NCBI GenBank assembly: GCA_963808335.1 | Contig: CAWEFR010000005.1 | Location: 302,683 to 366,682, forward strand | DNA from: Terriglobia bacterium | Lineage (GTDB): Bacteria > Acidobacteriota > Terriglobia > Bryobacterales > Bryobacteraceae | Direction: 5' to 3' | DNA: 64,000 nucleotides | Shown here: positions 1-64,000 of the stretch, piece by piece | How positions within the stretch are numbered: the first letter of the stretch is position 1 | How the letters are laid out: the number at the start of each line of letters is the position of its first letter | Program-made: the position numbers and the translations under genes | The notes under the pieces: model-generated | Databases searched by the model: none | What the model was told of the DNA's origin: nothing | The model's input: the letters and a program-made list of their open reading frames with translations, nothing else

Positions 1-279
1 GACTTGGCCATGCAGGTCCGGCGGGCGCAGAAAAAGATTAAGCTGTATCCCTCGATTCGCGCGACGTTTTATGACGCTCCGGATTCGAACGCGGGAGATC
101 CCTTGTACGAAGCCGACCGGGCTTTGGGCGCGGCCGCATTTGTGGGCAAATACGACGGATTTTTCGCGGGCTTACTGTTCCGGATCGGCGCGATTTTCCG
201 CGCGTTGGGACGCTTTCAATTTCGCCAGATCGGCGCGCTGGTAAGCGGGCAGAAGCTGGACGGCTCGCAGGCGATGTAG
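1..279 (+). CDS. 3' end of an unidentified ORF entering from the left window edge
   Basis: Frame is open from base 1 to the stop at 277-279. No motif recognised; may be non-coding. Confidence 0.2.
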   Translation, partial: DLAMQVRRAQKKIKLYPSIRATFYDAPDSNAGDPLYEADRALGAAAFVGKYDGFFAGLLFRIGAIFRALGRFQFRQIGALVSGQKLDGSQAM

Positions 280-329
280 CCGCTTTTCGCTTGACATAAT
301 ACGCATCGCATAGTATGCTGTGGATCTGG

Positions 330-605
330 ATGATCCGTTCCTGCAAGGACAAAGAGACGGAAAAACTCCTCCGTCGGATTTCAAGCAGGAAGTTTCAGAG
401 CATTGAGACTACAGCCCGCGTGAAGCTGGCCCTTCTCGATGCGGCGACTTCGCTGAGGGATTTATCGCTGCCTGGTCTTCGCTTGGAAAAACTTAGCGGC
501 GATCGCGCGCAAGCCTACAGTATTCGAATCAACGACCAATTCCGTATTTGTTTCCATTGGCGCGATGGCGACGCCTTCGATGTTGAGATCACCGATTACC
601 ACTAA
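330..605 (+). CDS. higB: HigB-type (RelE/ParE superfamily) toxin
   Basis: MIRSCKDKETEKLL start and C-terminal ...LSGDRAQAYSIRINDQFRICFHWRDGDAFDVEITDYH match the HigB/plasmid-killer pattern. A HigA gene follows 18 nt downstream. Confidence 0.75.
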   Translation: MIRSCKDKETEKLLRRISSRKFQSIETTARVKLALLDAATSLRDLSLPGLRLEKLSGDRAQAYSIRINDQFRICFHWRDGDAFDVEITDYH

Positions 606-623
606 CCAAAGGAGCAGCCCTCC

Positions 624-932
624 ATGCCTGCGAAAGTTACAAAATTGCGGCCCGTGCATCCCGGCCTGGTGTTGAAGACAGTTCTTGAAGACGCCGGCGT
701 CACTGCCAACGCCTTGGCGCTTGCATTGCGTGTTCCGGCAAACCGCCTCACGGAGATCGTCAACGAGAAAAGATCGATTTCGGCGGACACCGCGCTTCGG
801 CTAGCGCGATACTTCGGCACATCGGCTCAAATGTGGATGAACCTGCAAGCCAAGTATGACCTGGATTCGGCGGAAGACGCGCTGTCCGATCGGATCATGA
901 GCGAGGTGCAGCCCATGCGGAAAGCATCGTAG
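624..932 (+). CDS. higA: HigA antitoxin, XRE-family HTH
   Basis: VHPGLVLKTVLEDAGVTANALALALRVPANRLTEIVNEKRSISADTALRLARYFGTSAQMWMNLQ is the canonical HigA HTH. Confidence 0.8.
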   Translation: MPAKVTKLRPVHPGLVLKTVLEDAGVTANALALALRVPANRLTEIVNEKRSISADTALRLARYFGTSAQMWMNLQAKYDLDSAEDALSDRIMSEVQPMRKAS

Positions 933-938
933 ACCGCG

Positions 939-1424
939 CTACGGGAGCGTGTACTCGATATCGTAAAAGTGTTTTCCGCCCTCGATTTTGATCGTCATCT
1001 GGCCCGCAATCCCCACAAGTTGGCCGGTGCCGGAGTCGGGGACGATGGTAACCGTTAGCGTCGGCTCGCCGCGATTCATGGTCCCCGTGTGTTGGAGGAA
1101 AAAAGTGCCGCTGCGGCCTTCGAGGGTTCCCGTCACCCGCTCGATCGCGACATAGCCGGCCGATCCTTTGACTTCGGTCATCGCGCTCAGCATCTGTCCT
1201 TTGCTGGTCGCCTCGAGATCGCCGTGGAATCGCTTGTCGATGGTCATCCTTCCCATGGTTGCGTCTTCAAACGTGCCGTCGGGCGTTTGCGGAACCAGCT
1301 TCACTTCGAACGATCCTGTTGCATGATGCGACATGACTGCCTCTTTCTTAATCGACGATGGAGTTTGCGCGTAACCGAGGCAGCCAAACCAGCAGACGGC
1401 CGCAATCAGACCGGATATTTTCAT
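939..1424 (-). CDS. Secreted DUF3224-family protein
   Basis: N-terminal signal peptide. HATGSFEVKL...GSAGYVAIERVTGTLEGRSGTFFLQHTG...PDSGTGQLVGIAG...GKHFYDIEY matches the DUF3224 pattern. Confidence 0.65.
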   Translation of the reverse strand: MKISGLIAAVCWFGCLGYAQTPSSIKKEAVMSHHATGSFEVKLVPQTPDGTFEDATMGRMTIDKRFHGDLEATSKGQMLSAMTEVKGSAGYVAIERVTGTLEGRSGTFFLQHTGTMNRGEPTLTVTIVPDSGTGQLVGIAGQMTIKIEGGKHFYDIEYTLP

Positions 1425-1436
1425 CTTCGCTTCTTA

Positions 1437-2558
1437 CTAGACCACGAAGGACCGCGTGATTGCGCCCACCGAGGGTGTTCCGCATTGCTTCATTGCCAGC
1501 GTCAGCTCGGCTCGCAGGATGTCCAGAACGCGCTCCACACCAGGCTGGCCAAAAGCTCCCAGGCCCCACAGATATGGCCTGCCGACGCCAACCGCCTTCG
1601 CGCCCAGCGCCAGCGCTTTGAAGATGTCAGTGCCGCGGCGGAATCCACTGTCGACCAGCACGGGAATGCGGCCTCGCACCGCGTCGATCACTTCCGGCAA
1701 GTCTTCGATCGTGGCGCGGCCGCTCTCCGCGGCTCGTCCACCGTGGTTTGAAACCACGATTCCGTCCACGCCGTGCTCCACGCACAAAGCTGCATCTTCG
1801 CGAGTGACGATGCCTTTCAGGATCAGTTTCATCTTGGTCAGATTCCTCACTCGATCGACGTATTCCCAAGTCATCGTGGGCGGATTGATCCCGACTTGTC
1901 CGAGCCCCTCAAACATCGGCTTCGCGCGCGGATGGCACGAAGAACATTGGCGCGTATCCGCTCTGGACATGCGCGTCTGCGTCTCCGTGTTGCGGCCGCC
2001 TGTCAGGTCGATGGTGAAGACCAGGACCGGACAGCCGGCGGCTTCGACGCGGCGCACCAGCTTTTCGGTCGCTTCCCATTTGGTTGGCGCATAAAGCTGA
2101 TACCAGGGCGGATGCCCCAGCGCTTGCGCCACATCCTCCACTGATGTCGAAGTTTGAGTCGATAGTACTTGCAGCGTATTTTTCGCCCGAGCAGCACGAG
2201 CAACCGCGAGCTCGCCGTCAGGATGATACGCCTTCTGGCTGCCGCAAGGGCAGATGAAGATCGGTGTCTCCCATTTGGTGCCGAACAACTCGACGGAAGT
2301 GTCGACGTGGCTGACGTCGACCAGGCGGCGGGCCCGCAGCTGGATTTTCTTGAATCCCTCGCGGTTCGCGCGTAGCGTCGCGTCGTCATCCACGCCAGTC
2401 GACATGTAGGCCCAGTGAGCGATCGGAATCGCGCGACGCGCGGCTCCTTCGAAATCGAGGACGTCCAGGGCGTCTTTCGGATTCGCGATGACTTCAGGCT
2501 GCGCCAGCGCCAGCGGACTGGCGGCAAGAAAGCTCAAAAATTCCCGTCGTGAATTCAT
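1437..2558 (-). CDS. FMN-dependent alpha-hydroxy-acid dehydrogenase/oxidase (LldD/glycolate oxidase family) with a Tat-type signal
   Basis: Motifs: WYQLY, VLVFTIDL, ILKGI, VVSNHGGR, VLVDSGFRRGTDIFKALALGA. N-terminus is NSRREFLSFLAASPLALA. Confidence 0.8.
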   Translation of the reverse strand: MNSRREFLSFLAASPLALAQPEVIANPKDALDVLDFEGAARRAIPIAHWAYMSTGVDDDATLRANREGFKKIQLRARRLVDVSHVDTSVELFGTKWETPIFICPCGSQKAYHPDGELAVARAARAKNTLQVLSTQTSTSVEDVAQALGHPPWYQLYAPTKWEATEKLVRRVEAAGCPVLVFTIDLTGGRNTETQTRMSRADTRQCSSCHPRAKPMFEGLGQVGINPPTMTWEYVDRVRNLTKMKLILKGIVTREDAALCVEHGVDGIVVSNHGGRAAESGRATIEDLPEVIDAVRGRIPVLVDSGFRRGTDIFKALALGAKAVGVGRPYLWGLGAFGQPGVERVLDILRAELTLAMKQCGTPSVGAITRSFVV

Positions 2559-2635
2559 AGGCTCTATCCTACCTAAGTTTTTTCACCTAGCACCCTAACT
2601 TTCTTACCATAGCCCTCCGATAGAAGGTAAGCAGG

Positions 2636-3193
2636 TTGCCCCATATGCACATGGAAGCATTTCTATGGATGTTCCTCCCGGTTTTCGTAGCGGGTGGGAG
2701 CGCTCTTTTGTCGTTTTACATCATGCAGGCGCGGATGGAAGTCGCGCTGGCCAAGGAGCGCGAATCGCTGGCCGAAGCGCGCGCGACCATCTCGTCCCAG
2801 CGGATCACGATGGAGGAGCGGATAAAAGCCACGGAAGAAGCCACCAAGCGGCACTCGCTCGACGAGTTCATGCAGGATTTTCGCGTGGAGGAGCGCAGCT
2901 ACGTGCGGGAGAGCAAATCGCTCACTTCGGCAAAGAAAAGCATGGTGATGCAGGAGCGGCTGTTTTTCCGTAACATCCCTCTTTCCAACTGGATCGAGCA
3001 TGAAATGCTGGTTGAAGAGGGCCACGACCTGGATCAATTGCCCAAGGAATCCGTATTCGCCGCAGCGGCAGCCGTGGGCGAAGGCCGCTTGCCAATCTCG
3101 AAGTTTCTCGACGAAATGCACGTCACGCACGAGACGACGCCGGATGCGGGAGTACTGGTGACGGCTCGTATCCCCGCCTTCGGGGCGCAATAA
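2636..3193 (+). CDS. Hypothetical membrane-anchored protein
   Basis: One N-terminal TM helix followed by a charged coiled-coil-like region. No family recognised. Confidence 0.35.
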   Translation: MPHMHMEAFLWMFLPVFVAGGSALLSFYIMQARMEVALAKERESLAEARATISSQRITMEERIKATEEATKRHSLDEFMQDFRVEERSYVRESKSLTSAKKSMVMQERLFFRNIPLSNWIEHEMLVEEGHDLDQLPKESVFAAAAAVGEGRLPISKFLDEMHVTHETTPDAGVLVTARIPAFGAQ

Positions 3194-3258
3194 ACCCTTC
3201 GTTTTCAAATCGTAAGCCCTTTGTAAACCGCCCTTTCCGGAATCTCGTCCTGAAGAGT

Positions 3259-3846
3259 ATGATGGGGCTGATGGCCGAACCTCTATTGGCCGAGAAGTCT
3301 GATCCCGGGGCATTGCGCGACTTCAGTGCGTGGATGACGTCGGAGCAGAGGCGCGTTTACTCGTTATGCCAGCGCTTCTTGCAGGATCGCGACGAAGCGG
3401 ATTCCGCCACTCAGGACGTGTTTCTAAAGGCTTACCAGGCGCTGACTCGCGACGACGCGGTGGAATTGGACGATCCGGCGCGCTGGATTACCCGGGTCGC
3501 CGTCAATACGTGCCTGGACCGGCTGCGTTCGCGGAAATGGCAGTTCTGGCGGCGCAGGCCGGCCCATGAAGACGAACAGGCGATTCTGGCGATGGCGGAG
3601 TCGATGGCTCCGGAAGCGGAAGATCGGTATTTCGCTGGAGAAATCGGCCGGCGGCTGGCACTGGCGCTGGAAAAGCTGTCGCCGCGGCAAAGGGCGGTGT
3701 TCACGCTGCGGCATTTTGAAGAGCTGAGCCTGGAAGAAATCGGCGCGACCCTGGGCTTGGATGTGGGGACGGTAAAAGCGCATATGTTCCGCGCGGTGTC
3801 GAAGTTGCGCGAGGAACTGCGCGATGTGTACGGGGGAACCAGATGA
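3259..3846 (+). CDS. ECF (sigma-70 family, group 4) RNA polymerase sigma factor
   Basis: Region 2 DEADSATQDVFLKAYQAL. Region 4 LSPRQRAVFTLRHFEELSLEEIGATLGLDVGTVKAHMFRA. Confidence 0.85.
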   Translation: MMGLMAEPLLAEKSDPGALRDFSAWMTSEQRRVYSLCQRFLQDRDEADSATQDVFLKAYQALTRDDAVELDDPARWITRVAVNTCLDRLRSRKWQFWRRRPAHEDEQAILAMAESMAPEAEDRYFAGEIGRRLALALEKLSPRQRAVFTLRHFEELSLEEIGATLGLDVGTVKAHMFRAVSKLREELRDVYGGTR

Positions 3847-4256
3847 TGCATCTGACGGACGACCAGTTGATCGACCGGGTTTACGGAATGGAACCGGACG
3901 GCGCGAGTGCCCATCTGGCGGAGTGCGACGCGTGCGGCGCTCGCTGGCGCGCGTTCGAACAGCGGCATCGTGAGATGATCCCGGCGACACCGGTTAGCGC
4001 GGAGTTTCTGACTGCGCAGCGCCGGAAAATTTACTCGCGATTGGACCACCAGCCTGGCCGGCGCTTGAAGTGGGCGCCGGCGCTGGTGGCCGCGTGTGTG
4101 CTGGCGGTAGTCGTGCTGGTGCACCGGCCGGCTCCGCCCGCTCCACGTACGGATTCGGGTGACGCGCAGTTATTCTCCGAGGTGTATTCGATGGAGCAAT
4201 CGACGGAGCCTCGCGCGGCTTCCCCGATTCATGAGCTTTTTGAGGATAATCAGTAG
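3843..4256 (+). CDS. Putative anti-sigma factor, single-pass
   Basis: Start overlaps the sigma-factor stop by 4 nt. Zinc-finger-like HLAECDACGARW, then TM helix WAPALVAACVLAVVVLV. Confidence 0.55.
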   Translation: MMHLTDDQLIDRVYGMEPDGASAHLAECDACGARWRAFEQRHREMIPATPVSAEFLTAQRRKIYSRLDHQPGRRLKWAPALVAACVLAVVVLVHRPAPPAPRTDSGDAQLFSEVYSMEQSTEPRAASPIHELFEDNQ

Positions 4257-4259
4257 TCT

Positions 4260-4703
4260 ATGCGGATCTGGTGCCTTCTGGCGATTCCGGCTCTCCTGTG
4301 CGCGCAGCCGCGCGGGCCGCGTCCGTGGTTTCTGGATAGCGAGGTCACCAAGGATCTGAATCTCAGCGACGCGCAGACGAAACAGATTCAACAGACGGTC
4401 CGCGATTTCCGGCCCCGCATGACCGATGTCCGCACGGCAGTAAACAAGGCCGAGAAAGACGTTGAGACGGTATTCAATGAAGATCCGGTGGATGAGGCCA
4501 AGGCGAACGACGCCATCAATCGCCTGGCGAGTGCGCGCGCGGATCTGACCAAGGCCGTCTCGCAGATGGATCTGAAGCTTCGCATGACTCTGACCGCGCA
4601 GCAATGGTCGGATCTGAAGCAGAGGCAGAGGGTCTGGCCGGATCGTCCGGGAGGACGCCGCCGCGGTGCGCCGGTGCCGACTCCGCAGGTGAATCAGAAG
4701 TAA
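4260..4703 (+). CDS. Periplasmic Spy/CpxP-like (LTXXQ repeat) protein
   Basis: Signal peptide plus LNLSDAQTKQIQQ and LTAQQWSDLKQ motifs. Third gene of the ECF module. Confidence 0.5.
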   Translation: MRIWCLLAIPALLCAQPRGPRPWFLDSEVTKDLNLSDAQTKQIQQTVRDFRPRMTDVRTAVNKAEKDVETVFNEDPVDEAKANDAINRLASARADLTKAVSQMDLKLRMTLTAQQWSDLKQRQRVWPDRPGGRRRGAPVPTPQVNQK

Positions 4704-4756
4704 TTGCGGAGTTGACATTCCCCGCGCTGCCGGGGTATCTGTTTAAGTAGGCTAAT

Positions 4757-4831
<75 letters not shown>

Positions 4832-5373
4832 ACAATTTAGACACTAATCCCCATTTCCACCGAAAGTTCTGAGTTCACTGCCCTTCACTGAAGGTCATGC
4901 ACTCTCTGTGGAAATCACGTCGCTTTGACCGGAACTGGACGGACAAAATACGGACATCCGCCGGACAAAACGACCTGACTCAGCTGTACACTCGTATTTT
5001 GTCGGATTTGAGCACCGGGACAGCCTAAGAACTGCGGTTTGGCGCACGATTGGGCGCTCCAGGAGCGATTTTGCGCGCGTCGCTTAAGGAAACACACCGG
5101 AACGGCGGGAATTGTCCCGGCCAAGCGCCGCCCCACGGGAAGGCAGCCAAGAACACGAGTACGACGAGGCAGAGGATGCTGCGCTTCCATCTCATGCGCC
5201 CATTCTAGGACACTCGGGCCGCTGACACCCTGCACTCGACAGCATAGCGTTGTTGCATTACCGGAAAGCGCCGACCGCCAGTCGGTCTTATCACACCCGA
5301 TGATGGGATGCGTCCTGCAGGCGGGTAGGTCTCACTTGGTAGCGTAGCGTTGATCAATCCAGTCAACTGCGAA

Positions 5374-5414
5374 TCGGAGCGCTGTCGCGCTCCGCGCCAC
5401 TGTGTGCTGAGGCG
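5374..5414 (+). repeat. REP-like intergenic repeat, copy A
   Basis: tcggagcgctgtcgcgctccgcgccACTGTGTGCTGAGGcg. Contains a 7-bp hairpin cggagcg/cgctccg plus the conserved core. Confidence 0.6.
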
Positions 5415-5535
5415 AAACATCCTCGACCCCTCGTGCACAACGCTAATCGCATCGAGATGCGCGGAATCGTGAATCCGGACAGGGGACTCCGAGGTCAGAC
5501 TCGTCGGGGGAAAGAACCTCGACGAAAGCTTCGAA

Positions 5536-6009
5536 CTACTGGATTCCTGTGATCTGGTACGAGGTCACTCGTCCCATCCACGCCTTGCTGAACGGTTTCG
5601 CCTCGCCGGGGTTCAAGTCGGAGACCGTCACTGATCCAACGCCCCGTTTTCCGTCATCGTCACGCACATTGATATGGATCGTCACCGACTTCAGCAGCTC
5701 ACCGCAATCATTTCGAATCATTCCGCTGACTACTGTGGAAAGCTCTGTGCTATTCCGGGGAACGAACTCTTGGCCCTCGGGCACATAAAACTCGCTGTTC
5801 GACAGGGTAACGCTGTAGGGCTCGACGCAGGCCAATGATTTCGATGGCTTGATCGTGCCGCCGCCAGAAACGGCCCCTGAAGCATGACCCATCTGAACAA
5901 AGGCTCGAACTGCAAAAAATGCGACGAACGCAACTCCGGGCAACGCCCCTGCCCACCACGGAAGCTTGCTGCCCTTGGGTCGGTTGGGATCAGGGACACC
6001 TGGAGTCAC
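5536..6009 (-). CDS. Hypothetical membrane-anchored protein
   Basis: N-terminal TM helix (WWAGALPGVAFVAFFAV) followed by a beta-rich extracytoplasmic domain. Start codon is uncertain. Confidence 0.4.
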   Translation of the reverse strand: MTPGVPDPNRPKGSKLPWWAGALPGVAFVAFFAVRAFVQMGHASGAVSGGGTIKPSKSLACVEPYSVTLSNSEFYVPEGQEFVPRNSTELSTVVSGMIRNDCGELLKSVTIHINVRDDDGKRGVGSVTVSDLNPGEAKPFSKAWMGRVTSYQITGIQ

Positions 6010-6090
6010 GCTTTAGTTATCGGCCGACGAATGATTTGCGGCCATCAGTCAATCACCCTAATTTCGATGCTCCCGACATCCGCACGAGCC

Positions 6091-6134
6091 CGGAACGCGA
6101 ACGGCGCTGCGGGGCCACTGTGTGCTGAGGCGGG
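6091..6134 (+). repeat. REP-like intergenic repeat, copy B (diverged 5' half)
   Basis: cggaacgcgaacggcgctgcggggccACTGTGTGCTGAGGcggg. Confidence 0.5.
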
Positions 6135-6223
6135 GCTTCCGCCGTTGCCCGGCAGAACAGCGTGCGGGCGAGCGTGGCGAGGGCGGGCCGAGTCCGCCCG
6201 CGCCGGTGGCGAATGACTTAGGT

Positions 6224-6544
6224 TCAGACCCCTACTGTTGCGGCGATCTTGTGGAACGTCGAACTCGCGACTTCGTAAGTCTGAACTGTCGGAGTGCCTT
6301 CGATGAACCTGTTCAGGTTTTTCAGAACTTCTGGATAGCCGGTTTTGGCGTAGGCGTCGGCATTCTCCTTCTTATCCCAGAAGCTCATCGCGAGAGCTTC
6401 GGTCCCGCCCGGAGCGAGCAACGTAAGTTTGCCTTGAAATCCTTGGTGCTTTCGCAACGTTGCCAAAGTTTCGTTCTCGATCTGCTTGGTGAACGCCACG
6501 GAGCTGTTGGGCTTCAGGTGAATGGATACGCTACGTGCAAACAT
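6224..6544 (-). CDS. Small ABM/Dabb-like ferredoxin-fold protein
   Basis: 106 aa. Pattern (IHLKPN...GFQGKLTLLAPGG..ALAMSFWDKKENADAY) resembles antibiotic-biosynthesis-monooxygenase-like proteins. Weak call. Confidence 0.4.
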   Translation of the reverse strand: MFARSVSIHLKPNSSVAFTKQIENETLATLRKHQGFQGKLTLLAPGGTEALAMSFWDKKENADAYAKTGYPEVLKNLNRFIEGTPTVQTYEVASSTFHKIAATVGV

Positions 6545-6963
6545 TTCAACCTCCTGGGTTGCGTGGTTTGGCTAAGAATAACGAAGAAATCTCCAGATTA
6601 CCTGGCTTAGGTCAGATGATCTGATCGGTGCAGCGGAATTGCTCAAGCACCGACTCAGTGTGAGCCGATGGGATAAGGTTGTCAAGAGGAATGCACGATC
6701 ATTTCGAGTGCCTTTGCCGCGTTCGCTCATTCCAATCAACTTCCGCATTGAGATGCGTGGCGATTCGATGCGCAAGAATCCGGGGAAGCCGAACGCATAG
6801 CGCCATAACGCTGGATCGGTAAACGCCAGGCGACTAGCAGCGAGCGACCGCATTTGAATTCCTCAAAGTCCGGCGTCGCCGGTACACAGGACTGTCCAGC
6901 TTTCTGAGAAACTTCGGAATTGCTGCCCATCGAATCGACAAGTTTTCTAAACTGGGACTTCTC

Positions 6964-7320
6964 GTGCAACCTCCATCGGAACGAAACCCCATCCTGGTAG
7001 GAATCAAGATCCTGCACTCGGCGATTTGGCTCTTCTTCGCCGGATGCATCATGGCGATCCCCGTCGCCGGTGCCCGGCACCAGTTTCTATGGGCAGCGGC
7101 TCTGACCGGGTTAGTACTGGTGGAATGCGCCATCCTAGCGGTGAATCGGGGCCGCTGTCCATTGACCGATCTCGCAGCTCGCTACACAGAGGAACGCGCG
7201 GACAACTTCGACATCTACTTACCCCTTTGGTTGGCCCGACGCAACAAGACCATCTTCGGGACGCTTCTCGCCATTGGGGAATTGCTCGTGCTCGCGCAGT
7301 GGTTGGTCTCCGGGCGATAA
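6964..7320 (+). CDS. DUF2784-like small membrane protein
   Basis: Three or four TM helices and an NRGRCPLTDL motif. Confidence 0.45.
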   Translation: MQPPSERNPILVGIKILHSAIWLFFAGCIMAIPVAGARHQFLWAAALTGLVLVECAILAVNRGRCPLTDLAARYTEERADNFDIYLPLWLARRNKTIFGTLLAIGELLVLAQWLVSGR

Positions 7321-7411
7321 CGGCCGTCACACAAGCACGGAAAATCTCGCCTGACGGCGCAGTGCTCACTAACCTGTCAGCCCCGATTGATCCGCAAGCA
7401 GGAACTTTCGG

Positions 7412-7457
7412 TTCGGAGCGCTGGTCGCACTCCGGGGCAACTGTGTGCTGAGGTCGG
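7412..7457 (+). repeat. REP-like intergenic repeat, copy C
   Basis: ttcggagcgctggtcgcactccggggcaACTGTGTGCTGAGGtcggg. Confidence 0.6.
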
Positions 7458-7564
7458 GACATTTTTGACCCAGATCGCCGGTTCAGAAAGTCTCCGCGAG
7501 GCTGACGAACAAATCGAGCCGGGTCCAGACGCTCTGCTATCCTCTCTAAAAAAGGGGTGCATAA

Positions 7565-8032
7565 ATGACGATCAGCAGCGCGTTGTTAGCGGAGTTCGAC
7601 GAGGAAATGCGCAGCACCCGCAAACTCCTCGACTGCGTGCCCGAAGATAAGTTCGGTTGGAAGCCACACGAGAAGTCGCACACCTTGGGACAATTGTCGA
7701 ATCACATCGCAAGAATTCCATTGACACCGACCGTCATCGCCGGTCGGCACGCCTCCAAACCGCCGGATACAGCCTCAAAGACCGAGTTGCTGGCGAACTT
7801 CGATAAATACGTCGCGGATTCGCGCGATGTGCTCGCTGGCATCGATGACGACTTCCTCGCGCGAACGATCAAAGTTACCCCTGAAATATCCAAAACCGTC
7901 TACGTGGCGCTGCGGGGGCGAGGCCTAATGAACCACTTGATCCATCACAGAGGACAATTGAGCGTTTATCTCCGCCTGCTCGATGTCCCGATTCCAGGAA
8001 TGTACGGACCTTCTGCTGACGAGAAATCGTAG
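7565..8032 (+). CDS. DinB-family protein
   Basis: LAEFDEEMRSTRKLL...WKPHEKSHTLGQL..HI...NHLIHHRGQLSVYLR four-helix DinB pattern. Confidence 0.75.
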   Translation: MTISSALLAEFDEEMRSTRKLLDCVPEDKFGWKPHEKSHTLGQLSNHIARIPLTPTVIAGRHASKPPDTASKTELLANFDKYVADSRDVLAGIDDDFLARTIKVTPEISKTVYVALRGRGLMNHLIHHRGQLSVYLRLLDVPIPGMYGPSADEKS

Positions 8033-8182
8033 TGTGGGCAGCGCTCAGCGCTGCGGGGATCAAGGTACGTCTACCAGAAAGATATACCGCGCACCGCGCG
8101 AAGCGGGGTCGCCGCGAAACGCATGTGATTTCATGCGGCCATGGAGAGGAGATCCGATGCACCACCTGTCGAGTGGGCGAGA

Positions 8183-8353
8183 TTAGTTTGCTCGGATGCA
8201 CCATCCTTGAATTTCGGCGACGTTAAACTTGCCAACCTCTTCACCGCCTTCATCCGTGACAACTAGCCAGCCTTCGACAACGGCTGTTTTCGCTCCTGGG
8301 AAGATAGCCGGTTCGTTCTTGCCTTTCAAGTGAACATGAATGATCTTCGACAT
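8183..8353 (-). CDS. Small hypothetical protein (56 aa)
   Basis: An internal ATG preceded by GGAGG 5 nt upstream. The longer 143-aa ORF upstream of that ATG is Arg/Pro/Gly-rich junk. Confidence 0.4.
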   Translation of the reverse strand: MSKIIHVHLKGKNEPAIFPGAKTAVVEGWLVVTDEGGEEVGKFNVAEIQGWCIRAN

Positions 8354-8690
8354 TGCGCCTCCAATGGATTGATGAAACCGCGCGGGAATTATATCATCCG
8401 GCTGGCTTAGGTTCGGCCCGCGCCTAGCCCGCGCCAAGAAATCTCTTCGCCCCTTTGGGGCGGGTATGTATTGATGACATATGTACCTGGCTTCCCCGCA
8501 CATCCGCCCTCCGGGCCCCGGGCGCACTGGGGTGACGAAGTGACGGTGGTGACGATCCCCCAGGGACCGCCCTACTGGCCCGTGGGAGCCCAAAAAGGGC
8601 AGCCCACCGGGCACACCTTGGAAACCGTCACTATCATCACATCGTCACGTACACATACATAACCACATAAACATCAATTAGTTACCGAGA

Positions 8691-9136
8691 TCACGCTGGT
8701 TTTCTGACGATAGAGAACCGCTCGCAAAGCGTCTTGAGCCGCTTCTGATCAATGCTCAACACGGCCCCGTGGTTGGTGTGTCGCGTGCGGAATCCCAGAG
8801 TCTTGGCGATGCTGCTGACCTTACGCGGACTGAGCAATCGCGCTTCGGGATCTTCGCCCAATTCCGTAGTGATATTGTTTCGCACATTCGCGCACGTCAG
8901 GGGCATGCCTGAAGCAGTCAGCGCAACGTACGCGGCCACCAACGCCGCATCCATGGTTTCCCGCCGGTCCGGCGCGTCTGCGAATCAAGTTCGCGTGCGA
9001 ACGCCAGCAGGTCGTCTTTGTGGCGGGCGTCTTTTCAGCTCCTCGGCGATCAGCAGCAGCGGCAGAACAATCCCGTCGTCAGACCAGCCCCGCACCCTGA
9101 TGACAGTCAGCCGCGGCGACCGAAAGAGCCGGAGGC
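8691..9136 (-). pseudogene. Startless, frame-broken remnant resembling the C-terminal part of phage/plasmid primase-associated (DUF3631-like) proteins
   Basis: The clean 87-aa ORF 8691-8954 ends ...LSPRKVSSIAKTLGFRTRHTNHGAVLSIDQKRLKTLCERF. Upstream frames continue as ...GWSDDGIVLPLLLIAEELK / ARHKDDLLAFAR with no start codon. Identification is tentative. Confidence 0.3.
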
Positions 9137-10609
9137 TCACCGGAGCCAGCTGCTGTTCCAGGCGCGTGAGCGGAACGAACCCGCCACTGAAGTCGCGGGC
9201 TCCTCCCTTACCGGCGACGGTTCCGCGGGCCGATGATGATGGCGGATCGCCATAACCGTCCAGCGCACGCCCTCGTACGTCCGCCAATACATGTTCGTGC
9301 GGTAAAAATCGCTGCGGACACTCAGGATCTGCCGGCGCGCCAGCCGCTCAAAATAGTTCCCGTGCACCGGCAACGAGGCCGAATTGCCCGATTGCAGCAG
9401 CCGCGGCTTCGCGCAGTCGTTAAGCCGGACGATCGCAATGCGCCCATCCGTGCTCATCGGATCGCCCGTGGCGTTTTTCGCCGATAGCGGCGCGCCCGGC
9501 CGGTCCCACCAATCCACCAGGTCCGTGCACGACGTGAATTGCAGGTCGTAGGCGATCTTGTCCCGCTCCAGATCGACATCTTCTTCGATGCGGTGCGTCC
9601 ACGCGCCGCCGTGGCGCATGTACGCGAAATTGATGTCGCGCGTGGCCGCCCCAGCCCAGATCTCCTGACCGTCCCACGTCTCCGCCTGTTTCCACACCCG
9701 TACGTGATGGCGCTTGGAAACGTCGTTCAACCCCTTCTGCCAGGACATATCGGGTTCGGTTTCGTTCAGCAGCAGCATCGACATGGGAGCGGCGCGATAT
9801 CCCGCGCCCTCGACGTACGCCCGCACATTCTGAATGCGGGAGCGCATGGTGGGGGCGCTTGCCTGCGTCCATCCCGCCGCTTCGAACGCGCCGGCAATCT
9901 GATTCCGCGATCCCACGAACATCACGTTGACCAGATCCGACGGCACGCTGGCCTTCGACGTAGCGCGATAGGGCATTTGCGAAACCAGCAGCCGCACCTG
10001 CTCGCGTTCCCGCCGCGTGAGTTTGTTGTCGGGGTCCTGCCGCGCCGGCGCCAGCATCGGCTCCGTCAGAGACAGCGTCATTTCCACACCGGGCGCGTAA
10101 TAAATCTCCGGCTCCGGGACCCGGACCAGCAGGCTTTTCACCGCCCACAATGCCAGCCGCGCGTGAATCTCCCAGCACAGCGCCGTGCGGATGTAGCCGC
10201 TGAAGCGATACGCCACGCTCGACGTCGTGCGCACTCCCAGAATGCTTCCGTCCGGGATCACGCGCTCGCGTCCGTTGTCCACTTCGAGCACCCGGCTCGC
10301 CACCGGCACGCGCTCTCCATCCGGCAGCCGGATCTGGTCGAACTCCAGTTCGAGCGCTGCCGTCTCGTGGACCAACCCCAAGCCCACGCGCGTCACGCGC
10401 TTCACCGTCCCTTCGAGCGAGCTGCCCGCGGGCAACAGCGTCTCACCCGTCTCGGCGGCCACCGGTGCGATCAGCACGGCGCTGACCGGTTCTCCCACCG
10501 CGCTGGCATAAGTTCCAACCGGTGCGGTCAGGCGAATGTGCAGCTGCGTTCCTGCCGGCGCATGACCCATGGCCAGCAAGCTCAGGGACAGCAAAGTGTA
10601 CGTGAGCAT
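9137..10609 (-). CDS. LssY C-terminal-domain protein, secreted
   Basis: Signal peptide. C-terminal VNVMFVGSRNQIAGAFEAAGWTQA...HHVRVWK...WAGAATRDINF matches the LssY_C pattern. Confidence 0.6.
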   Translation of the reverse strand: MLTYTLLSLSLLAMGHAPAGTQLHIRLTAPVGTYASAVGEPVSAVLIAPVAAETGETLLPAGSSLEGTVKRVTRVGLGLVHETAALELEFDQIRLPDGERVPVASRVLEVDNGRERVIPDGSILGVRTTSSVAYRFSGYIRTALCWEIHARLALWAVKSLLVRVPEPEIYYAPGVEMTLSLTEPMLAPARQDPDNKLTRREREQVRLLVSQMPYRATSKASVPSDLVNVMFVGSRNQIAGAFEAAGWTQASAPTMRSRIQNVRAYVEGAGYRAAPMSMLLLNETEPDMSWQKGLNDVSKRHHVRVWKQAETWDGQEIWAGAATRDINFAYMRHGGAWTHRIEEDVDLERDKIAYDLQFTSCTDLVDWWDRPGAPLSAKNATGDPMSTDGRIAIVRLNDCAKPRLLQSGNSASLPVHGNYFERLARRQILSVRSDFYRTNMYWRTYEGVRWTVMAIRHHHRPAEPSPVREEPATSVAGSFRSRAWNSSWLR

Positions 10610-10663
10610 CGATCTATCATAGACTATCGGCGGCTCTGCTAAAATGTGTAAATCTTAATCCGC

Positions 10664-10900
10664 ATGACTACTCAAGAACGCATCCTCGCCGTCATCCAGA
10701 AGGTCGCGCAGAAACCCATTCCTGCCGACCCCGAAGCATCTTTGTTCGAATCGGGCGTGCTGGATTCGTTCGCTCTGCCCGACATGGTCTCCGCCCTCGA
10801 GCAGGAATTCAAAATGAAGGTGCCCGATGCGGAGCTGAATCCGCGTAAATTCGATTCGGTCGCGCGCATCGAAAACTACATCGAAGTCCACGCTGCCTGA
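10664..10900 (+). CDS. Acyl/peptidyl carrier protein
   Basis: 78 aa with a phosphopantetheine attachment motif GVLDSFAL. Confidence 0.8.
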   Translation: MTTQERILAVIQKVAQKPIPADPEASLFESGVLDSFALPDMVSALEQEFKMKVPDAELNPRKFDSVARIENYIEVHAA

Positions 10901-10906
10901 GCGGCC

Positions 10907-11840
10907 ATGGCTTTTCTCAAGGCCTTCGGCCGCTACGTTCCCTCGAACATTGTCGGCAACGCTGAACTCGCCGCTCGCCTGGGGTGCGAGGCGGATTGGA
11001 TTCTCACTATGTCGGGAATCGTCGAGCGCCGCTACGCTGAACCTTCCGAATCCGTGATCGATCTGGCCGAGCGAGCCGCTCTCGATTGTCTGAAGTGCGC
11101 CGCCATGGACGTTCTCAAAACTCGGCATGGTGATCGTATCCAGCGGATCCAGCCCGCGCCGCTTCCCCGGACCCGCAGCCGAAACCGCCGCCCGTTTGGG
11201 CGCTGCCGGAATTCCCGCCATCGACGTCCCCATGGCCAGCGCGGGATCTTTATTCGGCCTGGCGTTGGCCGGGCATCTCGCTGGCGTTTACGGCCCCGTA
11301 CTGTTGATCGCCGCCGAAAAAATGTCGGCCGTGGTCGAGCATCCGCCGCTCGATCGCAACACCGCCATCCTGTTCGGCGACGGAGCGGGCGCATGTCTCA
11401 TCGACCCCAACGAAGGCCCGGCGAAAATCGTCGATTCGCGCCTCCACTCCGATGGCTCCTTCGCCGAAAACTTGAAGCTGGAGTTCGACCAGCCGATTCA
11501 CATGGACGGCCGCACGGTGATTCTGCAAGCGTCGCGAAAAGTTCCCACCGTGATTCGCGAGCTGCTCGACCAGCGCGCTCTGCCGGCCTCCGCGATCGAT
11601 ACGTTCCTGATGCATCAGGCCAATCAAAATCTGATTGTGCGCATTGCGCAGGCGCTGGAAGTCGCCCCCAAAAAGTTTTTCTCGAACATCGCCCGCTACG
11701 GCAACACTTCGTCGGCGTCCATGCTGATCGCCGCAACCGAATGGAGCGCGCAGTCCGGATTCAAGCGCGATACACCGGTCGTCTTCGCCGGATTCGGCGC
11801 GGGATTCCACTGGGGAGCCTTACTTGTTGTAGGCTCGTAA
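10907..11840 (+). pseudogene. 3-oxoacyl-ACP synthase III (FabH-like), one frame break as assembled (~11110)
   Basis: N-terminus FGRYVPSNIVGNAELAARLG..DWI...GI.ERRYA, then MASAGSLFGL (active-site region), FLMHQANQNLI and YGNTSSASM in the +1 frame. Confidence 0.8.
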
Positions 11841-11841
11841 A

Positions 11842-12570
11842 TTGCCGTCGATTTCCATCGTCATTCCCGCGTATAACGAAGAAAAGCGCCTCCCGTCGAC
11901 ACTGGAAGCCGTTTTGGCGTATCTTGGCTCTAAAAACTTTCCCTTCGTTGAGGTCATCGTAGTGGACGATGGATCGACCGACGGCACCGCCGCGCTGGTC
12001 GAAACCTGGCAGCGCAGCCACCCCGCGATCCGCCTTCTGAAGAATCCCGGCAATCGCGGTAAGGGCTACACCGTTCGCCACGGGATCCTGGACGCCAGAG
12101 GCGAATGGATTCTCTACACCGACGCCGACCTCTCGGCTCCCATCGGCGAGCTGGACAAACTGATCGCCGCCGTGGAAGGGGAAGGCGCGCAAGTCGCCAT
12201 TGGATCGCGCGCCATCGACCGGTCGCTGGTCGGCGTGCATCAATCCGCGTTTCGCGAATTATCGGGCCGCGCTTTTAATCTGTTCATGCGCTGCGTTACC
12301 GGTCTTCCGTTTCGCGACACGCAATGCGGATTCAAATTGTTTCACTCCGCCGCCGCGCGCGAGATTTTTCGCCGCCAGCAACTCGACGGATTCAGCTTCG
12401 ACGTGGAAGATCTGGTGATAGCCAAGGTTCTCGGGATTAAGGCGATTGAAGTTCCGGTGGTGTGGAATAACGTGGAGGGAACTAAAGTAAGCGCGCTCTC
12501 CGGCGCCGCATCGTTCGGCGCGCTGATCGGAATCCGCTGGCGCGCGCTGATGGGTGAATATTCGAAGTAG
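11842..12570 (+). CDS. Family 2 glycosyltransferase (polyprenyl-phosphate glycosyltransferase type)
   Basis: ISIVIPAYNEE...VIVVDDGSTDGT...YTDADLSAPI...RDTQCGFKLF. Confidence 0.85.
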   Translation: MPSISIVIPAYNEEKRLPSTLEAVLAYLGSKNFPFVEVIVVDDGSTDGTAALVETWQRSHPAIRLLKNPGNRGKGYTVRHGILDARGEWILYTDADLSAPIGELDKLIAAVEGEGAQVAIGSRAIDRSLVGVHQSAFRELSGRAFNLFMRCVTGLPFRDTQCGFKLFHSAAAREIFRRQQLDGFSFDVEDLVIAKVLGIKAIEVPVVWNNVEGTKVSALSGAASFGALIGIRWRALMGEYSK

Positions 12571-12941
12571 CCGGTCACAGCAAAATTCATCAATAGAATC
12601 AGCCGTTTCCCGAAATTCGCTTCGCGCCGTCTGCTATCTTCGAATCAGAAAACTTCCTGGCCAGGAAGCGTCGTCGTGTTGAAGTGGTACTGAACTCCTG
12701 GAAGCCGTTAACGCCTTACGGTGTCAGCTCGTAGCATGGCATCGACTGGAGATTGTTTCGAATCGATTCGATAATCTTCCCGTACGGGGAAATCAGAGAG
12801 GAAGCATCGAAAGCCGAGTAAACCGAGGGACGCCAACAAGCGAGTACCCCAGATCATCGTAAGCTAGACCGCTCCTCAAATCATCGACGGCCGGACCACG
12901 CCTGGCGATAAGTCCAGAAGCCCCGGCCGTCATCGACGTTT

Positions 12942-13790
12942 CTACCGCAACCAATCCTCGAGCTGTATTTTTGCGTCCGTTTTGCTATCCCGATATTTCA
13001 CGATCACCGGCGTGTACAGCGAAATTCCCCACTCTTTGCCCTTGCCCTCGCGAATCGCGCGCGAACCGGCCACCACCACCGCTCCTTCGGGAATCACCAG
13101 CGGGTCGATCGTCGGTCGCCGAATAGCACTTCGCCGCGAACCACGTCGTAGACCGGCGTCGAGCGCGTCAGAATCACGCCGCTGCCCAGCACCGCGCGGC
13201 GCTTCACCACCGTGCCTTCGTAGACGCCGCAGTTGCCGCCGACCAGCACATCGTCTTCGATGATCACCGGCAGCGCGCCCACCGGTTCCAGCACGCCGCC
13301 GATCTGCGCCGCCGCGGAAATGTGGCAGTTCTTGCCGATCTGCGCGCAGCTTCCCACCAGCGCGTGCGAATCGACCATGGTTCCGTCGCCCACCCACGCG
13401 CCGGCGTTGATGTACATCGGAGGCATGCAGGTGACGCCTCGTGCCGATGTAAGCAGCCGTCGCGAATGCTGGAGCCGCCCGGCACGATGCGCACGCCGCT
13501 CGATCCGCGTGAATCGCTTCACCGGGCCACGTGGCTTTGTCGAAGAACGGCTGCCGCGCGCGGTCGATCGACATGTCGACGATCGCGCCCATGCGAAACC
13601 CCAGCAGGATGCCCTTCTTGACCCACGGCGTTCACGCGCCAGCCGGTTTTCGCGGACGCGTCCGGCTCGGCCGCGCGCACCGCGCCTGCAGTTCAGCGCG
13701 TGCTTTGAAACGCTGAAACAGCGCGAAATGTTCTTCGCGTATAAGCGGCGGGCTTGTGGTCGAACAGCTGTTCGATCTCAGTCTGCATGC
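12942..13790 (-). pseudogene. dapD: Tetrahydrodipicolinate N-succinyltransferase DapD, at least 3 frame breaks as assembled
   Basis: Hexapeptide-repeat core [66 protein letters not shown] and C-terminus [15 protein letters not shown] are spread over three frames. Confidence 0.75.
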
Positions 13791-14690
13791 GTAGCTCCGC
13801 GAGCGCGCCGCGAGCAGTCCGACCGGCTTTGAGCACCGCTTCGATCTTGGCGCTGATTCTGCGGCGACGGCGGCACCATCGGCAGGCGGAAGACCGGTTC
13901 GCAGCAGGCCCATCATGCGCCATCGCGGCCTTCACCGGAATCGGATTCGACTCGACGAAATTCACTTCCATCAGCGGCGAACCACGTGCGCTGCATCGCG
14001 CGCGCCGCCGCGAAATCGCCGGCCAGCGCGAGCTGCGTCAGCTTGGTCATCTCGCCCGGAATTTCGTTCGAGACCACCGAGATCACTCCGCGCCCGCCCA
14101 GCGCGATCAGCGGAATGGTGATCGCATCGTCGCCGCTCAGCACGTTGAAGCGCTCCGGAAGCTCGTGCACACCGCGCGCCATCTGGCCGATGTTGCCCGA
14201 GGCTTCCTTCACGCCGACGATATTGTCGATCTCCGCCAGGCGCTTCAGAGTCGCCGGCTCGACGTTGACGCCGGTGCGTCCCTGCACGTTATAGACGACG
14301 ATCGGCAGCGGCACCGCTTCGGCGATCGCTTTGTAGTGCTGATACAGCCCTTCCTGCGTGGGCTTGTTGTAGTACGGCGTGACCGAAAGGATGCCGTCGA
14401 CGCCCATGTGTCGCAGTTCCTTGGCGAGCTCGATCACTTCCGCCGTGTTGTAGCCGCCCGCGCCCGCCCAGCACCGGAACTTTGCCCTTGGCTTCTTCGA
14501 CCGTGATCTCGACCACGCGCAGATGCTCCGCGCGCGTCAGGGTCGGGCTCTCGCCGGTGGTGCCGCAGGGAACCAGGAAATTGATGCCCGCCTCGATCTG
14601 CCGCCGGACCAGCTTGCGCATCGCCGCTTCATCGAGCGACTGATCCTTGCGGAACGGAGTCACCAGCGCGGTGCCGCATCCTGTAAACAT
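13780..14690 (-). pseudogene. dapA: 4-hydroxy-tetrahydrodipicolinate synthase DapA, frame breaks as assembled; 3' end approximate
   Basis: MFTGCGTALVTPF...LVPCGTTGESPTL...VLSVTPYYNKPTQEGLYQHYKAIAEAV.LPIVVYNV.GRTG...ESNPIPVKAAMA. Confidence 0.8.
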
Positions 14691-14691
14691 A

Positions 14692-15380
14692 TCAGTCACC
14701 TCCTTCGTGAACAAAACGTCCTGAAACTCGAACACGCCCTTGCTTGCCCGACGATCCATTGCGCCGCTTTCAGCGCGCCGCGCGCGAACCCTTCGCGGCT
14801 GCGCGCCGTGTGACGCAGCGTGATGGTGTCCGCCGCCGAATCGAAGCCGATCTCATGCGTTCCGGGATGCGCGCCCGCGCGATTCGAGCTGGCATCGATG
14901 TTGCGCGCGTATCCGGCCGGCCTTCATCTCTTCCACCAGCTTCGAGCAGCGTTCCCGACGGCGCGTCTTTCTTGGTGTGGTGATGAATCTCCCAGGCCCA
15001 CGCGCCGTATTGCGGCTCATTCGCCAGCAGCCGCGCGGCTTCGCGCACCACGCGCAGAGAACACGTTCACGCCGATGGAAAAATTGGGGCTCCACACCAG
15101 CGCCGCCCCGTTCTTCTCGACGGCGGCCCGCACGCGATCCATGTGCTGCGAGCCAGCCGGTGGTGCCCACCACCACCGGAATGCCCATCGCCGCCAGCGT
15201 TTCGATATTTCCGAGCACCGCGTGCGGGCACGCGTGAACTCGATCGCCACGTCGGCGCCCGCGGCTTGCTTCGAAATCGTCATCCACGTCGATGCGGGCA
15301 TGAATCGTGAACCCGTACTCCGGCGCGAGCTGCTCGATCAGCCGTCCCATCTTCCCGTAACCGATAATCGCGAGTTTCAT
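14692..15380 (-). pseudogene. dapB: 4-hydroxy-tetrahydrodipicolinate reductase DapB, frame breaks as assembled; 3' end approximate
   Basis: MKLAIIGYGKMGRLIEQL..., FSIGVNVF, EIHHHTKKDAPSGTLL and REGFARGAL-type C-terminus lie in different frames. Confidence 0.75.
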
Positions 15381-16737
15381 TCATTCGAATGCCGCCGGGT
15401 CCGGGTTGCGAAAAACTCCCGGTGGAGCGATTCTACCGCGCGCTGCAGGTCCGCCGGCGGCCACCACCAGGCTGATATTCAGCTGCGACGCGCCTTGCGA
15501 AACCATGCGCACGTTGATGTCCCTTCAACGCGCAGAAAGCGCGCGCCGCGACGCCCGGCGTCTGGCGGATGATTTTCGCCCACCAGGCACACGATGGCCT
15601 GATTTTCTTCCACCGAGACTTCGGCGAACGTCTTCGATCTCCGCGCGAATCGCCTCCAGCGAGCGAGTGTTGTCGATGGTCAGCGATACGCTGACTTCGG
15701 ACGTCGCCAGCATGTCCACGGGCGTTTCGATAGCGGTCGAAAACCTCGAAAATGCGCCGCAGAAATCCATGCGCCATCAGCATGCGCGTCGAGACGATGT
15801 TCACCAGCGTGATATTGCGCTTGCAGGCGATGGAGCGGATCGGCGTTCGTCGACGGCGGGGCTTCCGAGGTGATCAGCGTTCCTTCCACTTCCGGCCGGC
15901 GCGAATTGAGAATCCGCACGGGAATATTTTTCTCGATGGCCGGCAGCACCGTCGCCGGATGCAGCACCTTCGCGCCGAAATACGCCAGTTCGGCGGCTTC
16001 GGCGAAGGAGCACGCTTTCACGCGATAGCCGCCCGGCAGAATGGTCGGATCGGCACGTCAGCATGCCGTCGACGTCGGTCCAGATCTGGATTTCCTCCGC
16101 GCCGATGCCCGCGCCGACGATCGACGCCGTGTAATCCGACCCGCCGCGGCCCAGCGTGGTGGTCACGCCGTCTTCCGTCGATCCGATGAAGCCGCCCATC
16201 ACGACCACGTGCTTCGCGCGAGCGCGGAACGCCGTCGCCAAGCGCGCGTTGGTTTCCGCGAAACAGCGGCGCGGCCTGGGTATGGCGCGCGGTCGGTGAC
16301 GATCACGTTGCGCGAATCCAGATGCGCTGCGTTGATGCCGCAGCGCTGCGAAAATGCGCGGTGACGATGATGCTCGAAATGCGTTCTCCGTACGCGGAGA
16401 TCGCGTCGGTCGCGCGCGGCGTCAGCTCGCCCATCACGGCAAGCCCGCGCACCAACTCGGCCAGCTCCTCGAAATGCGCCTCGACTGCCGCATCGATGCC
16501 CAAGCCGCCGATTCGCGCAGATGAAACTCGCGCAGTTCTTCGAGCTCGTCGAGCGCCGTTCGCACGGTCGCCCGCGACCGCTGCCGCGGCGATGGCCAGC
16601 AGCTTGTTGGTGGTCTTGCCCATCGCGGACACCACGACCACCGGCCGCTGATGCAACCGCGCACGCACAATTCCGGCGACGCGCTCGATCGCTTCGGCCG
16701 ATTCGACGGAGGTCCCGCCGAACTTCATCACAATCAT
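15377..16737 (-). pseudogene. lysC: Aspartate kinase LysC, at least 3 frame breaks as assembled
   Basis: [83 protein letters not shown] and ACT-domain segments are split over four ORFs. Confidence 0.8.
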
Positions 16738-16849
16738 TGTTATTCCTCGGACCACCCGTGCATTGACTGCTCCCTGTGGTCGCGGCTCGGGGCGCAGATC
16801 GGGGCGTACATGAGCCGTGACCGAAGGGAGCGGTTACTGTTTCCAGCTT

Positions 16850-17898
16850 TCACGACAGCCATCCCTCGGACTTCATCAACTCCGCATTCAGCACCGCCGC
16901 ACCCGCCGCGCCGCGCACCGTGTTATGGCCCAGCGCGATGAACTTGTAATCCAGCACCGGACATTTCCGCAAACGGCCGACGAACACCGCCATTCCGTTC
17001 TCCCGCTCCACATCGCGGCGAGGCTGCGGGCGATCCTTCTCCTCCATGTAAATCACCGGACACGGCGGCGCGCTCGGCAGGCCCTTCTGCTGCGGGATCC
17101 CGCGCCAGCCCGCGCATCGCGCCGATGATCTCCGCCTCCGACGGCTTCTTTTCCAACTCCACCGACACCGCGATCATGTGCCCATCGACCACCGGCACCC
17201 GATTGCACTGTGCGCTGACCTTCGCGGCCAGCGGCTCGACGCGCGCGCCCGAAAAATCGCCCAGGATCTTCTGCGTCTCTGCTCCATCTTCTCTTCTTCG
17301 CCGCCGATGAACGGAACCACGTTGGCGTTGATGTCCATGGACGCGACTCCCGGATAGCCCGCACCCGAAATCGCCTGCATCGTGGTCACCATCACCTTTC
17401 GAATGCCGAACTGCTTCAGCGGAGCCAGCGCCATCACCAGCACGATGGTGGAGCAGTTCGGATTGGTCACGATCTGCCCTTCCATCCGCGTTTCTTTTCC
17501 TGAAGCGGCAGCAGCCGCAGATGATCGGCATTGATCTCCGGCACCAGCAACGGAACGTCCTCATCCATGCGATGATTGCGCGAATTCGAAACGATCACGT
17601 GTCCCGCGCCCGCGAACGCCTGCTCGATTTCGGTGGCGACGGACGCGTCCATCGCGGAAAATACCAGCTTCGGCGCATCGCCCGGCTTCGAATCCGAGAC
17701 CACGATGTCGCGCACATACGCCGGCATCACGCCGCCCAGCCGCCAGGACGTCGCCTCGCGATATGGCTTGCCCGCCGAACGGTCGCTCGCGCCCAGCCAC
17801 GTCAGATCGAACCACGGATGGCCTTGCAGAAAACTGACAAATTCCTGCCCCACCATTCCGGTCGCGCCTAAAATCCCAACTGTGATTCGCTCGCTCAT
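16850..17898 (-). pseudogene. asd: Aspartate-semialdehyde dehydrogenase Asd, frame breaks as assembled
   Basis: ITVGILGATGMVGQEF, VIVSNSRNHRMDEDVPLLVPEIN, NPNCSTIVLVMALAPL, MQAISGAGYPG and C-terminus [19 protein letters not shown]. Confidence 0.8.
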
Positions 17899-18894
17899 TG
17901 CTTCAACAGCCTCCTGATCATGTTCTTATAGATTTCGATCGCATCCAGCAGCTCTCGCTTCGGCACGCGCTCTTCGGCCGTGTGCGCGACGTGAATGCTC
18001 CCCGGTCCGAGCAGAAACGGCTGGCCCCACGTGCCTTCGAATGCCGGAATATCGGTCGCGTAGGAAACGACAGATGGTTTCAAATCCCGCGAGCGTACCG
18101 AATTGCATCGCCGGCAGGCACAGCACTTCGCTCAGCTCCGCGCGGCCGTCGAGCACGCCGGCCATCATCGAACGAATTGGCGCGCCATCGTCCACCAGCC
18201 GGAAAAAAATTTCGGCTTTGGCATGATCCGGAATCACGTTGGGAGCGCGGCCGCCTTGAATGGTGCCGATGTTCATCGTGCTCGGGCCGAACAAGTCACT
18301 GGACGGCAGTTGCATCTTTCGCACCCGATCGAGCACGTCGAGCAGTTTTTCGATCGCCGATTCGCCCAGATGCGGATACGCCGAATGCGCCATGTTTCCG
18401 TGCGTGACGATCTCGTAGCGCAGCGCGCCTTTCGATCCCAGCGCCAATTTATTTTCAGTCGGCTCGCCATTAATCAAATAGCGGCTGCCGCGCGGATCGC
18501 GAGCGGCCGCCATCGCTCCCGCGCTGTTGCGTTCCTCGCCGACGACGAACAATAAACCGACATTCTCGACGCCTTCCTTCAGCAAAGCCTCGACCGCGAA
18601 AATCATCGACGCGATGATGCCCTTGGTGTCGCAAGCGCCGCGTCCCCAGATGAATTCGCCGTCTTCGCGCGACTCGAAGAACGGAGGCACCGTGTCCATG
18701 TGCGTCGAAAGCGTCACCACCGGGTCGCCCCAGTGCGCGAACACGTTGAAGCGATGCGGCTCCACGGACATTCGCTCCACGCGCGCGCCGGGAATCTTCG
18801 ACAGATAGTCGAACAGCCAGTTCCCGACAGCCTCCTCATTGGGAGTGACGGAGTCGATATCGATCAGCGCTCGAGTCAGCTCGAAAACGTTCAT
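17895..18894 (-). pseudogene. M20-family metallopeptidase (ArgE/DapE-like deacylase), one frame break near the 3' end (~18070)
   Basis: LSTHMDTVPP, WGRGACDTKG, FVVGEERNSAG, GHMAHSAYP. Its stop overlaps the asd start (ATGA). Confidence 0.75.
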
Positions 18895-18915
18895 ATAAAG
18901 GTTAGAAGGTTGCTG

Positions 18916-18962
18916 AAAAAGGGGTCACACCATTACCGGCGGTGTCAGAGCGGTCTGACCCG
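18916..18962 (-). terminator. Intrinsic terminator forming the expression platform of the lysine riboswitch
   Basis: In RNA sense: gggucagaccgcucugacaccgccgguaauggugugaccc followed by cuuuuu, about 20 nt before the operon ATG. Confidence 0.5.
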
Positions 18963-19009
18963 TTTTTCAGCACTCTGCTAAGGGATGGAGAGACGGGAAG
19001 GCGAGCTTC

Positions 19010-19196
19010 CTCGATAGCGCTCCACCCGATTCCTCACGAATCGAATGACAGTGAGCCGGTGTTAGCCTGGCCCACCAACCGACACGCCTGCGAGTCCCGC
19101 GCATCGATTTCGGCGAGGCTGCCCCGTTCCCCAGGCGCTCCGGAACTCGCCGGAACTGCGCGCCGGGCTACTGATGGCCCCCGCTCCTCTACCAAG
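19010..19196 (-). promoter_or_regulatory. Lysine riboswitch (L-box) aptamer
   Basis: In RNA sense: P1 CUUGGUAG.../...CUAUCGAG, then AGAGGAGCG, GGGGCAGCCUCGCCGAAA, GGUGGGCCAGG, CACUGUCA and GGUGGAGCGCUAUC. These parallel the E. coli and B. subtilis lysC leaders (AGAGGCGCG, GGGGGUGCAUCGCCGAGG, CUGGCCAC, UUGUCACC, GGUGGAGCACUUCU). It lies directly upstream of a dap/lys operon. Confidence 0.7.
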
Positions 19197-19216
19197 ACTT
19201 TTTCAGAATACCACGA

Positions 19217-21209
19217 ATGCCTTATGATGATCGCTTGGCGTCCACTCCCGCCCGTGAACGATGGCAAGCGTCCGCGTACGCGATGGTGCTCGTCGCCGTG
19301 AACGCCAACATTTCCTACCGCCTGTTTAGAGTGGCGGGCGCGCACATGAACTCGATGCACGGGTTCTGGGTGTCGGTCGCGCAGCGCATCGGCGGGGAGC
19401 TGGTTTCATCCCACGTGGTGGCCTTATTGGGATGAAGGCATCCCGTTCGAGTTCGCCTACGCGCCGCTGGTTCCGGCGCTGATCGCGATCTGGTCGGCGG
19501 CGCGCGGCGTATCGGGATTGCTCGCCTTTCAGGCCGTCACCGCGATGGTCTACTGCCTGGTCCCTTTGACGCTGTTTCTCTGCGCGTGGCGATTGACGCG
19601 AGCGCCGGGGTACAGTTTTGCCGCTGCGCTGCTGTATTCGCTGGCCTCGCCCACCCAGTTGCTGATGCCTGACGGCGCGTTTCGCTGGAGCGGCATCTTC
19701 GATTCCCGGCGTCTCTTGATGGTCACAGTCTGGGACGAAACGCCGCACCTTCTGGCGCTCGCGCTGCTCCCTCCGGCGATTCTTTTCCTGGCTCGTGCGA
19801 TGGAGACGGGACGCCGCCGCTACTATGCCGCCGCCGCCGCAACCATCGCCGCCGCGACCTATGCCAGCGTGTTCGCCCCGATGGCCGCGATCATCGCCGC
19901 GCTGTGCCTGATCGCCGCGTTCTCTAATAAAGGTTACGCGCGTAACCTCGCGATCACCGCGGGAATCGGCGTCTTTGCCTACGCGCTCAGCGCGGCGTTT
20001 TTGCCGCTGTCGCTTATTTCGGCGATGCGGGCCAGTTCCAGCACCCCGATGCATCCCGAGCAGGTCTGGACCCTCGGGTCCTTCACCGCCATCGCGATCA
20101 TCGCCTTGGGCTGGGTGGTGCTGTGGCAGCTTCTTCCGCGCTGGACTTCCGATTGGAAACTGCGTTTCTTCTCTTTCTTCGCATATCTGACCGCCAGTAT
20201 CCCGATGGTCGCGGCGCATTTGCATCGCCAGTTTCTTCCGCAGCCGGTTCGCTATGATTTCGAAGCCGAGCTCGGGCTCGCGTTGCTGATCACATTCGCA
20301 TTGCGGCCCTGGTTCGAAAAAATGACGCCGGCTCTCAGGCGGTCTGTGGTGTTTTTGTTGCTGGCTCTCGCGCTCGAACAGATCCACCAATATCGCGCCG
20401 ATCTGCATACGTACTTACCGCCGGTGGATGTGGCCGCCACGATTGAGTCCCGCGCCTCCATCTGGGCCGATCGCAACCTGCCCGGAGTTCGCGTATTCTT
20501 CCCGGGCTCCATCGCGCAGTGGGCCAATGGATTCGGCGAGGTTCCGCAGTTCTCCGGCAGCTCCTTCAGCATGGCGCACAATCCGGTGGAGCAGCTTGGG
20601 ATCGCGGCGATTTACCATGGCGATGCGCGTGTTTCGCTGGCCTGGCTCCAAGCCTTCGGAGCTGGAGCGGTCGCGGTTCCGGGCGCCAACAGTGAAGAAT
20701 ATTGGAAAGGCTTCGCGAAGCCGGAGAAGTTCGAAGGCGTTCTACCGGTGCTATGGCGCGAAGGCGGCGTGACGATATATAAGGTTACGCAGCGTGCCCC
20801 GTCACTTGCCCACATGATTCCGGAAGCCGCGCGGGTGCGACAGGCTCCGAAAAACGTGGACGACATCGCCGAGATGGAACGCTACGCCGCCGCGCTCGAA
20901 GATCCAGCCGAGATGCACTGGGACAGTCCGAATCGCATCCATATTAGAACCACGCAGGCTCCGGGACAGGTGGTTTCGATCCAGATCTCGTATCATCCCG
21001 GCTGGCATGCGACGGCGAATGGCCGCGGCGTGCGCCTTCATCCCGACGGTCTCGGCTTGATGTGGGTCGAGCCCGATTGCAACGGCCCGTGCAGGATCGA
21101 TCTGAATTACGACGGAGGATGGGAGTTGCGCCTGTGCCGATGGATCAGCGCGCTCGCGTTCGTGATCCTTTTACTCATGTTCTTCCGGCCGGAAGTGAAA
21201 GCCGCATGA
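19217..21209 (+). pseudogene. Large polytopic membrane protein (possibly ArnT/PMT-like glycosyltransferase fold), one frame break near 19400-19440
   Basis: The 563-aa ORF has more than 10 predicted TM helices. The upstream 72-aa ORF continues into it after a 1-nt shift (..WDEGIPFEFAYAPLVPALIAIW..). Family assignment is speculative. Confidence 0.45.
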
Positions 21210-22075
21210 CGCCGCGTCTTCACTTGTTCCAGCCTGGATTCATCGCGCGCCTGGGGGCGTTGCTGCGGGCGGCGTCGGTCGGGCTGTATCTGGACGGCTG
21301 CCTTGGGATCGCCAAAGGCGCGGCGTATTCGGGATTGCTATCGTTCTTTCCGCTGCTGACTACGTTGGCCGCGCTGCTGGTGCAAGCCAAAGCCGAGTCC
21401 GTCTCGCGCACCATCGCGCGCCTGCTGTACGATGTCGTGCCACCGGGAACCGAAGACGTGGTGCGCACGCTCTTCGTTGTGCATGGACAGCGCCCCGGGT
21501 GGCTGTTAGTAACCGCCTCCGTGCTGGCGTTGTGGGCCGCTTCGGGCGCGATGATGAGCATCATGGAAGGATTTCGCGCCGTCTATCGAACCGCCAACAC
21601 CCGATCCTTTCTTCAGGAACGCGGGATGGCCCTGCTGCTGGTGTTCACCACCTCGCTTCCGGTGCTGGGCGCATCGGCGCTGATCGTATTCGGCCGTCGC
21701 GGGGAGCGCGCCTTCATCGAGTGGCTTGGCGTCGCCTCCGAAACCCGCGGATGGGTGCTGCTCGGTGGGCAGGCGCTGCGATTCGTGGTGGCCACCGGAT
21801 CGATCGTGCTCGCGATGGCCTTGGTTTACCACTGGGGGCCGAACCGCAAACAGGCGTTCCGCCAGGTAATTCCCGGAGCGATCCTGGCGACATTCTTATG
21901 GCTCCTCGCGACCTTGGGTTTCACTCTGTACGTGGAAAAAGTCGCGAATTACAACGTCATGTACGGCAGCGTCGGGGCCGGGCTCGCGCTGCTGGTGTGG
22001 ATGTACATTCTTTCTCTGATCGTTCTGTTCGGCTGCGAATTCAACGCCGTCCGGGAACGGATGTTGGGAGGCTAA
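21206..22075 (+). CDS. YihY/BrkB-family membrane protein
   Basis: AAYSGLLSFFPLLTTLAALL, multiple TM helices, C-terminus YGSVGAGLALLVWMYILSLIVLFGCEFNA. Confidence 0.75.
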   Translation: MTPRLHLFQPGFIARLGALLRAASVGLYLDGCLGIAKGAAYSGLLSFFPLLTTLAALLVQAKAESVSRTIARLLYDVVPPGTEDVVRTLFVVHGQRPGWLLVTASVLALWAASGAMMSIMEGFRAVYRTANTRSFLQERGMALLLVFTTSLPVLGASALIVFGRRGERAFIEWLGVASETRGWVLLGGQALRFVVATGSIVLAMALVYHWGPNRKQAFRQVIPGAILATFLWLLATLGFTLYVEKVANYNVMYGSVGAGLALLVWMYILSLIVLFGCEFNAVRERMLGG

Positions 22076-22105
22076 AGTACTGCTGCGCTGGCCGATAAGG
22101 TCAGC

Positions 22106-22531
22106 GTGAAGATTCTGTTGATCGGGCTTCTGCTCGCGCTTTCGAGCCCAGCCGCCGATATGGTTCTCGAAAATCCGCATCCGCGCACGTCCAAGCGCGT
22201 ATGGATCCGCCGCGCGACCCTCGCCGCCGGATGCGCCGCCAGCTTGGTTTTCGATACTCTTAGTACTCGCCGTGCGACCAACGCCGGTGCCGTCGAATCG
22301 AATGGGCTGTTCGCCAGCCCGCAAGGCAGCCCGCAATGGGGCCGGATGATCGGGTTCAAGGCCGGGTTATGCGGGGCCACCGCGGTCATGGAAGAAACCC
22401 ACATGTTCCACGCCTGGAAAAACCCCAATGCCGACTGGACCTGGACCGGCGTCAACGCCGCGACCACCGCCCTCTATACCTGGACCGGCTTTCACAACAT
22501 GAAGCTGGCGAATGACTTGTCCTCCAAGTAG
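22106..22531 (+). CDS. Hypothetical secreted protein
   Basis: Signal peptide MKILLIGLLLALSSPAA. No family recognised. Confidence 0.35.
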   Translation: MKILLIGLLLALSSPAADMVLENPHPRTSKRVWIRRATLAAGCAASLVFDTLSTRRATNAGAVESNGLFASPQGSPQWGRMIGFKAGLCGATAVMEETHMFHAWKNPNADWTWTGVNAATTALYTWTGFHNMKLANDLSSK

Positions 22532-22582
22532 CTTTTTTTTAAACACTTTTCCCGCCACCGGCGTCTAAAGTTACAATCGAGC

Positions 22583-23614
22583 ATGGCGCGGAAGTGCAGC
22601 TGCGTATTGACGGCGGTACTCTTGTCCGCGTGTGCGCAGTCGCCGGTGCGCGAGATTTCGGCGCGCGCGGATTCTTCCTCCAGTCCGGCGGTTGTTACGG
22701 CGCCGCGCCACCTTCGATCCACGGGAACCATTCAGGCGGTGCGCGTTTTCAACGTAATGGTTCCGCAGATTCGCGGCCCCGGCGGACAGTTGACGCTCAC
22801 CCGGCTGATCCCCAATGGCGCCGATGTAAAACAGGGCGATCCGCTGGCCGTGTTCGACCAGGTACAGCAGCTCGACGACGCGCGCGACGCCCGCGCCAAA
22901 GTGGACGACCTGAATCATCAGATCGACCAGATGCGCGCGCAAAATCGCAGCGATCAAGCCAAGCGCGGCGCGGATCTGAAGCAGGCCGAGGCCGACCTCG
23001 CCAAGGCTGAAATCGAATTGCAAAAAGGCGAGGTGCTCAGCGAAATCGACCGGCTGAAAAATCAGGCCAAAGCCGAAGACGCGCGCGCCCATGTGGCGAG
23101 TCTGAAAAAGTCAAATCAATTTCACGACGTGGCGGACGAGGCCGGTCTGAAACTGCTCGAATTGCAGCGCGACCGGCAGCAGGTGGCGCTCGACCGCGCG
23201 CAGTCGAACATCGAAAAACTCACGGTGCGCGCGCCGATCGCGGGAATGGTGGCCCTTGAAGCGGCGTGGCGCAACGGATCCATGGGTCCGTTTCAGGAAG
23301 GCGATCAAGCCTGGCCCGGGCAACCGCTGGTCCGCATTTTCGATCCCAGCGAAATGATCGTGTTGACACAAGTCAGCGAGCCCGACGGCGCCGTGATCGC
23401 CGAGCGCGGCGCGCGCGCCAAAGTCTATCTGGATGCCTACCCCGGCGTAGCGTTCGACGCTCACCTGGAAGCCGCCAGCCCGGTGGCGGCCGGTGGATTC
23501 CAAAGTCCCATACGGAGCTTCACCGCGAAATTTCGCGTGGAACAACATGACCCGCGTCTGCTGCCGGATTTATCGGCGGCGGTGGACATCGTGCCGAATG
23601 CAGGCAAGCCGTGA
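22583..23614 (+). CDS. HlyD/membrane-fusion-protein-family periplasmic adaptor (lipoprotein)
   Basis: Lipobox LLSAC. Coiled-coil hairpin, then LTVRAPIAGMV and beta-barrel/MP domains. Confidence 0.8.
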   Translation: MARKCSCVLTAVLLSACAQSPVREISARADSSSSPAVVTAPRHLRSTGTIQAVRVFNVMVPQIRGPGGQLTLTRLIPNGADVKQGDPLAVFDQVQQLDDARDARAKVDDLNHQIDQMRAQNRSDQAKRGADLKQAEADLAKAEIELQKGEVLSEIDRLKNQAKAEDARAHVASLKKSNQFHDVADEAGLKLLELQRDRQQVALDRAQSNIEKLTVRAPIAGMVALEAAWRNGSMGPFQEGDQAWPGQPLVRIFDPSEMIVLTQVSEPDGAVIAERGARAKVYLDAYPGVAFDAHLEAASPVAAGGFQSPIRSFTAKFRVEQHDPRLLPDLSAAVDIVPNAGKP

Positions 23615-24855
23615 AACGCATTCTTCGAGCCTTGGCGGGACTGATCGCTCTCGCGTCGGCGGCGGGCGCGGGCGTGTGGTGGTATCGCACCTCGCAGGTG
23701 CAGGCCAAATCCGATTTGCCGGTGGCGACAGTGCGCAAAGGCGAGTTTCAAGTGATCGTGCGCTGCCGCGGGGAGTTGGCCGCCATGCGCTCCGTCACGC
23801 TGAGCGCGCCGGTGAACGTCCCCGGGCTGCAAATCGCCTGGCAGGCTCCGCCGAACAGCACCGTGATGGCGGGCGACGTGGTGGTGCGCTTCGATTCGAG
23901 CGCCGCGCAGCAGCAGTTGCTCGAAAAGGAAGCCGCCTTGCAACAGGCGCAGGCGACGCTCGATCAAGCCGTCGCACAGGCGCGCATGACCGCCGAGCAG
24001 GATCGCCTGGACCTGACTTCGGCGCAAGTAGACGTCGAGAAATCCACGCTCGAAGCGTCGAAGGAAGAAATCGTCAGCCGCTTGCAGGGCGAGGAGAGCA
24101 AGATCGACCTGAGCATGTCGCAGGCAAAACTGCGCGTGGAGGAGGCCACGGTCAACCTGCATCAGAAATCGGATACATCGAAAATTGCGTCGTTGACGCG
24201 GCAGCGCGATAAAGCGCAGCAGGATATCGACGTCACCAAGGAGCGTCTGGCGAAAATGGAAATGCACGCGCCATCCGGCGGCGTCATCGTGTATCTCCCC
24301 AATTATTCGCAAGGCTGGATGAACGCGAAACCGTTCGCGGTGGGCGACCAGGTATGGCCCGGCAGCGGCATCGCCGAACTTCCGGATCTTGGAACGCTGG
24401 CGATGCGCGGCAAGCTGGAGGAGACCGATCACGGCCGCATCAGCGCCGGACAGGACGTGCGCATTCTGGTCGATCCGTTCCCCGAAAAACCGTTTCCCGG
24501 CACGCTGGCCGCGATCTCTCCGCTGGTCGAGCAGAATTTCGATTGGCCCCCCACTCGAAACTTCCGCGCCATCGGCCGCTTCAACGATCCCGACCCGCGG
24601 CTGCGCCCCGGCATGAACGGGCAGCTCGATATCATTATCCAGCGCATCCCGGACGCGATCAGCATCCCTGCGAAGGCGCTGTTCACGCGGCTCGGCCGGC
24701 CCGCGGTGTACATCGATGAAAAGGGCGCCTGGAGTCCCAAAGAAGTAGAAGTGCTGGCGCGCAATCCTGATGAAGTGGCGATTCGCGGCGTCGCCGCCGG
24801 AGCCAAAGTCGCGCTGGTCGAGCCGGACATGCAGGGCACCGGGGCGAAACAGTGA
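23611..24855 (+). CDS. HlyD/MFP-family periplasmic adaptor
   Basis: N-terminal TM helix, long coiled coil, MEMHAPSGGVIV. Start overlaps the previous stop by 4 nt. Confidence 0.8.
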   Translation: MKRILRALAGLIALASAAGAGVWWYRTSQVQAKSDLPVATVRKGEFQVIVRCRGELAAMRSVTLSAPVNVPGLQIAWQAPPNSTVMAGDVVVRFDSSAAQQQLLEKEAALQQAQATLDQAVAQARMTAEQDRLDLTSAQVDVEKSTLEASKEEIVSRLQGEESKIDLSMSQAKLRVEEATVNLHQKSDTSKIASLTRQRDKAQQDIDVTKERLAKMEMHAPSGGVIVYLPNYSQGWMNAKPFAVGDQVWPGSGIAELPDLGTLAMRGKLEETDHGRISAGQDVRILVDPFPEKPFPGTLAAISPLVEQNFDWPPTRNFRAIGRFNDPDPRLRPGMNGQLDIIIQRIPDAISIPAKALFTRLGRPAVYIDEKGAWSPKEVEVLARNPDEVAIRGVAAGAKVALVEPDMQGTGAKQ

Positions 24856-26153
24856 AATTGAAAACGTTAATCGGATTGGTCGTCGCCGCCGGATCGCTGG
24901 CGCTGGCTGCCTGGGGAGGGGTGACGCTGTTTCGCGCCGCCAACCCGTCGCCCATCGCGACGATTCCCACCACCGCCGTGAAGCGCGGCAACGTCACCTT
25001 CGCGGTGTATTCGCGCGGCGAGTTGCAAGGCGGAAGCTCCGTCATGCTGAGCGCGCCGATGGTAGGCGGCAACGCGCTGGCCATCACTTTTCTCAAAAAC
25101 TCCGGCGATATTGTGAAGAAAGACGAGGTGGTGGTGCAGTTCGACACTACCGATCAGCTCTACAAGCTGCGTGAAGCGCAAGCCGATCTGGCCGAAGCGG
25201 AAACCAAAGTGGTCCAGGCCAACGCGCAGATGAAGGCTAAGGAAGAGGAAGACACGTATGCGCTGCTGAAGGCTCGCGCCGATCTGAATCAGGCGGAGCT
25301 CGAAGCGCGCAAGAATCCGCTGGTCGGCGCAATTCAAGCGAAGGAAGCAGATCTCGCGGTGAGAGCCGCGCGTGAAACGGTGGCGCAGCTCGAACGCGAC
25401 ATGCCGAATCGCCTGGCGACTTCCAAAGCGGGCGTCGAGATTCAGGAAGCCGCGCGCGCCAAAGCCAAGGTGCAGGCGGAGACCGCGCAGAAGAACATCG
25501 ACATGATGACGCTGCGCGCGCCGCGCGACGGCTACGTCAGCGTCCAGACCAATACGCAGACCAATATTTTGTACGGCGGCATGATCCTGCCGCTGCTTCA
25601 GGTGGGCGACACGATCCGCGCCGGCATGGCGGTAGTGCAAATCCCCGACCTGGAACATTGGGAAGTAATGGCGCACATCGCCGAGGCCGATCGCGGCCAC
25701 CTGGCCATCGGCGAACCGGTGCGCATCGCGGCCGTCGCGCTGCCGGATCATCCCTACTCGGGAAAAATCAAAGATCTGGGCGGCACTTCCGGCCCGCCGT
25801 GGGAGCGCCGCTTCGATTGCCGCGTTTCCGTCGATAATCCGTCGCCGCTGCTGCGTCCGGGCATGACCGCGAACCTGGTGATCACCGCGGAAACCATCCA
25901 CAACGCGCTGTGGATTCCCGCGCAGGCGTTGTTCGAATCCGACGGGCGCCAGTTCGTTTACATCCGCACGCCGCAGGGTGGATTCGCCACGCAAGATGTA
26001 AAACTGGTCCGCCGCAGTGAAAGCCAGGTGGTGCTGACGGGCCTCAACGAAGGCCAGCAGGTCGCGCTGGCGAGTCCGGACCGGCTGAAAGAGAAGGAAC
26101 AGAAACAGGACAAGAAGGCTCCCGCTTCCGTGACGCAAGCTTTGCCCCAATGA
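24852..26153 (+). CDS. HlyD/MFP-family periplasmic adaptor (MacA-like)
   Basis: N-terminal TM helix, coiled coil, LRAPRDGYVSV. 4-nt overlaps with the genes on both sides. Confidence 0.8.
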   Translation: MKLKTLIGLVVAAGSLALAAWGGVTLFRAANPSPIATIPTTAVKRGNVTFAVYSRGELQGGSSVMLSAPMVGGNALAITFLKNSGDIVKKDEVVVQFDTTDQLYKLREAQADLAEAETKVVQANAQMKAKEEEDTYALLKARADLNQAELEARKNPLVGAIQAKEADLAVRAARETVAQLERDMPNRLATSKAGVEIQEAARAKAKVQAETAQKNIDMMTLRAPRDGYVSVQTNTQTNILYGGMILPLLQVGDTIRAGMAVVQIPDLEHWEVMAHIAEADRGHLAIGEPVRIAAVALPDHPYSGKIKDLGGTSGPPWERRFDCRVSVDNPSPLLRPGMTANLVITAETIHNALWIPAQALFESDGRQFVYIRTPQGGFATQDVKLVRRSESQVVLTGLNEGQQVALASPDRLKEKEQKQDKKAPASVTQALPQ

Positions 26154-27403
26154 CGCTGGTTCGCTATCTCGCCGATATTCCGCGCGCGTTCGATAATCTG
26201 CGCGCGCAAAAAACGCGCACGGTGCTGACCGCGCTGGGAATCGTGTTCGGCGTCGGCTCGGTGATCGGCATGCTCGCCATCGGCGCGGGCGCGCGTGAAG
26301 AATCGCTGGCATTCATCGAACAATTAGGCGTCCGCAACGTGCTGGTGGAATCGATCCCGGCATCGAGCCTGCAAGAAATTCAACAACGGCGCCGCTCCTC
26401 GCCCGGGCTGAGCGAGCGCGACGTGCGGATTCTCGAAGCCAACGTCGAATCGCTCGAAACCTTGTCGCCGCGCCGCACCCTGCATCCGGCGCGAGTGCTG
26501 CCCAAGCCCTCGCAATCGATTCCGAACGTGAATGGCGTGCGCCCGTCGTATGCCGCAATTCACAATCTTCGATTGTCGGAAGGACACTTCTTTTCCTCAC
26601 GCGACGACACTTCGAGCGCAGCGGTGTGCGTGCTCGGCGATCGCGCCAAGGTGAGTCTGCTCGGCTACGGACCGGGCGCTACGGGCAAGTTCGTCAAAGT
26701 GAACGATACCTGGCTCGAAGTGGTGGGAGTGCTGGCGCCGCAAGTCGCATCCAGCGTGAAGAGCGCGCACACGGAGGATCGCGACAACCTGGTTTACGTT
26801 CCGTTCAACACCTTTCAATATCGATTCTGGGACCAGACTTCGTTCATGGTGAAGGACGATCTGGACGGCATCGACCTGCGCCTGAAGCCGGCGGCGGACA
26901 GTGTTCGCGCGGCGGAAGTGGTGACGGCGATTCTGAACTCGACGCATCGCAACACCGAAGATTTCACGGTGACGATTCCGGCCGCGCTGCTCGCCCAGCA
27001 GCAGAAGACGCAGACGATTTTCACTTACGTAATGGTGGCGATCGCGGCGATTTCGCTGCTGGTGGGCGGCATCGGCATCATGAACATCGTTCTGGCCACG
27101 GTGATGGAGCGTACGCGCGAAATCGGCATCCGCCGCGCGACGGGAGCTCGCCGGAGCGACATCGTGCGCCAGTTCTTGGCGGAAAGCGTGCTGATCTCGG
27201 TGGGCGGCGGGGTATTGGGAATCGGCTTCGGCCTGGGATTATCGTGGCTGATCGCGCGCACGGCGGAATGGAAGACGATTGTAACGCCGTATTCTGTGAT
27301 CATTGCATTCTCGGTATCGGTCCTGGTGGGAGTGGTGTTCGGAATTTACCCGGCGGTAAAAGCGTCGCGGATCGATCCGATCGAAGCGCTGCGGTACGAA
27401 TGA
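26150..27403 (+). CDS. MacB-type ABC transporter permease (MacB_PCD + FtsX), no ATPase domain
   Basis: RAQKTRTVLTALGIVFGVGSVI, large periplasmic domain, C-terminus GIMNIVLATVMERTREIGIRRATGARRSDI...YPAVKASRIDPIEALRYE. Confidence 0.85.
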   Translation: MTLVRYLADIPRAFDNLRAQKTRTVLTALGIVFGVGSVIGMLAIGAGAREESLAFIEQLGVRNVLVESIPASSLQEIQQRRRSSPGLSERDVRILEANVESLETLSPRRTLHPARVLPKPSQSIPNVNGVRPSYAAIHNLRLSEGHFFSSRDDTSSAAVCVLGDRAKVSLLGYGPGATGKFVKVNDTWLEVVGVLAPQVASSVKSAHTEDRDNLVYVPFNTFQYRFWDQTSFMVKDDLDGIDLRLKPAADSVRAAEVVTAILNSTHRNTEDFTVTIPAALLAQQQKTQTIFTYVMVAIAAISLLVGGIGIMNIVLATVMERTREIGIRRATGARRSDIVRQFLAESVLISVGGGVLGIGFGLGLSWLIARTAEWKTIVTPYSVIIAFSVSVLVGVVFGIYPAVKASRIDPIEALRYE

Positions 27404-27429
27404 GTTTAGAATGAAAGAGCAGCGGACGT

Positions 27430-27472
27430 CGGGGCGTAGCGCAGCCTGGTAGCGCACCTGCCTTGGGCGCAG
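27430..27472 (+). pseudogene. 5' fragment of tRNA-Pro (TGG): acceptor 5' strand, D-arm and anticodon arm only
   Basis: cggggcg-ta-gcgc-agcctggta-gcgc-a-cctgc-cTTGGGc-gcag, then the sequence diverges. There is no variable loop, T-arm (no GTTCGAATC-like element) or acceptor 3' strand downstream. Confidence 0.6.
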
Positions 27473-27640
27473 CCCGACGGCTTCCAAAGCTTCTTTTAAT
27501 TCTCCACACTTCTAATGGTTTCAACAATTTGGGGCATCTGCTTTTCGCTCAAAGCTAACCCCAGCGGCTCCAACACAAAGAGTTTTGACACGGTTTTGCC
27601 ACGGTCAGGCCGGGCCTGAACGTCTTCCCGCTCGGTGTGT

Positions 27641-28657
27641 TCATCGGTTGACCCGGTCTTCGAGTTCGCGCAGGTCGGCCATCACGGTATCGAACGGTGG
27701 AGGCTCAGAAAAGAACATCTCCCGCATGTCCCGGTAGTCGCTTCGAATCTGTGCAACGTGGGATTCCGGAGGGCATACGCGAAGGCTCCCGGGTTTGGCT
27801 AGATCGTACCGCGCTGCGGCTTCTCGGAAGAAAACCTTCTTGTGCTCGACTACGCTTGCTAGCAGGCCGAAATCTTTGATTGCAAGCTCCCCGAACTCAT
27901 GCCGATACAAACGAGCCAAGTCGTAGTGGTGCCGCGAGAGCCGTGGCGGCATCTTGCCCGAATGGAAGACAGCATGGAGCAACGTGGCCTTTTCCCAGAA
28001 GGTGCGTTCAGGGCGAAGAACGTGGACTTCGGCGACCGGCTGGGCCATGAGGCCCGGCAGCATATCAGCGACATACGGCTGGATCGACTGACGATCAGAG
28101 GGCCACACATCCCCGCGGCATCCGAACTCGAGTCGAACCACGGGACGAATGTAGCTACCCAAGCCGTAGAGGTCCGCCTCTAGGCCGAGCGGATAAGCGA
28201 ACAAGAGGCTCTGGCGATCGGCATCGGCCGGATCCTCGCTGATCTTCCAATCCGCCTCCCCGAGGACTGAGCGAAATGAGTTTTGAAGCTCGTTGCGGAC
28301 CGTGCCTTGAACAGTCTCCGAACATTTGCCCACCAGTTCATCCAGTTTCCGGTTGCGCTTGTTTGTACCCGCGATGTTGGGAGGGTCCTGCTCTCCGACG
28401 AATCCGAGGGTGTGGCGATCGAGGACGATGTCAACGTCTTCAGAAAAACGCTCGATGATCTTGTAGACCTTGGACAGCGAGGTCCCACCTTTGAAGAGAG
28501 GTCCCGGCAGCGCTGCATCCGAGAAGATTTTCTGAAGCGTCCAGCAGACCCAAAAATCCTTTTCAATGATGGTGGCCGAACCCACTCGAAGTCGGGCGGC
28601 AGCTTCGCGGAAAACGGTTGCGCGTTCCGCGGCAGGCAATAGGGCGAAGTGATCCAT
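27641..28657 (-). CDS. abiEii: AbiEii/AbiGii-family nucleotidyltransferase toxin (type IV TA)
   Basis: IIEKDFWVCWTL...FKGGTSLSKVY.IIERFSEDVDI. Confidence 0.85.
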   Translation of the reverse strand: MDHFALLPAAERATVFREAAARLRVGSATIIEKDFWVCWTLQKIFSDAALPGPLFKGGTSLSKVYKIIERFSEDVDIVLDRHTLGFVGEQDPPNIAGTNKRNRKLDELVGKCSETVQGTVRNELQNSFRSVLGEADWKISEDPADADRQSLLFAYPLGLEADLYGLGSYIRPVVRLEFGCRGDVWPSDRQSIQPYVADMLPGLMAQPVAEVHVLRPERTFWEKATLLHAVFHSGKMPPRLSRHHYDLARLYRHEFGELAIKDFGLLASVVEHKKVFFREAAARYDLAKPGSLRVCPPESHVAQIRSDYRDMREMFFSEPPPFDTVMADLRELEDRVNR

Positions 28658-28676
28658 CTTTGGACTCGCCCTAATG

Positions 28677-29309
28677 TTAAGCCGTGACCGCGTCTATTGC
28701 AGAAGCCATCCACCGTGGCGCATGATGCGCAAGCTTCTTCAGTCCTGTCTTTGCATCTGATGGCAGGTTTTGCCGAAGCTGCTGGATGATGGCGGCGCTA
28801 AGGTGGTGCGGCCCAAACGCACGAATCGCCTGCAGAGCAACGCCCTCGGGAGTACCCGCTCCCAACAAGGCCCTTGGGCCCGCATGCTGAAAATGGATGA
28901 TCTGGTTCCCGACTTTGATCTTCCGCGAACTGCCGTCGATCAAATATACGATCTGCGCGGGAACCTGGGAGGAAAGACCGAGCGCGTTCGCCGCTCGCGC
29001 CGGCGTCGGTTGCAGGCGATACCCTGACTGATCCGCGATAGCCCTCGCCACGGCATCGGGGTCCGGCGAGAGCGGACCAAGCGTGGGATGGTTCTGGGGG
29101 ACATCGTAGACCCCTCGAGAAATTCGTCTGATCTTGCCAGCTTTGGTCAATCGGCTCAGTGCTTGATCGACGGCATCGCGATTGCCCAAGTCATCGAACA
29201 CCCTAGGGGTGAGCGCTGATCCCGGACCCACCGCTTTTGCGCGCTTCAAAACCTTCAGCGTGAGATCCCTCATGTCAGGAATATCATAACATATTTCTGA
29301 CATAACCAA
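28677..29309 (-). CDS. abiEi: AbiEi-family antitoxin (wHTH; DUF6088-like)
   Basis: LSRLTKAGKIRRISRGVYDVP. Lies immediately upstream of abiEii on the same strand. Confidence 0.7.
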   Translation of the reverse strand: MVMSEICYDIPDMRDLTLKVLKRAKAVGPGSALTPRVFDDLGNRDAVDQALSRLTKAGKIRRISRGVYDVPQNHPTLGPLSPDPDAVARAIADQSGYRLQPTPARAANALGLSSQVPAQIVYLIDGSSRKIKVGNQIIHFQHAGPRALLGAGTPEGVALQAIRAFGPHHLSAAIIQQLRQNLPSDAKTGLKKLAHHAPRWMASAIDAVTA

Positions 29310-29366
29310 ACCTCAAAATCGACTGAAGCGCTCGCATCGCGAAACATAACCAAGGTCTTTCAGACA

Positions 29367-30401
29367 TCAGGATTTCGCCGGGACATGCCGTTTAGCCGGC
29401 CGCGAGAAACGAATGTTTTGCACGATCACCTGTGTATGGATGAGCTGTTGCAACGCCTCGAATCCGACCATTGCAAGGACAGAGAGCGTCAACCCGCGCG
29501 TCCGTTCGAAGAACTCACGCCACGTCCAAGTGACGGTCGCTTTGAGATCTTCAAATCGACAAGTACCTAAAGCGACGTCGATGACTGGAGTTCCATGCAC
29601 CAAGGCGTTTCGTACCTGACGATCGATGCAGCCGACGACCGGATCGAGACTTTTGTGCCGGCCAGCCATAGCCAGAAGATTGTTCAGGTTTAGACTTTTC
29701 CACTCCGCCCACGTACGAGGTCGTCCTTCGGCGTTTTCGGCGCAGAGCAAGAGAACGCGTAACCGCGTCTCGAAGACGCCGGCTGAAAGCGTGTACTCAT
29801 TTTGGAGTTCGAGTAGCCATCGATCGGTCATCCTCTTGGGCGGTTCCGCTCGAAATCGTCGGCATGCGGTTTGAAGCAGCCGCACTGAATGGACATATCG
29901 TCGCGCATCGCTAGAACCAGACCATTCATCGAGCCCTGCGAAAATCTGTGCCGGAGCAGCGTGCGTGTATAGATGCACGAGAAAACCGCAGAGGGCGCTC
30001 CGGATCTCTTGGTAAGCCGGCAATTGAGCCCACTTAGCGCGCGGCGGCTCCGCTGCCTTGGCAGCCATTCGGAGAAGCGCTTCCCAGGAGTCTTCACCTA
30101 GACGCAGCCTCCGTCCGCCGGCGCGGAGCACGAATGCCATAAACTGCTCGAGGGCGGCGCAACGCTCGAGGTCTGCGGCGGGATTGCCTTTGAGTTCTTC
30201 CAGCTTTTGAAGGGACGGTGAAGTCGAACGCAGAAGTCGGTCGATCTTCTTTTCGAGGCCCGCCTTGTCGCGTGCAGAAAGGCGCGGAAGTGGGCGGCCA
30301 AACATCGAGGCCAGTTCGTTCCCGAGTAGCGGGAGAGCTCCGATCAGACCGCTCCGAAGTTCCTCCAACTCGGGGCTTAGATTCTTGGGCAGTTTCTTCA
30401 T
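29367..30401 (-). CDS. Hypothetical alpha-helical protein with a C-terminal HEPN-like Rx4H motif
   Basis: Most plausible start is MKKLPKNLSPEL; the ORF is open up to 30581. C-terminal IDRQVRNALVHG fits Rx4-6H. No family recognised. Confidence 0.4.
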   Translation of the reverse strand: MKKLPKNLSPELEELRSGLIGALPLLGNELASMFGRPLPRLSARDKAGLEKKIDRLLRSTSPSLQKLEELKGNPAADLERCAALEQFMAFVLRAGGRRLRLGEDSWEALLRMAAKAAEPPRAKWAQLPAYQEIRSALCGFLVHLYTHAAPAQIFAGLDEWSGSSDARRYVHSVRLLQTACRRFRAEPPKRMTDRWLLELQNEYTLSAGVFETRLRVLLLCAENAEGRPRTWAEWKSLNLNNLLAMAGRHKSLDPVVGCIDRQVRNALVHGTPVIDVALGTCRFEDLKATVTWTWREFFERTRGLTLSVLAMVGFEALQQLIHTQVIVQNIRFSRPAKRHVPAKS

Positions 30402-30815
30402 CGGTGCAAACCAAGTGACCCGCTTATTGTCCTGCCGCAAAAGGGGCCAAAGCAATTGCCAACGCGAGCGGGAAGCTGCTCCAGGTTCTGTCAGGCAGCT
30501 TAGCAAGCCCTTTCGGCAAACTCCGAGCCCAGATACCGCTCCAACACGCAGGAGCGAACGCTTCGCGACGACTTCTCCCATCTGAAGCTCGTGGCGTCAT
30601 CAATTCAGGTAATGGGACGAGGTGCGGTGTGGTTTTTGGAGCGGTCGAATGAGGCTGCATCTCCGACCAACTCTCTAGCCGCCGTGGTTAGCGCCCTAAC
30701 CCAACCGCCCTCGGCCTGTAATCAACGGATATGACGGCCGAAACCCGGTATCATGATGATTCCGCATCCGATCAGAATTTGATGACGCGAGTGCAAGGGT
30801 TTAATCGCGCAACAC

Positions 30816-33769
30816 ATGAGTCTCCACGCCTTCAATCAGCGGATTCTCGCCGAGGATCTTGTCCGGGTCCGCCGTCCGGACGACCGGGAACGCTATGCGG
30901 CTGCGCAGCGCCAGGCGCGCATCGATCCAAACCCCCACCAGATTGACGCGGTAATCTTTGCGCTTCGACGTCTCCGCGAAGGCGGCTGCATTCTCGCAGA
31001 CGAGGTTGGCCTGGGAAAGACGATTGAGGCCGGCCTGGTCATTGCGCAAAGCCGAGCGGAAGGCGCGCAGCGCATCCTGCTGATCGTGCCCAAGTCGCTG
31101 ATCGGTCAGTGGCAGGGCGAGCTCTTAAACCTATTCGGCATCCAGGCACGTGAGAACGATGCGAGCTTCTTCGCGCCCGGCGTGTATCTGGTCGGCCGGG
31201 AATTCGCGGGCAGCGAGCGCGGCGCGACCCCCCTGGGCGCCGTCCCGCCCTTCGATCTCGCCGTGATCGACGAAGCGCATGAGATCTTCGCCGGACTGCA
31301 CAAGAGATACGGGCGCGACGGGATCTACGACGAAAGCTCGGATGAAGCCCTGATGGCACACCGAGTGCGCGGCTTTCTGCGTTCAACGCCGGTGCTGCTG
31401 CTCACTGCGACGCCGATGCAGAACTCCCTCGCCGAACTGTGGGGCCTGGTGCAGTACGTGGAGCCCACGGGCACTCTGCTCGGGGATATCACGACGTTCC
31501 GCGAAGTGTTCTGCGATGAGGACGATCGAACATTGGTTCCCGGCCAGGAGCACGAGCTTCAACGACGTCTCGCGATCGTTCTCCAGAGGACTTTACGCCG
31601 TCAGGCCCAGGAGTTTCTCGACCGGCCCTTCACCCAACGACGCTGCAGATTGTACGAATACGCGATGAGCGACGCTGAGCGGTCGCTCTACGACGACGTG
31701 ACCGAGTACCTTCTGGAACCGTCCCTGTATGCATTCGCCGGCCGACAACGGCGGCTTTTGTTGATCGGGTTCCACCGGCGCATGGCTTCGTCAATCCCCG
31801 CCCTGGCCGCAAGCCTGGAGAATGTCGCCGGCCGTCTCCGTCGCCTGCAAGCAGGTTTACGCTCCGACGACACCGTGATCAACGTGCTCCGGGATCTTGA
31901 GGAGGAGGACGAGAACGACGAGCATTCCGAGGAAGCGGCCCCGCCTGATCGATCGCGCAACACTCGCGGCCGAGCTGGTCCGCGTCGAGGGTTTCGTCGA
32001 CCGCGCGCGATCGCTGCCGAATGATGCCAAGGCACGCTCATTCCAGGAAGCCATCAAGGTGATTCTGGATTTGGGGCGGGACGGTCGCGGCAGCGGCAAG
32101 GCCGTCGTGTTCACTGAGTCGATCACCACCCAGGAGTACTTGCGGCGCCTGCTGCTGGCCATCGGCCTCGGCGATGAGGACATCACCTTGTTTCGCGGCG
32201 TCAACGATCACGAGCGTGCCGGCCAAGCACTGGCGCGGTGGCAGCAGGAGGAAGGCTCCCGCTTTGCGCCGGGAGCCAAACCGAGCCGCGAGGTGGCCGT
32301 GCGGCTCGCACTTGTGCACGAGTTCCGCACGCGCTCGAAGGTTCTCATCTGCACCGAGGCGGGCGCAAAAGGGTTGAACCTGCAATTTTGCGAGACGGTT
32401 ATCAACTATGACTTGCCCTGGAATCCGCAGCGCATCGAACAGCGCATCGGGCGCTGTCATCGGTACAGCCAGCAGCGTGATGTCACCGTGGTCAACTTCA
32501 TCGCCAGGGACAATGAGGCGCATCGGCTGACGTTCGAAATTCTGAGCCAGAAACTGGATCTGTTCGGTAAAGTGCTCGACGCGTCCGACCATGTCTTGCA
32601 TGAGCCGCGGACGGACGCTCCCGAGATATTGGTGTCGGCTCTATCGGTCGAATTCGAGAGCGACCTCCGCAGCATCTACAGCCGATCCCGCACGCTGGAC
32701 GAGGTCACGCGCGAGATTGCCGCTCTGCGGGACAAGATTTCAGAGCGCAGGGACGCTTACGAAAAGGAATACGAGCGGACATCGCAAATCATCGAGTCGC
32801 GGTTCGATGAGAACGTGCGAAAAGTGTTCAAGCGCTTGCGCGAGGACCTGCCCGACAGCCTTGCTGATTTCGACCGGGATCTCGCCGAGCTCGTGGATGG
32901 ATACCTCACCACATGCGCCGTCGCGTACCGCCGTTCTGACGAGGCTGGGCGGGTGGTGTTCGATTTGGCGCCCGGCGCTGCATTGCCCGTTGAGATCGGG
33001 GATGGCCGGCGATTTGCGACGGGGGACGCAAGAGGACTGACCGACGCCGAATCTTTGAACCTCGTACATCCGCTGGTTCACGCTGCGATCGCAAAGGCTC
33101 GAACATGGGCAGGTGGTGGTGCGGTCACGCTGCATCTGCCTCCAGACGCTTCTCCAGACCTCGCAGCCCTCGCTGGAAATGAGGGCCTTATTTGCGTCGT
33201 GCTGGTGGATTATCTTGGCTTCGAGCCGGTTCAGCGGCTCATCGCGGCGGCGGTCGTTTCACGGCGCCCCAATCGATCCATCGCTCGCCGCCAAAATCGT
33301 GCGCTTGCAGGCAACCGACGGCCCGGTATTCAAGGCCCCTGTGGACGCGCAGTGGCTCGATGACGCGGTGGACGAAGCCGTGTTCGTCGACCAGCGACAA
33401 GTCGAGGAAGGCGAGCAGAAGCACTTCGAGCAGGCCATCGGTCAGCTTGAGCGGTTCGTCGAGGACAAAATCCTGGTGTGCCGCCGGGAGCGAGCGAGCA
33501 TCGCTGAAAAGCTCCGGGCCGCTCGGGCTCGACGTGATGAGATTGTCGGTTCCACCGCGCGAGATCGGATCGAGGCGGAGATCTTGAAACTGGCAACCAG
33601 GGAAGAGAGTCTCGAACGCCGGATTGGCGCATTGGAATCCAGAGAGGACGAGGTTTACAGAAAATGGCGCGACGAATACCACGAGCTTCGTTACCGGGCG
33701 CCGACGGTGACCCGGCTGTTCCAGGCGGCGTTCAAGATCGCCGCACCGAATCCGGAGACGTCGTGCTGA
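30816..33769 (+). pseudogene. SNF2-family helicase (~984 aa) with a long coiled-coil C-terminal extension; two frame breaks as assembled (~31940, ~33255)
   Basis: ILADEVGLGKTIEAG, VIDEAHEIF, LLLTATPMQNSL, TEAGAKGLNLQFCETVINYDLPWNPQRIEQRIGRCHRYSQ. Confidence 0.85.
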
Positions 33770-34926
33770 GGCTGCTGCACACCGCCGACTGGCATCTCGG
33801 GCGGCGCTTCCCATCGTTCCCCGACGAGGGACAGAAAAAGTTGTCACGGGCGCGCATGGATGTGATCTCGAGGATCCTCGACGTCGCACGCCGCAACGCG
33901 GTAAATGCCGTGTTGTGCGTTGGGGACATATTCGACGATGCGGACCCGGCCCCGGACTTTTGGGAAGGGCTTGCCAGGACGTTCCGAAACCATGCTGGTC
34001 AGCATCCGCCGCTCTTTTTGATTCCTGGCAATCACGACCCTCTGACGCCGGAGTCAGTGTGGGCGCCGGGTCACGCTTTTCGAGCACGGCTTCCCGAGTG
34101 GGTGCACGTCGTCGACCGTGATGATTTCATGTATGAGCTGGGGCCTAACGCGGTGTTATACGCGCGGCCGTGCCGGTCGAAGGCAGGCGAGAACGATCTG
34201 GCGATGGCGCTGCCGGCGCGCGAACCTGGCGATGAACGGCTCCGCATCGGTTGCGTCCACGGTTGCACATTTGACATTGACGGTTACCAGACGAACTTTC
34301 CTATTCGCCGGGATGCAGGCGTGCAACGCGGACTGGATTATCTCGCAATAGGCGACACACATTCGTTCCGCGACGTTACCGAGAACCTGTCTGTTCCGAC
34401 AGTATATCCGGGCGCTCCGGAACCCACGAGCTTCGACGATGCCGGCGCCGGCCGCGTCGCGCTCGTCGCATTATTCAGGCGCGGTTTGCGTCCCCGCGTC
34501 GATGCCGAGCCGGTTGCCTTCTGGCGGTGGATCGACGTGCGGTGCCATGACATGAATGAGCTCCGCAGCTTATTGACCACACCGGATCTCGACCGCCATG
34601 TCGTCAGACTTCATCTCGATATGACCGTCTCCCTGTCCGAGGAGAGTGAGGTCGAGCGGATACTGCGCGACCTCCAGGGGACCGACGCAACGCACGGCCG
34701 CGTTGGCGTTTTGATGGTGGACCGTGCGGGCCTGCGGTTGCAAGTGGGTTCAGGCGACGCTTTTCCCGATGACCTCCCGCCGGTACTCAAAGACACCGTG
34801 GCGCGACTCGACCGGCTCATCGCGGACGCGACAGACGAATCTGAGAAATCGAGGGCAACACGGGCACTGGCGCATCTTTACAAACTGCTGCAGAGCCATG
34901 ACGCGAATGGTGGGCGCGGTTTATGA
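33763..34926 (+). CDS. SbcD/Mre11-like calcineurin-fold metallophosphoesterase
   Basis: The GTG start overlaps the helicase stop. Motifs: LLHTADWHLG, VLCVGDIFD, LIPGNHD, GCVHG. Confidence 0.8.
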   Translation: MLRLLHTADWHLGRRFPSFPDEGQKKLSRARMDVISRILDVARRNAVNAVLCVGDIFDDADPAPDFWEGLARTFRNHAGQHPPLFLIPGNHDPLTPESVWAPGHAFRARLPEWVHVVDRDDFMYELGPNAVLYARPCRSKAGENDLAMALPAREPGDERLRIGCVHGCTFDIDGYQTNFPIRRDAGVQRGLDYLAIGDTHSFRDVTENLSVPTVYPGAPEPTSFDDAGAGRVALVALFRRGLRPRVDAEPVAFWRWIDVRCHDMNELRSLLTTPDLDRHVVRLHLDMTVSLSEESEVERILRDLQGTDATHGRVGVLMVDRAGLRLQVGSGDAFPDDLPPVLKDTVARLDRLIADATDESEKSRATRALAHLYKLLQSHDANGGRGL

Positions 34927-37900
34927 AGCTCCATCGGCTGCGCATCACGAGTTTTGCTGCGATCGGGAACGTCGACGTCGAGTTCGGGCCGGGACTTAAT
35001 GTGCTGTACGGACCCAACGATCTCGGGAAGTCTTCGGTGGTGGCCGCCATCCGCCTGGGATTGCTCCTTCCTCACACGTCAACACATTGTGAGCAGTATG
35101 TCGGATGGACGGGTGCCGACGACCCGATTGTCGAGATGACGTTCCAGACCGAAGAGCAACGGATCTGGCGCATAAGGAAGCAGTTCGGCAAAGGCGGCTC
35201 GTCACTTCTGCAGGAATCGAAGAATGGACAGGACTTCGATGATGTGGAGCGCGGGAGGAAGGTGGACGGGAAGCTGCGGGAGATTCTGCGTTGGGGCATT
35301 CCGGAGCCCGGCGGCTCGGGCGGCGCTAAGGGATTGCCGACAAGCTTCCTCGCGACAGCACTCTTGTCCCCCCAAGACGACGTGAGCGCCGTGCTTCGCG
35401 AAAGCTTGCAGGGCGATCCGACCGGCAGCGGTAAAGAACAGATCGCCGCTGCTTTGCAGGCGGTCGCGCAGGACCCGCTATTCCTCGCCCTGCTCAGAAA
35501 TACGCAGGCGCAACGGGACAAGGCGTATACCGACAAGGGTGCCAAAAAAACCGCCAAGGGCAGTGTGTTCAAGGACGCCGCCGAGCGACTGAATGAAACG
35601 AGGGAAGAGAAGGATAAGCTTCACAGGATCGTGGCTGAATCAGAAGGCGCAGAGAGGCAGTTGCGGGATCTGACCGATAGACGCGCGCAGAGGCAGGAGA
35701 CATTAGCTGCGGCTGCGGCCGTCGTCGCAAGCCTTGAGCAGCTTGCTTCGCAGGCCACGTGTCGCTCGGTCGCGGCGGAACAGGTCCGGATCGCACAGGA
35801 AGAGGTAGCTGCGTATCCGAAGGACCGGGACCGAAGTGGAGATCGGGGAGCGCAAGGTAGCGGAGCTGGTTAGGAAGATCACTGAGGCAGAGCAGGCGCT
35901 GCAAGTCGCGCGAGACGAGCAAGGGAAGGCAGCCGCCGCACTCGATGCTGCCGAAGAAGCCGCCCGCGCGGAAGGATCAGATCCAGGCGTGACCGACACC
36001 GTTGTTCGTCAGCAGCTCGAACTTCGAAGATCTGCGGCTGATCAGGCTGCACGCGAGGCACAGCAACGGATCGATGCTGCTTTGGCTGCCCAGAAGCTTA
36101 TTGAGGCCGTCGGTGCAGCGGAACTCGATCTTCGGGACCAACGGGCAAAAGCCGCCGGGGCGCTCGAATCCGCTGCCAAAGCGACAGCGACGGAAAAGGT
36201 TACTGAGAGTGGGCTTCAGCGATGCGATTTACTTGAGCGTGCTCTAGATGTTCACGCTGCCGATAAGCAGGTCGCCGATGGTCAGGCAGATGTCGACAAA
36301 GAGGCTGCTCTCCAGGGCCGCCTGGGGACTACTTCAGGCGAACGGGCGGAATTGGCCGAACAGCGCGCTGCGATTACAGTTCCGGCTCATGGGGCGCTCG
36401 GACCCATGCGCAGGCTCGCCACTGAGTTGGCGGCCGCGCGGGGCGCGCTCGACGTCGGCTTTGTGGTGACGGTGAGCCCGAAAGGTACGCCTCGACCTGC
36501 GCGTTCGAAAGGATGGGAAGAAAGTTGAGGCGAAGTCCACCGCCAAACCCCTGGAGATCGAAGCGGGCGCGGAGGTTGAGATCGCTATCGCGGACGTTGC
36601 AACCGTGCACGTTCGCGGTGGTCGACGAGAAGCGCAAGAAAAAGCCCAGGCCCTGGAGAATAACTGGGGCCGAGACGTAGAGCCGCATCTCGTTGCCGCC
36701 GGCGTCGCAGACCTGGACGGCCTCGACGCCAAGATCGCGGAGTGTCGAGAGCTGGATGCCGGCATCAAGGCGAAGGATGCCGAAGTCGAGTCGCTGCGCA
36801 CCCAGATTGCCGCGCTTACCGGTGCGGCGGCGGCGTTGCGCGAAGCGTCGAAGAGGGCGGAGACCTGCCGGGCCGCGCTCGGAGACGTACAGCTTGACAC
36901 CCTGGCCGCTGATCTCAAGGCGCTTGGCGCTGATCCAATCGTCGGGTTACGAAAGCGGCGACAAGAGCTGTTAAAGGAGGCCGAGGGTGTGCGCGCTATC
37001 GCCAACGATGCTGTCAACGCCCAGACCCTTGCCGACGAACGCACGCGGCACTCACAGTCGGCGTTGGATGCGGCCGTCGCATCACGGGATGCCACGCTGC
37101 CGGCCTTCCCTGAAGGCGTGGATGCCGCATTGGTCGCCGCAAGGGCTGCGCTCGCGGCTGGTATTGCCGAGAAGGAAAAGGTCGCCGCTGAGTTTGCTTC
37201 CCTGGAGCGTACGATTGCCGAGCGGAAAAAACGTATCGACGCGGTCCTGGGCAACGCTCGCACAAATGCCGCTAAGGCCACGAGTGCCGTCGATAAGGCG
37301 CAAGGAGACCTCACGACGGCAAAGACCGACCACGCGTTGCACGACGGCCGGCTCATCGAATTGCGAAAACTGCGCGATGCCGAGAATCTTGGGGACGCCG
37401 AAGCGAGGCTTCTTGAAAAGACTGGCAGTCATGCGGCGTTGCCCGTTCCTGATCGGCTCGTCACCAATGACGAGGTCACCACCGCCCAAAATATCGCTGC
37501 GGGCATCAGGTTAGATCTCGAAGGCATCGATCGAGAGATCCACCGGGCGCATGGCGCTCTCGAACAAGTAGGCGGCTCGGTGGCCCGTGAGCGGCTGCAC
37601 GACGCGACTGAAGCTTTCGAGTTGGCGGAGCGCCAGGAGAGGGAAATCGAGGCGGAATACGAGGCGTGGAGACTGCTGCTCGATCAAATGAAGGAGGCCG
37701 ACGCTGCCCAGGCGAGCAATCTTGGACAGGCGCTCGTACCGGCCATCGCTGGTCGGTTCCAGGAGTTGACCCAGCGACGCTACCAAACTGTCCAGATCAC
37801 CGCTCAATTGGCCACAGAAGGTGTTGTGGTCTCGGGTGCGTTGAGGCAAGCGGGACAGATTTCGGTCGGCACCCGCGAGCAATTGTCGACTTTGTACCGG

Positions 37901-38158
37901 TTGTCGCTCGCGGAATATTTGAAGACGGCGATTGTCCTTGATGACCAGCTCGTGCAGAGCGACGACAGCCGGATGGACTGGTTTCGCGCGTTGCTTGCCG
38001 AGAAGGCCCACAGTTTCCAGATCGTAGTATTCACATGCCGACCCGGCGACTACCTTCCAGCAAGCGCGCTTGTGCCCCAGGGAAGCGCCGTTCACGCAGA
38101 CACGGATGGCGGGTTCATACGAGCGGTCGACCTCGGGCGGGCGCTCCGCCGCCGCTAG
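34923..38158 (+). pseudogene. SbcC/Rad50-like SMC-type ATPase (~1078 aa); two frame breaks as assembled (~35815, ~36485)
   Basis: ATGA overlap with the upstream gene. Walker A LNVLYGPNDLGKSSV. About 700 aa of Ala/Glu/Arg-rich coiled coil. C-terminal head ISVGTREQLSTLYRLSLAEYL..AIVLDDQLVQSD. Confidence 0.8.
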
Positions 38159-38666
38159 CTTAGCTGTCGCCAGTAGCGAAGTGCGGGCTCGAAAAGGTCG
38201 GAGTCGAAGGGTACTGGGTGCGCACGACCACAGAACACGCCGATACAGGTTCGTTCTTCGCAATCAACTTGGTCCTCGTTGGGCTGGCTGCGACAGATCT
38301 CGCGCCTTTGATGAGCTGCTGCACTTCTTGATGGAGGGGAAGGACCGGCTGGCGGAAGACCTCTTGCGCCCGTTACCTCCAGAAGCCAGAAGACGAAATG
38401 TGCGGGGCGCTGTTAACGGATTTTAGAGCGGAAGCGAGCCGCCAGAGCTAATTGGTTGAGGATTCCGGACTTCCGTGGCGGCGTACCTGTCGATGCCTAT
38501 CAGCCTGAACTTCTGCGGAACGTCTTCCCTAGAACCTAGAGGAGTACGAGGCGATCCGACGGGTCTCGCTCCAAAAGCGGCTGAACCCGAAAAGGGGGAT
38601 TCAGGCCGTCGCGTGACGTTGGTGTGGGACACCAGAGCAGTGTTCACCCGCTTGCGGCGCCGACCC

Positions 38667-39905
38667 TTATTCGACAAAACTGAGGGCAGGCCAATCCGGG
38701 ATACTGTTCTCCGAGATAGTAAGCTCGTTCAATACCAGATTCCACATTCGCTCGAAGTCGTTCGCATCTGCGGGGCGAGTGCCGTGAGCAAGCCAGGATT
38801 GGTTCCTCTTTTCAAGGGTTGGCTTGAGCCGATCGTAAACCTCCGGACGTTTGTGGTCTTCCACGAAGGGGCTATACTGCAATGCCGTGAAAACCTTGGC
38901 ACAACTCAACTGGAGGCGGTTTCCTTCGATAAGATCGTCCGGAAAAGTTGATTTCAACTTGGCGGCCACACCTTCGTCGAGCGTATTCAACTGGATACGA
39001 CCGGAAATGGCACCGAATGCAGCGTGAAGACGGTTCTGAGCGAACAGTTCCACGGCGCGGTACAGGCGAGTGATCGCGTCATCGTGATGCCCTTGGCGAT
39101 GCCGCCGGCGCGCGTTAGCCAGCAACTCCAAAAGAGCGCGAGGATGATCCTTCTGACCACGAGCCTCGGTGTCCAATGCTTGAAAGTGCTCTCGTAGCGC
39201 GCGCAGCCAGGCGAGGGCTTTGCTGTTACCCTGATGCTCAAACGCGATCTCGACCAGGCGTTGGAACTGTCCCAGTTCGTTCGGCAGTCCTTTGAATTGG
39301 AAGAGATCCAGTCTGGCGAGTACACGACAGAGGCGGGCGAAAGCCCTTAGCGTCTCGCTCCTCCCGGATGCAATCTCGGCAGCTTGATCGAGCAATTCGG
39401 ATGCTGCCTCAACGTGGCCCTGTTCATAAAATCGAGTCGCCAGTTCGCGCTGACGGATCGCAAGCTGTATCCAGGGATTCGGTCCGGCGACGGGTTTCTC
39501 GGTACCAGTAATCACGGTCCCCAGACCACTCTTCTCCCTGTCGCCAGAAATATAGTGGTAGTTGGGAATCCACTCGACGGCCGCCAATGTGAGGGCAGCG
39601 CTCATCGGCTTGGTGCCTCCGGTGAGATCGAAATAGACATTCTCAGAGCGCAACCGCCGGCGATCCAGCCACCCGCTAATGGCCGGCCGAATTTGCTGAT
39701 AGCACCTGTTCAGGTCGTCCACGTCGTCGAGTCGCACACACTCCCACTGCAATTCATAACCAATTGATGGGAGCACGACCTGCTCGACCTGCGGTTCGGA
39801 CTTCTCCGACACCACAAACAACGCGCACTGGACCGGCTGGCGCTTCAACGCGTCGATTACCGGGGCAGGAGTACCACCCAAGCTGAAGATCGCTCCACGT
39901 GGCAT
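38667..39905 (-). CDS. CARF + HEPN protein (Csx1/Csm6-like; resembles the TIGR02710 family)
   Basis: N-terminus IFSLGGTPAPVIDAL...YFDLTGGTKPMSAAL (CARF). C-terminus KRNQSWLAHG (HEPN Rx4-6H). Last gene of the cmr operon. Confidence 0.7.
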   Translation of the reverse strand: MPRGAIFSLGGTPAPVIDALKRQPVQCALFVVSEKSEPQVEQVVLPSIGYELQWECVRLDDVDDLNRCYQQIRPAISGWLDRRRLRSENVYFDLTGGTKPMSAALTLAAVEWIPNYHYISGDREKSGLGTVITGTEKPVAGPNPWIQLAIRQRELATRFYEQGHVEAASELLDQAAEIASGRSETLRAFARLCRVLARLDLFQFKGLPNELGQFQRLVEIAFEHQGNSKALAWLRALREHFQALDTEARGQKDHPRALLELLANARRRHRQGHHDDAITRLYRAVELFAQNRLHAAFGAISGRIQLNTLDEGVAAKLKSTFPDDLIEGNRLQLSCAKVFTALQYSPFVEDHKRPEVYDRLKPTLEKRNQSWLAHGTRPADANDFERMWNLVLNELTISENSIPDWPALSFVE

Positions 39906-39918
39906 GATCGCCTTCCTC

Positions 39919-41970
39919 TCAAGAAACATATTCCCAGGCAGGATCCTTGGGATTAGCAATTTTGATCTTGAGTTTGACGGTGTCACCCGGTTTTGCATCG
40001 AGCGGCACCGCCTGGGAATTCTGAATGGCACCGGCGAGTCCGGACACAGTCTCTTGAGCCTTCCAGCCCCCCTTTCTCGTTTTCTCCTCCAGCAGAACAC
40101 CCTCTACGACGACGCCGACTTTGAGCACGGAAGCGCTAGGAGGCGGGGCCATCGGCGGGGCGATTGACGGCGGCGGAGGCGCCTGAAACGTCTTCATGCG
40201 TTGTGCAATGTTCGTAGCCAGCTCAGTGATAAAGGCTGAGAGAAACTCCCGATTCTTTTCGAAGCCACGCAACTTCTCGGACGGAAACGCGACAACGTTG
40301 GTCTTGAACCCGGAATCGCTCCGGGCCAGATGGAAATGAACCGGAGAAGCGTGCCGATTCAGTTGTTGCAGTTCCGAATCCGGCTCCTTCATTCGGCGCG
40401 GAAGGCCTAGCGCCTTCTTGTCGATTTGGTGCTTGTAACTCTGTGCGAAAGTTTGGATGGCGTCCCCGAGCTGATCGAGCGCATTCCAGGGATCGCGGCC
40501 CGGAAGGTCTATGAACGTAGGACCGAGCATATTTTCGAGACTCGACGAGTAATGCAGGAACCCGAATTGTCTGGTCTGGTAGCCGACAGCCGCCCTGACT
40601 TCCACCGCACGCTGCTTGCATTCTTCGAGACCGGCGAATCCAGTATCTGCCTCGATGCAGCCGAACCCCTTCCTGGACTTTGAGCCGAGTCCACCGAAGT
40701 TTGAAAGCAGCCACAAGGCGGCTCGCGCCTGATCGATCGCTTCCTGGCTGGAGAGTTGGCCGGTTGGATTCGCAATAATGGTGAGCCTCCACTGCGAACC
40801 GGGCTGCACGTAGTGCCGGGCTCTATCTTTCTCATCCATCCCAAAAGTGATGTATGAGAGGCCCTGGATGGCTTTTGCCCGCACTGGCTTCGCCAATCTC
40901 CATCGCGTCGCTTCGTCGGTTTTCCGGTATCGAACAGGAGAGATCTCTCCAATTGGTTCAAGCGAAATGCTGACTGCCGAAGCGAGGTCCTTTTCTTTGC
41001 CGCTGAGGGTAGAACTGACCGTTCCGCCCCAGATCAACCGCTCAAGTTTCAGAAGTTCGGCCAACGCGAGATGTCCAGCGTGCATTGTGCGCCACCACCA
41101 ACGGAGCAAACCGCGTAGCGTCGTCGGTCGCAGTGTACAATCCTCCGGGCCTTGGAGTGCGCCGGCTAGAAAGGCTGGGCTGACCAGCGTCAGCGTGCTG
41201 GTAAAGACGGAACGGCCGCTCGTAGCGGGCAGAGTGGCATCTGTCGTGAAGCGCCCGTAACCTGCGTTGGTCTTCGCTCCAGCGCCGAGCCAAGCGACCG
41301 CCCCGTCGATCCAGGACTGAGCCAAATCCAACAGCCGGTCGTTGTTGTCTGATCTACTACATGCGGCGACGCGGAACTCGAATTCCGTTCGCGGAGCGAC
41401 CGCGAGGAAGTTGACCGGAACTGGATTCTCCCAGTCACCCGGAGGACCGTCGCCACGGTAGTAGTCGCCGTGATGGCTATTTACAATGTCGACGATCAGT
41501 TTCGGCCACTGGACGGGCAGGGCGTCGAAAAAGACCACGCCTCCGGCTGTACCGTCTTTGTTACTGCTTGTGTCTCTTCCGAAGACCGCCTCAATGTCGG
41601 CGGCAGTGGCCCGAGCCACGTTGCGGGCATAGAAACGCGCCATGCCCTTGAGACCCGTTCCCGGCAGGTAGGCAAAGCCATAGACCGGGTGCAGGCTGAG
41701 GCCCGCATTTTCGAACGACCCCACCCGCGATAGATGCATTGTCAGCGGCCCTGCGGTTCGATGCTTCCAGCTCCTCAGTTTGAATTGAGCGAGTGCCTTC
41801 TCCAACCGCTGGCGGACTCGCGACAATAACACCTCATCGTGGTGCGCCTTCGTCACCCGTTCGAGTTGCTTGCGTTGGAAGTCCTTCGGCGACGATGTCT
41901 GCCAGCATTCATGCCACTTGTCCAACAGAAGACCCGGATGCATCTCCGTGTCCGCAGGCAACGCGATCAT
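39919..41970 (-). CDS. cmr6: Cmr6-Cmr1 RAMP fusion with a Pro-rich linker and extra C-terminal beta-rich domain
   Basis: Cmr6 part: GLLLDKW, LHPVYGFAYLPGTGLKGMAR, G-rich loop GAGAKTNAGYGRF. Cmr1 part: LVSPAFLAG, LRPTTLRGLLRWWWRT, FGGLGSKSRKGFG. Tail: APPPPSIAPPMAPPPSA followed by VGVVVEGVLLEEKTRKGGW...KPGDTVKLKIKI. Confidence 0.7.
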   Translation of the reverse strand: MIALPADTEMHPGLLLDKWHECWQTSSPKDFQRKQLERVTKAHHDEVLLSRVRQRLEKALAQFKLRSWKHRTAGPLTMHLSRVGSFENAGLSLHPVYGFAYLPGTGLKGMARFYARNVARATAADIEAVFGRDTSSNKDGTAGGVVFFDALPVQWPKLIVDIVNSHHGDYYRGDGPPGDWENPVPVNFLAVAPRTEFEFRVAACSRSDNNDRLLDLAQSWIDGAVAWLGAGAKTNAGYGRFTTDATLPATSGRSVFTSTLTLVSPAFLAGALQGPEDCTLRPTTLRGLLRWWWRTMHAGHLALAELLKLERLIWGGTVSSTLSGKEKDLASAVSISLEPIGEISPVRYRKTDEATRWRLAKPVRAKAIQGLSYITFGMDEKDRARHYVQPGSQWRLTIIANPTGQLSSQEAIDQARAALWLLSNFGGLGSKSRKGFGCIEADTGFAGLEECKQRAVEVRAAVGYQTRQFGFLHYSSSLENMLGPTFIDLPGRDPWNALDQLGDAIQTFAQSYKHQIDKKALGLPRRMKEPDSELQQLNRHASPVHFHLARSDSGFKTNVVAFPSEKLRGFEKNREFLSAFITELATNIAQRMKTFQAPPPPSIAPPMAPPPSASVLKVGVVVEGVLLEEKTRKGGWKAQETVSGLAGAIQNSQAVPLDAKPGDTVKLKIKIANPKDPAWEYVS

Positions 41971-42422
41971 GATTTGCCGCCCTTGGCAGCATCCGCGAAG
42001 CGCACCAGCCATTCTAGGTACGCGAGCGCCTCAGCCGTGAGTTGCCGCAGGTCTGCCGCCGTGCCGTCTTTGAACTGAATCATTAGCGCATCATCGCTTG
42101 CCTGATTGATCAATTCCCGTTGTCGGCACCAAGCGGTCAAAGCTGCGACCACTTCGCCACCTTCCTTGGCGCGCATGAACGCCACCGTCTGTCCCAGGCC
42201 CGACGCCCGGATCCGGATCGGCATCTTCTTCGCTGGGCCAGCGAACTTATCGTCAAATTTCTTGAGTTCCGCCTTTTCCAGATCCGCGGGGGAAAGCCTC
42301 TTTCCTTTCCGCTCTAGCTCTTCTCGACACTCAGTTGCCAGGCGCTTCTTTCCTTCTTGCACCTCGTCCCACGCGTGCCGTGCGCGCTGTTGAGCCAGGG
42401 TCTGTGGTGCCATCTTAGTCAC
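41967..42422 (-). CDS. cmr5: Cmr5 (type III-B small subunit)
   Basis: 151-aa helical protein. PIRIRASGLGQTVAFM and position between cmr4 and cmr6. Confidence 0.75.
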   Translation of the reverse strand: MTKMAPQTLAQQRARHAWDEVQEGKKRLATECREELERKGKRLSPADLEKAELKKFDDKFAGPAKKMPIRIRASGLGQTVAFMRAKEGGEVVAALTAWCRQRELINQASDDALMIQFKDGTAADLRQLTAEALAYLEWLVRFADAAKGGKS

Positions 42423-43251
42423 CCCCCTTCACTAGGCGGATCGCACAGAGACCCTTGCCCGTCGTCTCGTCCCCACCGATCTGAATAGTCTCGGGCGGCC
42501 GGAAAGCGCCGAGATTCTGCTCGGCTGTGGCCGGTTGGTCACGCCTTCGCGAAGGCGAGGCCAACACAAGAGAGTAGAGGAGGGTTTCCGCTGGCAGAAA
42601 CTCCTGGTAGAAAAGTGCATGCTCCTCCACCGTCTTGGTTTCCTCCTTGAGTTTGATTCGCGCTGTCACTTCGGTGGCATAGGTCGCAAAGTGGGTGAAG
42701 TTCGTATCATCCAGCACGACCAACCGCTTTCGCTCTTCGCTTTCCAAGGCGTCGAAGAAATCGAGAACGGCGAATTTAGCATCGAAGACAAACTCTTCCA
42801 GGATCAGCTTGTTACCGTTGTGAGCACATGGCGATCCTTCCTCAAAGAAGGCGCCTGACTCACCGGGGTCATTGATTTCAGGAAGCGTAATTTGCGCGCC
42901 TACTAGTCCCGAGTCACGTTTCCAACGCTGGATCACTTGTGGGCACGTCACCCAGGCGAAAACGCCCTTGAGACTGCGCACCGGAAATGCAAGGGTTCGC
43001 GCGTCAGTGAACGACAGCGCGCCGGCAGAAGTCCCTTCGTTGTCGCCGGCTCCGAACAAGCGCGGGCGCAGATCTTTTGGCGTGGCCTCCCGAAGAACGC
43101 CCTTGACACTCGATCCGGGAATGACGGGCCAGTTGGTGTGCCGCTCCCGCTGCACCGGCAGATCCACCGCCCCCAGCGCCGTCCCCGAACCGGGGTGTAA
43201 CGGCGTGAGTGCCTGAAGGTACAGAATAGCGCCTACATTATTCGCTGGCAT
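42415..43251 (-). CDS. cmr4: Cmr4 (Cas7-family backbone RAMP)
   Basis: LQALTPLHPGSGTALGAVDLPVQRERHTNWPVIPGSSVKGVLR, FTDARTLAFPVRS, IQIGGDETTGKG. Confidence 0.9.
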   Translation of the reverse strand: MPANNVGAILYLQALTPLHPGSGTALGAVDLPVQRERHTNWPVIPGSSVKGVLREATPKDLRPRLFGAGDNEGTSAGALSFTDARTLAFPVRSLKGVFAWVTCPQVIQRWKRDSGLVGAQITLPEINDPGESGAFFEEGSPCAHNGNKLILEEFVFDAKFAVLDFFDALESEERKRLVVLDDTNFTHFATYATEVTARIKLKEETKTVEEHALFYQEFLPAETLLYSLVLASPSRRRDQPATAEQNLGAFRPPETIQIGGDETTGKGLCAIRLVKGGD

Positions 43252-44296
43252 AGTTCCACGATCCTTTCAAGAAGAAGCCATAGCCCAAACAAACATCTTC
43301 GCGGTCCTCATTCAGACTCCGGACCGTCGGTACGCGGCCCTCGATGAAGAACACAGAACCCGAATCGACCCCGAACCGCGCCGGCTTCGGACCGCCACGA
43401 GCCAAGTCCCACCCGGAGACTGCGTATGGCCCCTCCACGGCTGCCGCCCGGAGTTGCGCATCCGGAATAACATCTGGCTGCCAACCCTTGATAAAGAACC
43501 CGGGGCTCAACAGCAACAGTGACACGCGATCAGCGGAAGCAGCCTCAGGCCACGTTACGAGCGGGACTTTGCGGATGGCGACGTGATGGCGTTCGCCACC
43601 CCAAGCAACAGTGGTTGGAGTGTCGAAGTGGCCCGCCTTGTTTTCCGGCACGTCCGCTTCAGCATAGAAGCCCCAGCCAGGTCTGAGGCGAAGGTTCCGG
43701 GTTGAGTAGATTTCGCCCTCTTTCGACGCGCTGGTATCCGGATCGATGGAGACCCCGGTCCGGTCCTCACGAAGGTAAGACTCGTCGTGGCGACGCACAT
43801 CCTTCGCCTTGAGCGGGCTGTTGCGCAAGTACGCCGTCAACCCCTCGAAGTTGAGCAACTCAGGCCGCTGCTTCGAGGGCTTCTTCCCCTTTCGCCAGAG
43901 CGGGTACATACCAGCGAGCGGTGGCTGCCAGCCGGGGATCATCCGGGCGGCAGGCTGCAGCCGGACAACCTCGCCATCGACAAACCGCAAATCAGCAGGC
44001 GCGGGGATCAATGGTCGTGGCACTGTCCCATCAAGTTCCGCGAGCCAAGGACCGCGGAAGCAGACATCGCCGAGCCACGCCGCCCCAGCGGCGATGAAGG
44101 CCTCGCTCAGGGTCGGCTTCCCTCGCATGGCGGCGAAGTCGGCGTTTTCGCGGTCAAGCAGGAATGTGCGTAGCACTCCAGCCAAAGATTGCGGCGACGG
44201 CAACGACGACTCGCCGGGCAACCCCGCCCCAAACGGTCGGCCGCCACGAAAAAACAAGGTGTCAAGCGGCTCGAATACCAGTCCGATCGTCTTCAT
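43238..44296 (-). CDS. cmr3: Cmr3 (Cas5-like)
   Basis: Start at MKTIGLVFEPLDTLFFRGGRPFGAG...PSPQSLAGVLR. The ORF's upstream 97 codons overlap cas10 and were discarded. Confidence 0.85.
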   Translation of the reverse strand: MKTIGLVFEPLDTLFFRGGRPFGAGLPGESSLPSPQSLAGVLRTFLLDRENADFAAMRGKPTLSEAFIAAGAAWLGDVCFRGPWLAELDGTVPRPLIPAPADLRFVDGEVVRLQPAARMIPGWQPPLAGMYPLWRKGKKPSKQRPELLNFEGLTAYLRNSPLKAKDVRRHDESYLREDRTGVSIDPDTSASKEGEIYSTRNLRLRPGWGFYAEADVPENKAGHFDTPTTVAWGGERHHVAIRKVPLVTWPEAASADRVSLLLLSPGFFIKGWQPDVIPDAQLRAAAVEGPYAVSGWDLARGGPKPARFGVDSGSVFFIEGRVPTVRSLNEDREDVCLGYGFFLKGSWNYASE

Positions 44297-44301
44297 CGCA
44301 A

Positions 44302-46542
44302 TCAGTCCCTTCCCCGAGCGATGAAGCTTGCCGACTGGCACAAGGCCACGAAGTCCTTGAACGCGGGGCCGCTCAGCTGCACAAAGCCGTCCCAATGTTG
44401 GAGAAAACTCATGTCGCGCTTTTCCGAGCGCGCCAGCAATCGCCCGATCTCTGCGCGAAAGGCACCTTCGGGCAGGCCCTCCAACACAGGCAGCTGCCGC
44501 CGAAGCTGATACGTCCACCGATCTGAATACCCATCCCGGAATGTGTCGCATTCGTTCACCAGCGTGGGCACATAATCCCACCCACACGTGGCGAAGCTGT
44601 GCTCACCGCTGCGCCGCAAGATGGCAAGGGTCAAGCGGTCGCGGCCGGCATTTTTGGACCGCTTCTCAGCTTCGCGGACCGAACCAAGAACGTAGCGCAA
44701 ATTCTCCATCTGGTGGGCCAGTACAAGCCCTGCCGAAGTGCTTGCCCGCGCTCCGAGCACATCGAAGGAGGAAAATGCCTTCCGCAACTCATGGGCGCAC
44801 TGAAGTGCAGTGTTCAGGGGCAGCGCAGCGAGAAGGTCGTCGCCTCCGGCGTAGATCACGACTCCGTTGTGCTGCGTCACGATCTCTGGGACGATGCGGA
44901 TCGCGAATCGATTCAGTGCCTCGCTTATAGCCGCGTGCAACGCAGGCGACACCGGGCGCGGAAGACCAAGAGCCTCCTCAGCGGCACCGTTCCGCTCTTG
45001 CCACGCGGCGATCTTCGGATGCAGGACTTTTGAAATCTTCGGCGATTTCTCGCCCGACAGCCATTTGCCCATTTCATCCCCGTCCATCGACAGCAATGCG
45101 TAATAGTGGCAACCATCTCCAGCCCGCCGGCTGAGCTGTTCCGTGTCGGGGAACCGAAAATTCTCGGGATCGATACCCAGGCGGCTCTTGAAGTAGTGCT
45201 GAAACGCGAAACGCTTGGTCAAGGAGATGGCGCTGAGCCGGTCGGAGTCCTTATACATCTTGGGGTACAACCCTGCGAGTGCCTTAAAGAAGTCGGTCGA
45301 TTGAGCGAATTTCGCGGGGCCCATCTGCTCGTACGTTCCGAGAAGCGAACACTTCTCTGGTACCTCTCCATCGGGCTGGTAATCAGGGATGTGACGAATC
45401 CGGGTCGAGGCGTCCATGAGCATAGTTGAAATCTCGATGGAGTTCTGCCACATTCCTGGCTGAGTATCCCCGCACCAACCCAGGCGTTTGATCGGCTCAA
45501 AACGCCCTACCCTTTCCTGTCCCAGCAACGCCGCATGATCGGCGTCCGCTAGGCGGAAAGATATCGTCCGCAGGTCAAAATAGGAACTGATCTGGGCGTC
45601 CCATAGGCGGTCCCAGCCAGGCCAGTCATGGTCGAGCTGAAGCTTCAAACGTGTGCGGACGCTGTTGGCAATCTCAGTCCACTTGGCCTGCACAGCCTGC
45701 CGCGCCTCCGTCATCAGCGTGTCCGCCAACCCATGCGGAATGAGCGCAAGGAACCGATGCGGAATTGAAGGCCGAGAAAGCGGCTGGGACTCAGGTTCCC
45801 CGACTTCGACCCCTTGATGGCGGAGCCAATCGTCCATGAGAGGGACTCCCCGAAGCGCCGGGTAGATCAGCGCGGTCGGCCCGCAGGCATCCAGGATGGG
45901 CTCGATGGCTGCGAACACAAGCGTCGAGAGCAAGTAGCTGCCCGTGAGGAGGTCGCGCAAGCTGCGGGCTGCCTCAATGAAGGGCTGCACAGGACCGATT
46001 TTGAAACTGAGCAGTGCCGGCCCACCTCCTCCGCGTAAGGCCCACGCCATGGCAGCTGTTGAGTCCAGGTGATGCCACAACGTGTGGTCCGGACAGCGCG
46101 TATCGGCGGGTTGCAAACGCAAGCCAGGCCAGCGCTCCGCGAGACGGCCGGGAGCCAATCGCCACAGGGCGAGAAAGCGCGCCATCGGCGAAAGCTCGGG
46201 GCCGACCAAAGCCCGCAAGGCCTCGCCAACTTCGCGTTCGTTCAACGTTATTTCAATCTCTCGCTGCTCCGCACTGAGGGGATGAGAAACCGTAAGTCGG
46301 CCGTCGACCGGCCCTACGCCCAGCTCTTCGTAGCGGTCCCTTGCGTCAGGCATGGGAAGCCGTTCGTAGGCAGACGCCAGTTGGTCGGCAAGGTCCCCCT
46401 TTAGCTCGGCCGGGGTTACCTCGCGATCTAGAATTGCGACTGCGTACCGGAGCGCGCGAGAAAAGTGTCCACGAATGTCGGCCGCCTTGTCAACGGGATC
46501 ATGGAGCCATGCGAGGAGTAGGGTCTCCCACGGTTCGTTCAT
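44302..46542 (-). CDS. cas10: Cas10/Cmr2 large subunit
   Basis: N-terminus LAWLHDPVDKA (compare Pyrococcus Cmr2 YLHDPPDKA). Palm motifs ALLSMDGDEMGKW and VIYAGGDDLLAALP (GGDD intact). Confidence 0.9.
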   Translation of the reverse strand: MNEPWETLLLAWLHDPVDKAADIRGHFSRALRYAVAILDREVTPAELKGDLADQLASAYERLPMPDARDRYEELGVGPVDGRLTVSHPLSAEQREIEITLNEREVGEALRALVGPELSPMARFLALWRLAPGRLAERWPGLRLQPADTRCPDHTLWHHLDSTAAMAWALRGGGGPALLSFKIGPVQPFIEAARSLRDLLTGSYLLSTLVFAAIEPILDACGPTALIYPALRGVPLMDDWLRHQGVEVGEPESQPLSRPSIPHRFLALIPHGLADTLMTEARQAVQAKWTEIANSVRTRLKLQLDHDWPGWDRLWDAQISSYFDLRTISFRLADADHAALLGQERVGRFEPIKRLGWCGDTQPGMWQNSIEISTMLMDASTRIRHIPDYQPDGEVPEKCSLLGTYEQMGPAKFAQSTDFFKALAGLYPKMYKDSDRLSAISLTKRFAFQHYFKSRLGIDPENFRFPDTEQLSRRAGDGCHYYALLSMDGDEMGKWLSGEKSPKISKVLHPKIAAWQERNGAAEEALGLPRPVSPALHAAISEALNRFAIRIVPEIVTQHNGVVIYAGGDDLLAALPLNTALQCAHELRKAFSSFDVLGARASTSAGLVLAHQMENLRYVLGSVREAEKRSKNAGRDRLTLAILRRSGEHSFATCGWDYVPTLVNECDTFRDGYSDRWTYQLRRQLPVLEGLPEGAFRAEIGRLLARSEKRDMSFLQHWDGFVQLSGPAFKDFVALCQSASFIARGRD

Positions 46543-47687
46543 TGAAGTTTCTCTCCCGACGAAACAATCCTGACTTGATCGCTCCGTAGCCGCAACCCAT
46601 ACTTCGTGTTGGGTCGTTGGCTGGTGGCATGAATTCTGTAAACCTCAGCTTGCGCCCCCAGCACCTTTCGCAACAGCGCATGAACTCGCGACTTGTGCTG
46701 GAGAAAGAAGTCCTTGTCCATGCCATGCCGTAGAGCGTAGGCCGTTCGTGAATCGTCGCTGGAGTCGCCAATTATGAGCCGGTATTCCCGCAAGTACTCT
46801 TCGGCTAAGGAGGCGTCTCCATATTCGGGAGGCGGGCAAGCAAGGGGCTCACGTGCCTCGACTGCTCGGCGAGCGAACATCGCGTAGAAAGCCAGGTCGC
46901 CTGGACAGAGCCGTAAGGAGATGCCGCCGCCTTTCGCTTCGTTCCGAATAAGGTCGACAATGAGTTCGGGGGGGCCCAAACTGCGTTGGGCAGCTTCGAC
47001 GGCTTCAATGAATGACGTCCGGCCTGAAAGCAACGATTCTGGCAACCCGTGCCGCAGGCGCACGAACGGGATATCCGCGAGAGTGACCTTTGCCGTTGAC
47101 GTATCCAGTGGGCGGCTATCGGGTGGGGCAGTGTAAATAACATGGCTCTTTCGCGTTGGAAAGAAGAAGCTCGGATGTGACTCGAACGGTGGCGACACAA
47201 GAACATGCGAAAGCCTGTCTTGTGCACGGCCGTACAGCGAAATTGCATAGCCCAAGAAGAAGCCGATAGTCTTTCGTCCGCCGGCTATCGAGACGTGCAG
47301 GGCACCCTCATCGTCCTCTGTGAGTTCCCGGATAAGTTCCGTGATCCCGTCCGCGGCATGCTGGTTGTCCTCGGCTGAGCGGATGTCGTCCAGCGCTTGG
47401 CCTTGGCTGTCTTCAAGGACGACGATCATGCCCGGGTTGAATACGGCGGGCGGCAACTGATACTCGTCCAACAGCCGTTTCAGCCACTTCTGATCGTCGC
47501 CGAGCAGCATCAGCCTCGCTCGATCAGCTCCTTCACGCGTGGTCGCAAGCCTGACTTCCGTTGGAATCCAAGGGTGGGCGGCAGCGACGGCTAGAGCGTA
47601 GAAGGATTCGGTGACCACCTGGGGCGTCAGCCCGGCGGCGACAAGCAGGATGCGGCGCGCGTACTCGCTCGGATCTCCATTTATCAC
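46539..47687 (-). CDS. NE0113/TIGR02584-type CARF protein (Csx14-like) with a ~170-aa C-terminal extension
   Basis: RILLVAAGLTPQVVTESFYAL, LDDIRS.EDN, LHVSIAGGRKTIGFFLGYAISLYGRAQDRLSHVLVSPPFE. ATGA overlap with the cas10 start. Confidence 0.75.
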   Translation of the reverse strand: MINGDPSEYARRILLVAAGLTPQVVTESFYALAVAAAHPWIPTEVRLATTREGADRARLMLLGDDQKWLKRLLDEYQLPPAVFNPGMIVVLEDSQGQALDDIRSAEDNQHAADGITELIRELTEDDEGALHVSIAGGRKTIGFFLGYAISLYGRAQDRLSHVLVSPPFESHPSFFFPTRKSHVIYTAPPDSRPLDTSTAKVTLADIPFVRLRHGLPESLLSGRTSFIEAVEAAQRSLGPPELIVDLIRNEAKGGGISLRLCPGDLAFYAMFARRAVEAREPLACPPPEYGDASLAEEYLREYRLIIGDSSDDSRTAYALRHGMDKDFFLQHKSRVHALLRKVLGAQAEVYRIHATSQRPNTKYGLRLRSDQVRIVSSGEKLQ

Positions 47688-48013
47688 GTTAATCGGTTTA
47701 TTTTAGCGCCATTTTCTACGCAGGAATGCGTTCACAAGCTTGCGACGATAAGCCTTCCCGTGGAAACAGGACTCTCGCCCTCAAACGACTGGCGTCACAG
47801 TGCTGCCCGTCCGGCAGTCTTGTATTGGGGGGTTCCGGTCGCGCTCCCCGGACCTCTGGATCAGCGGACTGGTCTGTGGAAACCCGCGGAGTACGATCTC
47901 TCCATCTCGATCCGGCGAGGATTGCCGGCAACCCCCGTCAACCCGCCTTTTCCAAAGCCCCTTGTCCGGAGTGATCACCAATCCACAATTGACAAGAGGT
48001 AGACTAGGGCTTC

Positions 48014-48229
48014 ATGGCAAAGCAGACAGCCGCATCCGCACCACAGGAGCGACCTTACAAGACCACGGGCGTCCACCTGCCAGCGGATCTTTGGGAACTC
48101 CTCAACCGTGTTGCTTTCGAGCGTGCCAGGTCCCGAGGCGGCCGGGCATCGGTTTCGGCGCTCCTCGTTGAGATGATCGAGCGGCATCGCAAGCAACTCG
48201 AAAAGGAACTGGCTTCCGCAACCCGCTGA
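48014..48229 (+). CDS. Ribbon-helix-helix (CopG/Arc-like) DNA-binding protein
   Basis: 71 aa. TTGVHLPADLWELLNRVAFE...SVSALLVEMIERH fits a beta-alpha-alpha RHH pattern. Confidence 0.5.
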   Translation: MAKQTAASAPQERPYKTTGVHLPADLWELLNRVAFERARSRGGRASVSALLVEMIERHRKQLEKELASATR

Positions 48230-48245
48230 CCCCGCGAGGGAAGAC

Positions 48246-49235
48246 ATGACGACGCCGGACAACTATCATCGCCCAGACGAAGCCGCCCAAACTCAACAAG
48301 CACGACTCACCGATTGGACATGGGAGGGTGCAACGGTCGTAGAACTGACCGGGAAGGTTGCCGAGCTATTTCCCCACGTTCCTGTGTTCAGCCGCCACCC
48401 GTTCCGGGTCGGGAGCGAAGAGAACCGCTTCAAAGACGAAATTCGGCGGGAACCTCTGAAGATCACGGACGAACCCATTCCGGTGGCAACAGTGTCGAAG
48501 ACCTACTCCCTCATCCAACACAGGGACGTCCTTTCGTCGGTCTTTCGGGCGCTGAAGATGATCCACATCGACATTTCTGGCATCGACTCGTCGCTTCTTC
48601 TTTCGGAGTACGGGGAGCGGATGCAATGGAGTTGCGCCATCCCGAACATGGACTTCGATCCGGGAGATGGCTACCCTCTCGTGTTGCGGATCAACTGCCT
48701 AAATTCGGTTGACACGAGCACTGTCCTCGAAATCACCTTCAGTTGGTACCGGCTGATTTGCAGCAACGGGATGATGTTCGGACTCAAGGACAGCCGACTG
48801 CGACGACGGCACGTCCAATCTCTCGATCCGGAAGACATCGCCGCCTATCTGAAGGAACAACTCGATCAACTCCCGCAGGAGAAGAGCCTAGTTGCCGCTT
48901 GGCTCAAGACCACGGTGGAACCGCCATCACTGATCGGGTGGCTTGAAGAGAAAGTGGCGAAGGAATGGGGGCCGCACGCCGCTGCAAGAGTCTGGAACAT
49001 TATCAACGAAGGCTTCGACGGTGAGGTCGAACAGGCAAGAAATCTCAAGCCTCTTCAACTGCCCATCACGAGCACGAACGCAGTACCAGGAGCTTGTGCG
49101 CCAGTGCGGAATCTTTTCCATGTCAGCCAAGCGCTCAGTTGGATTGCCGGAACCCGCAACACGATACCCGAGAGGCTGGAGCATGTGAAGGCCATTCCAC
49201 GCTTGATGGAACCGCTCACGGAGGCGGCTGCATGA
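48246..49235 (+). CDS. DUF932 (phage/plasmid-like) protein
   Basis: VATVSKTYSLIQHRDV, PLVLRINCLNSVDTSTVLEI, WYRLICSNGMMFG...RRRH. Confidence 0.6.
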   Translation: MTTPDNYHRPDEAAQTQQARLTDWTWEGATVVELTGKVAELFPHVPVFSRHPFRVGSEENRFKDEIRREPLKITDEPIPVATVSKTYSLIQHRDVLSSVFRALKMIHIDISGIDSSLLLSEYGERMQWSCAIPNMDFDPGDGYPLVLRINCLNSVDTSTVLEITFSWYRLICSNGMMFGLKDSRLRRRHVQSLDPEDIAAYLKEQLDQLPQEKSLVAAWLKTTVEPPSLIGWLEEKVAKEWGPHAAARVWNIINEGFDGEVEQARNLKPLQLPITSTNAVPGACAPVRNLFHVSQALSWIAGTRNTIPERLEHVKAIPRLMEPLTEAAA

Positions 49236-49323
49236 GCCAGTTGAGTCCGACTCGTGCAGCAGTAGAGTTGGGCCCTTCATTGACAGTTGGCGTGTCGGTG
49301 ATGGGGGCCAACCGAAAGGACGC

Positions 49324-49814
49324 ATGACCAGCAAGTCCACCGACTCGGGCGTGATTCTAGCCCAACTTGAGCAAGCCATCGAACAGGCAGCAAGCCAGTA
49401 TTTTCGGCTCGTCATCTTGGCGGGTGCCGCCTGGCTCTGGGAAAACCGCCGCTTTGCAGTCCGTTGCGCAGAAGATCGGCTGCCAAGTAGTGAACGTCAA
49501 CCTGGAGTTGAGCAAGAAGATGCTCGAACTGACCCGCACCCAGCGGTCCCGGCAGGTCGAGCGGTTGCTGAAAGAAGTGATCGCCGCCGTTCCCGGCGAC
49601 GTCGTGCTGCTCGACAACCTGGAGATTCTGTTCGACACCGGCCTGGAGGTCGAACCGTTGCGTCTGCTTCAGGTGTCGAGCCGGAACCGCACCATCGTCG
49701 CCTCGTGGAGCGGCAGCTATCGCGACTGGGACACTGACCTACGCCGAACCCGGTCATCCTGAGTTTGTCCAGTTCAAGCAGTCCGAGGCAGTCGTCATTA
49801 CGGTCGGCACATAG
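49324..49814 (+). pseudogene. brxF: BREX type 3 P-loop protein BrxF; two frame breaks as assembled (~49425, ~49735)
   Basis: FRLVILAG / PPGSGKTAALQSVAQKIG..VNVNLELSKKMLELT...VVLLDNLEILF. Sits directly before brxC. Confidence 0.7.
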
Positions 49815-49842
49815 CGCCGACAACTGAGGGAGTCACGTCGCC

Positions 49843-52800
49843 ATGAAATACAGCGATCTGGTCAAGTTTCGAGCCAATCGAATCCGTCATCCAGCTTGAG
49901 CAGGCGGATTCACCCGCCGCCGTGCGGCAACTCGTTCAGACGTTCGTGATCTCGAAGCGCATGGCCGAGCAGTTGTGCGATCTGGTGATCCCCAACCTCC
50001 AGTTCGAGTCGCCCGCCGACAACAAGGGCGTCCTCATCGTCGGCAACTACGGCACAGGTAAGAGCCACTTGCTGTCGCTGATTTCCGGGCTTGGCCGAGT
50101 ATCCCGACATGGCCAAGGTCGTCAAGGACAAGGACGTGGCGAAGGCGGCGAAGGCGATCTCCGGGAAGTTCAAAGTCGTGCGGCTCGAACTCCCGGCCAC
50201 GAAGAAGAGCTTGCGCAACATCATCTGCGGCAGACTCGAAGACTTCATGTCGAACGAAGGGCTGACCTTCAGCTTCCCCGCCGACGATCAGGTGGACAGC
50301 AACAAGGACGACCTGTCCAACATGATGGCGCAGTTCAGCGAGAAGTATCCCGAACCACGGTCTGCTCCTGGTCGTGGACGAACTGCTCGACTACCTGCGC
50401 TCCCGCAAGCAGCACGATCTCATCCTCGACCTCGGCTTCCTGCGGGAAATCGGCGAGGTCTGCAAGCTGATCCGCTTCCGCTTCATCGCGGGCTTGCAGG
50501 AGAGCCTGTTCGACAACCCGAAGTTTCAGTTCGTCGCCGAGAGCCTGCGCCGGGTAAAGGATCGCTTCGAGCAGGTTCGCATCGTCCGGCAGGACGTGGC
50601 CTACGTCGTTTCCGAGCGGCTGCTGACCAAGAACGACGAGCAGAGGGCCAAGATTCGGGAACACCTTCAGAAGTTCACGCCGCTCTACGGCGGCATGGCC
50701 GAACGGCTGGAAGAGTTCGTGCGGCTGTTCCCGGTCCACCCGACATACCTGGAAGTCTTCGAGGCCATCTCCATCGCCGAGAAGCGGGAAGTGCTGAAGA
50801 CTCTGAGCGCCGAGATCAAACGCTGCCTCAACAGCGACGTGCCGCAGGACCAGCCCGGCCTCATCAGCTACGACTCGTATTGGGAGTTCCTTCAGGGCAA
50901 TGCCGTGCTGCGTTCGGTCCCGGAAATCCGGGAAGTGATCGACGTGAGCAAGGTCGTCGAGAACCGCATTCAGCAAGCCTTCACCCGCAAGGCGCTTCAG
51001 CCGATGGCAGAGCGCATCATCCACGGCCTGTCGATCCATCGGCTGACGACCGACGACATCCGGGCCAAGATCGGCCCGACCGCCGAAGAACTTCAGAACG
51101 GCCTGTGCCTGTTCGCTCCGATCCCGGAGAAGACCAGCGACTTCCTGCGCACGACCGTGGAAGCGTGCCTGAAGGAAGTGATGAAGACCGTGAGCGGCCA
51201 GTTCATCACGCACAACACCGACAACGACCAGTATTACCTCGACCTCCAAAAGACCATCGACCACGACGCCAAAATTCAGGACAAGGCCGACACGCTCTCC
51301 GATTCGCAACTGGACCAATACTACTTCGACGCCCTGACCCGTGTGCTGGAATGCGCCGACCAGCCACCTTACGTGCGTGGCTACCAGATTTGGGAACACG
51401 AGATCGAATGGCGAGAGCACAAGATCACACGCCGAGGATACCTGTTCTTCGGCGCACCGAACGAGCGATCCACGGCCCAACCGCCACGAGACTTCTACCT
51501 GTACTTCCTCCAGCCATTCGAGCCGCCACACTTCGAGGATCAGAAACTCGCCGATGAAGTGTTCTTCAAGCTGACCCACATGGACAAGCAGTTCCAGGAC
51601 ACGCTGCGCCTCTACGCTGGCGCTCGTGAAATGGCAGCGTCGGCCAGCAGCGGCACGAAGAAAGTCTATGAGGACAAGGCCGACGGGTTCCTCAAGACGC
51701 TCGTGGCGTGGCTGCGGACCAACATGCTGACTTCGTTCGATGTCATCCACCAGGGCGTTCCGAAGAAGATGGTGGAGTGGCTGAAGGGACACCGAACCGG
51801 CAACGCTGCCGTCCGTGAACTGTTGGAACTGACAGGCTCGGTCTGTCTGGCGGCTTCGTTCGAGGATCGCTACCCGGAGTACCCGAGCTTTCACGGTCAA
51901 CTCACCGCCAGCAACCTCAAGCAGCCGACAGAAGACGTGATCCGCTGGCTGGCCGGTGGCGTGAAGAACAATCTGGCGACCGCCGTTCTCGACGGCCTGG
52001 AACTGCTGGACGGCGACAAGCTGAAGCCGCACCAGTCCCGCTACGCCAAGGTGGTGCTGGAGAAGCTGGAAGGCAAGCCGCCCGGCCAGGTCGTCAACCG
52101 CAAGGAACTCATGACGGTCAAGAACGACGTGGAGCGGGAGACCCGGTACCAGCTTGAGCCGGAATTTCTGCTCGATCGTCCTGGCCTCGCTCGTGCAGAA
52201 CGGCAACATCACCCTGAGCTTGACTGGCAAGAAGCTCGACGCCGCCAATCTGAGTGAAGCCAGCAAGATGCCGCTGGATCAACTTCTGGCTTTCAAGCAC
52301 GTCGAGAAGCCCAAGGGCTTGCCGCTGGCCGAGTTGGTCGCCCTGTTCGAGTTGCTGGGGCTGGCCGAAGGGCTGATCCGCAACGAAAACACGCACGACG
52401 AAGCGGTAAAGCAACTTCGAGCCAAGGCCAACGAACTGACCGAGAAGGTCGTCACGGTCGCCCAGCACGTCCAGACCGGCTTGCCTTGCTGGGGTAGCGA
52501 ACTGATTCCCGCCGAGGACCGGGAGCAGCAGCGTCAGAAACTCGATGAACTGAAGGCGTTTCTGGAGGGACTGCAAGCGTTCAACACGCCCGGCAAGCTG
52601 AAGAATTTCTCCAAAAGCGTGCTGGAGATTCAGGTTCAAGCTGCCAACCTCGATCTCATCAAAGCAGACTCGAAGACCTGAACGGTCTGGTGCAGGAGTT
52701 GACGCCACTGACAGGCTACCTGGCGACCGCTGCTGCTGTGCTGCCGCCGCAAGACCCGTGGCGAACGCAGATGGACACGATGCGCAGCGAATGGCGTGCG

Positions 52801-53566
52801 AAGCTGATGGACCCCGCCGCCCGCAATGCCGCCGACTTCCGCCAGAAGATCAATCGGGCGCTCTCGAAGGTGAAGGACGACTACCGGACGGCGTACTTCA
52901 ATCTGCACAAGAAGGCTCGGCTGGGGGTCAACGAGGACGGCAAGAAAGAAGGAACTGCTGAAAGACCCGAGGCTGGAAAGCTTGAAGAAGCTGACCAGGT
53001 GTATCGCTGCTGCCGCATTCAACTCTCACTGAACTTCAGACCCGGCTGGCAAAGCTCCAACCGTGCTTCACGCTGGTCAAGGATGATCTGAACGCTTCGC
53101 CCATCTGTCCCCACTGCAACTTCCGACCGCAGGAAGAGAGTCGTGGGCGCCAGCGGAATGGCGGTCCTCCAGCAGATCGACCAGCAGCTAGACGGCCTGT
53201 TGGAGAACTGGACGCAAGACGCTGCTGGAGAACCTGGACGATCCCACCGCCAAGAAGAGCATCAAGCTGCTTGCCTGACGATCAGAAAGAAGCGGTCAAT
53301 GCCTTCCTCAAGGCGAAGGCACTCCCGGAGAAGATCAGCAACGATCTGGTCCAGGGGATGCAGACGGCGCTATCCGGCCTGATCGCCATCCCAATCCGCC
53401 CGACCGAACTGCTCGACGCCTTGAGCGATAGCGGCGCTCCTTCCACCGCCGATCAGATTCAGTCCCGGTTCGAGAAGTTCCTGCAGAAAGATCACACAGG
53501 GGCAAGGAACAATCGAAAGTCCGTCTGGTCATCGAACGTAGCGAGAATCCAGGAGGACAAGAGTGA
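49843..53566 (+). pseudogene. brxC: BREX type 3 large ATPase BrxC (DUF6079-like), about 10 frame breaks as assembled; 3' end inferred
   Basis: [22 protein letters not shown], Walker [16 protein letters not shown], Walker [13 protein letters not shown]. An intact 627-aa block spans 50374-52257. C-terminal CPHCNF motif. Confidence 0.7.
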
Positions 53567-56500
53567 CCACGCACCTGTCCACCCGCCTCGTCTGGCACGA
53601 CCGGGCTTGGGACGGTCACATCTGCGATCACCCCAGCAAGAACGCCTACTGCATTGTGCAGCAGCACATCCGGGATGGCCGAGATGACGACCAAGGAGGA
53701 CAAAGCGGCTGGTCTGGCTCTTGCGGAACTCAAAACATGGCAACCCCCGTGCTCCCGTGATCCCATTGCCTTCTCGTCTCGTGGCTACACGATCACGCAC
53801 AACGATCCGCTTGAATTCCGCCAGTTGCCTTCGGTAAAGGAAGACATACCGCCGTATTCGGTCTGCCCGTCGCCGTACCGCTGGCTGCGAGAGGAGAGCT
53901 TTCGCAGCATCTGCGAGGATGAAAAGCTCGACATCCGGGAATCGGACACGAAGGACAAAGAGTTCGGCTGGGTCTTTGAACCCGACCGGCAGATCGAACT
54001 GCTGCGCAACTTTTGGGGAAAGCTGGAGAAGAAGCAAGTCGCTGCTGTTCTTCTATTGCAACCACGGCAACCCGCTCGATGAAAGCCTGAACCGTATATT
54101 GCTCGGGGTCAGCCGCATTTCTCAAATCGGTCCTCAACTATTCTTCGGAAAGAAGCTCCCGAAGTTTCCCGACCAGTATCCGATCTGGTCCCGCTGCATT
54201 ACGCACGACTTCGAGAACCAGGGCTTCCGGTTGCCATACCACGAATATCTAAAGGCCGGCACGATCCGAAGAACATCCTTTGCCTTGTCCCGGAAGGGGC
54301 GATGCTGAACTTCTCCTACGTCGCCGAGCACGTTGGCGACGACATGGCAGTAGGCGCACTGGAGAGGTTGCTGCAATCGGTTCAGGCCGTCAAGGACGAG
54401 AACAAAGTCTCTGGTGATTGGGACCGGCATCTTCTTTGGCTGAACGATGTGCTGTCCGAGGTTTGGCAGAATCGTGGGCCATTCCCCGGCATCGGCAGCG
54501 TACTCCAGTACCTCGGCTGCGAATCGGGCACGGCGTTCCAGCGGGAGGTTCTGGTGCCCTTACTGAACAAAGGCGATGACGCATGGGAATACGTCAAGGC
54601 CATTCTGGAAGGTCGCCGCAAGTGTGAGCAGCAGCAGTATGCAAAGGCGCTGAAACAGGCAGGTGAACGCTGGATGGCTTACAAGGAGCCACGCCGCCGT
54701 CTGTTGTCGATGCTCGTTCGACTTGAACTGACGCCTCAACAGGTGGAGCGGGTCGCCAATCCCGACAAACGTTCAAATTCCGGCATCAGCGCCACGGACG
54801 AACAACTCGTCGCCAATCCCTACTTGCTTTCGGAGATGGACCAGGGCGACGGTGAATCCGACCTGATCGCTTTGGAAACGGTAGACAGGGCAATGCGACC
54901 CGAAGGTGCCGCGGCTCGATTCATCGACAAGGCCGACATCTGCGTTCAGGATGACCCTCGCAGAGTTCGTGGCGTGGCGGTCGCCGTACTTCAAGGAGCG
55001 GCGCAACAGGGCGACACTCTACTGCCGTTTGCCGAGACCATCAACCGCATCATCAAACGTTTTCCCGAACGCCGCACGTGTAGCCCTGACAAAGATTTGG
55101 TGCAGGGCCAAGCCAGCTTCTATCAGGAAGCTCTGGATTTCCGAGTGGATGGCAATCCGCCCACGATGGCGCTGAAGTGGCTTTCCGAACTGGAGCGTGA
55201 AGTCAGCAGCCGACTGCCCCGGCGAACGAAGGCCAAGAATCCAGCGCCCAAGGCCGGATGGAGTTGGGAGAAGCTGCTGCTGGACGAGTTCGGCAAGAAG
55301 TCCGGCTCCAAGTTGCCGCCCGAAGTGGAGGAACGGGCCAGGAAGGAGAAGGCGGAAGCTCTGGCCAAGCTCTACGAGGGCCGATTCAGCGTACTGTGCG
55401 GACGAGCCGGGACCGGCAAGACATCGGTGCTGAAGGTCTTCCTCAAAGGGCTGGAAGAGTTGGACGGCAAGCGCCCGATTCTGCTCCTGGCCCCGACCGG
55501 CAAGGCCCGTGTGCGCCTGATGGATCGGACAAAGCGGGACGACGGTAGCGTGCGGGATGCGTACACGATTCACCAGTTCCTGATGCGGCACAAGTGGCTC
55601 AACCCGGAGAACTTCGCCTTGAAGCTCCAGGGTGGCGAACAGCATGGCGCACCGACCGTCATCATCGACGAAGCCTCGATGATCCCGATGGACCTGCTCG
55701 GTGTTCTGTTCCGGGCATTGGACTTGAACAAGGTGAATCGTCTGATCCTCGTGGGCGACCCCAACCAACTCCCGCCCATCGGCCCCGGTCGTCCGCTCGT
55801 GGACATCATCGCCTGGCTCGAATCGGACGCTGGATCGAACGAAGTGCCTGGCGCGGCTGATGGAGCGTGCCAGACACGAAGACCATGACAGCCAGGCCCT
55901 TCAGCTTGCGGACGGCTATCTGCGGGACGACACTTCTCCCGGCGACGATGACATGCTTTCCCGTGTTGCCCGTGAGGACGTGGGCGGTGATCTGGAAGTT
56001 CGCTACTGGCGGGATGCGACCCAACTGGAAGAACAGCTTGCCGCTGCAATGCGGAAGCACCTGAAGTTGACCGACGACACGAAGGCATACATTCCATTCA
56101 ATGCCAGCCTCGGACTGCCTGAAGACGCCAAAAAGAACGACCCGGTTCAAGCGGAGACGTTGGCAGATTCTCAGCCCAGTGCGTAACCACGAGTTCGGAA
56201 CCACCGAGATCAATCGTAAGATTCAGGCGAAGTATCGGGGAGGAATGCTCACGACAGCAAAGAATCAGTGGAGCAAGGTCGTGAAGCCATTCGGCGAGCA
56301 GGAGATCGTCTGGACCGACAAGGTGATGCAGGCGATCAACTGCCGGAAGACCTCCTATCCGAAGGGTCAGGAGGGGACTGGATTACGTCGCCAATGGCGA
56401 GATCGGCCTCGTAGTGCAGACATCCAAAGGGAACGGCAAACCAGACTCGATCAAAGTCCAGTTCTCGACTCAACCGGCGTCGTCCTATTACTACTCCCGT

Positions 56501-57184
56501 TCCGATGTCGATGGCCAACTGGAACTTGCCTACGCCCTGACGGTCCACAAGTCGCAGGGCAGCGACTTCGACATCGTGTTCTTTGTCCTGCCGAAGAGCG
56601 CAAGCACCCTCTCACGGGAATTGCTGTACACCGGCCTGACCCGGTTTCGCAAGAAGATGGTGCTGCTGCTGGAGCGGGACACGACGGTTCTCGAAAAACT
56701 CCGCAATCCACAGTGCTCGGATACGCTGCTTCGGAACACGAATATGTTCGTTCTGGCGGTTCGCCCCGAATCGGTGGACCGCTACTATGCCGCTCATCTG
56801 ATTCACCGCACACGCCCATCGGCGCAACACCCGCAAGGGATTCTGGTCCGCTCGAAGTCGGAGGTAATCGTCGCCGACATCCTGACAAGCCTAGGAGTCA
56901 GTTACGAGTACGAGCAGAAGCTCCCCTCCAAGGACGACCCGAACGACTTCAAGCTGCCGGATTTCACAGCGAGCTACGAGGGCGACACGTTCTATTGGGA
57001 GCATCTGGGGATGCTGTCGGTGCCATCGTACCGGGAAGCGTGGGATCGCAAGCGGCAGTGGTACGAAGACAACGGGTACCTCGACCGGATCATCACGTCC
57101 GAGGACGGCGCTGACGGGAGCATCGACGCCGCCGAGATCGAGCGGATCGCACGCAAGAAGATTCTGATGGAAGGCTTGAACTAG
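53563..57184 (+). pseudogene. ~1,200-aa SF1 (RecD/AAA_30-type) helicase with an unassigned ~500-aa N-terminal region and a PD-(D/E)xK-like C-terminal module; about 6 frame breaks as assembled
   Basis: LCGRAGTGKTS, VIIDEASMIP, LILVGDPNQLPPIGPG, ALTVHKSQGSDFD, LYTGLTRF. C-terminus: SKSEVIVADIL...DFKLPDFT...FYWEHLG. Frame breaks near 53690, 54040, 54290, 55860, 56170 and 56390. Confidence 0.7.
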
Positions 57185-57195
57185 CGACGAGCGAT

Positions 57196-59884
57196 ATGGC
57201 AAACACAACGCAGACCAAAATGTTCGCTTCGGACCGGAACGTTGCCTCAGACCAGCCGGTCGAGTGCTTGGGAATCAAGTTCCCAAACGATGAGGCTCGT
57301 CGAGCCCACTTCCTTGAGAAGTTGCGGGAGAAACTGAAGGACCCTGCTTTTCGCAAGATCGACGGATTCCCCCGTGGAGAGGACGAGGACATTTTGGCCA
57401 TGTCAGACCCGCCGTATTATACGGCGTGCCCAAACCCCTTTCTTCACGACTTTCTGCTGGCGAACGGCAAGCCTTTCAGTCCGAACACTGACAAATACCA
57501 TCGAGAGCCATTTGCCGCCGATGTTTCAGAGGGCAAGAACGACCCGATCTATAACGCTCATAGCTACCACACAAAGGTCCCGCACAAGGCGATCATGCGG
57601 TACATTCTTCACTACACAGAACCGGGTGACGTTGTTTTGGATGGATTTTGTGGAACAGGTATGGCCGGAATTGCTGCACAACTCTGTGGCGACGCCAGCG
57701 TGGTCGGATCGCTTGGTTACAAGCGTTCTAAAGGCGATACCCTCCTGAATGAGAGTGGCACGCCTTTCTCCAAGCTCGGGGCCCGCCGAGCGGTCTTATC
57801 CGATTTGTCGCCAGTTGCCAGCTTCATCGCACACAACTACAACACGCCCTTAGATGTTCGGGCGTTCGAAAAAGCCGTTGCCTCATTCTTCGCAGAGATT
57901 GAAGTCGAGTTGTCGTGGATGTACACCACGAAGCATTCTGATGGGACCGCCTGTCGGATCAACTACGTTGTGTGGTCCGAAGTATTCTTGTGCCAAGACT
58001 GTGGAGCAGAGGTCGTCTTTTCGAAACAGGCGCTCAATGAAAAGACGGGGGAAGTGCTAAAAGAGTTCACCTGCCAGAAATGTAACGCCATCGTCTCCAA
58101 GCGCACGATGTCCCGAGTGTTCGAGACGTTTCTTGATCCGGTGAACCACACCACTGCGAAGCGGGTCAAGCGGCTTCCGTTGATTATCAACTACACATTC
58201 GGTGGGACGAAATTCGAAAAACAGCCAGACAAGTCTGATCTTGCCACCCTCGCAAAGATCGAAGCCTCGCCTGTCAACGGGTTCTTCCCCGCAGTTGAAA
58301 TGCCTTACATGTTCATCACTCATGTCAAGGACAGGATGGCGAATTTCGGCATTTCCCACTTTTCGCATTTTTTCCTTCCCCGATCTCTGCGCGCTCTGGC
58401 GACTATGTGGAGAGTCGCCAACAGATGTGAGGATGCCCGTGTTCGACATGCGCTGCTGTTCATGGTGGAACAGTGCAATTGGGGAATGTCGCTCTTCGCT
58501 CGATATGTTCCTACACACTTCTCCCAGGTTAACCAGTATTTGAGCGGCGTGTTCTACATCAGTTCCCAGATAGTGGACGTATCCCCGTGGTACATACTAG
58601 ATGGAAAGTCTCGGCGCCTGGGCAAGGTGTTTGCAGCGCTTCCTTCAAACGGCGGCGTCGTGACATCACTTCACTCGGGTACCGCGGCGCTGCTGCCGAG
58701 TCAATCCGTAGATTACATCTTTACCGATCCTCCGTTTGGCGAGAACTTGCAGTACTCCGAACTCAATTGGCTGACGGAAGAATTCTACAGGCTGAAGCCC
58801 AAGATTGAAACAGAAGCGGTAATCAATGCGGCGCAAAAGAAGGGGCTACTTGAGTATCAAGGTCTGATGGAGAAATGCTTCGAGCAGAACTACCGTGTTT
58901 TGAAACCGGGACGTTGGATGACCGTGGAGTTCCACAATTCCAGAAATGCCGTTTGGAACGCAATCCAAGAGGCGATGCAACGGGCTGGCTTCGTTGTGGC
59001 CGACGTTAGGGTCCTCGACAAACAACACAAAACATACAAACAGCAGGTTCAAGGCGTGGTGAAGGCGGATCTCATCATTTCGGCGTACAAGCCATCCTTA
59101 GAGCTTGAGGAGCGGTTCAAGATTGAGGCCGGAACCGAACAGGGTGTCTGGGATTTTCTTCAACACCACTTGCAACAGCTTCCCAGTTTTGTCGAAAACG
59201 GAGGACGAGCCGAGGTCATCGCCGAGCGCCAAGGGTACCTTCTGTTTGATCGTATGGTGGCATTTCATGTTCAGAGGGGAGTGGGAGTGTTCTTGTCCGC
59301 CCCGGAGTTTTACGCAGGGTTGCGTCAGCGGTATCCCGAGAGGGACGGCATGTACTTTCTGCCAGTTCAGGCAAATGAGTATGACCGCAAGCGTCTAGAA
59401 GTGGAGGAAATCGGCCAGTACGATCTTTTTGTCAGCGATGAAAAAAGTGCGATTCAATGGGTTCGTCGCCAGCTGTCGGAGACCCCGATGGACTATCAGC
59501 AATTGCAGCCAATGTACATGAAAGAAGCACAGCGAGTTTGGGAGAAACACGAACAACCATTGGAACTCAGAACGATCCTAGAGCAGAACTTTGTTGAGGG
59601 CAAGGACGGGACCTGGCATGTTCCTGATCCAAAAAAGGAAACTGATCTCGACCAACTTCGCAACCGAGCGTTGTTGAAGGAATTTCAGCAGTACCTGGAG
59701 GCGAAAGGCAAACTCAAGGTCGTCCGCACAGAGGCTCTTCGGGCGGGATTCAAGGACTGCTGGCAGAGGAAGAGACTTCACCACTATTGTTCAGATGGCA
59801 AAGCGTCTCCCGGAGACTGTGATTCAAGAAGACCAAGCGTTGCTGATGTACTTCGATAATGCGTCTCTGCTATCCGGTGAGTAG
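57196..59884 (+). pseudogene. pglX: BREX type 3 DNA methyltransferase PglXI; one frame break near 59775
   Basis: MSDPPYYTACPNPF, VVLDGFCGTGMAG, IFTDPPFGENLQYSELN. The 887-aa frame is intact up to the last ~35 codons. Confidence 0.85.
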
Positions 59885-59887
59885 GAC

Positions 59888-62717
59888 ATGCCGCAGTCTT
59901 TCATTCAGAGTCGTGCAGTCGGCAGTTGGGCGTTCAGTGCGGCCCACGGAGAGCCTGTGCGCATCCTCGACGTGGAGTCCGTCTGGAACCACACTGTCTA
60001 TGAGGTCTGGGTTCCCCGGCTGGAGAAAGTCGAGAGAGTTCCAGCCGAATCGCTGGCTCCAACTCAATCGCCCAAAACGACCGGCTCAAAGAGGACAGGC
60101 ATCGACCGCATCGCATACGCCGTTTGTGCGGCCCGGATCGCCGACGCATTGACCCAGGACGTTCTGCTGGCTCCACTGGAAGCTGGCGTCATCCCGCTCC
60201 CGCACCAACTCTACGCTCTCACTCGTGCAGTGGGCGACGACCGGATTCGCTACCTGCTGGCCGATGAGGTTGGCTTGGGCAAGACCATCGAGGCTGGGCT
60301 GATCTTTCGGGAACTGAAGCTCCGTGGGCTGGTCAAGCGGGTCCTGGTGGTTGCGCCGAAGGGTCTGGTGACGCAATGGGTTCAGGAAATGCAGACGCAC
60401 TTCGGCGAGGAGTTCCGGCTCCTCACGCCAAGCGAGTTTTCGTTGTGGCGCAACCTCACCGGCTCCGAGAACATCTGGCGGCAATTCGATCAGGTGGTGT
60501 GCCCCGTCGATTCCATCAAGCCAGTTGAGAAGCGGCGAGGTTGGCCGAAGGAGAAGCTGGAAGCCTACAACCAGGAACGCCTCGGTGACCTCATCGACGC
60601 CGGGTGGGATTTGATTATCTGCGATGAGGCCCACCGGCTCGGTGGCAGCACCGAACAGGTCGCCCGGTATCGTCTGGGAAAGGCTCTCGCAGAAGCCGCA
60701 CCCTACTTGCTGCTGCTGTCGGCCACGCCGCACCAGGGCAAGACCGCCAGCTTCCAGCGCCTCATGGCCCTGCTGGACCGTGACGAGTTCAATACTGCTG
60801 GAACGATCCGCCGCGAGAAAGTCGTCCCGCTGGTAATCCGAACGGAGAAGCGGAGAGCGATCAACGAACGGGGCGACCCGCTTTTCTTGCCCCGGCTGAC
60901 CAAGCTGATGCCTGTTCGCTGGGAAGAGAAGCACGAGCTCCAGAAGCATCTCTACGAATCGGTCACGGAGTACGTTCGCCTTGGCTACAACCAGGCGATC
61001 CGGCAGAACCGGCAGTATCTCGGCTTCCTGATGATCCTGATGCAGCGCCTGGTCACCAGCAGCACGCAAGCCATCGCCTCGGCTCTGGAGCGCCGCCTGG
61101 AAGCGCTGCAAGCCACAGACATCACGGCGACCGACGAGGAACCGCCCGAGAACAACGGCGAAGAGCAGGACAGCCAGGAGCAGCTGGACGAACTGCTGTC
61201 CATCCGGCTGGCCGGGTTAGCGAACGAGAAGGAAGAAGTGCGGCTGCTGCTCGATCTGGCTCGGCGCTGTCAGGCGCAGGGACCGGACGCACGAGCCGAA
61301 ACACTGCTCGACATCCTCTATGAGAACCAACGGCAAGAGAACAACCCGGAGTTGAAGTACCTGATCTTCACGGAGTTCGTTCCGACGCAGAACATGCTGC
61401 GGGACTTTCTGGAGCAGCACGGCTTCTCGGTCGTCTGCCTGAACGGGTCGATGGATCTGGACCAGCGGCGGCGAGTCCAGCGGGAGTTCGCAGAGAAGGC
61501 TCGGATTCTTGTTTCGACCGATGCCGGTGGCGAAGGTCTGAACCTGCAATTCGCCCACATCGTCATCAACTACGACCTGCCGTGGAATCCGATGAAGATC
61601 GAGCAGCGCATCGGGCGCGTGGATCGCATCGGCCAGAAGCTCCCCGTGAAGGCGTTCAATCTGATCTTCGAGGACAGCGTGGAACTGCGGGTGCAGGAAG
61701 TTCTTGAAGAAAAACTGGCCACGATTCTGGATCGAGTTCGGCGTGGACAAGACCGAGGACGTGCTCGATTCCGCTGAGAGCGGAGCGATCTTCGAGAGGC
61801 TATACGCACAGGCGATCCTCAATCCCGGCGACATCGAGAAGAACATCGACAAGCTGATTCAGGAAGTTCGGGAGCAGGCGCAACAGGAAGTGGCTGGCCG
61901 GTCGTTCTACGGCGAGACGGTACTTGATCCCGACGCTGGCCCAGCAGTTGAGTAGTCACCCACTGCCGTTCTGGGTCGAGCGGATGACGACGGCGTACCT
62001 GCGCTGTGAAGGCGGCAAGGTGCGATCGGGACTTGTTCAGCTACAGCCTGGAATGGCCCGATGGCAGCAGGATGGAGCGGGTATCGTTCCACAGCCGGGA
62101 TGCGCAGGACCGTGGGTTGCAGCATGTCAGCCTGGAAGACGACCGCATTCGTCGGCTTGTCCAGCAGTTGCCCCGAGTCGTGGTCACCGAGCCGATTCCG
62201 ATGCGTTCGGTTGCAGAGCTTGCCAGCCGAAGTGGTTGGCTACTGGTCGCTGTGGCGGATCACTCTCGACCACCAGTCGTTCCGGGACGTGAAGATCATT
62301 CCGATCTTCCACCATGACGATGGCCGCATTCTGTTGCCCACGGCTCGGCACATTTGGGACCTGCTGCTTGAAGACCGGCCCGAAGTCGAACAGATGGGAA
62401 CGAAGGCCGGCACCGAAGTCGAAGATGTATTCCGGCGTCTGCGATCAGAGGCGGAACGCCAGGGCGAAGACGCCTTCCACGAACTCCATGCCCGGCACCA
62501 GCAGCGATTGAAGCGGGAGCAGGAGAAGGGGCGATACGCCTTCCAGGTTCGGCGAGAAGCCCTGAACCGCATCGGCTTGCCCGAAGTCCGGCAGCATCGT
62601 CTGAAGCGGCTGGACGAAGAGGAGAAGGCCTGGGCTGAAGAACTGCGGAAGCGGGAGCAAGTGTTGCCCGAACTTCAGCCGGTCATTCTCTTGCGGGTGG
62701 AGGCAGGGAATGGCTAA
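59888..62717 (+). pseudogene. brxHII: BREX helicase BrxHII (SNF2/COG0553-type); about 4 frame breaks as assembled (61740-62240)
   Basis: LLADEVGLGKTIEAGL, LIICDEAHRLGG, LLLSATPHQGK, STDAGGEGLNLQFAHIVINYDLPWNPMKIEQRIGRVDRIGQ. Confidence 0.8.
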
Positions 62718-64000
62718 CTGGCGGGACAGCATCCTGAAGAACTTTCAGCCAAAGATTTCCCGGCTGACTCTGGTGGCCGACCCGGACGGTTTGCTGACCG
62801 AGGAAGGGATGCTCTCGGCCATCCGGGAGCGGGGCTTCGACCTGATCCCGTTCGATGATCCCGATCGCGTTCCGCTTCGCCTACGAAGTCGCAGTACCGC
62901 AGCGAGTGGGACCAAGGGCCAGAACACGGATCTTGGTGGTGGTCCTGCGTTCCGCCGAACAGCAGTTGAACAAGCTGCCATTCGATCTGCTGAAGGCTGG
63001 GACGGCCGCTCACATTCGCTTTGCACCAGTTGTTCCCGAAGCTGAACTATCCGGTGATCGCCGGGCTTGACCGTGCCTACCTCGACGCGGTTGCTGAGTG
63101 CGTACGAGAAGCATGACGGCGCCCAGTTGACCGAGCGGGAAACCAAGGACTTCGTCCTGATGCACTGCTTCGGCATCGTGCCGAAGCTCATCAAGACGCC
63201 GGTTGAGTTGCTGAAGGTGCTGCTGTCGCTGCACGCCCGTAAGGTTCGACTGCCCGACTTCCTCAACGACTACCTGCTGGAGAGCCTGACGAAAGACTCG
63301 ACGTTTGCGACGTGGCCGCTGGCCGACATTCTGCCCAGCCGGGAGAAGTTTCTGCGGTTCCTGCAGGACGAATGGCAAAGTCTTCCTTGGCTCCTTCGCC
63401 GACGATGGCACGAACAAGCCGGGTTCCCTTCCAGCCACGAGGACGTGCGTGCCTACATCGACACATTCTTCCTGGACGGCTCGCTGAAGCCGGTCGAACA
63501 GGAAGACGTGGCCAAGCTTCCAGCCTGGGTCCGAACTGGCGTGGTCCACGATCCCAAGGCCGACGCCATGCGGCGATTCCGTGCGCTGCGGCAGAAGTTC
63601 GAGACTGAAATCCCCGGCGCCGAAGTGTCGCACCGGGATTGGCAGCAAGCGGCCCAGCGTTGGGCCGAACTGGTCGTGCTTGCGCTGGGAGTGGGACGAG
63701 GCGATGGACGCCGCCGACCGAACGGCCTGGGCTGATTTGCAGTCGAAGGTGGAGGACGCCTTCGGCCAGTGGATGATGCAGCGTTACGGCTCGCTCCACA
63801 ACCTGCCGTACCACCAACAGCCGGTCATGGTGCATCAGATTCCCCGTTTCTTGGCCGTCGAGCGGGCACGGAAGAAGACTGGCCAAGATCGCACTGCTCG
63901 TGCTGGATGGCCTCGCCTTCGATCAGTGGCTTTTGCTGCGAGAAGAGCCTTGAAGCTGGCGATAAGGCGTGGCGTTTCCAGGAATCGACCGCATTCGCCT
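62710..64000 (+). pseudogene. pglZ: BREX phosphatase-family protein PglZ, 5' part only (runs off window); several frame breaks as assembled
   Basis: MANWRDSILKNFQPKISRLTLVADPDGLLTEEGMLSAIRERGFDLIPFDDP, then IAFRFAYE, ILVVVLRS and LPFDLLKAG in shifted frames. ATG overlaps the brxHII stop. Confidence 0.7.

Follow-up and report, generated by a model that had tools for sequence, protein, structure and literature searches.

Do the three same-strand genes at 30816–38158 of the window (the whole stretch of Terriglobia DNA that was analysed, 64,000 nucleotides) constitute a defence system, or do they serve DNA repair or a mobile element, and are they intact at all? They encode an SNF2 ATPase (983 aa), a nuclease of the Mre11/SbcD fold (387 aa) and a Rad50/SbcC-like ATPase (1077 aa), where the lengths of the first and the third protein are those obtained after removal of two inserted bases from each gene. 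The sequences point, on balance, to a self-contained and horizontally mobile three-protein DNA-processing machine that probably acts against invading DNA, and the trio is a credible candidate for an apparently unnamed defence system built from known parts.

Organization of the operon

30582–30815, strand not assigned: intergenic region between the operon and the divergent gene of a 404-aa orphan, in front of both
30816–33769, + strand: SNF2-family ATPase gene, as sequenced three ORFs (30816–32024, 31897–33363 and 33113–33769)
33763–33769, + strand: 7-nt overlap GTGCTGA of the SNF2 stop and the nuclease start, read from the sequence
33763–34926, + strand: Mre11/SbcD-fold metallophosphoesterase gene, 387 aa, GTG start, unbroken
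34923–34926, + strand: overlap ATGA of the nuclease stop and the ATPase start, read from the sequence and kept in related loci
34923–38158, + strand: Rad50/SbcC-like ABC ATPase gene, as sequenced three ORFs (34923–35873, 35836–36528 and 36605–38158)

The three genes overlap as described in the initial annotation and are translationally coupled. The GTG at 33763 is preceded by a GGAG 6 nt upstream and overlaps the SNF2 stop codon at 33767–33769, and an overlap of the GTGCTGA type is called also in the related loci L001, L083, L086 and a JGI contig (with, for example, an end at 10007 and a start at 10001). No σ70-like site was found in 30500–38800, and the operon promoter is presumed to lie within 30582–30815. 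Selection on each of the three genes is strongly purifying, with dN/dS values of 0.03–0.17.

Frame breaks in this copy

A single intact ORF per gene is present only for the nuclease, the SNF2 and ATPase genes being broken into three ORFs each by four 1-nt insertions.

31948, + strand: inserted A in GCCTG[A]TCGATCG, first SNF2 frameshift, absent from L086 and shared with L088
33261, + strand: inserted A, second SNF2 frameshift, absent from L086 and L088
35810, + strand: inserted T, first ATPase frameshift, absent from L086
36488, + strand: inserted C, second ATPase frameshift, absent from L086 and L088

The 7-mer AGGTAGC is common to the 35810 and 36488 sites after repair, and the alignment to L088 puts the insertion of the window at 35807, with an inserted T of L088's own 2 nt downstream. 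L086 shows 93.7% nucleotide identity and has intact genes. The four breaks most likely stem from errors of long-read assembly and not from gene decay, because relatives with 94–98% identity are intact, the dN/dS values are low (see above), and the BREX-type genes downstream are also split.

That all four frameshifts are instead real, the trio being a cluster of recently inactivated pseudogenes within a defence island in decay, is rather unlikely. Decay would agree with four frame breaks within 7.3 kb, with the likewise split genes for BrxC, the PDC-S68 helicase and BrxHI downstream, and with an uneven pattern where the breaks are clustered in a few large genes while the cmr genes, AbiE, HlyD/MacB and the nuclease are free of them; in addition, L082, a short-read contig from the same strain that aligns at 99.97% identity without gaps, confirms the neighbouring 3.3 kb and ends 19 nt into the SNF2 gene. 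All four breaks are, however, +1 insertions outside homopolymers with zero nonsense mutations or deletions, dN/dS is 0.03–0.14 against an intact relative, and relatives of 95–98% identity have intact genes. Furthermore, other ENA contigs, from several strains in long-read-style projects, break within the same few codons as 31948 while the JGI versions are unbroken, and L088, an indel-rich long-read contig of an ENA project of this style, shows at least 16 single-base indels across the trio genes.

The SNF2 protein

The first gene encodes a DrmD/RapA-like SNF2 ATPase with all motor motifs (GLGKT at 31008, DEAH at 31269 and QRIGRCHR at 32440) and matches to the Pfam families SNF2-rel_dom and Helicase_C, in agreement with the ATPase core of the initial annotation. 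A 983-aa gene of L003 is 90% identical and colinear. Two of the SNF2 fragments match the PADLOC DrmD model PDLC02619 (1e-56 and 7e-69); for the intact homologue P0121 the match reaches 5.5e-129 and covers profile positions 6–655 of 872. NCBIfam DrmD_b gives 192 + 232 bits (about 423) against a cut-off of 950. The nearest solved structure to the AF2 model, whose core is of low confidence (mean pLDDT 69), is RapA (8spg; E = 2e-20, about 1070 aligned columns, TM-scores of 0.33–0.38), and this match suggests that the two proteins have a similar bacterial SNF2 architecture including the C-terminal domains.

32614–33766, + strand: SNF2 C-terminal region, residues ~600–983, partly helical and partly beta-rich

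This region had been described as a coiled-coil tail of about 400 aa, which does not hold, as the AF2 model (pLDDT 77–93 for residues 680–980) has a single long helix together with a beta-rich domain and a hairpin of helices that measures about 110 aa. It has no Pfam match and no significant match in the PDB sequence search, and falls outside the aligned part of the DrmD profile.

The nuclease

The metal-ligand motifs of Mre11/SbcD, all of which had been ascribed to the phosphoesterase, were verified at their positions (DWH at 33787, GD at 33922, GNHD at 34027, the H in CVHG at 34252 and GDTH at 34351) and are invariant or nearly so among the homologues. The fold of the protein is that of Mre11/SbcD; its two-metal site is complete, and a capping domain and a pair of C-terminal helices are present. 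Its Pfam match is Metallophos, the SbcD model TIGR00619 scores 69.1 bits, which is below the cut-off of 77.65, and none of the PADLOC v2.0.0 models match. The AF2 model has a mean pLDDT of 92.6, and the top 50 matches of this model in a Foldseek search of the PDB are all Mre11/SbcD, the longest alignments covering about 420 columns.

The Rad50/SbcC-like ATPase

The large ATPase is a split ABC head of the Rad50/SbcC type on a long coiled coil, with Walker A at 35010–35033 (residue 30), the signature at 37862–37882 (residue 980), Walker B IVLDD at 37931–37945 (residue 1003) and FTCR at 38030–38041. About 740 aa of helix-favouring, proline-poor sequence separates the head motifs, in agreement with the roughly 700 aa of coiled coil first annotated. 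Both halves of the head, N-terminal and C-terminal, match Rad50 in the PDB sequence search, and the N-terminal head matches the Pfam families AAA_23, AAA_15, SMC_N and AAA_27, the last of which is presumably built around YhaN and scores 24.3 bits, just above the cut-off of 22. The best PADLOC match is an LmuB model (1.4e-16), and the protein of L003 is 76% identical without gaps. The Walker B "DD" is invariant, with the glutamate replaced, in all 12 aligned family members, and the position of the H-loop His is an Arg in the ATPases of this clade.

36406–36620, + strand: beta-rich, non-helical insert of about 70 aa in the middle (apex) of the ATPase coiled coil

The insert is located where Rad50 and SbcC have their zinc hook (CxxC). 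It is kept in 11 of the 12 aligned members, L010 having a hydrophobic segment instead, and has no match in the PDB sequence search. A zinc hook, which the initial annotation proposed to look for after frame repair, is not found in the coiled coil, and CxxC is absent throughout the protein.

Distribution and genomic neighbourhood

The gene order SNF2, nuclease, ATPase is the same in all related loci that span the trio (L001–L011, L013, L083, L086, L088 and the JGI contig). The short contig L012 contains the SNF2 3' end, the nuclease and the start of the ATPase in that order, L085 keeps the order with an SNF2 gene that is called only partly, and L084, truncated by the end of its contig, starts with the nuclease. 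In a pattern-based scan of genomes for 185,579 species the trio makes up 12 of the 80 loci kept, and its patchiness is seen also from only 138 clusters (50% identity) at E ≤ 1e-30 among 1.84 billion representatives. The loci belong to at least five phyla and have different flanks each time. The nuclease is 83–90% identical across MAGs of Chthoniobacterales, Bryobacteraceae and Binataceae (Verrucomicrobiota, Acidobacteriota and Binatota), and about 50% identical in MAGs labelled Terriglobales, Acidiferrales, Vicinamibacterales, Rokuibacteriota, Gammaproteobacteria and Myxococcales. A core-genome synteny, which the initial annotation would have taken as a sign of DNA repair, is not what is seen, since the trio is patchy and near-identical across phyla with differing flanks; it is exchanged between phyla and sits in variable islands rich in defence and conjugation genes. 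No SNF2 homologue is located within 10 kb of the canonical sbcD loci L014–L081, and remote two-gene plasmid relatives have no SNF2 beside the pair, one of these loci having a separate helicase gene about 3 kb upstream. The linkage of SNF2 to the divergent nuclease–ATPase pair is specific.

The operon of the window is flanked by AbiEii and DUF6088 (AbiE) and by a type III-B cmr/csx1 module, as had been annotated, and the window contains no CRISPR array. The 404-aa orphan has no Pfam or PADLOC family match, which does not bear out its designation as HEPN-like. BREX-type genes are found further downstream in the window. Defence by association, from which a defence role had been argued, holds in part: the trio is patchy and mobile, and around half of the loci have defence systems, known or candidate, at a distance of up to 10 kb (AbiE, type III-B CRISPR-Cas, Zorya, Hma, Gabija and HEC-05), but the remaining half, roughly, have no recognised defence gene among the larger neighbours, and some of the flanks are metabolic. 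One locus is flanked within 10 kb by Hma plus Gabija. Within the same distance are Zorya I, a relaxase and a ParA-like gene in L083, a TIR protein and TrbI in L085, and AbiE, a dynamin-like protein and a transposase in L086, and other flanking genes encode an Hma-like SNF2 with a methylase and PDC-S37/Hhe-like, Ppl-like and HEC-05 proteins. Several loci also have conjugation genes; domains of the TrwC relaxase and the TrwB coupling protein occur among the flanking genes, a neighbour in L005 gives RecD/relaxase-type helicase matches, and a TerL gene is found near the trio in L001.

Possible function

Because the trio moves between unrelated soil bacteria, often among anti-phage genes, it is a plausible DNA-targeting defence module. 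For this role we infer complex formation, the choice of substrate and the part played by SNF2 as follows. The nuclease and the ATPase would form an Mre11–Rad50-like complex, probably 2:2, which might be held together by the novel apex domain in place of a zinc hook and should recognise either free DNA ends or replication intermediates of a hairpin- or fork-like shape; neither a methyltransferase nor a specificity subunit is part of the module. The Walker B Asp-Asp and the H-loop Arg of this clade suggest slow hydrolysis, which would make the ATPase a long-lived, switch-like clamp. The SNF2 motor would translocate on duplex DNA and either deliver the nuclease along the target or strip off end-protecting proteins, and linear phage or incoming plasmid DNA would be degraded.

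The trio might instead be an accessory module for double-strand-break repair or recombination, that is an end processor of the SbcCD/SbcEF type with its own motor, processing broken or incoming DNA for the host or a mobile element, which we consider unlikely. The nuclease and ATPase belong to the Mre11–Rad50 superfamily, SbcE/SbcF offers a parallel (see below), and the remote two-gene relatives on rhizobial plasmids carry a DNA repair exonuclease annotation. In L007 LigD is located 3.5 kb downstream of the trio, but NHEJ genes adjoin it in only one of the 12 genome loci, and the patchy distribution with 83–90% identity between phyla, the flanks that always differ, often with defence or conjugation genes, and a Walker B glutamate replaced in every member, which is unusual for a processive repair ATPase, all argue against such a role.

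That the trio serves its carrier mobile element (by inter-element competition, by stabilising or excluding rival plasmids or ICEs, or by countering host nucleases) rather than strict host immunity is quite improbable: the relaxase, ParA-like, TrbI, RecD/relaxase-type, TrwC, TrwB, TerL and transposase matches listed above, and the frequent presence of more distant relatives on conjugative plasmids, would fit, but in the window and in several loci on long contigs the trio lies in islands that look chromosomal, with no transfer genes visible, no full-length homologue was found among 50,697 phage records, and the function would overlap with defence so that the two are hard to tell apart by sequence alone.

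Comparison with known systems

As a candidate defence system the trio is not matched as any named system by PADLOC (v2.0.0), and the initial statement that it is not Lamassu, Wadjet, Zorya, Druantia, DISARM or Gabija stands, the nuclease being without a match and its partners matching generic DrmD, LmuB and GajA parts only. No description of a trio of SNF2, Mre11-type nuclease and Rad50-type ATPase was found in the literature searches.

With SbcCD and Mre11–Rad50 the trio shares the order of nuclease and then ATPase, a nuclease of the Mre11 fold with all metal-ligand motifs, capping domain and C-terminal helices, and a split ABC head on a long coiled coil. It differs by the conserved beta-rich apex domain instead of a CxxC zinc hook, by a Walker B of DD and not DE in all trio ATPases, by scores under all curated SbcD, SbcC and Rad50 cut-offs, and by being an accessory, horizontally transferred operon that includes an SNF2 gene.

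B. subtilis SbcE/SbcF (YhaN/YhaO), with an SbcC-like SMC-type ATPase that has no CxxC but a unique central domain and lies beside an SbcD-like nuclease, acts in break repair and competence (PMC2811018). By this description the trio ATPase is similar, lacking CxxC and having its own central domain and an adjoining SbcD-like nuclease, but the central domain of SbcE is hydrophobic whereas that of the trio is beta-rich except in L010, and SbcEF, as a conserved factor for repair and competence, is encoded on the chromosome without an SNF2 partner. In Bacillales a helicase gene, addA, is likewise located directly upstream of sbcD-sbcC on the same strand, and could be taken in favour of repair; there, however, the helicase is the SF1 helicase-nuclease AddA of a core recombination pathway, sbcD and sbcC are canonical (SbcC 1119–1148 aa), and there is no SNF2 homologue within 10 kb.

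Defence systems other than DISARM have taken up DrmD-like SNF2 helicases and require their ATPase motifs, and in IetAS such a protein is needed for defence (PMC13069673). Among the defence SNF2 proteins for comparison (DrmD, BrxHI, ZorD, HmaA and IetH), DrmD of class 1 DISARM gives the best profile match, but the alignment ends well short of the full profile and the DrmD_b score is under its cut-off, the C-terminal 380 aa are distinct, and the trio has no conserved drmA, drmB, drmC or methylase partner. RapA, the E. coli Swi2/Snf2 protein that recycles RNA polymerase, is nearest in structure, but the SNF2 protein scores 67 and 62 bits against the cut-off of 576, the TM-scores are low for a model of moderate confidence, and RapA is a core housekeeping gene; its N-terminal domain is presumably missing from the SNF2 protein.

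Lamassu is reported to derive from SbcCD, presumably by exaptation, and to sense DNA ends (PMC12663957). Like the trio it has a Rad50/SbcC-derived coiled-coil ATPase in defence islands, but LmuB matches the trio ATPase in its N-terminal half only, and the coiled coil of the trio protein is far longer; the trio has no LmuA or LmuC, and Lamassu no SNF2. Lamassu is proposed to retain only a C-terminal remnant of SbcD (LmuC), whereas the trio keeps a full Mre11-type nuclease.

Organization of the three genes

Between 30.7 and 38.3 kb the ORF listing shows seven plus-strand ORFs where three genes were expected.

30816–32024, 31897–33363 and 33113–33769, plus strand: SNF2 protein in three ORFs (Pfam SNF2-rel_dom and Helicase_C)
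33763 (GTG start) or 33664 (ATG start) to 34926, plus strand: phosphoesterase (nuclease) in one unbroken ORF (Pfam Metallophos)
34923–35873, 35836–36528 and 36605–38158, plus strand: large ATPase in three ORFs (Pfam AAA_23, AAA_15, SMC_N and AAA_27 on the N-terminal head)

The overlapping stop and start codons described in the initial annotation are exact at both junctions, GTGCTGA at 33763–33769 between the SNF2 and nuclease genes, with a GGAG located 6 bases upstream, and ATGA at 34923–34926 between the nuclease and ATPase genes. A scan of the operon for promoters and terminators gave a number of sites not above chance. A conserved fourth gene 3' of the trio is ruled out, and the 72-aa ORFs of the trio locus L001 and the metagenomic contig L085 are unrelated.

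Frame interruptions in the SNF2 and ATPase genes

An ENA scaffold (L086) with 93.7% DNA identity and three intact genes (983, 387 and 1076 aa) was used as reference. By alignment the window carries four single-base insertions relative to this scaffold, A at 31948, A at 33261, T at 35810 and C at 36488, and additionally one in-frame 3-nt repeat difference. Removing the four inserted bases gives ORFs of 983, 387 and 1077 aa, and the repaired genes are colinear with those of a Bryobacteraceae MAG (L003), with 90% identity for the SNF2 protein and 76% identity without gaps for the ATPase. Neither repaired protein has an identical record in the protein collection searched. A GC3 frame analysis across the window was too noisy to be used for mapping frameshifts.

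The evidence points to assembly error in preference to decay of the genes. All three genes show dN/dS of 0.03–0.17 against intact relatives, the trio is intact in relatives with 95–98% identity, nonsense mutations are absent, and none of the four insertions lies within a homopolymer. We consider it unlikely that the four frameshifts are real and that this copy is truly inactivated, although the cmr, AbiE, HlyD/MacB and nuclease genes are all unbroken, so that the errors are unevenly spread; the large genes downstream (BrxC/PglY, the PDC-S68 helicase and BrxHI) are likewise split, and the same fragments, exactly as called here, are recorded on a 410-kb NCBI/ENA contig. Further against inactivation, the metagenomic contig L088, which is 96% identical and has the identical AbiE-orphan-trio order, has 16 or more single-base indels in the trio genes, with only the 31948 insertion in common with the window, and in several ENA long-read-style assemblies of different strains the SNF2 frame is lost at the same place, a few codons near residue 380 (window 31930–31990), whereas the JGI copies are full length. 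This recurrent break may reflect systematic miscalling of bases, linked with methylation or with a sequence motif. The codons concerned (in proteins P0409, P0412, P0414 and P0417–P0419) lie in a stretch containing GATCGATCG, and the sequence AGGTAGC is common to two of the other insertion sites in the window. Programmed frameshifting at 31948 was dropped, since a slippery or stop context is lacking and the flanks are identical in intact alleles.

The nuclease

The nuclease carries D9-x-H11, G54-D55, G89-N90-H91-D92, H166 and G197-D198-x-H200, invariant or at least 90% conserved in alignments of 20 and 57 sequences. All five two-metal phosphoesterase motifs (DxH, GD, GNHD/E, H and GxxH) are therefore present, the Mre11/SbcD metal ligands read initially from this gene among them, with Asp in place of the first His in motif V. 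An AF2 model built on the 57-sequence alignment has a mean pLDDT of 92.6, and all 50 best Foldseek matches in the PDB are Mre11/SbcD structures, including E. coli SbcCD head complexes, the longest alignments of about 420 columns being against full-length chains. The protein thus has an Mre11 fold with a complete active site. In the model a beta-rich domain (residues 231–320) is followed by helices at 340–383, predicted to be a capping domain and C-terminal helices of the type that binds the Rad50 coiled coil. The scores are below the curated SbcD cut-offs, with 69.1 against 77.65 bits for TIGR00619, 50 against 450 for PRK10966 and 28 against 750 for sbcd_Bac, and no model in PADLOC v2.0.0 is matched.

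The ATPase

The repaired ATPase has a Walker A motif GPNDLGKS at residue 30, a Q-loop at 147–151, the signature SVGTREQ at 980, a Walker B IVLDD at 1003, a D-loop QSD, and FTCR at the H-loop. The N and C halves of the head each align to P. furiosus Rad50, and residues 190–930 consist of 61–66% A/E/R/K/L/Q on either side of a central insert, with few prolines; by these motifs and this composition the protein is a Rad50-type ATPase, with an ABC head divided by a predicted long coiled coil. The Asp-Glu Walker B together with the H-loop His that mark Rad50/SbcC are not found in it. Walker B is hhLDD, with Asp-Asp and not Asp-Glu, in each of the 12 members aligned, the most distant of which are about 35% identical, and the H-loop residue is Arg in the clade of the window and His in a clade about 45% identical to it. 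With these residues hydrolysis may be slow and the clamp switch-like.

A zinc hook, which the initial annotation proposed to look for after frame repair, is not present, there being no CxxC in the 1077-aa protein. At the apex of the approximately 740 helix-favouring residues there is instead a conserved, non-helical and beta-rich insert of about 70 aa, with no significant sequence match in the PDB. In a Rokuibacteriota MAG (L010, about 3900–8050) the apex domain is swapped for a hydrophobic, transmembrane-like-looking stretch of about 40 aa, reminiscent of the central domain of B. subtilis SbcE, which is likewise reported to be hydrophobic.

The SNF2 protein

Motifs I, II, III and VI of the SNF2 protein are unbroken. 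The best profile is one DrmD model, to which an intact homologue (P0121) aligns with 5.5e-129 over profile positions 6–655 of 872 only, and the total score against DrmD_b of NCBIfam is under half of the cut-off. The AF2 model, built on a shallow alignment, is of moderate confidence overall (mean pLDDT 69), with residues 680–980 confident and forming a beta-rich domain with a long helical hairpin. The closest solved structure to the model is E. coli RapA, followed by the eukaryotic ISWI, SMARCAD1 and CHD1, and the tail has no significant sequence match in the PDB.

Distribution and gene order

Metagenomic relatives of the nuclease number in the thousands, the best 120 clusters being 78–98% identical, yet the family is small, with 138 clusters (50% identity) at E≤1e-30 among 1.84 billion representatives. 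In a pattern-based scan of one genome per species (185,579 species, 80 loci kept) a close relative is found in 12 of the 80 loci, all of them in MAGs. Its identity to the nuclease of the window is 86% in Chthoniobacterales, 90% in Bryobacteraceae and 83% in Binataceae, and such identities of 83–90% between phyla indicate horizontal transfer; nucleases of about 50% identity are found in Terriglobales, Acidiferrales, Vicinamibacterales, another Acidobacteriota MAG, Rokuibacteriota, two Gammaproteobacteria and Myxococcales. No full-length homologue was found in the phage genomes searched.

The order SNF2, nuclease, ATPase is the same in the trio loci L001–L011 and L013, and the short contig L012 has the 3' end of the SNF2 gene, the nuclease gene and the start of the ATPase gene in that order. 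The identical order is seen in further metagenomic contigs, where the SNF2 gene is partly called in L085 and the contig end leaves L084 starting at the nuclease. The three genes are translationally coupled, strictly co-inherited and under purifying selection. That they form a core repair operon, the reading against which the defence assignment had been set initially, is ruled out by the patchy spread, the 83–90% identity between phyla and the unrelated flanks.

None of the canonical sbcD loci (L014–L081) has an SNF2 homologue within 10 kb, and the distant relatives with 27–34% identity, of which many are carried by plasmids of rhizobia and sphingomonads, consist of a nuclease-ATPase pair lacking an adjoining SNF2 gene. 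It therefore appears that an SbcCD-like module of two genes gained an SNF2 gene to give the trio. Pairs annotated as "DNA repair exonuclease" and "AAA family ATPase" (the latter about 880 aa long), with 27–29% identity to the trio nuclease, are common on plasmids of rhizobia, sphingomonads and Paracoccus (104 records), among them a B. japonicum plasmid (p1S06B, L089) and an R. leguminosarum plasmid (L090). Near the pair in L089 lie a dCTP deaminase and a helicase of 1138 aa.

Genomic context

The window contains the following features around the trio:

4757–4831, plus strand: tRNA-Cys, the sole tRNA in the window, about 23 kb from the AbiE edge of the island
22583–27403, plus strand: three successive HlyD-family membrane-fusion genes, then a MacB-type permease, all translationally coupled
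29367–30581, minus strand: 404-aa ORF between AbiE and the trio, matching no Pfam or PADLOC family
38667–47687, minus strand: type III-B module (Csx1/NE0113, Cmr2, Cmr3, Cmr4, a probable Cmr5, a 697-aa protein with two RAMP domains and a Csm6-type HEPN protein)
49361–62717, plus strand: BREX-like cluster
49361–49762, 50374–52257 and 52115–52681, plus strand: BrxC/PglY, in at least three pieces
54083–55888 and 56101–57114, plus strand: PDC-S68 SF1 helicase, split
57196–59859, plus strand: PglXI methylase
59888–61777 and 62061–62717, plus strand: BrxHI SNF2 protein, split

The AbiE and type III-B flanks of the initial annotation are both present, but its "HEPN-like" label for the orphan between AbiE and the trio is not supported for the 404-aa ORF. 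The same ORF is found beside AbiE in L088 and in a short-read contig of the same strain (L082, from ERR11748454, with 99.97% identity in the region adjoining the trio); in L086 its position is occupied by a dynamin-like gene, a transposase and a DEAD helicase. With the BREX-like cluster the island holds at least four systems, with large genes frame-broken as in the trio, and the HlyD/MacB genes are apparently its housekeeping edge. Neither a CRISPR array nor a cas1, cas2 or cas6 gene is present in the 64-kb window.

The flanks of the trio vary between loci.

Genes flanking the trio in individual loci
Window: AbiEii/DUF6088 and the type III-B cmr module
L086: AbiE, dynamin-like protein, transposase, DEAD helicase
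One contig: Hma and Gabija
One contig: Zorya type I and a relaxase
One contig: TIR protein and TrbI
L003: Hma-like SNF2 protein and a methylase
L005: PDC-S37/Hhe-like giant protein, with RecD/relaxase-type helicase matches
L006: Ppl-like ATPase
L008: HEC-05 and a UvrD helicase
L007: LigD
Other loci: metabolic genes

A known or candidate defence system is located within 10 kb in about half of the trio contexts, a share that looks far above that of a random gene. The sole repair-gene neighbour seen is the LigD of L007, an Acidiferrales MAG, where a full LigD with phosphoesterase, ligase and primase-polymerase domains lies at 17946–20597, 3.5 kb downstream of the trio. A Ku domain was detected in the pooled flanking genes.

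Possible function

We tentatively suggest that the trio is a second recruitment of Mre11-Rad50 into immunity, independent of Lamassu, with a complete nuclease as its own effector, a new apex domain for the zinc hook, an altered ATPase site suggesting slowed hydrolysis, and an added DrmD/RapA-like SNF2 motor, which together would destroy the DNA of phages or plasmids independently of modification, starting at ends or replication structures. The nuclease and ATPase would associate as an Mre11-Rad50-like complex, with the new apex domain as the joint, and the Walker B and H-loop changes may make the ATPase a slowly hydrolysing, switch-like clamp. The SNF2 motor could move this complex along duplex DNA or clear end-protecting proteins. 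Since a methyltransferase and a specificity subunit are both missing from the module, self and non-self are probably told apart by DNA ends or replication structures, as in SbcCD and its descendant Lamassu. In eukaryotes Mre11-Rad50 cooperates with SNF2 remodellers at DNA ends, and as a defence system the trio would echo that arrangement.

If the trio is a defence system, it is a clean natural experiment on repair machines turning into immune effectors, where in contrast to Lamassu the nuclease is retained and a chromatin-remodeller-type motor added. It would also be a further modification-independent system that senses ends or structures, one that is common among Acidobacteriota, Verrucomicrobiota and relatives of the soil, in which immunity is little studied, and would offer a compact three-protein complex for structural study of a hook-less Rad50. 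A repair module would still be an unusual SbcCD variant that is horizontally traded.

Comparison with known systems

Models of named systems were taken from PADLOC-DB v2.0.0 (2023). The initial statement that the trio is not Lamassu, Wadjet, DISARM or Gabija agrees with the partial model coverage and missing partner genes in PADLOC v2.0.0 and NCBIfam. Gabija, Septu and PARIS are rejected, as the GajA, PtuA and AriA matches span only the first 45–90 residues of the ATPase, in the Walker A region. There is no Jet model of Wadjet among the 14 PADLOC families matched by the intact ATPase at E≤1e-5, nor does the nuclease match one. DISARM class 1 is rejected by the DrmD_b score (about 423 against 950 bits), by the alignment ending at 655 of 872, and by variable neighbours with no conserved drmA, drmB or drmC. 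In the case of Lamassu, the LmuB model reaches ATPase residues 1–422 only (59 bits), no LmuA or LmuC is conserved beside the trio, and the nuclease matches no PADLOC model. A full-text literature search gave no description of an SNF2-SbcD-SbcC defence trio.

The nuclease-ATPase pair resembles SbcCD, yet falls below the curated SbcD cut-offs and is without the CxxC zinc hook. SbcE/SbcF (YhaN/YhaO) of B. subtilis also have no CxxC, with a unique central domain and an adjacent SbcD-like gene (PMC2811018); the pairs seem alike in architecture, and Pfam AAA_27 is slightly over its cut-off, but the central domains differ in character. In five Bacillales loci (L035, L053, L054, L075 and L077) sbcD-sbcC directly follow addA on the same strand, giving the helicase-nuclease-ATPase order of the trio, but in that repair operon the helicase is unrelated to the SNF2 protein and SbcCD is orthodox. 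Recruitment of a DrmD-like SNF2 protein into an unrelated defence system is known from ietHAS, where the ATPase motifs are essential (PMC13069673). The trio is a candidate defence system composed of familiar modules, and many such candidates exist. Lamassu evolved from SbcCD (PMC12663957), and its Rad50-like sensor is proposed to have shed the Mre11-type nuclease and to drive unrelated effectors, whereas the trio retains the full nuclease.

Follow-up and report, generated by a model that had tools for sequence, protein, structure and literature searches.

The window analysed here is a stretch of 64,000 nucleotides (C5:302683-366682) on C5, a 410-kb contig of a 7.0-Mb bacterial assembly in 7 contigs, and ORF listing combined with family scans places seven co-directional genes on its minus strand between positions 38667 and 47687, in the order CARF(NE0113)-cas10-cmr3-cmr4-cmr5-cmr6::cmr1 fusion-CARF/HEPN (Table 1). 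A preliminary description had read a seven-gene operon there, and in this it holds good, since all of the ORFs are present and match the families it named. Judged by its sequence, the operon carries what marks type III-B (Cas10 of the Cmr2 kind, Cmr3, Cmr4, Cmr5, Cmr6, Cmr1 and the HD and GGDD motifs) and is a complete, intact and ordinary Cmr module for interference and signalling.

Cas10 is assigned to the Cmr2 kind on matches to both the Cmr2 N-terminal domain and the palm domains. It retains the two motifs ascribed to it earlier, with the HD pair (residues 14-15) lying within 'WLHDPVDK' (residues 12-19) and GGDD (residues 573-576) within 'AGGDDL' (residues 572-577); residues 485-492 read 'SMDGDEMG'. 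With HD and GGDD intact, the protein is a predicted DNase and cyclase. The operon's first gene encodes a putative cyclic-oligoadenylate sensor that matches the PADLOC model CARF5--CARF over its full length (5e-120), and the last one a CARF-HEPN protein that matches CARF1--CARF_HEPN (7e-66) and has an R-x6-H motif, 'RNQSWLAH', at residue 432. As an aside, the C-terminal ~140 aa of the NE0113 protein form an uncharacterised stretch, and a sequence search for a relative of solved structure returned none. Cmr4 carries 'AVDLPVQRE' close to its N-terminus, the Asp of which we take to be a candidate catalytic residue. As to gene boundaries, the start of cmr3 was taken at the ATG of 'MKTIGLVFEPLDTLFFRGGRPF', and this ATG at 44299, 3 nt beyond the cas10 stop, is most likely the right one, while the CARF/HEPN gene likely starts at 39905, inside its longer ORF. 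With both starts so placed, the long ORF overlaps would be artefacts of high G+C content.

Cmr6 and Cmr1, the two subunits capping the complex, are joined in a single ORF, the first half of which is matched by solved Cmr6 chains and the second half by solved Cmr1 chains. The joined gene is also seen in four related loci (L024, L025, L027, L052), across distant phyla, and represents a natural single-chain form of the two subunits; a literature search for a described Cmr6-Cmr1 fusion returned nothing specific.

Table 1. Features of the Cmr operon, the neighbouring type I module and the CRISPR arrays of the genome. Positions without a contig name are those of the window.
Feature	Position	Strand	Family match or remark
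CARF protein, Cas_NE0113 / CARF5 family, 382 aa	46539..47687	-	PF09623 7e-44; TIGR02584 6e-66
cas10/cmr2, 746 aa	44302..46542	-	TIGR02577 3e-67; PF12469 8e-28; PF22335 8e-33
Protospacer in cas10 3' end	44334-44370	-	37/37 identical to spacer no. 42 of the C5 array
cmr3 (Cas5-like)	43238..44299	-	PF09700 1.5e-50, profile positions 3-367 of 367
cmr4 (backbone Cas7, presumed target-RNA-cleaving subunit)	42415..43251	-	TIGR02580 4.5e-64
cmr5 (Cas11 small subunit)	41967..42422	-	PF09701 2e-20; TIGR01881 1e-13
cmr6::cmr1 fusion gene, about 683-697 aa	39919..42012	-	TIGR01898 Cmr6 residues 101-256; TIGR01894 Cmr1 residues 277-454
CARF-HEPN RNase, Csx1/Csm6 kind, TIGR02710 family	38667..40100	-	TIGR02710 5e-46; PF09670 HEPN 3e-22
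cas6	C5:370946-371890		PF10040; PADLOC Cas6 3.5e-76
Array, 43 repeats	C5:380212-383379		type I module led by cas6
Array, 85 repeats	C1:2086783-2092905		type I-G
Array, 14-22 repeats	C4, about 400.6-402.0 kb		I-C-like repeat
Array, 7 repeats	C2:1497569-1498051		type I-G effector

A type I module beyond the window

The operon is without guide-making genes of its own. In line with the preliminary description, its flanks proved free of direct repeats on re-reading, and an array, cas6, cas1 and cas2 are all missing from the window: all Cas6 and Cas1 family matches of the genome fall outside it, and a scan of the window for the genome's nearest CRISPR repeat found no copy. The label 'stand-alone', however, has to be given up, as the contig also carries cas6, cas1, cas2, cas4 and an array of 43 repeats at a distance of 20-30 kb from the operon. 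An array with cas6 just outside the window, in the same island, had been named at the outset as what would make this an ordinary III-B locus, and such an arrangement is what we find, the type I module beginning 4.3 kb past the window end. There, C5 carries a large serine recombinase gene followed by cas6, cas3, a Cas8a-like gene, cas7 (DevR), cas5a, cas1, cas2, cas4 and the array; cas6 lies 20.6 kb and the array 29.8 kb beyond the operon end, and the Cmr operon and the cas6-led unit are transcribed divergently. Between operon and cas6 lie a DUF932 gene, fragments of BrxC and of PDC-S68, PglXI, BrxHI and the serine recombinase, so that the whole region is a composite defence island made up of Cmr, a BREX-like locus and type I CRISPR-Cas. 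We also considered that the gap might be a 20-kb insertion bounded by the recombinase; this found no support, the recombinase and both flanks being conserved beside cas6 in a related metagenome contig (L110).

Among PADLOC models, the type I module is best matched by Cas8a (1e-25, C-terminal half), Cas5a (2e-59) and Cas7 (1e-58), its Cas3 is a single helicase-HD protein scoring best against Cas3g and Cas3a1, and a Csa5 small subunit was not seen in the module. The repeat of its array is 37 nt long and identical in all 43 counted copies, forms a hairpin of 6 bp with UGAAAC after it, and separates spacers of 35-40 nt, bar one 67-nt stretch that contains a damaged repeat copy. Compared with Rfam, the array matched no family, and a promoter scan of its leader was uninformative, the sole match lying on the wrong strand.

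A whole-genome search for CRISPRs (by k-mers) and for cas6 and cas1, proposed earlier as a check on the locus, gave four arrays, three cas1 genes and two Cas6 genes. Cas1 family matches adjoin the arrays on C4, C1 and C5, and a stand-alone Cas6 adjoins only the C5 array among the four. C1 has a full type I-G system and C2 a type I-G effector set, both with Csb2; a type III-A locus is represented on C7 by fragments (parts of Csm1, Csm3, Csm4 and Csm5). The second Cas6 is an orphan paralogue at C1:1576007, 47% identical to that of C5 and away from any array. Three unrelated repeat families are present in the genome. With all this in view, the reading of the Cmr operon as an orphan effector is cleared up: this is not a genome with an orphan or stand-alone type III system.

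Source of the Cmr guides

With a probability of roughly 0.7, we think that the Cmr complex uses crRNAs from the C5 array, a link that is suggested by what surrounds its relatives. A scan for relatives of Cas10 gave 55 loci, the nearest of which belongs to a Bryobacterales MAG (76% identity over the full length) and has the same gene order minus the NE0113 gene. Many of these loci carry arrays, with repeats ending in AUUGAAAC or AUUGAGAC, and relatives with the same Cmr gene order carry arrays along with cas1-cas2. The C5 repeat has 30/37 positions in common with the repeat of the array that adjoins one homologous Cmr locus (L025), and in another (L024) a homologue of the C5 Cas6, 30% identical, sits immediately upstream of cas10. 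When metagenomes were scanned with the repeat core, the C5 repeat family turned up in three settings: it adjoins the same type I module in L087, L160 and L125, stands beside a different type I effector set in L110, where Cas1/Cas2 are 95-98% identical and the flanks are the same, and makes up an array in L103, at a distance of some 9 kb from a canonical cmr1-cas10-cmr3-cmr4 locus.

Following this reading, each step of which is drawn from homology, the C5 Cas6 would cut the transcript of the 37-nt-repeat array 8 nt from the repeat 3' end and thereby leave an 8-nt 5' tag, ACUGAAAC. The complex of Cas10, Cmr3, Cmr4, Cmr5 and Cmr6::Cmr1 would load these guides and bind complementary transcripts, which Cmr4 would cut, and Cas10 would then be switched on, its HD nuclease as well as its GGDD cyclase, the latter producing cyclic oligoadenylate that may activate the CARF-HEPN RNase and be sensed by the NE0113-type CARF protein, too. 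The supply of new spacers would fall to the neighbouring cas1-cas2-cas4. As for the earlier proposal that guides come from a remote array in trans unless the complex has been repurposed, its first part (outside array, processing in trans) fits our data and the repurposed alternative becomes unnecessary.

Several points count against the C5 array. Comparison of its repeat with the 8-nt tag of Cmr systems, again suggested beforehand, puts ACUGAAAC one base off the AUUGAAAC found beside the closest relative that has an array; operon and cas6 are 20.6 kb apart, with other genes in between, and the two units are divergently oriented; and the genome has the second, orphan Cas6 as well as type I-G arrays that are also plausible donors. 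Whether the guides come mainly or additionally from these arrays on C1 and C2, with Csb2 or the orphan Cas6 as the processing enzyme, is therefore a question to be asked, and the two sources need not exclude each other. Read in the sense ending in GAAGC, the I-G repeats would give AUUGAAGC, which is identical to AUUGAAAC in 7/8 positions, the orphan Cas6 is remote from any array, and the Bryobacterales MAG likewise encodes a solitary Cas6, the surrounding 20 kb containing neither an array nor any further cas homologue. The neighbourhoods of the two solitary Cas6 genes, when compared, showed no conserved synteny. Promiscuous use of guides by III-B modules is documented, moreover (PMC5576922). 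Beyond their last few bases, however, the I-G repeats resemble the repeats beside related Cmr loci little (only 19-21/37 positions in common, as opposed to 30 between the C5 and L025 repeats), the I-G arrays sit on other contigs, and it was with the C5 Cas6 as query that the Cas6 family beside cas10 in L024 was detected. To us, a supply from the I-G arrays seems rather unlikely. Very improbable is an operon that is guide-less and inactive or repurposed: operon and window do lack array and cas6, but all subunits and catalytic motifs have stayed intact over 9 kb although other genes in the assembly are frameshifted, a Cas6 and an array compatible with it lie nearby, and the relatives of same gene order have arrays and cas1-cas2.

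A spacer identical to cas10 and the state of cas8

BLAST of all spacers against the genome identified one, no. 42, the last spacer of the C5 array and the furthest from the cas genes, with a perfect match in cas10. A search for the site gave a single hit, free of mismatches and located on the minus strand, and 100 shuffles gave none; the protospacer, which codes for GPAFKDFVALCQ, falls within the final 70 nt of cas10. A resident spacer is thus identical over its full length to a site outside the arrays, in conserved cas10 coding sequence, and so is self-targeting. Since the homologous site in the Bryobacterales MAG has five or more differences, the perfect match indicates that the spacer was taken from the cas10 allele of its own lineage. 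The adjacent cas genes were taken to set the direction of the array; the repeat then ends in GAAAC, as it does in every related locus, and spacer 42 is in the sense of the cas10 mRNA. A Cmr complex guided by it would not pair with this mRNA, and the spacer would be harmless to RNA-targeting Cmr, which fits its survival under RNA-targeting surveillance. A DNA-targeting type I complex, on the other hand, could pair it with the other strand, and candidate reasons for why this is tolerated are the lack of a suitable PAM, a defective cas8 and weak expression of the oldest spacer. On the protospacer strand the flank reads ...CTGAGC. Comparison of the whole C5 array with phage and plasmid collections, and of three of its spacers with IMG/VR, gave no match; in the absence of another protospacer, a PAM could not be derived. 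A modest curiosity, the spacer is a direct trace of either conflict or accidental self-sampling between co-resident CRISPR systems.

The second of these candidate reasons directs attention to cas8, which reads as two ORFs, the middle 87 codons being in another frame (two frame changes), while each of its homologues is encoded by one ORF, of 547 aa in L160 and 565 aa in G017. Taken at face value, the frameshifts would be real and the type I effector truly dead, with the unit of cas6, cas1, cas2, cas4 and array kept only for Cmr. This would explain why the 37/37 cas10 spacer survives, as only an RNA-targeting system ignores mRNA sense. In the same assembly, however, rpoB is split over 2 frames and rpoC over 3, completeness of the genome is scored at 61% despite the 7 contigs, the damaged repeat copy, near the cas-proximal end of the C5 array, has homopolymer deletions, and the shifted segment of cas8 is still well conserved; the tolerance of spacer 42 would also be accounted for by an unsuitable PAM. 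Hence, sequencing or assembly error is at least as likely as real frameshifts in cas8, and a dead effector is in our view unlikely. As for the fuller scenario in which the type I Cascade was inactivated, its cas6-adaptation-array unit taken over by Cmr and the cas10 spacer able to survive since sense-blind RNA targeting is all that remains, we consider it distinctly unlikely; if it were true, the locus would record a III-B cassette once treated as foreign by the array it now depends on.

The indel errors make the fine detail of any gene in this assembly less certain than usual, and per-contig statistics of ORF length did not separate the contigs by error rate. We have withdrawn an earlier idea that BrxC, PDC-S68, cas8 and the Csm genes on C7 are decayed pseudogenes, given that rpoB and rpoC are frameshifted, too. 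Frameshifts in essential genes such as these should temper pseudogene calls on this genome.

Comparison with known systems

The arrangement, a type III-B interference module in company with a type I system, is a usual one and of a known kind. The type I system beside the Cmr operon very probably supplies its guides; the locus would then be a textbook III-B module alongside a guide-making type I system and opens no new question. According to PMC5576922 and PMC4666368, many III-B systems have no cas1, cas2, cas6 or array and make use of arrays belonging to type I systems in the same host, with experimental cases of such sharing from Marinomonas, Sulfolobus and Pyrococcus.

In Sulfolobus islandicus REY15A, according to Deng et al. 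2013 as cited in PMC5576922, III-B (Cmr) uses crRNAs of the type I-A locus. Our locus is alike in combining a Cmr operon without an array of its own, accessory CARF-HEPN RNases and a co-resident type I system with Cas6, which here scores best against I-A models. It differs in being bacterial (Acidobacteriota, Bryobacterales-like), in the fusion of Cmr6 with Cmr1, in its single helicase-HD Cas3 and in that Csa5 was not found, and guide sharing is the likely rather than the demonstrated state here. The parallel with Marinomonas (2017, PMC5576922) lies in a horizontally mobile III-B interference module that depends on a type I Cas6 for its guides, the proposed benefit in that case being a back-up against phages that escape type I through PAM mutations. 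The Marinomonas III-B system, however, has its own RT-Cas1, Cas2 and array and a type I-F partner (PMC5576922), whereas the Cmr operon described here has no RT-Cas1, Cas2 or array and a partner other than I-F.

In Pyrococcus furiosus, the Cst, Csa and Cmr systems share one Cas6 and common arrays (PMC4666368). Cmr and type I modules in one locus, a single Cas6 there and an 8-nt repeat-derived tag (predicted in our case) are features common to both; all arrays of P. furiosus share one repeat, however, whereas in the genome studied here the repeats fall into three unrelated families, and the modules are set apart by 20 kb of BREX-like genes. As for the cas10-matching spacer, a review of tolerated self-targeting spacers lists PAM mismatch, cas mutation and inhibition as routes to tolerance (PMC6990116). 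Like the cases reviewed, spacer 42 has a perfect chromosomal match, and all of the listed routes are possible for it. Unlike in those cases, its target, cas10, is part of another CRISPR system located nearby on the same replicon, and the sense orientation of the spacer would hide it from Cmr.

Reading-frame breaks and assembly quality

That the genome assembly contains indel errors in essential genes follows from rpoB and rpoC on contig C7, which occupy two and three reading frames, respectively, and pseudogene calls for this genome are therefore unsafe. In the type I module on C5, the Cas8a-like large-subunit gene is broken by two compensating frame changes, roughly 270 nt apart, and its homologues each form a single unbroken ORF (547 and 565 aa). 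The array of the same module begins with an overlong 'spacer' that holds a repeat copy in which several homopolymers have lost single bases, with a spacer of half length on either side. An assembly error confined to this spot is the most likely cause, and the real array therefore probably has 44 repeats.

Gene breakup is also seen in the BREX-like locus, where BrxC is split into at least four ORF fragments and PDC-S68 into two. The fragmentation may reflect either true decay or assembly error. PglXI in this locus measures 887 aa, and BrxHI (629 aa) matches profile positions 4-608 of 933.

Features by position (C, contigs of the assembly; L, stretches of it)
Feature	Coordinates	Remarks
First 'spacer' of C5 array	C5:380249-380315	67 nt
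Cas8a-like gene, type I module	L001 7880-9586 (C5:374562-376268)	outside window
rpoB and rpoC	C7:143305-152183	outside window; frames broken
BREX-like locus	window 49922-61777	between Cmr operon and type I module
Type III-A (Csm) remnant	L017 7852-12617 (C7:172851-177616)	
Orphan Cas6 paralogue	L018 9990-10805 (C1:1575989-1576804)	271 aa

CRISPR-Cas components elsewhere in the genome

The type III-A remnant on C7 comprises part of Cas10/Csm1 within a frame of 226 aa, a Csm3 split over two frames and weak pieces of Csm4 and Csm5, with no array nearby. Two separate type I-G systems are present as well: one (C1:2092500-2110499, stretch L019) is complete and includes a Cas4/Cas1 fusion as well as an array of 85 repeats, and the other (C2:1488000-1507999, stretch L021) consists of csb1, csb2, cas3g and a 7-repeat array, with no adaptation genes among the ORFs scanned beside it. 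Spacer 2 of the I-C-like array occurs once more, identical over all 34 nt, at a site 41.7 kb from it (C4:358905-358938). This site is preceded by GAAAC, with which the repeat ends, and looks like a stray repeat-spacer fragment rather than a true target.

The orphan Cas6 paralogue on C1 is 47% identical to the Cas6 of C5. No array on C1 is closer to it than about 510 kb, and the sole neighbouring ORF scanned has no cas family match. A lone Cas6 likewise occurs in the Bryobacterales MAG that bears the closest Cmr operon.

Comparison with a related type I locus

When C5:368944-384557 is compared with metagenome contig Ga0210402_10000142, which carries a close relative of this locus, the two have the recombinase, cas6, the repeat family and the flanks in common, and their cas1-cas2-cas4 genes are 95-98% identical. 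The type I effector genes differ, however, with ORFs of 528, 359, 251 and 731 aa on the metagenome contig placed between the parts common to both. The difference resembles an exchange of effector modules at an adaptation/array site that itself is fixed.

What the first reader, a model, noticed from the sequence alone, without database searches (positions are those of the whole stretch)
53563..57184. Large helicase-nuclease gene nested between brxC and pglXI of a type 3 BREX cassette
The published type 3 BREX order is brxF-brxC-pglXI-brxHII-pglZ-brxA. All neighbours here follow that order, but an extra ~3.6 kb reading frame sits between brxC and pglXI.

Its GTG (53563) follows a GGAGG and overlaps the inferred brxC stop (GTGA). 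It ends 11 nt before the pglXI ATG. It is therefore part of the BREX transcription unit.

The reconstructed product has three parts:
- about 500 aa of N-terminal sequence I cannot assign (TRLVWHDRAWDGHICDHPSKNAYC..., FFYCNHGNPLDESLNRILLGVSRI...)
- an SF1 RecD-type motor (GTGKTS, DEASM, VGDPNQLPPIGPG, VHKSQGSDFD)
- a ~150-aa C-terminal PD-(D/E)xK-like module (SKSEVIVADIL..DFKLPDFT..FYWEHLG)

Nested effectors in BREX are known (e.g. the GmrSD-type BrxU), but I know of no described BREX-3 partner with this architecture. It is a candidate new BREX accessory or an independent helicase-nuclease defence gene.
Basis: partly seen in the sequence, partly recalled or inferred. Interest (0 to 1): 0.78.

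Follow-up and report, generated by a model that had tools for sequence, protein, structure and literature searches.

The report
Catalogued helicase-nuclease nested in BREX-3
The extra 3.6-kb gene between brxC and pglXI is real, but it belongs to a helicase-nuclease family (PADLOC candidate PDC-S68) that was already flagged as a possible phage-defence gene precisely because it sits inside BREX and similar systems, so it is a new copy of a known, still untested, candidate rather than a new kind of thing.

Summary
A roughly 1,205-codon gene occupies 53563-57184 (+). Its GTG overlaps the brxC stop (GTGA) after a GGAGG, and it ends 11 nt before the pglXI ATG. Six 1-2 nt indels break the frame.

The flanks are a true BREX-3 set: BrxF, BrxC, PglXI, BrxHII and PglZ_3. 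brxA lies beyond the window end.

The stitched product matches PADLOC model PDC-S68 end to end (E 3.6e-220 and 1e-147). [quoted passage not shown] None was tested experimentally there.

The frame breaks look like assembly indels:
- The same kind of break occurs in five neighbouring genes.
- After correction there are no stops, all 455 family-invariant residues are kept, and pN/pS is 0.13.

Domain findings:
- The motor is SF1B RecD-like.
- The C-terminal domain has a PD-(D/E)xK fold (model core pLDDT >90; every top Foldseek hit is such a nuclease).
- The N-terminal ~460 aa remain unassigned.

In 80 species, one clade (≥60% identity) sits in the BREX-3 brxC|pglXI slot. Other clades lie beside DISARM-like, type I, ISP, III or IIG RM genes, or stand alone.

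Interest is modest.

The parts
53563..57184 (+). Helicase-nuclease gene of the PADLOC PDC-S68 family. About 1,205 codons after indel correction; six frame breaks.
53551..53566 (+). GGAGG ribosome-binding site (53551-55) and GTGA start/stop overlap with brxC (53563-66).
   Evidence: The same GGAGG-N7-GTGA/ATGA junction is found in 13 of 21 nested orthologous loci.
53563..54973 (+). N-terminal region (aa 1 to about 470), not assigned to any family. It is rich in invariant Trp, Cys and His (W11, D13, W16, C21, N27, C30, C63 ...). A confident helical sub-domain spans about aa 300-430.
53690..53690 (+). Frame break 1: one extra base relative to L001 and L002.
54031..54031 (+). Frame break 2: one extra base.
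54262..54262 (+). Frame break 3: one base missing.
55831..55831 (+). Frame break 4: one extra base.
56158..56158 (+). Frame break 5: one extra base.
56372..56374 (+). Frame break 6: two bases missing.
55400..56650 (+). SF1B RecD-like helicase core: Walker A GRAGTGKTS 55400-26; Walker B IIDEAS 55658-81; motif III VGDPNQLPPIGPG 55748-89; weak SH3-like insert; HKSQGSDFD 56546-72; YTGLTRFR 56627-50.
   Evidence: Pfam AAA_19, AAA_30, UvrD_C_2 and weak SH3_13. PDB RecD 1w36_D E 9.6e-23 and RecD2 3e1s E 9e-17. Coordinates.
56852..57064 (+). C-terminal PD-(D/E)xK-fold nuclease core with invariant S-K-S-E (56852-), P-D-F (56957-), W-E-H-x-G (56996-) and K in WDRKRQWY (57041-).
49324..49811 (+). brxF (BREX-3 P-loop protein); two frame breaks.
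49844..53566 (+). brxC (BrxC-PglY_N plus DUF6079 type); about ten frame breaks.
57196..59859 (+). pglXI methyltransferase; intact, 887 aa.
   Evidence: PADLOC PglXI, 1192 bits.
59888..62717 (+). brxHII SNF2-type helicase; four frame breaks.
62710..64000 (+). pglZ (BREX-3 type); frame breaks; cut by the window end.

Best explanation
**What it is.** The gene encodes a member of the PDC-S68 family. This is a self-contained, single-protein helicase-nuclease that travels as cargo embedded in methylation-based defence loci. Here it sits in the brxC|pglXI slot of a BREX-3 operon.

**Shown**
- Full-length family membership.
- An SF1B RecD-like ATPase/helicase core with all motifs intact.
- A C-terminal PD-(D/E)xK-fold domain with invariant acidic, His and Lys residues.
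- Conserved operon coupling to brxC.
- One helicase clade is co-inherited with BREX-3 across Acidobacteriota, Planctomycetota and Methanosarcinales. The rest of the family sits beside other restriction-like systems or stands alone.

**Inferred mechanism**
1. The large conserved N-terminal region senses the trigger or DNA feature.
2. ATP hydrolysis drives 5'-to-3' translocation on single-stranded DNA, as in RecD and RecD2.
3. The C-terminal nuclease cuts the tracked DNA.
4. The host thereby gains a second, DNA-degrading layer alongside a BREX system that marks self by methylation.

The trigger is not established. Candidates are modified DNA (as for the type IV enzyme BrxU), DNA ends or nicks, or loss of the host system to an anti-restriction protein.

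**Frame breaks.** The six breaks are most likely long-read assembly indels, so the real gene is probably intact.
For: **Family membership**
- PADLOC PDC-S68: the N part matches profile positions 5-765 of 1221 (E 3.6e-220). The C part matches 773-1218 of 1221 (E 1e-147).
- PDCs were defined as genes embedded in BREX, DISARM or type I RM.
- Family size: 606 clusters at 50% identity with E ≤ 1e-30. Nearly all of the best 150 are full length, 1,150-1,270 aa.

**Domains**
- Helicase: Pfam AAA_19, AAA_30 and UvrD_C_2; RecD and RecD2 structures.
- Nuclease: AF2 model core pLDDT 84-96 with alpha-beta-beta-beta-alpha-beta topology.
- Foldseek top hits are all PD-(D/E)xK nucleases: R2 RLE, Bax1, TnsA, DrdV, MGME1 and Hjc. 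E from 4e-3, probability 1.0.
- Weak sequence hits to EcoRII-C (E 0.003) and to a PHROG Holliday-junction resolvase (E 5e-4).
- Invariant S-K-S-E, P-D-F, W-E-H-x-G and K.

**Context**
- L001, L002 and L005 show the same order brxF-brxC-HEL-pglXI-brxHII-pglZ.
- Methanosarcina mazei has it after pglXI, next to embedded Schlafen-like and Thoeris genes.
- L006 is stand-alone between two IS transposases.
- Of 80 species, 18 have it nested brxC|pglXI and 3 more have other BREX-3 adjacency. Nearly all of these are at ≥60% identity. They form one NJ clade.
- Other clades lie next to DrmD-like SNF2 plus TmtA-like genes, a type I REase, type III RM, type IIG, DISARM (Bacillus cereus plasmid) and type ISP RM (Paracoccus plasmid).
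- Some members carry an extra Schlafen/AlbA_2 domain.
- The GGAGG-GTGA junction is conserved in 13 of 21 nested loci.

**Integrity**
- After indel correction: 0 stops, 455/455 invariant residues kept, pN/pS 0.13 against L001.
- Similar frame breaks occur in the SbcC-like gene, brxF, brxC, brxHII and pglZ.
Against: - No member of the family has been shown experimentally to protect against phage. PDCs are candidates only, and no paper held in the library names PDC-S68.
- The N-terminal 460 aa could not be assigned. The model is poor (pLDDT 57) and Foldseek gave nothing below E = 1.
- The nuclease has no canonical (D/E)xK lysine in place. The structural matches are moderate (E about 4e-3, TM about 0.4), so activity is inferred, not shown.
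- Frame-break density is uneven. pglXI (2.7 kb) and the type III-B module (about 7.7 kb) are unbroken. Real decay of part of the locus therefore cannot be excluded without reads.
Confidence: 0.65

Rival explanations
1. In the BREX-3-embedded clade the protein is not a passenger. It is a functionally integrated subunit: the DNA-degrading arm of this BREX-3 variant, acting on DNA that the BREX machinery has recognised as unmethylated.
For: - The start codon overlaps the brxC stop behind a GGAGG. This junction is conserved in 13 of 21 nested loci.
- The clade is monophyletic and co-inherited with the cassette across phyla and into archaea at 60-96% identity.
- A 2026 survey argues that BREX loci recurrently recruit auxiliary nucleases.
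Against: - Canonical BREX-3 has six core genes without it.
- Close relatives nested inside the same clade have left BREX-3: L006 between IS elements, L009, L053, and L011/L012 beside DrmD-like genes.
- In Methanosarcina mazei it sits in a different slot, beside other obviously autonomous cargo such as Thoeris.
- Helicase and BrxC identities are decoupled in L017, L018 and L073: about 61% against about 81%.
Confidence: 0.2
2. The gene, together with brxC, brxF, brxHII and pglZ, is a genuinely decayed pseudogene in this genome. It would be left behind beside an intact orphan methyltransferase.
For: - Six frame breaks in the gene and about ten in brxC, while pglXI is intact.
- The indels are not in long homopolymers.
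Against: - No nonsense codon after correction.
- No change at any of 455 invariant positions.
- pN/pS is 0.13.
- The same breaks occur in the unrelated SbcC-like and SNF2 genes elsewhere in the window.
- The closest public relatives come from nanopore metagenome assemblies that show split genes of their own.
Confidence: 0.1
3. It is a housekeeping or conjugation helicase (a RecD of RecBCD, or a TraA/TraI-type relaxase-helicase) that merely lies next to BREX.
For: - Sources name homologues "exodeoxyribonuclease V alpha subunit".
- There are weak NCBIfam hits to RecD, RecD2 and TraA_Ti.
Against: - All those hits are far below the curated cut-offs (214 against 500; 168 against 310; 57 against 590). 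They cover only the motor.
- No relaxase domain and no recB or recC neighbours in any locus read.
- Neighbours are defence genes.
Confidence: 0.05

Closest known systems
PADLOC phage-defence candidate PDC-S68 (models PDLC05064-05066; Payne, Hughes, Fineran & Jackson, bioRxiv 10.1101/2024.01.29.577857)
   Same: End-to-end profile match, same length, same single-gene architecture. Like the family's founding members, it is embedded in a BREX system.
   Different: Nothing architectural. This copy belongs to a sub-clade fixed in the BREX-3 brxC|pglXI slot. The family itself has no experimental validation or published domain description that I could find.
RecD / RecD2 (SF1B 5'-3' DNA helicases)
   Same: The motor domains and motifs, including the SH3-like insert (weak). 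These are the best solved-structure relatives.
   Different: It has about 460 extra N-terminal residues and a C-terminal nuclease, and no RecB or RecC partners. It scores far below the RecD and RecD2 equivalog cut-offs.
BrxU (GmrSD-type type IV enzyme embedded in the pEFER BREX locus)
   Same: A nuclease-bearing accessory gene nested, co-oriented, inside a BREX operon. It is the precedent for a complementary second layer.
   Different: Unrelated protein: BrxU is DUF262/ParB-like plus HNH/DUF1524 and uses no SF1 helicase. It occurs in BREX type 1 rather than type 3.
Single-protein helicase-nuclease defences (Hhe, Nhi, Hna) and helicase-nuclease effectors such as DruE
   Same: The general logic: one polypeptide joins an ATP-driven motor to a nuclease.
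   Different: Different helicase families or domain order, and different N-terminal regions. Hhe is the only one that surfaced in a search here, at 14 bits over 40 residues. Nhi, Hna and DruE are named from my own knowledge and were not compared.
PD-(D/E)xK nucleases R2-RLE, Bax1, TnsA and EcoRII-C
   Same: The fold of the C-terminal 110 residues, with acidic residues on the first helix and on strands 2 and 3.
   Different: Sequence identity is only 12-18%. The motif is S-K-S-E ... P-D ... W-E-H-x-G ... K rather than a classical (D/E)xK.

Membership tests
PADLOC PDC-S68 | Full-length match to the family HMM. | tested here: met
   PDLC05065: profile positions 5-765 and 773-1218 of 1221, E 3.6e-220 and 1e-147.
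PADLOC PDC-S68 | Found embedded, co-oriented, within BREX, DISARM or type I RM loci (the criterion by which PDCs were defined). | tested here: met
   Nested between brxC and pglXI here and in 18 of 80 species. Criterion taken.
PADLOC PDC-S68 | Anti-phage activity. | not testable with these tools
   PDCs were not tested in the defining study. No paper naming PDC-S68 was found.
BREX type 3 core component | Belongs to the conserved six-gene set (brxF, brxC, pglXI, brxHII, pglZ, brxA). | tested here: not met
   The published core set lacks it. 59 of 80 species carry the family away from BREX-3.
BREX type 3 locus (the flanking genes) | Type-specific BrxF, PglXI (N6_N4 MTase), SNF2 BrxHII and PglZ_3. 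| tested here: met
   NCBIfam BREX_3_BrxF 176 bits (cut-off 50) and BREX_PglZ_3 620 bits (cut-off 250), on the 96%-identical L001 orthologues. PADLOC PglXI 1192, BrxC 1765, BrxHII 1390 and BrxA 232 bits.
RecD2 / RecD (NCBIfam equivalogs TIGR01448, TIGR01447) | Score above the curated equivalog cut-off. | tested here: not met
   214 against 500 bits, and 168 against 310 bits.
SF1B helicase superfamily | Walker A, Walker B and motifs III, V and VI conserved. | tested here: met
   GTGKT, DEAS, GDPNQLPP, HKSQG and TGLTR are invariant across 16 homologues and present in the window.
PD-(D/E)xK nuclease superfamily (C-terminal domain) | Alpha-beta-beta-beta-alpha-beta core fold. | tested here: met
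   Model core pLDDT 84-96. Among the top 50 Foldseek hits I saw only PD-(D/E)xK-type nucleases. Best E 4e-3, probability 1.0.
PD-(D/E)xK nuclease superfamily (C-terminal domain) | Catalytic E ... (P)D ... (D/E)xK triad. | tested here: inconclusive
   E (S-K-S-E), P-D and E-H are invariant. There is no Lys at the xK position; invariant K59 and K124 (domain numbering) are candidates.
GmrSD / BrxU type IV enzymes | DUF262 (ParB-like) plus DUF1524/HNH domains. | tested here: not met
   No such Pfam or PADLOC hit.
PUA-like / EVE modified-base readers (N-terminal region) | Significant sequence or structure match to an EVE, ASCH, SRA or YTH fold. | tested here: inconclusive
   No Pfam hit up to E 10. 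The EVE proteins 2hd9 and 2p5d, and VcaM4I, appear only at E 2.6-5.8 on a low-confidence model.

The most novel reading that the evidence does not exclude
The BREX-3-embedded clade of PDC-S68 may be a true functional partner of BREX-3. It is translationally coupled to brxC. In this reading it supplies the ATP-driven DNA-degrading activity that BREX lacks. Its unassigned, Cys/Trp-rich N-terminal 260 residues would be a new sensor fold that reads the state of the DNA or of the BREX complex.
Probability: 0.15. Interest if true: 0.7.

Novelty: new member of a known kind. Interest (0 to 1): 0.33.

Why it matters
How BREX stops phage without an obvious nuclease is an open question, and nucleases nested in BREX loci are one proposed answer.

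This gene adds a well-conserved example. One lineage of an untested candidate family (PDC-S68) is fixed in a single BREX-3 slot, with conserved translational coupling, and has spread across bacterial phyla and into methanogenic archaea.

That makes the family a reasonable target for wet-lab testing. Cultured carriers found here include:
- Roseiconus nitratireducens JC645
- Methanosarcina mazei
- Bacillus cereus megaplasmids
- a 24-kb Paracoccus plasmid

The finding itself does not reveal a new kind of system.

Tried and rejected
1. **N-terminal region (aa 1-470), not assigned.**
   - Pfam up to E 10 on 14 members found nothing consistent.
   - PHROGs found nothing.
   - A PDB sequence profile search found nothing.
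   - AF2 with a 14-sequence alignment gave pLDDT 57. Foldseek against PDB gave no hit below E = 1.
   - My guess of an EVE/PUA-like fold came from the "SLVFFY...G.P...RLLVGVG.I" pattern. It rests only on three insignificant hits and is not claimed.
2. **Megablast of the 12.5-kb BREX region against plasmids.** Only 70-bp helicase-motif matches.
3. **Phage collection.** Two unannotated short faecal contigs only. There is no sign that this is a phage gene.
4. **Literature.** "PDC-S68" appears in no held paper or supplement. The 2026 BREX survey's supplements do not mention an SF1 or RecD accessory.
5. **Pseudogene reading.** Considered and downgraded.
6. **RecD-of-RecBCD and relaxase readings.** Rejected on cut-offs and context.
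7. **Frequency of the gene among all BREX-3 loci.** I could not measure this, because every locus fetched was found through the helicase.
Full report

Yes. Six-frame translation of 49.3-57.3 kb shows one long coding region from GTG 53563 to TAG 57182-57184. It is interrupted by six frame changes, 0>1>2>1>2>0>1.

- GGAGG lies at 53551-53555.
- The start is GTGA, where GTG is the start codon and TGA is the brxC stop.
- Exactly 11 nt lie between the stop and the pglXI ATG at 57196.

All quoted peptide motifs are present at the coordinates listed under "parts".

**2. What are the frame breaks?**

I aligned the DNA to two intact orthologues from public metagenome contigs: L001 (96% identical) and L002 (84%). 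The breaks are five single-base insertions or deletions and one 2-nt deletion. None lies in a long homopolymer.

The same kind of break occurs in neighbouring genes when they are compared with the L001 proteins:
- SbcC-like gene: 2
- brxF: 2
- brxC: about 10
- brxHII: 4
- pglZ: several

A separate SNF2 gene at 30.8-33.4 kb is also split.

After removing the indels, the helicase gene has three properties:
- no internal stop codon
- every one of the 455 positions that are invariant across 16 homologues at 67-87% identity to the first sequence (P0001)
- pN/pS = 0.13 against L001

Substitutions therefore show purifying selection, and only indels are wrong. That is the signature of a noisy long-read consensus. 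The nearest relatives carry "np1212"-type nanopore contig names and have split genes of their own.

One observation remains unexplained. pglXI (2.7 kb) and a 7.7-kb type III-B module are unbroken, so the error density is uneven. Only the reads can settle this.

**3. The flanks**

They are a genuine BREX-3 cassette. For genes that are broken in the window, I used the L001 orthologues.

| Gene | Evidence |
|---|---|
| BrxF | NCBIfam BREX_3_BrxF, 176 bits against a cut-off of 50 |
| PglZ | NCBIfam BREX_PglZ_3, 620 bits against a cut-off of 250 |
| PglXI (the window's own intact ORF) | PADLOC, 1192 bits |
| BrxC | PADLOC, 1765 bits |
| BrxHII | PADLOC, 1390 bits |
| BrxA | PADLOC, 232 bits |

brxA lies beyond the window end.

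**4. What is the protein?**

- Pfam sees only the motor: AAA_19, AAA_30, UvrD_C_2 and a weak RecD SH3 domain.
- The best solved relatives are RecD (E 9.6e-23) and RecD2 (E 9e-17), again over the motor only.
- NCBIfam RecD2, RecD and TraA scores are far below their cut-offs.
- PADLOC-DB v2 has a dedicated model. PDC-S68 (PDLC05065, 1221 positions) matches from position 5 to 1218, with E 3.6e-220 for the N part and 1e-147 for the C part. Two sister models (PDLC05066, PDLC05064) also match.

The PDC ("phage defence candidate") families come from Payne, Hughes, Fineran and Jackson (bioRxiv 10.1101/2024.01.29.577857). [quoted passage not shown] From what I read, only the separate Hma-embedded candidates (HEC series) were tested there.

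I found no paper or supplement that names or describes PDC-S68. The 2026 BREX survey (PMC12839542) reports auxiliary PD-(D/E)xK nucleases in BREX loci, but not this SF1 architecture.

**5. Domains**

*C-terminal domain.* An AF2 model of the window's own last 167 residues has a core pLDDT of 84-96. Its topology is helix, three strands, helix, strand.
- Foldseek against the PDB returns only PD-(D/E)xK nucleases at the top: the R2 restriction-like endonuclease, Bax1, TnsA, DrdV, MGME1 and Hjc. Best E is 4e-3, probability 1.0, TM about 0.4.
- Weak sequence hits agree: EcoRII-C (E 0.003) and a PHROG Holliday-junction resolvase (E 5e-4).
- Invariant residues are S-K-S-E on the first helix, P-D before strand 2, W-E-H-x-G on strand 3, and a Lys on the next helix.
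- The classical xK lysine is missing, so catalysis is likely but not shown.

*N-terminal region (aa 1-470).* It is strongly conserved, with invariant W11, D13, W16, C21, N27, C30, P61-P62-C63, Y205-P206-W208 and others. It matched nothing in Pfam, PHROGs or the PDB.
- The AF2 model was poor (pLDDT 57). Only a helical part at about 300-430 was confident.
- Foldseek gave nothing below E = 1.
- The region stays unassigned.

**6. Family and contexts**

The family is large. There are 606 clusters at 50% identity with E ≤ 1e-30, and almost all of the best 150 are full length. A few carry an extra Schlafen/AlbA_2 domain.

A scan of one genome per species found 434 species with a relative. I kept the best 80 with 10-kb flanks and searched them with BREX-3 proteins:
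- 18 have the helicase between brxC and pglXI.
- L034 has it after pglXI.
- L081 has it just upstream of brxF.
- L050 has pglXI downstream on a cut contig.
- Nearly all nested cases are at ≥60% identity to the window protein.
- Of 52 loci at ≤55% identity, only two touch BREX-3.

An NJ tree puts the nested copies in one clade. A few "escapes" lie inside that clade:
- L006, flanked by two IS transposases in a housekeeping neighbourhood
- L009 and L053
- L011 and L012, beside a DrmD-like SNF2 helicase and a TmtA-like protein

In Methanosarcina mazei the same clade's gene sits after pglXI. There the BREX-3 operon also holds a Schlafen-like gene and a Thoeris pair.

Other clades lie directly beside:
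- DrmD-like helicases
- a type I restriction subunit
- type III and type IIG restriction-modification genes
- DISARM on Bacillus cereus megaplasmids
- a type ISP enzyme on a small Paracoccus plasmid

The steady theme is methylation-based defence neighbours. The gene's ability to stand alone argues for an autonomous module.

Within the closest sub-clade, the GGAGG-N7-GTGA/ATGA overlap with brxC is conserved in 13 of 21 loci. The gene is thus expressed as part of the operon.

**7. Mechanism**

*Shown:* the architecture, the intact motifs and the contexts above.

*Inferred from what is established for RecD, RecD2 and PD-(D/E)xK enzymes:* the protein would be an ATP-driven 5'-3' single-strand DNA translocase that carries a nuclease. 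The N-terminal region would set what it acts on. The protein would give a DNA-degrading second layer to a host system that discriminates self by methylation.

Three triggers are conceivable and untested:
- modified phage DNA (the BrxU precedent)
- DNA ends or nicks
- inactivation of the host system by an anti-restriction protein (the PrrC and PARIS precedent discussed)

The main rival is real functional integration with BREX-3 in this clade. I give it about 0.2.

**8. Verdict**

- The architecture and the defence reading are supported.
- The claim of an undescribed partner is not. This is a new member of an already catalogued, still uncharacterised candidate family.
- Interest is modest (0.33).
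- What remains worth testing is the unknown N-terminal domain and whether the BREX-3 clade is cargo or partner.

Noticed in passing
window 38154-47784 (minus strand): A complete type III-B CRISPR-Cas effector module:
- Cmr6/Cmr1-like fusion, 39919-42012
- Cmr4, 42415-43251
- Cmr3, 43238-44587
- Cas10, 44302-46542
- Csx1/CARF, 46539-47687

It is a 9.6-kb insertion relative to the otherwise collinear locus L001, lying between the SbcCD-like genes and the DUF932 gene. No CRISPR array was found in the window.
   Followed up: partly
window 38-64 kb: Frame-break density is uneven:
- The type III-B genes (about 7.7 kb), pglXI (2.7 kb) and the DUF932 gene are unbroken.
- brxC, the helicase, brxHII, brxF, pglZ and the SbcC-like gene carry a break every 0.3-1.6 kb.

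A possible cause is consensus errors where reads of several related strains were collapsed. This was not tested.
   Followed up: no
window 57692-59221 (inside pglXI): The central 1.5 kb of pglXI has no nucleotide similarity to the 96%-identical locus L001 and has lower G+C (0.52 against about 0.60). This looks like a swapped target-recognition insert, meaning a different methylation specificity in an otherwise shared cassette.
   Followed up: no
window 27641-38158: More defence-type genes lie upstream:
- AbiEii toxin, 27641-28657 (minus strand)
- an SNF2 helicase split in two, 30816-33363
- an SbcD-like phosphoesterase, 33664-34926
- an SbcC/LmuB-like ABC ATPase, 34923-38158 (two frame breaks)

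The defence island therefore spans at least 27.6-64 kb.
   Followed up: partly
window 48014-49235: A 71-aa ORF and a DUF932 gene (weak match to a phage/plasmid-like protein family) lie just upstream of brxF. They are 99-100% identical in protein to L001. This may be a mobile-element remnant travelling with the BREX-3 cassette.
   Followed up: no
L003 / L004 (Methanosarcina mazei), 1127-20806: One BREX-3 operon holds three embedded modules at once:
- a Schlafen/HATPase gene between brxC and pglXI
- the PDC-S68 helicase after pglXI
- a ThsA-Macro/ThsB-TIR Thoeris pair before brxHII
   Followed up: no
L011, L012, L024-L026, L031, L052, L085, L086: Many non-BREX homologues lie directly next to an SNF2 helicase of the DrmD/BrxHII type. 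That helicase is often accompanied by a TmtA-like or dynamin-like protein. BREX-3 also contains such a helicase. The recurring pairing of PDC-S68 with SNF2 helicases was not tested for significance.
   Followed up: partly
P0298, P0252 (representative-library homologues): Some family members carry an additional C-terminal Schlafen/AlbA_2 domain after the nuclease.
   Followed up: no
PADLOC model PDC-S69 against window 56681-57181: The C-terminal nuclease domain also matches the short candidate PDC-S69 (positions 182-260 of a 289-position model, E 3.6e-4). The same nuclease module may therefore exist as a stand-alone embedded gene.
   Followed up: no
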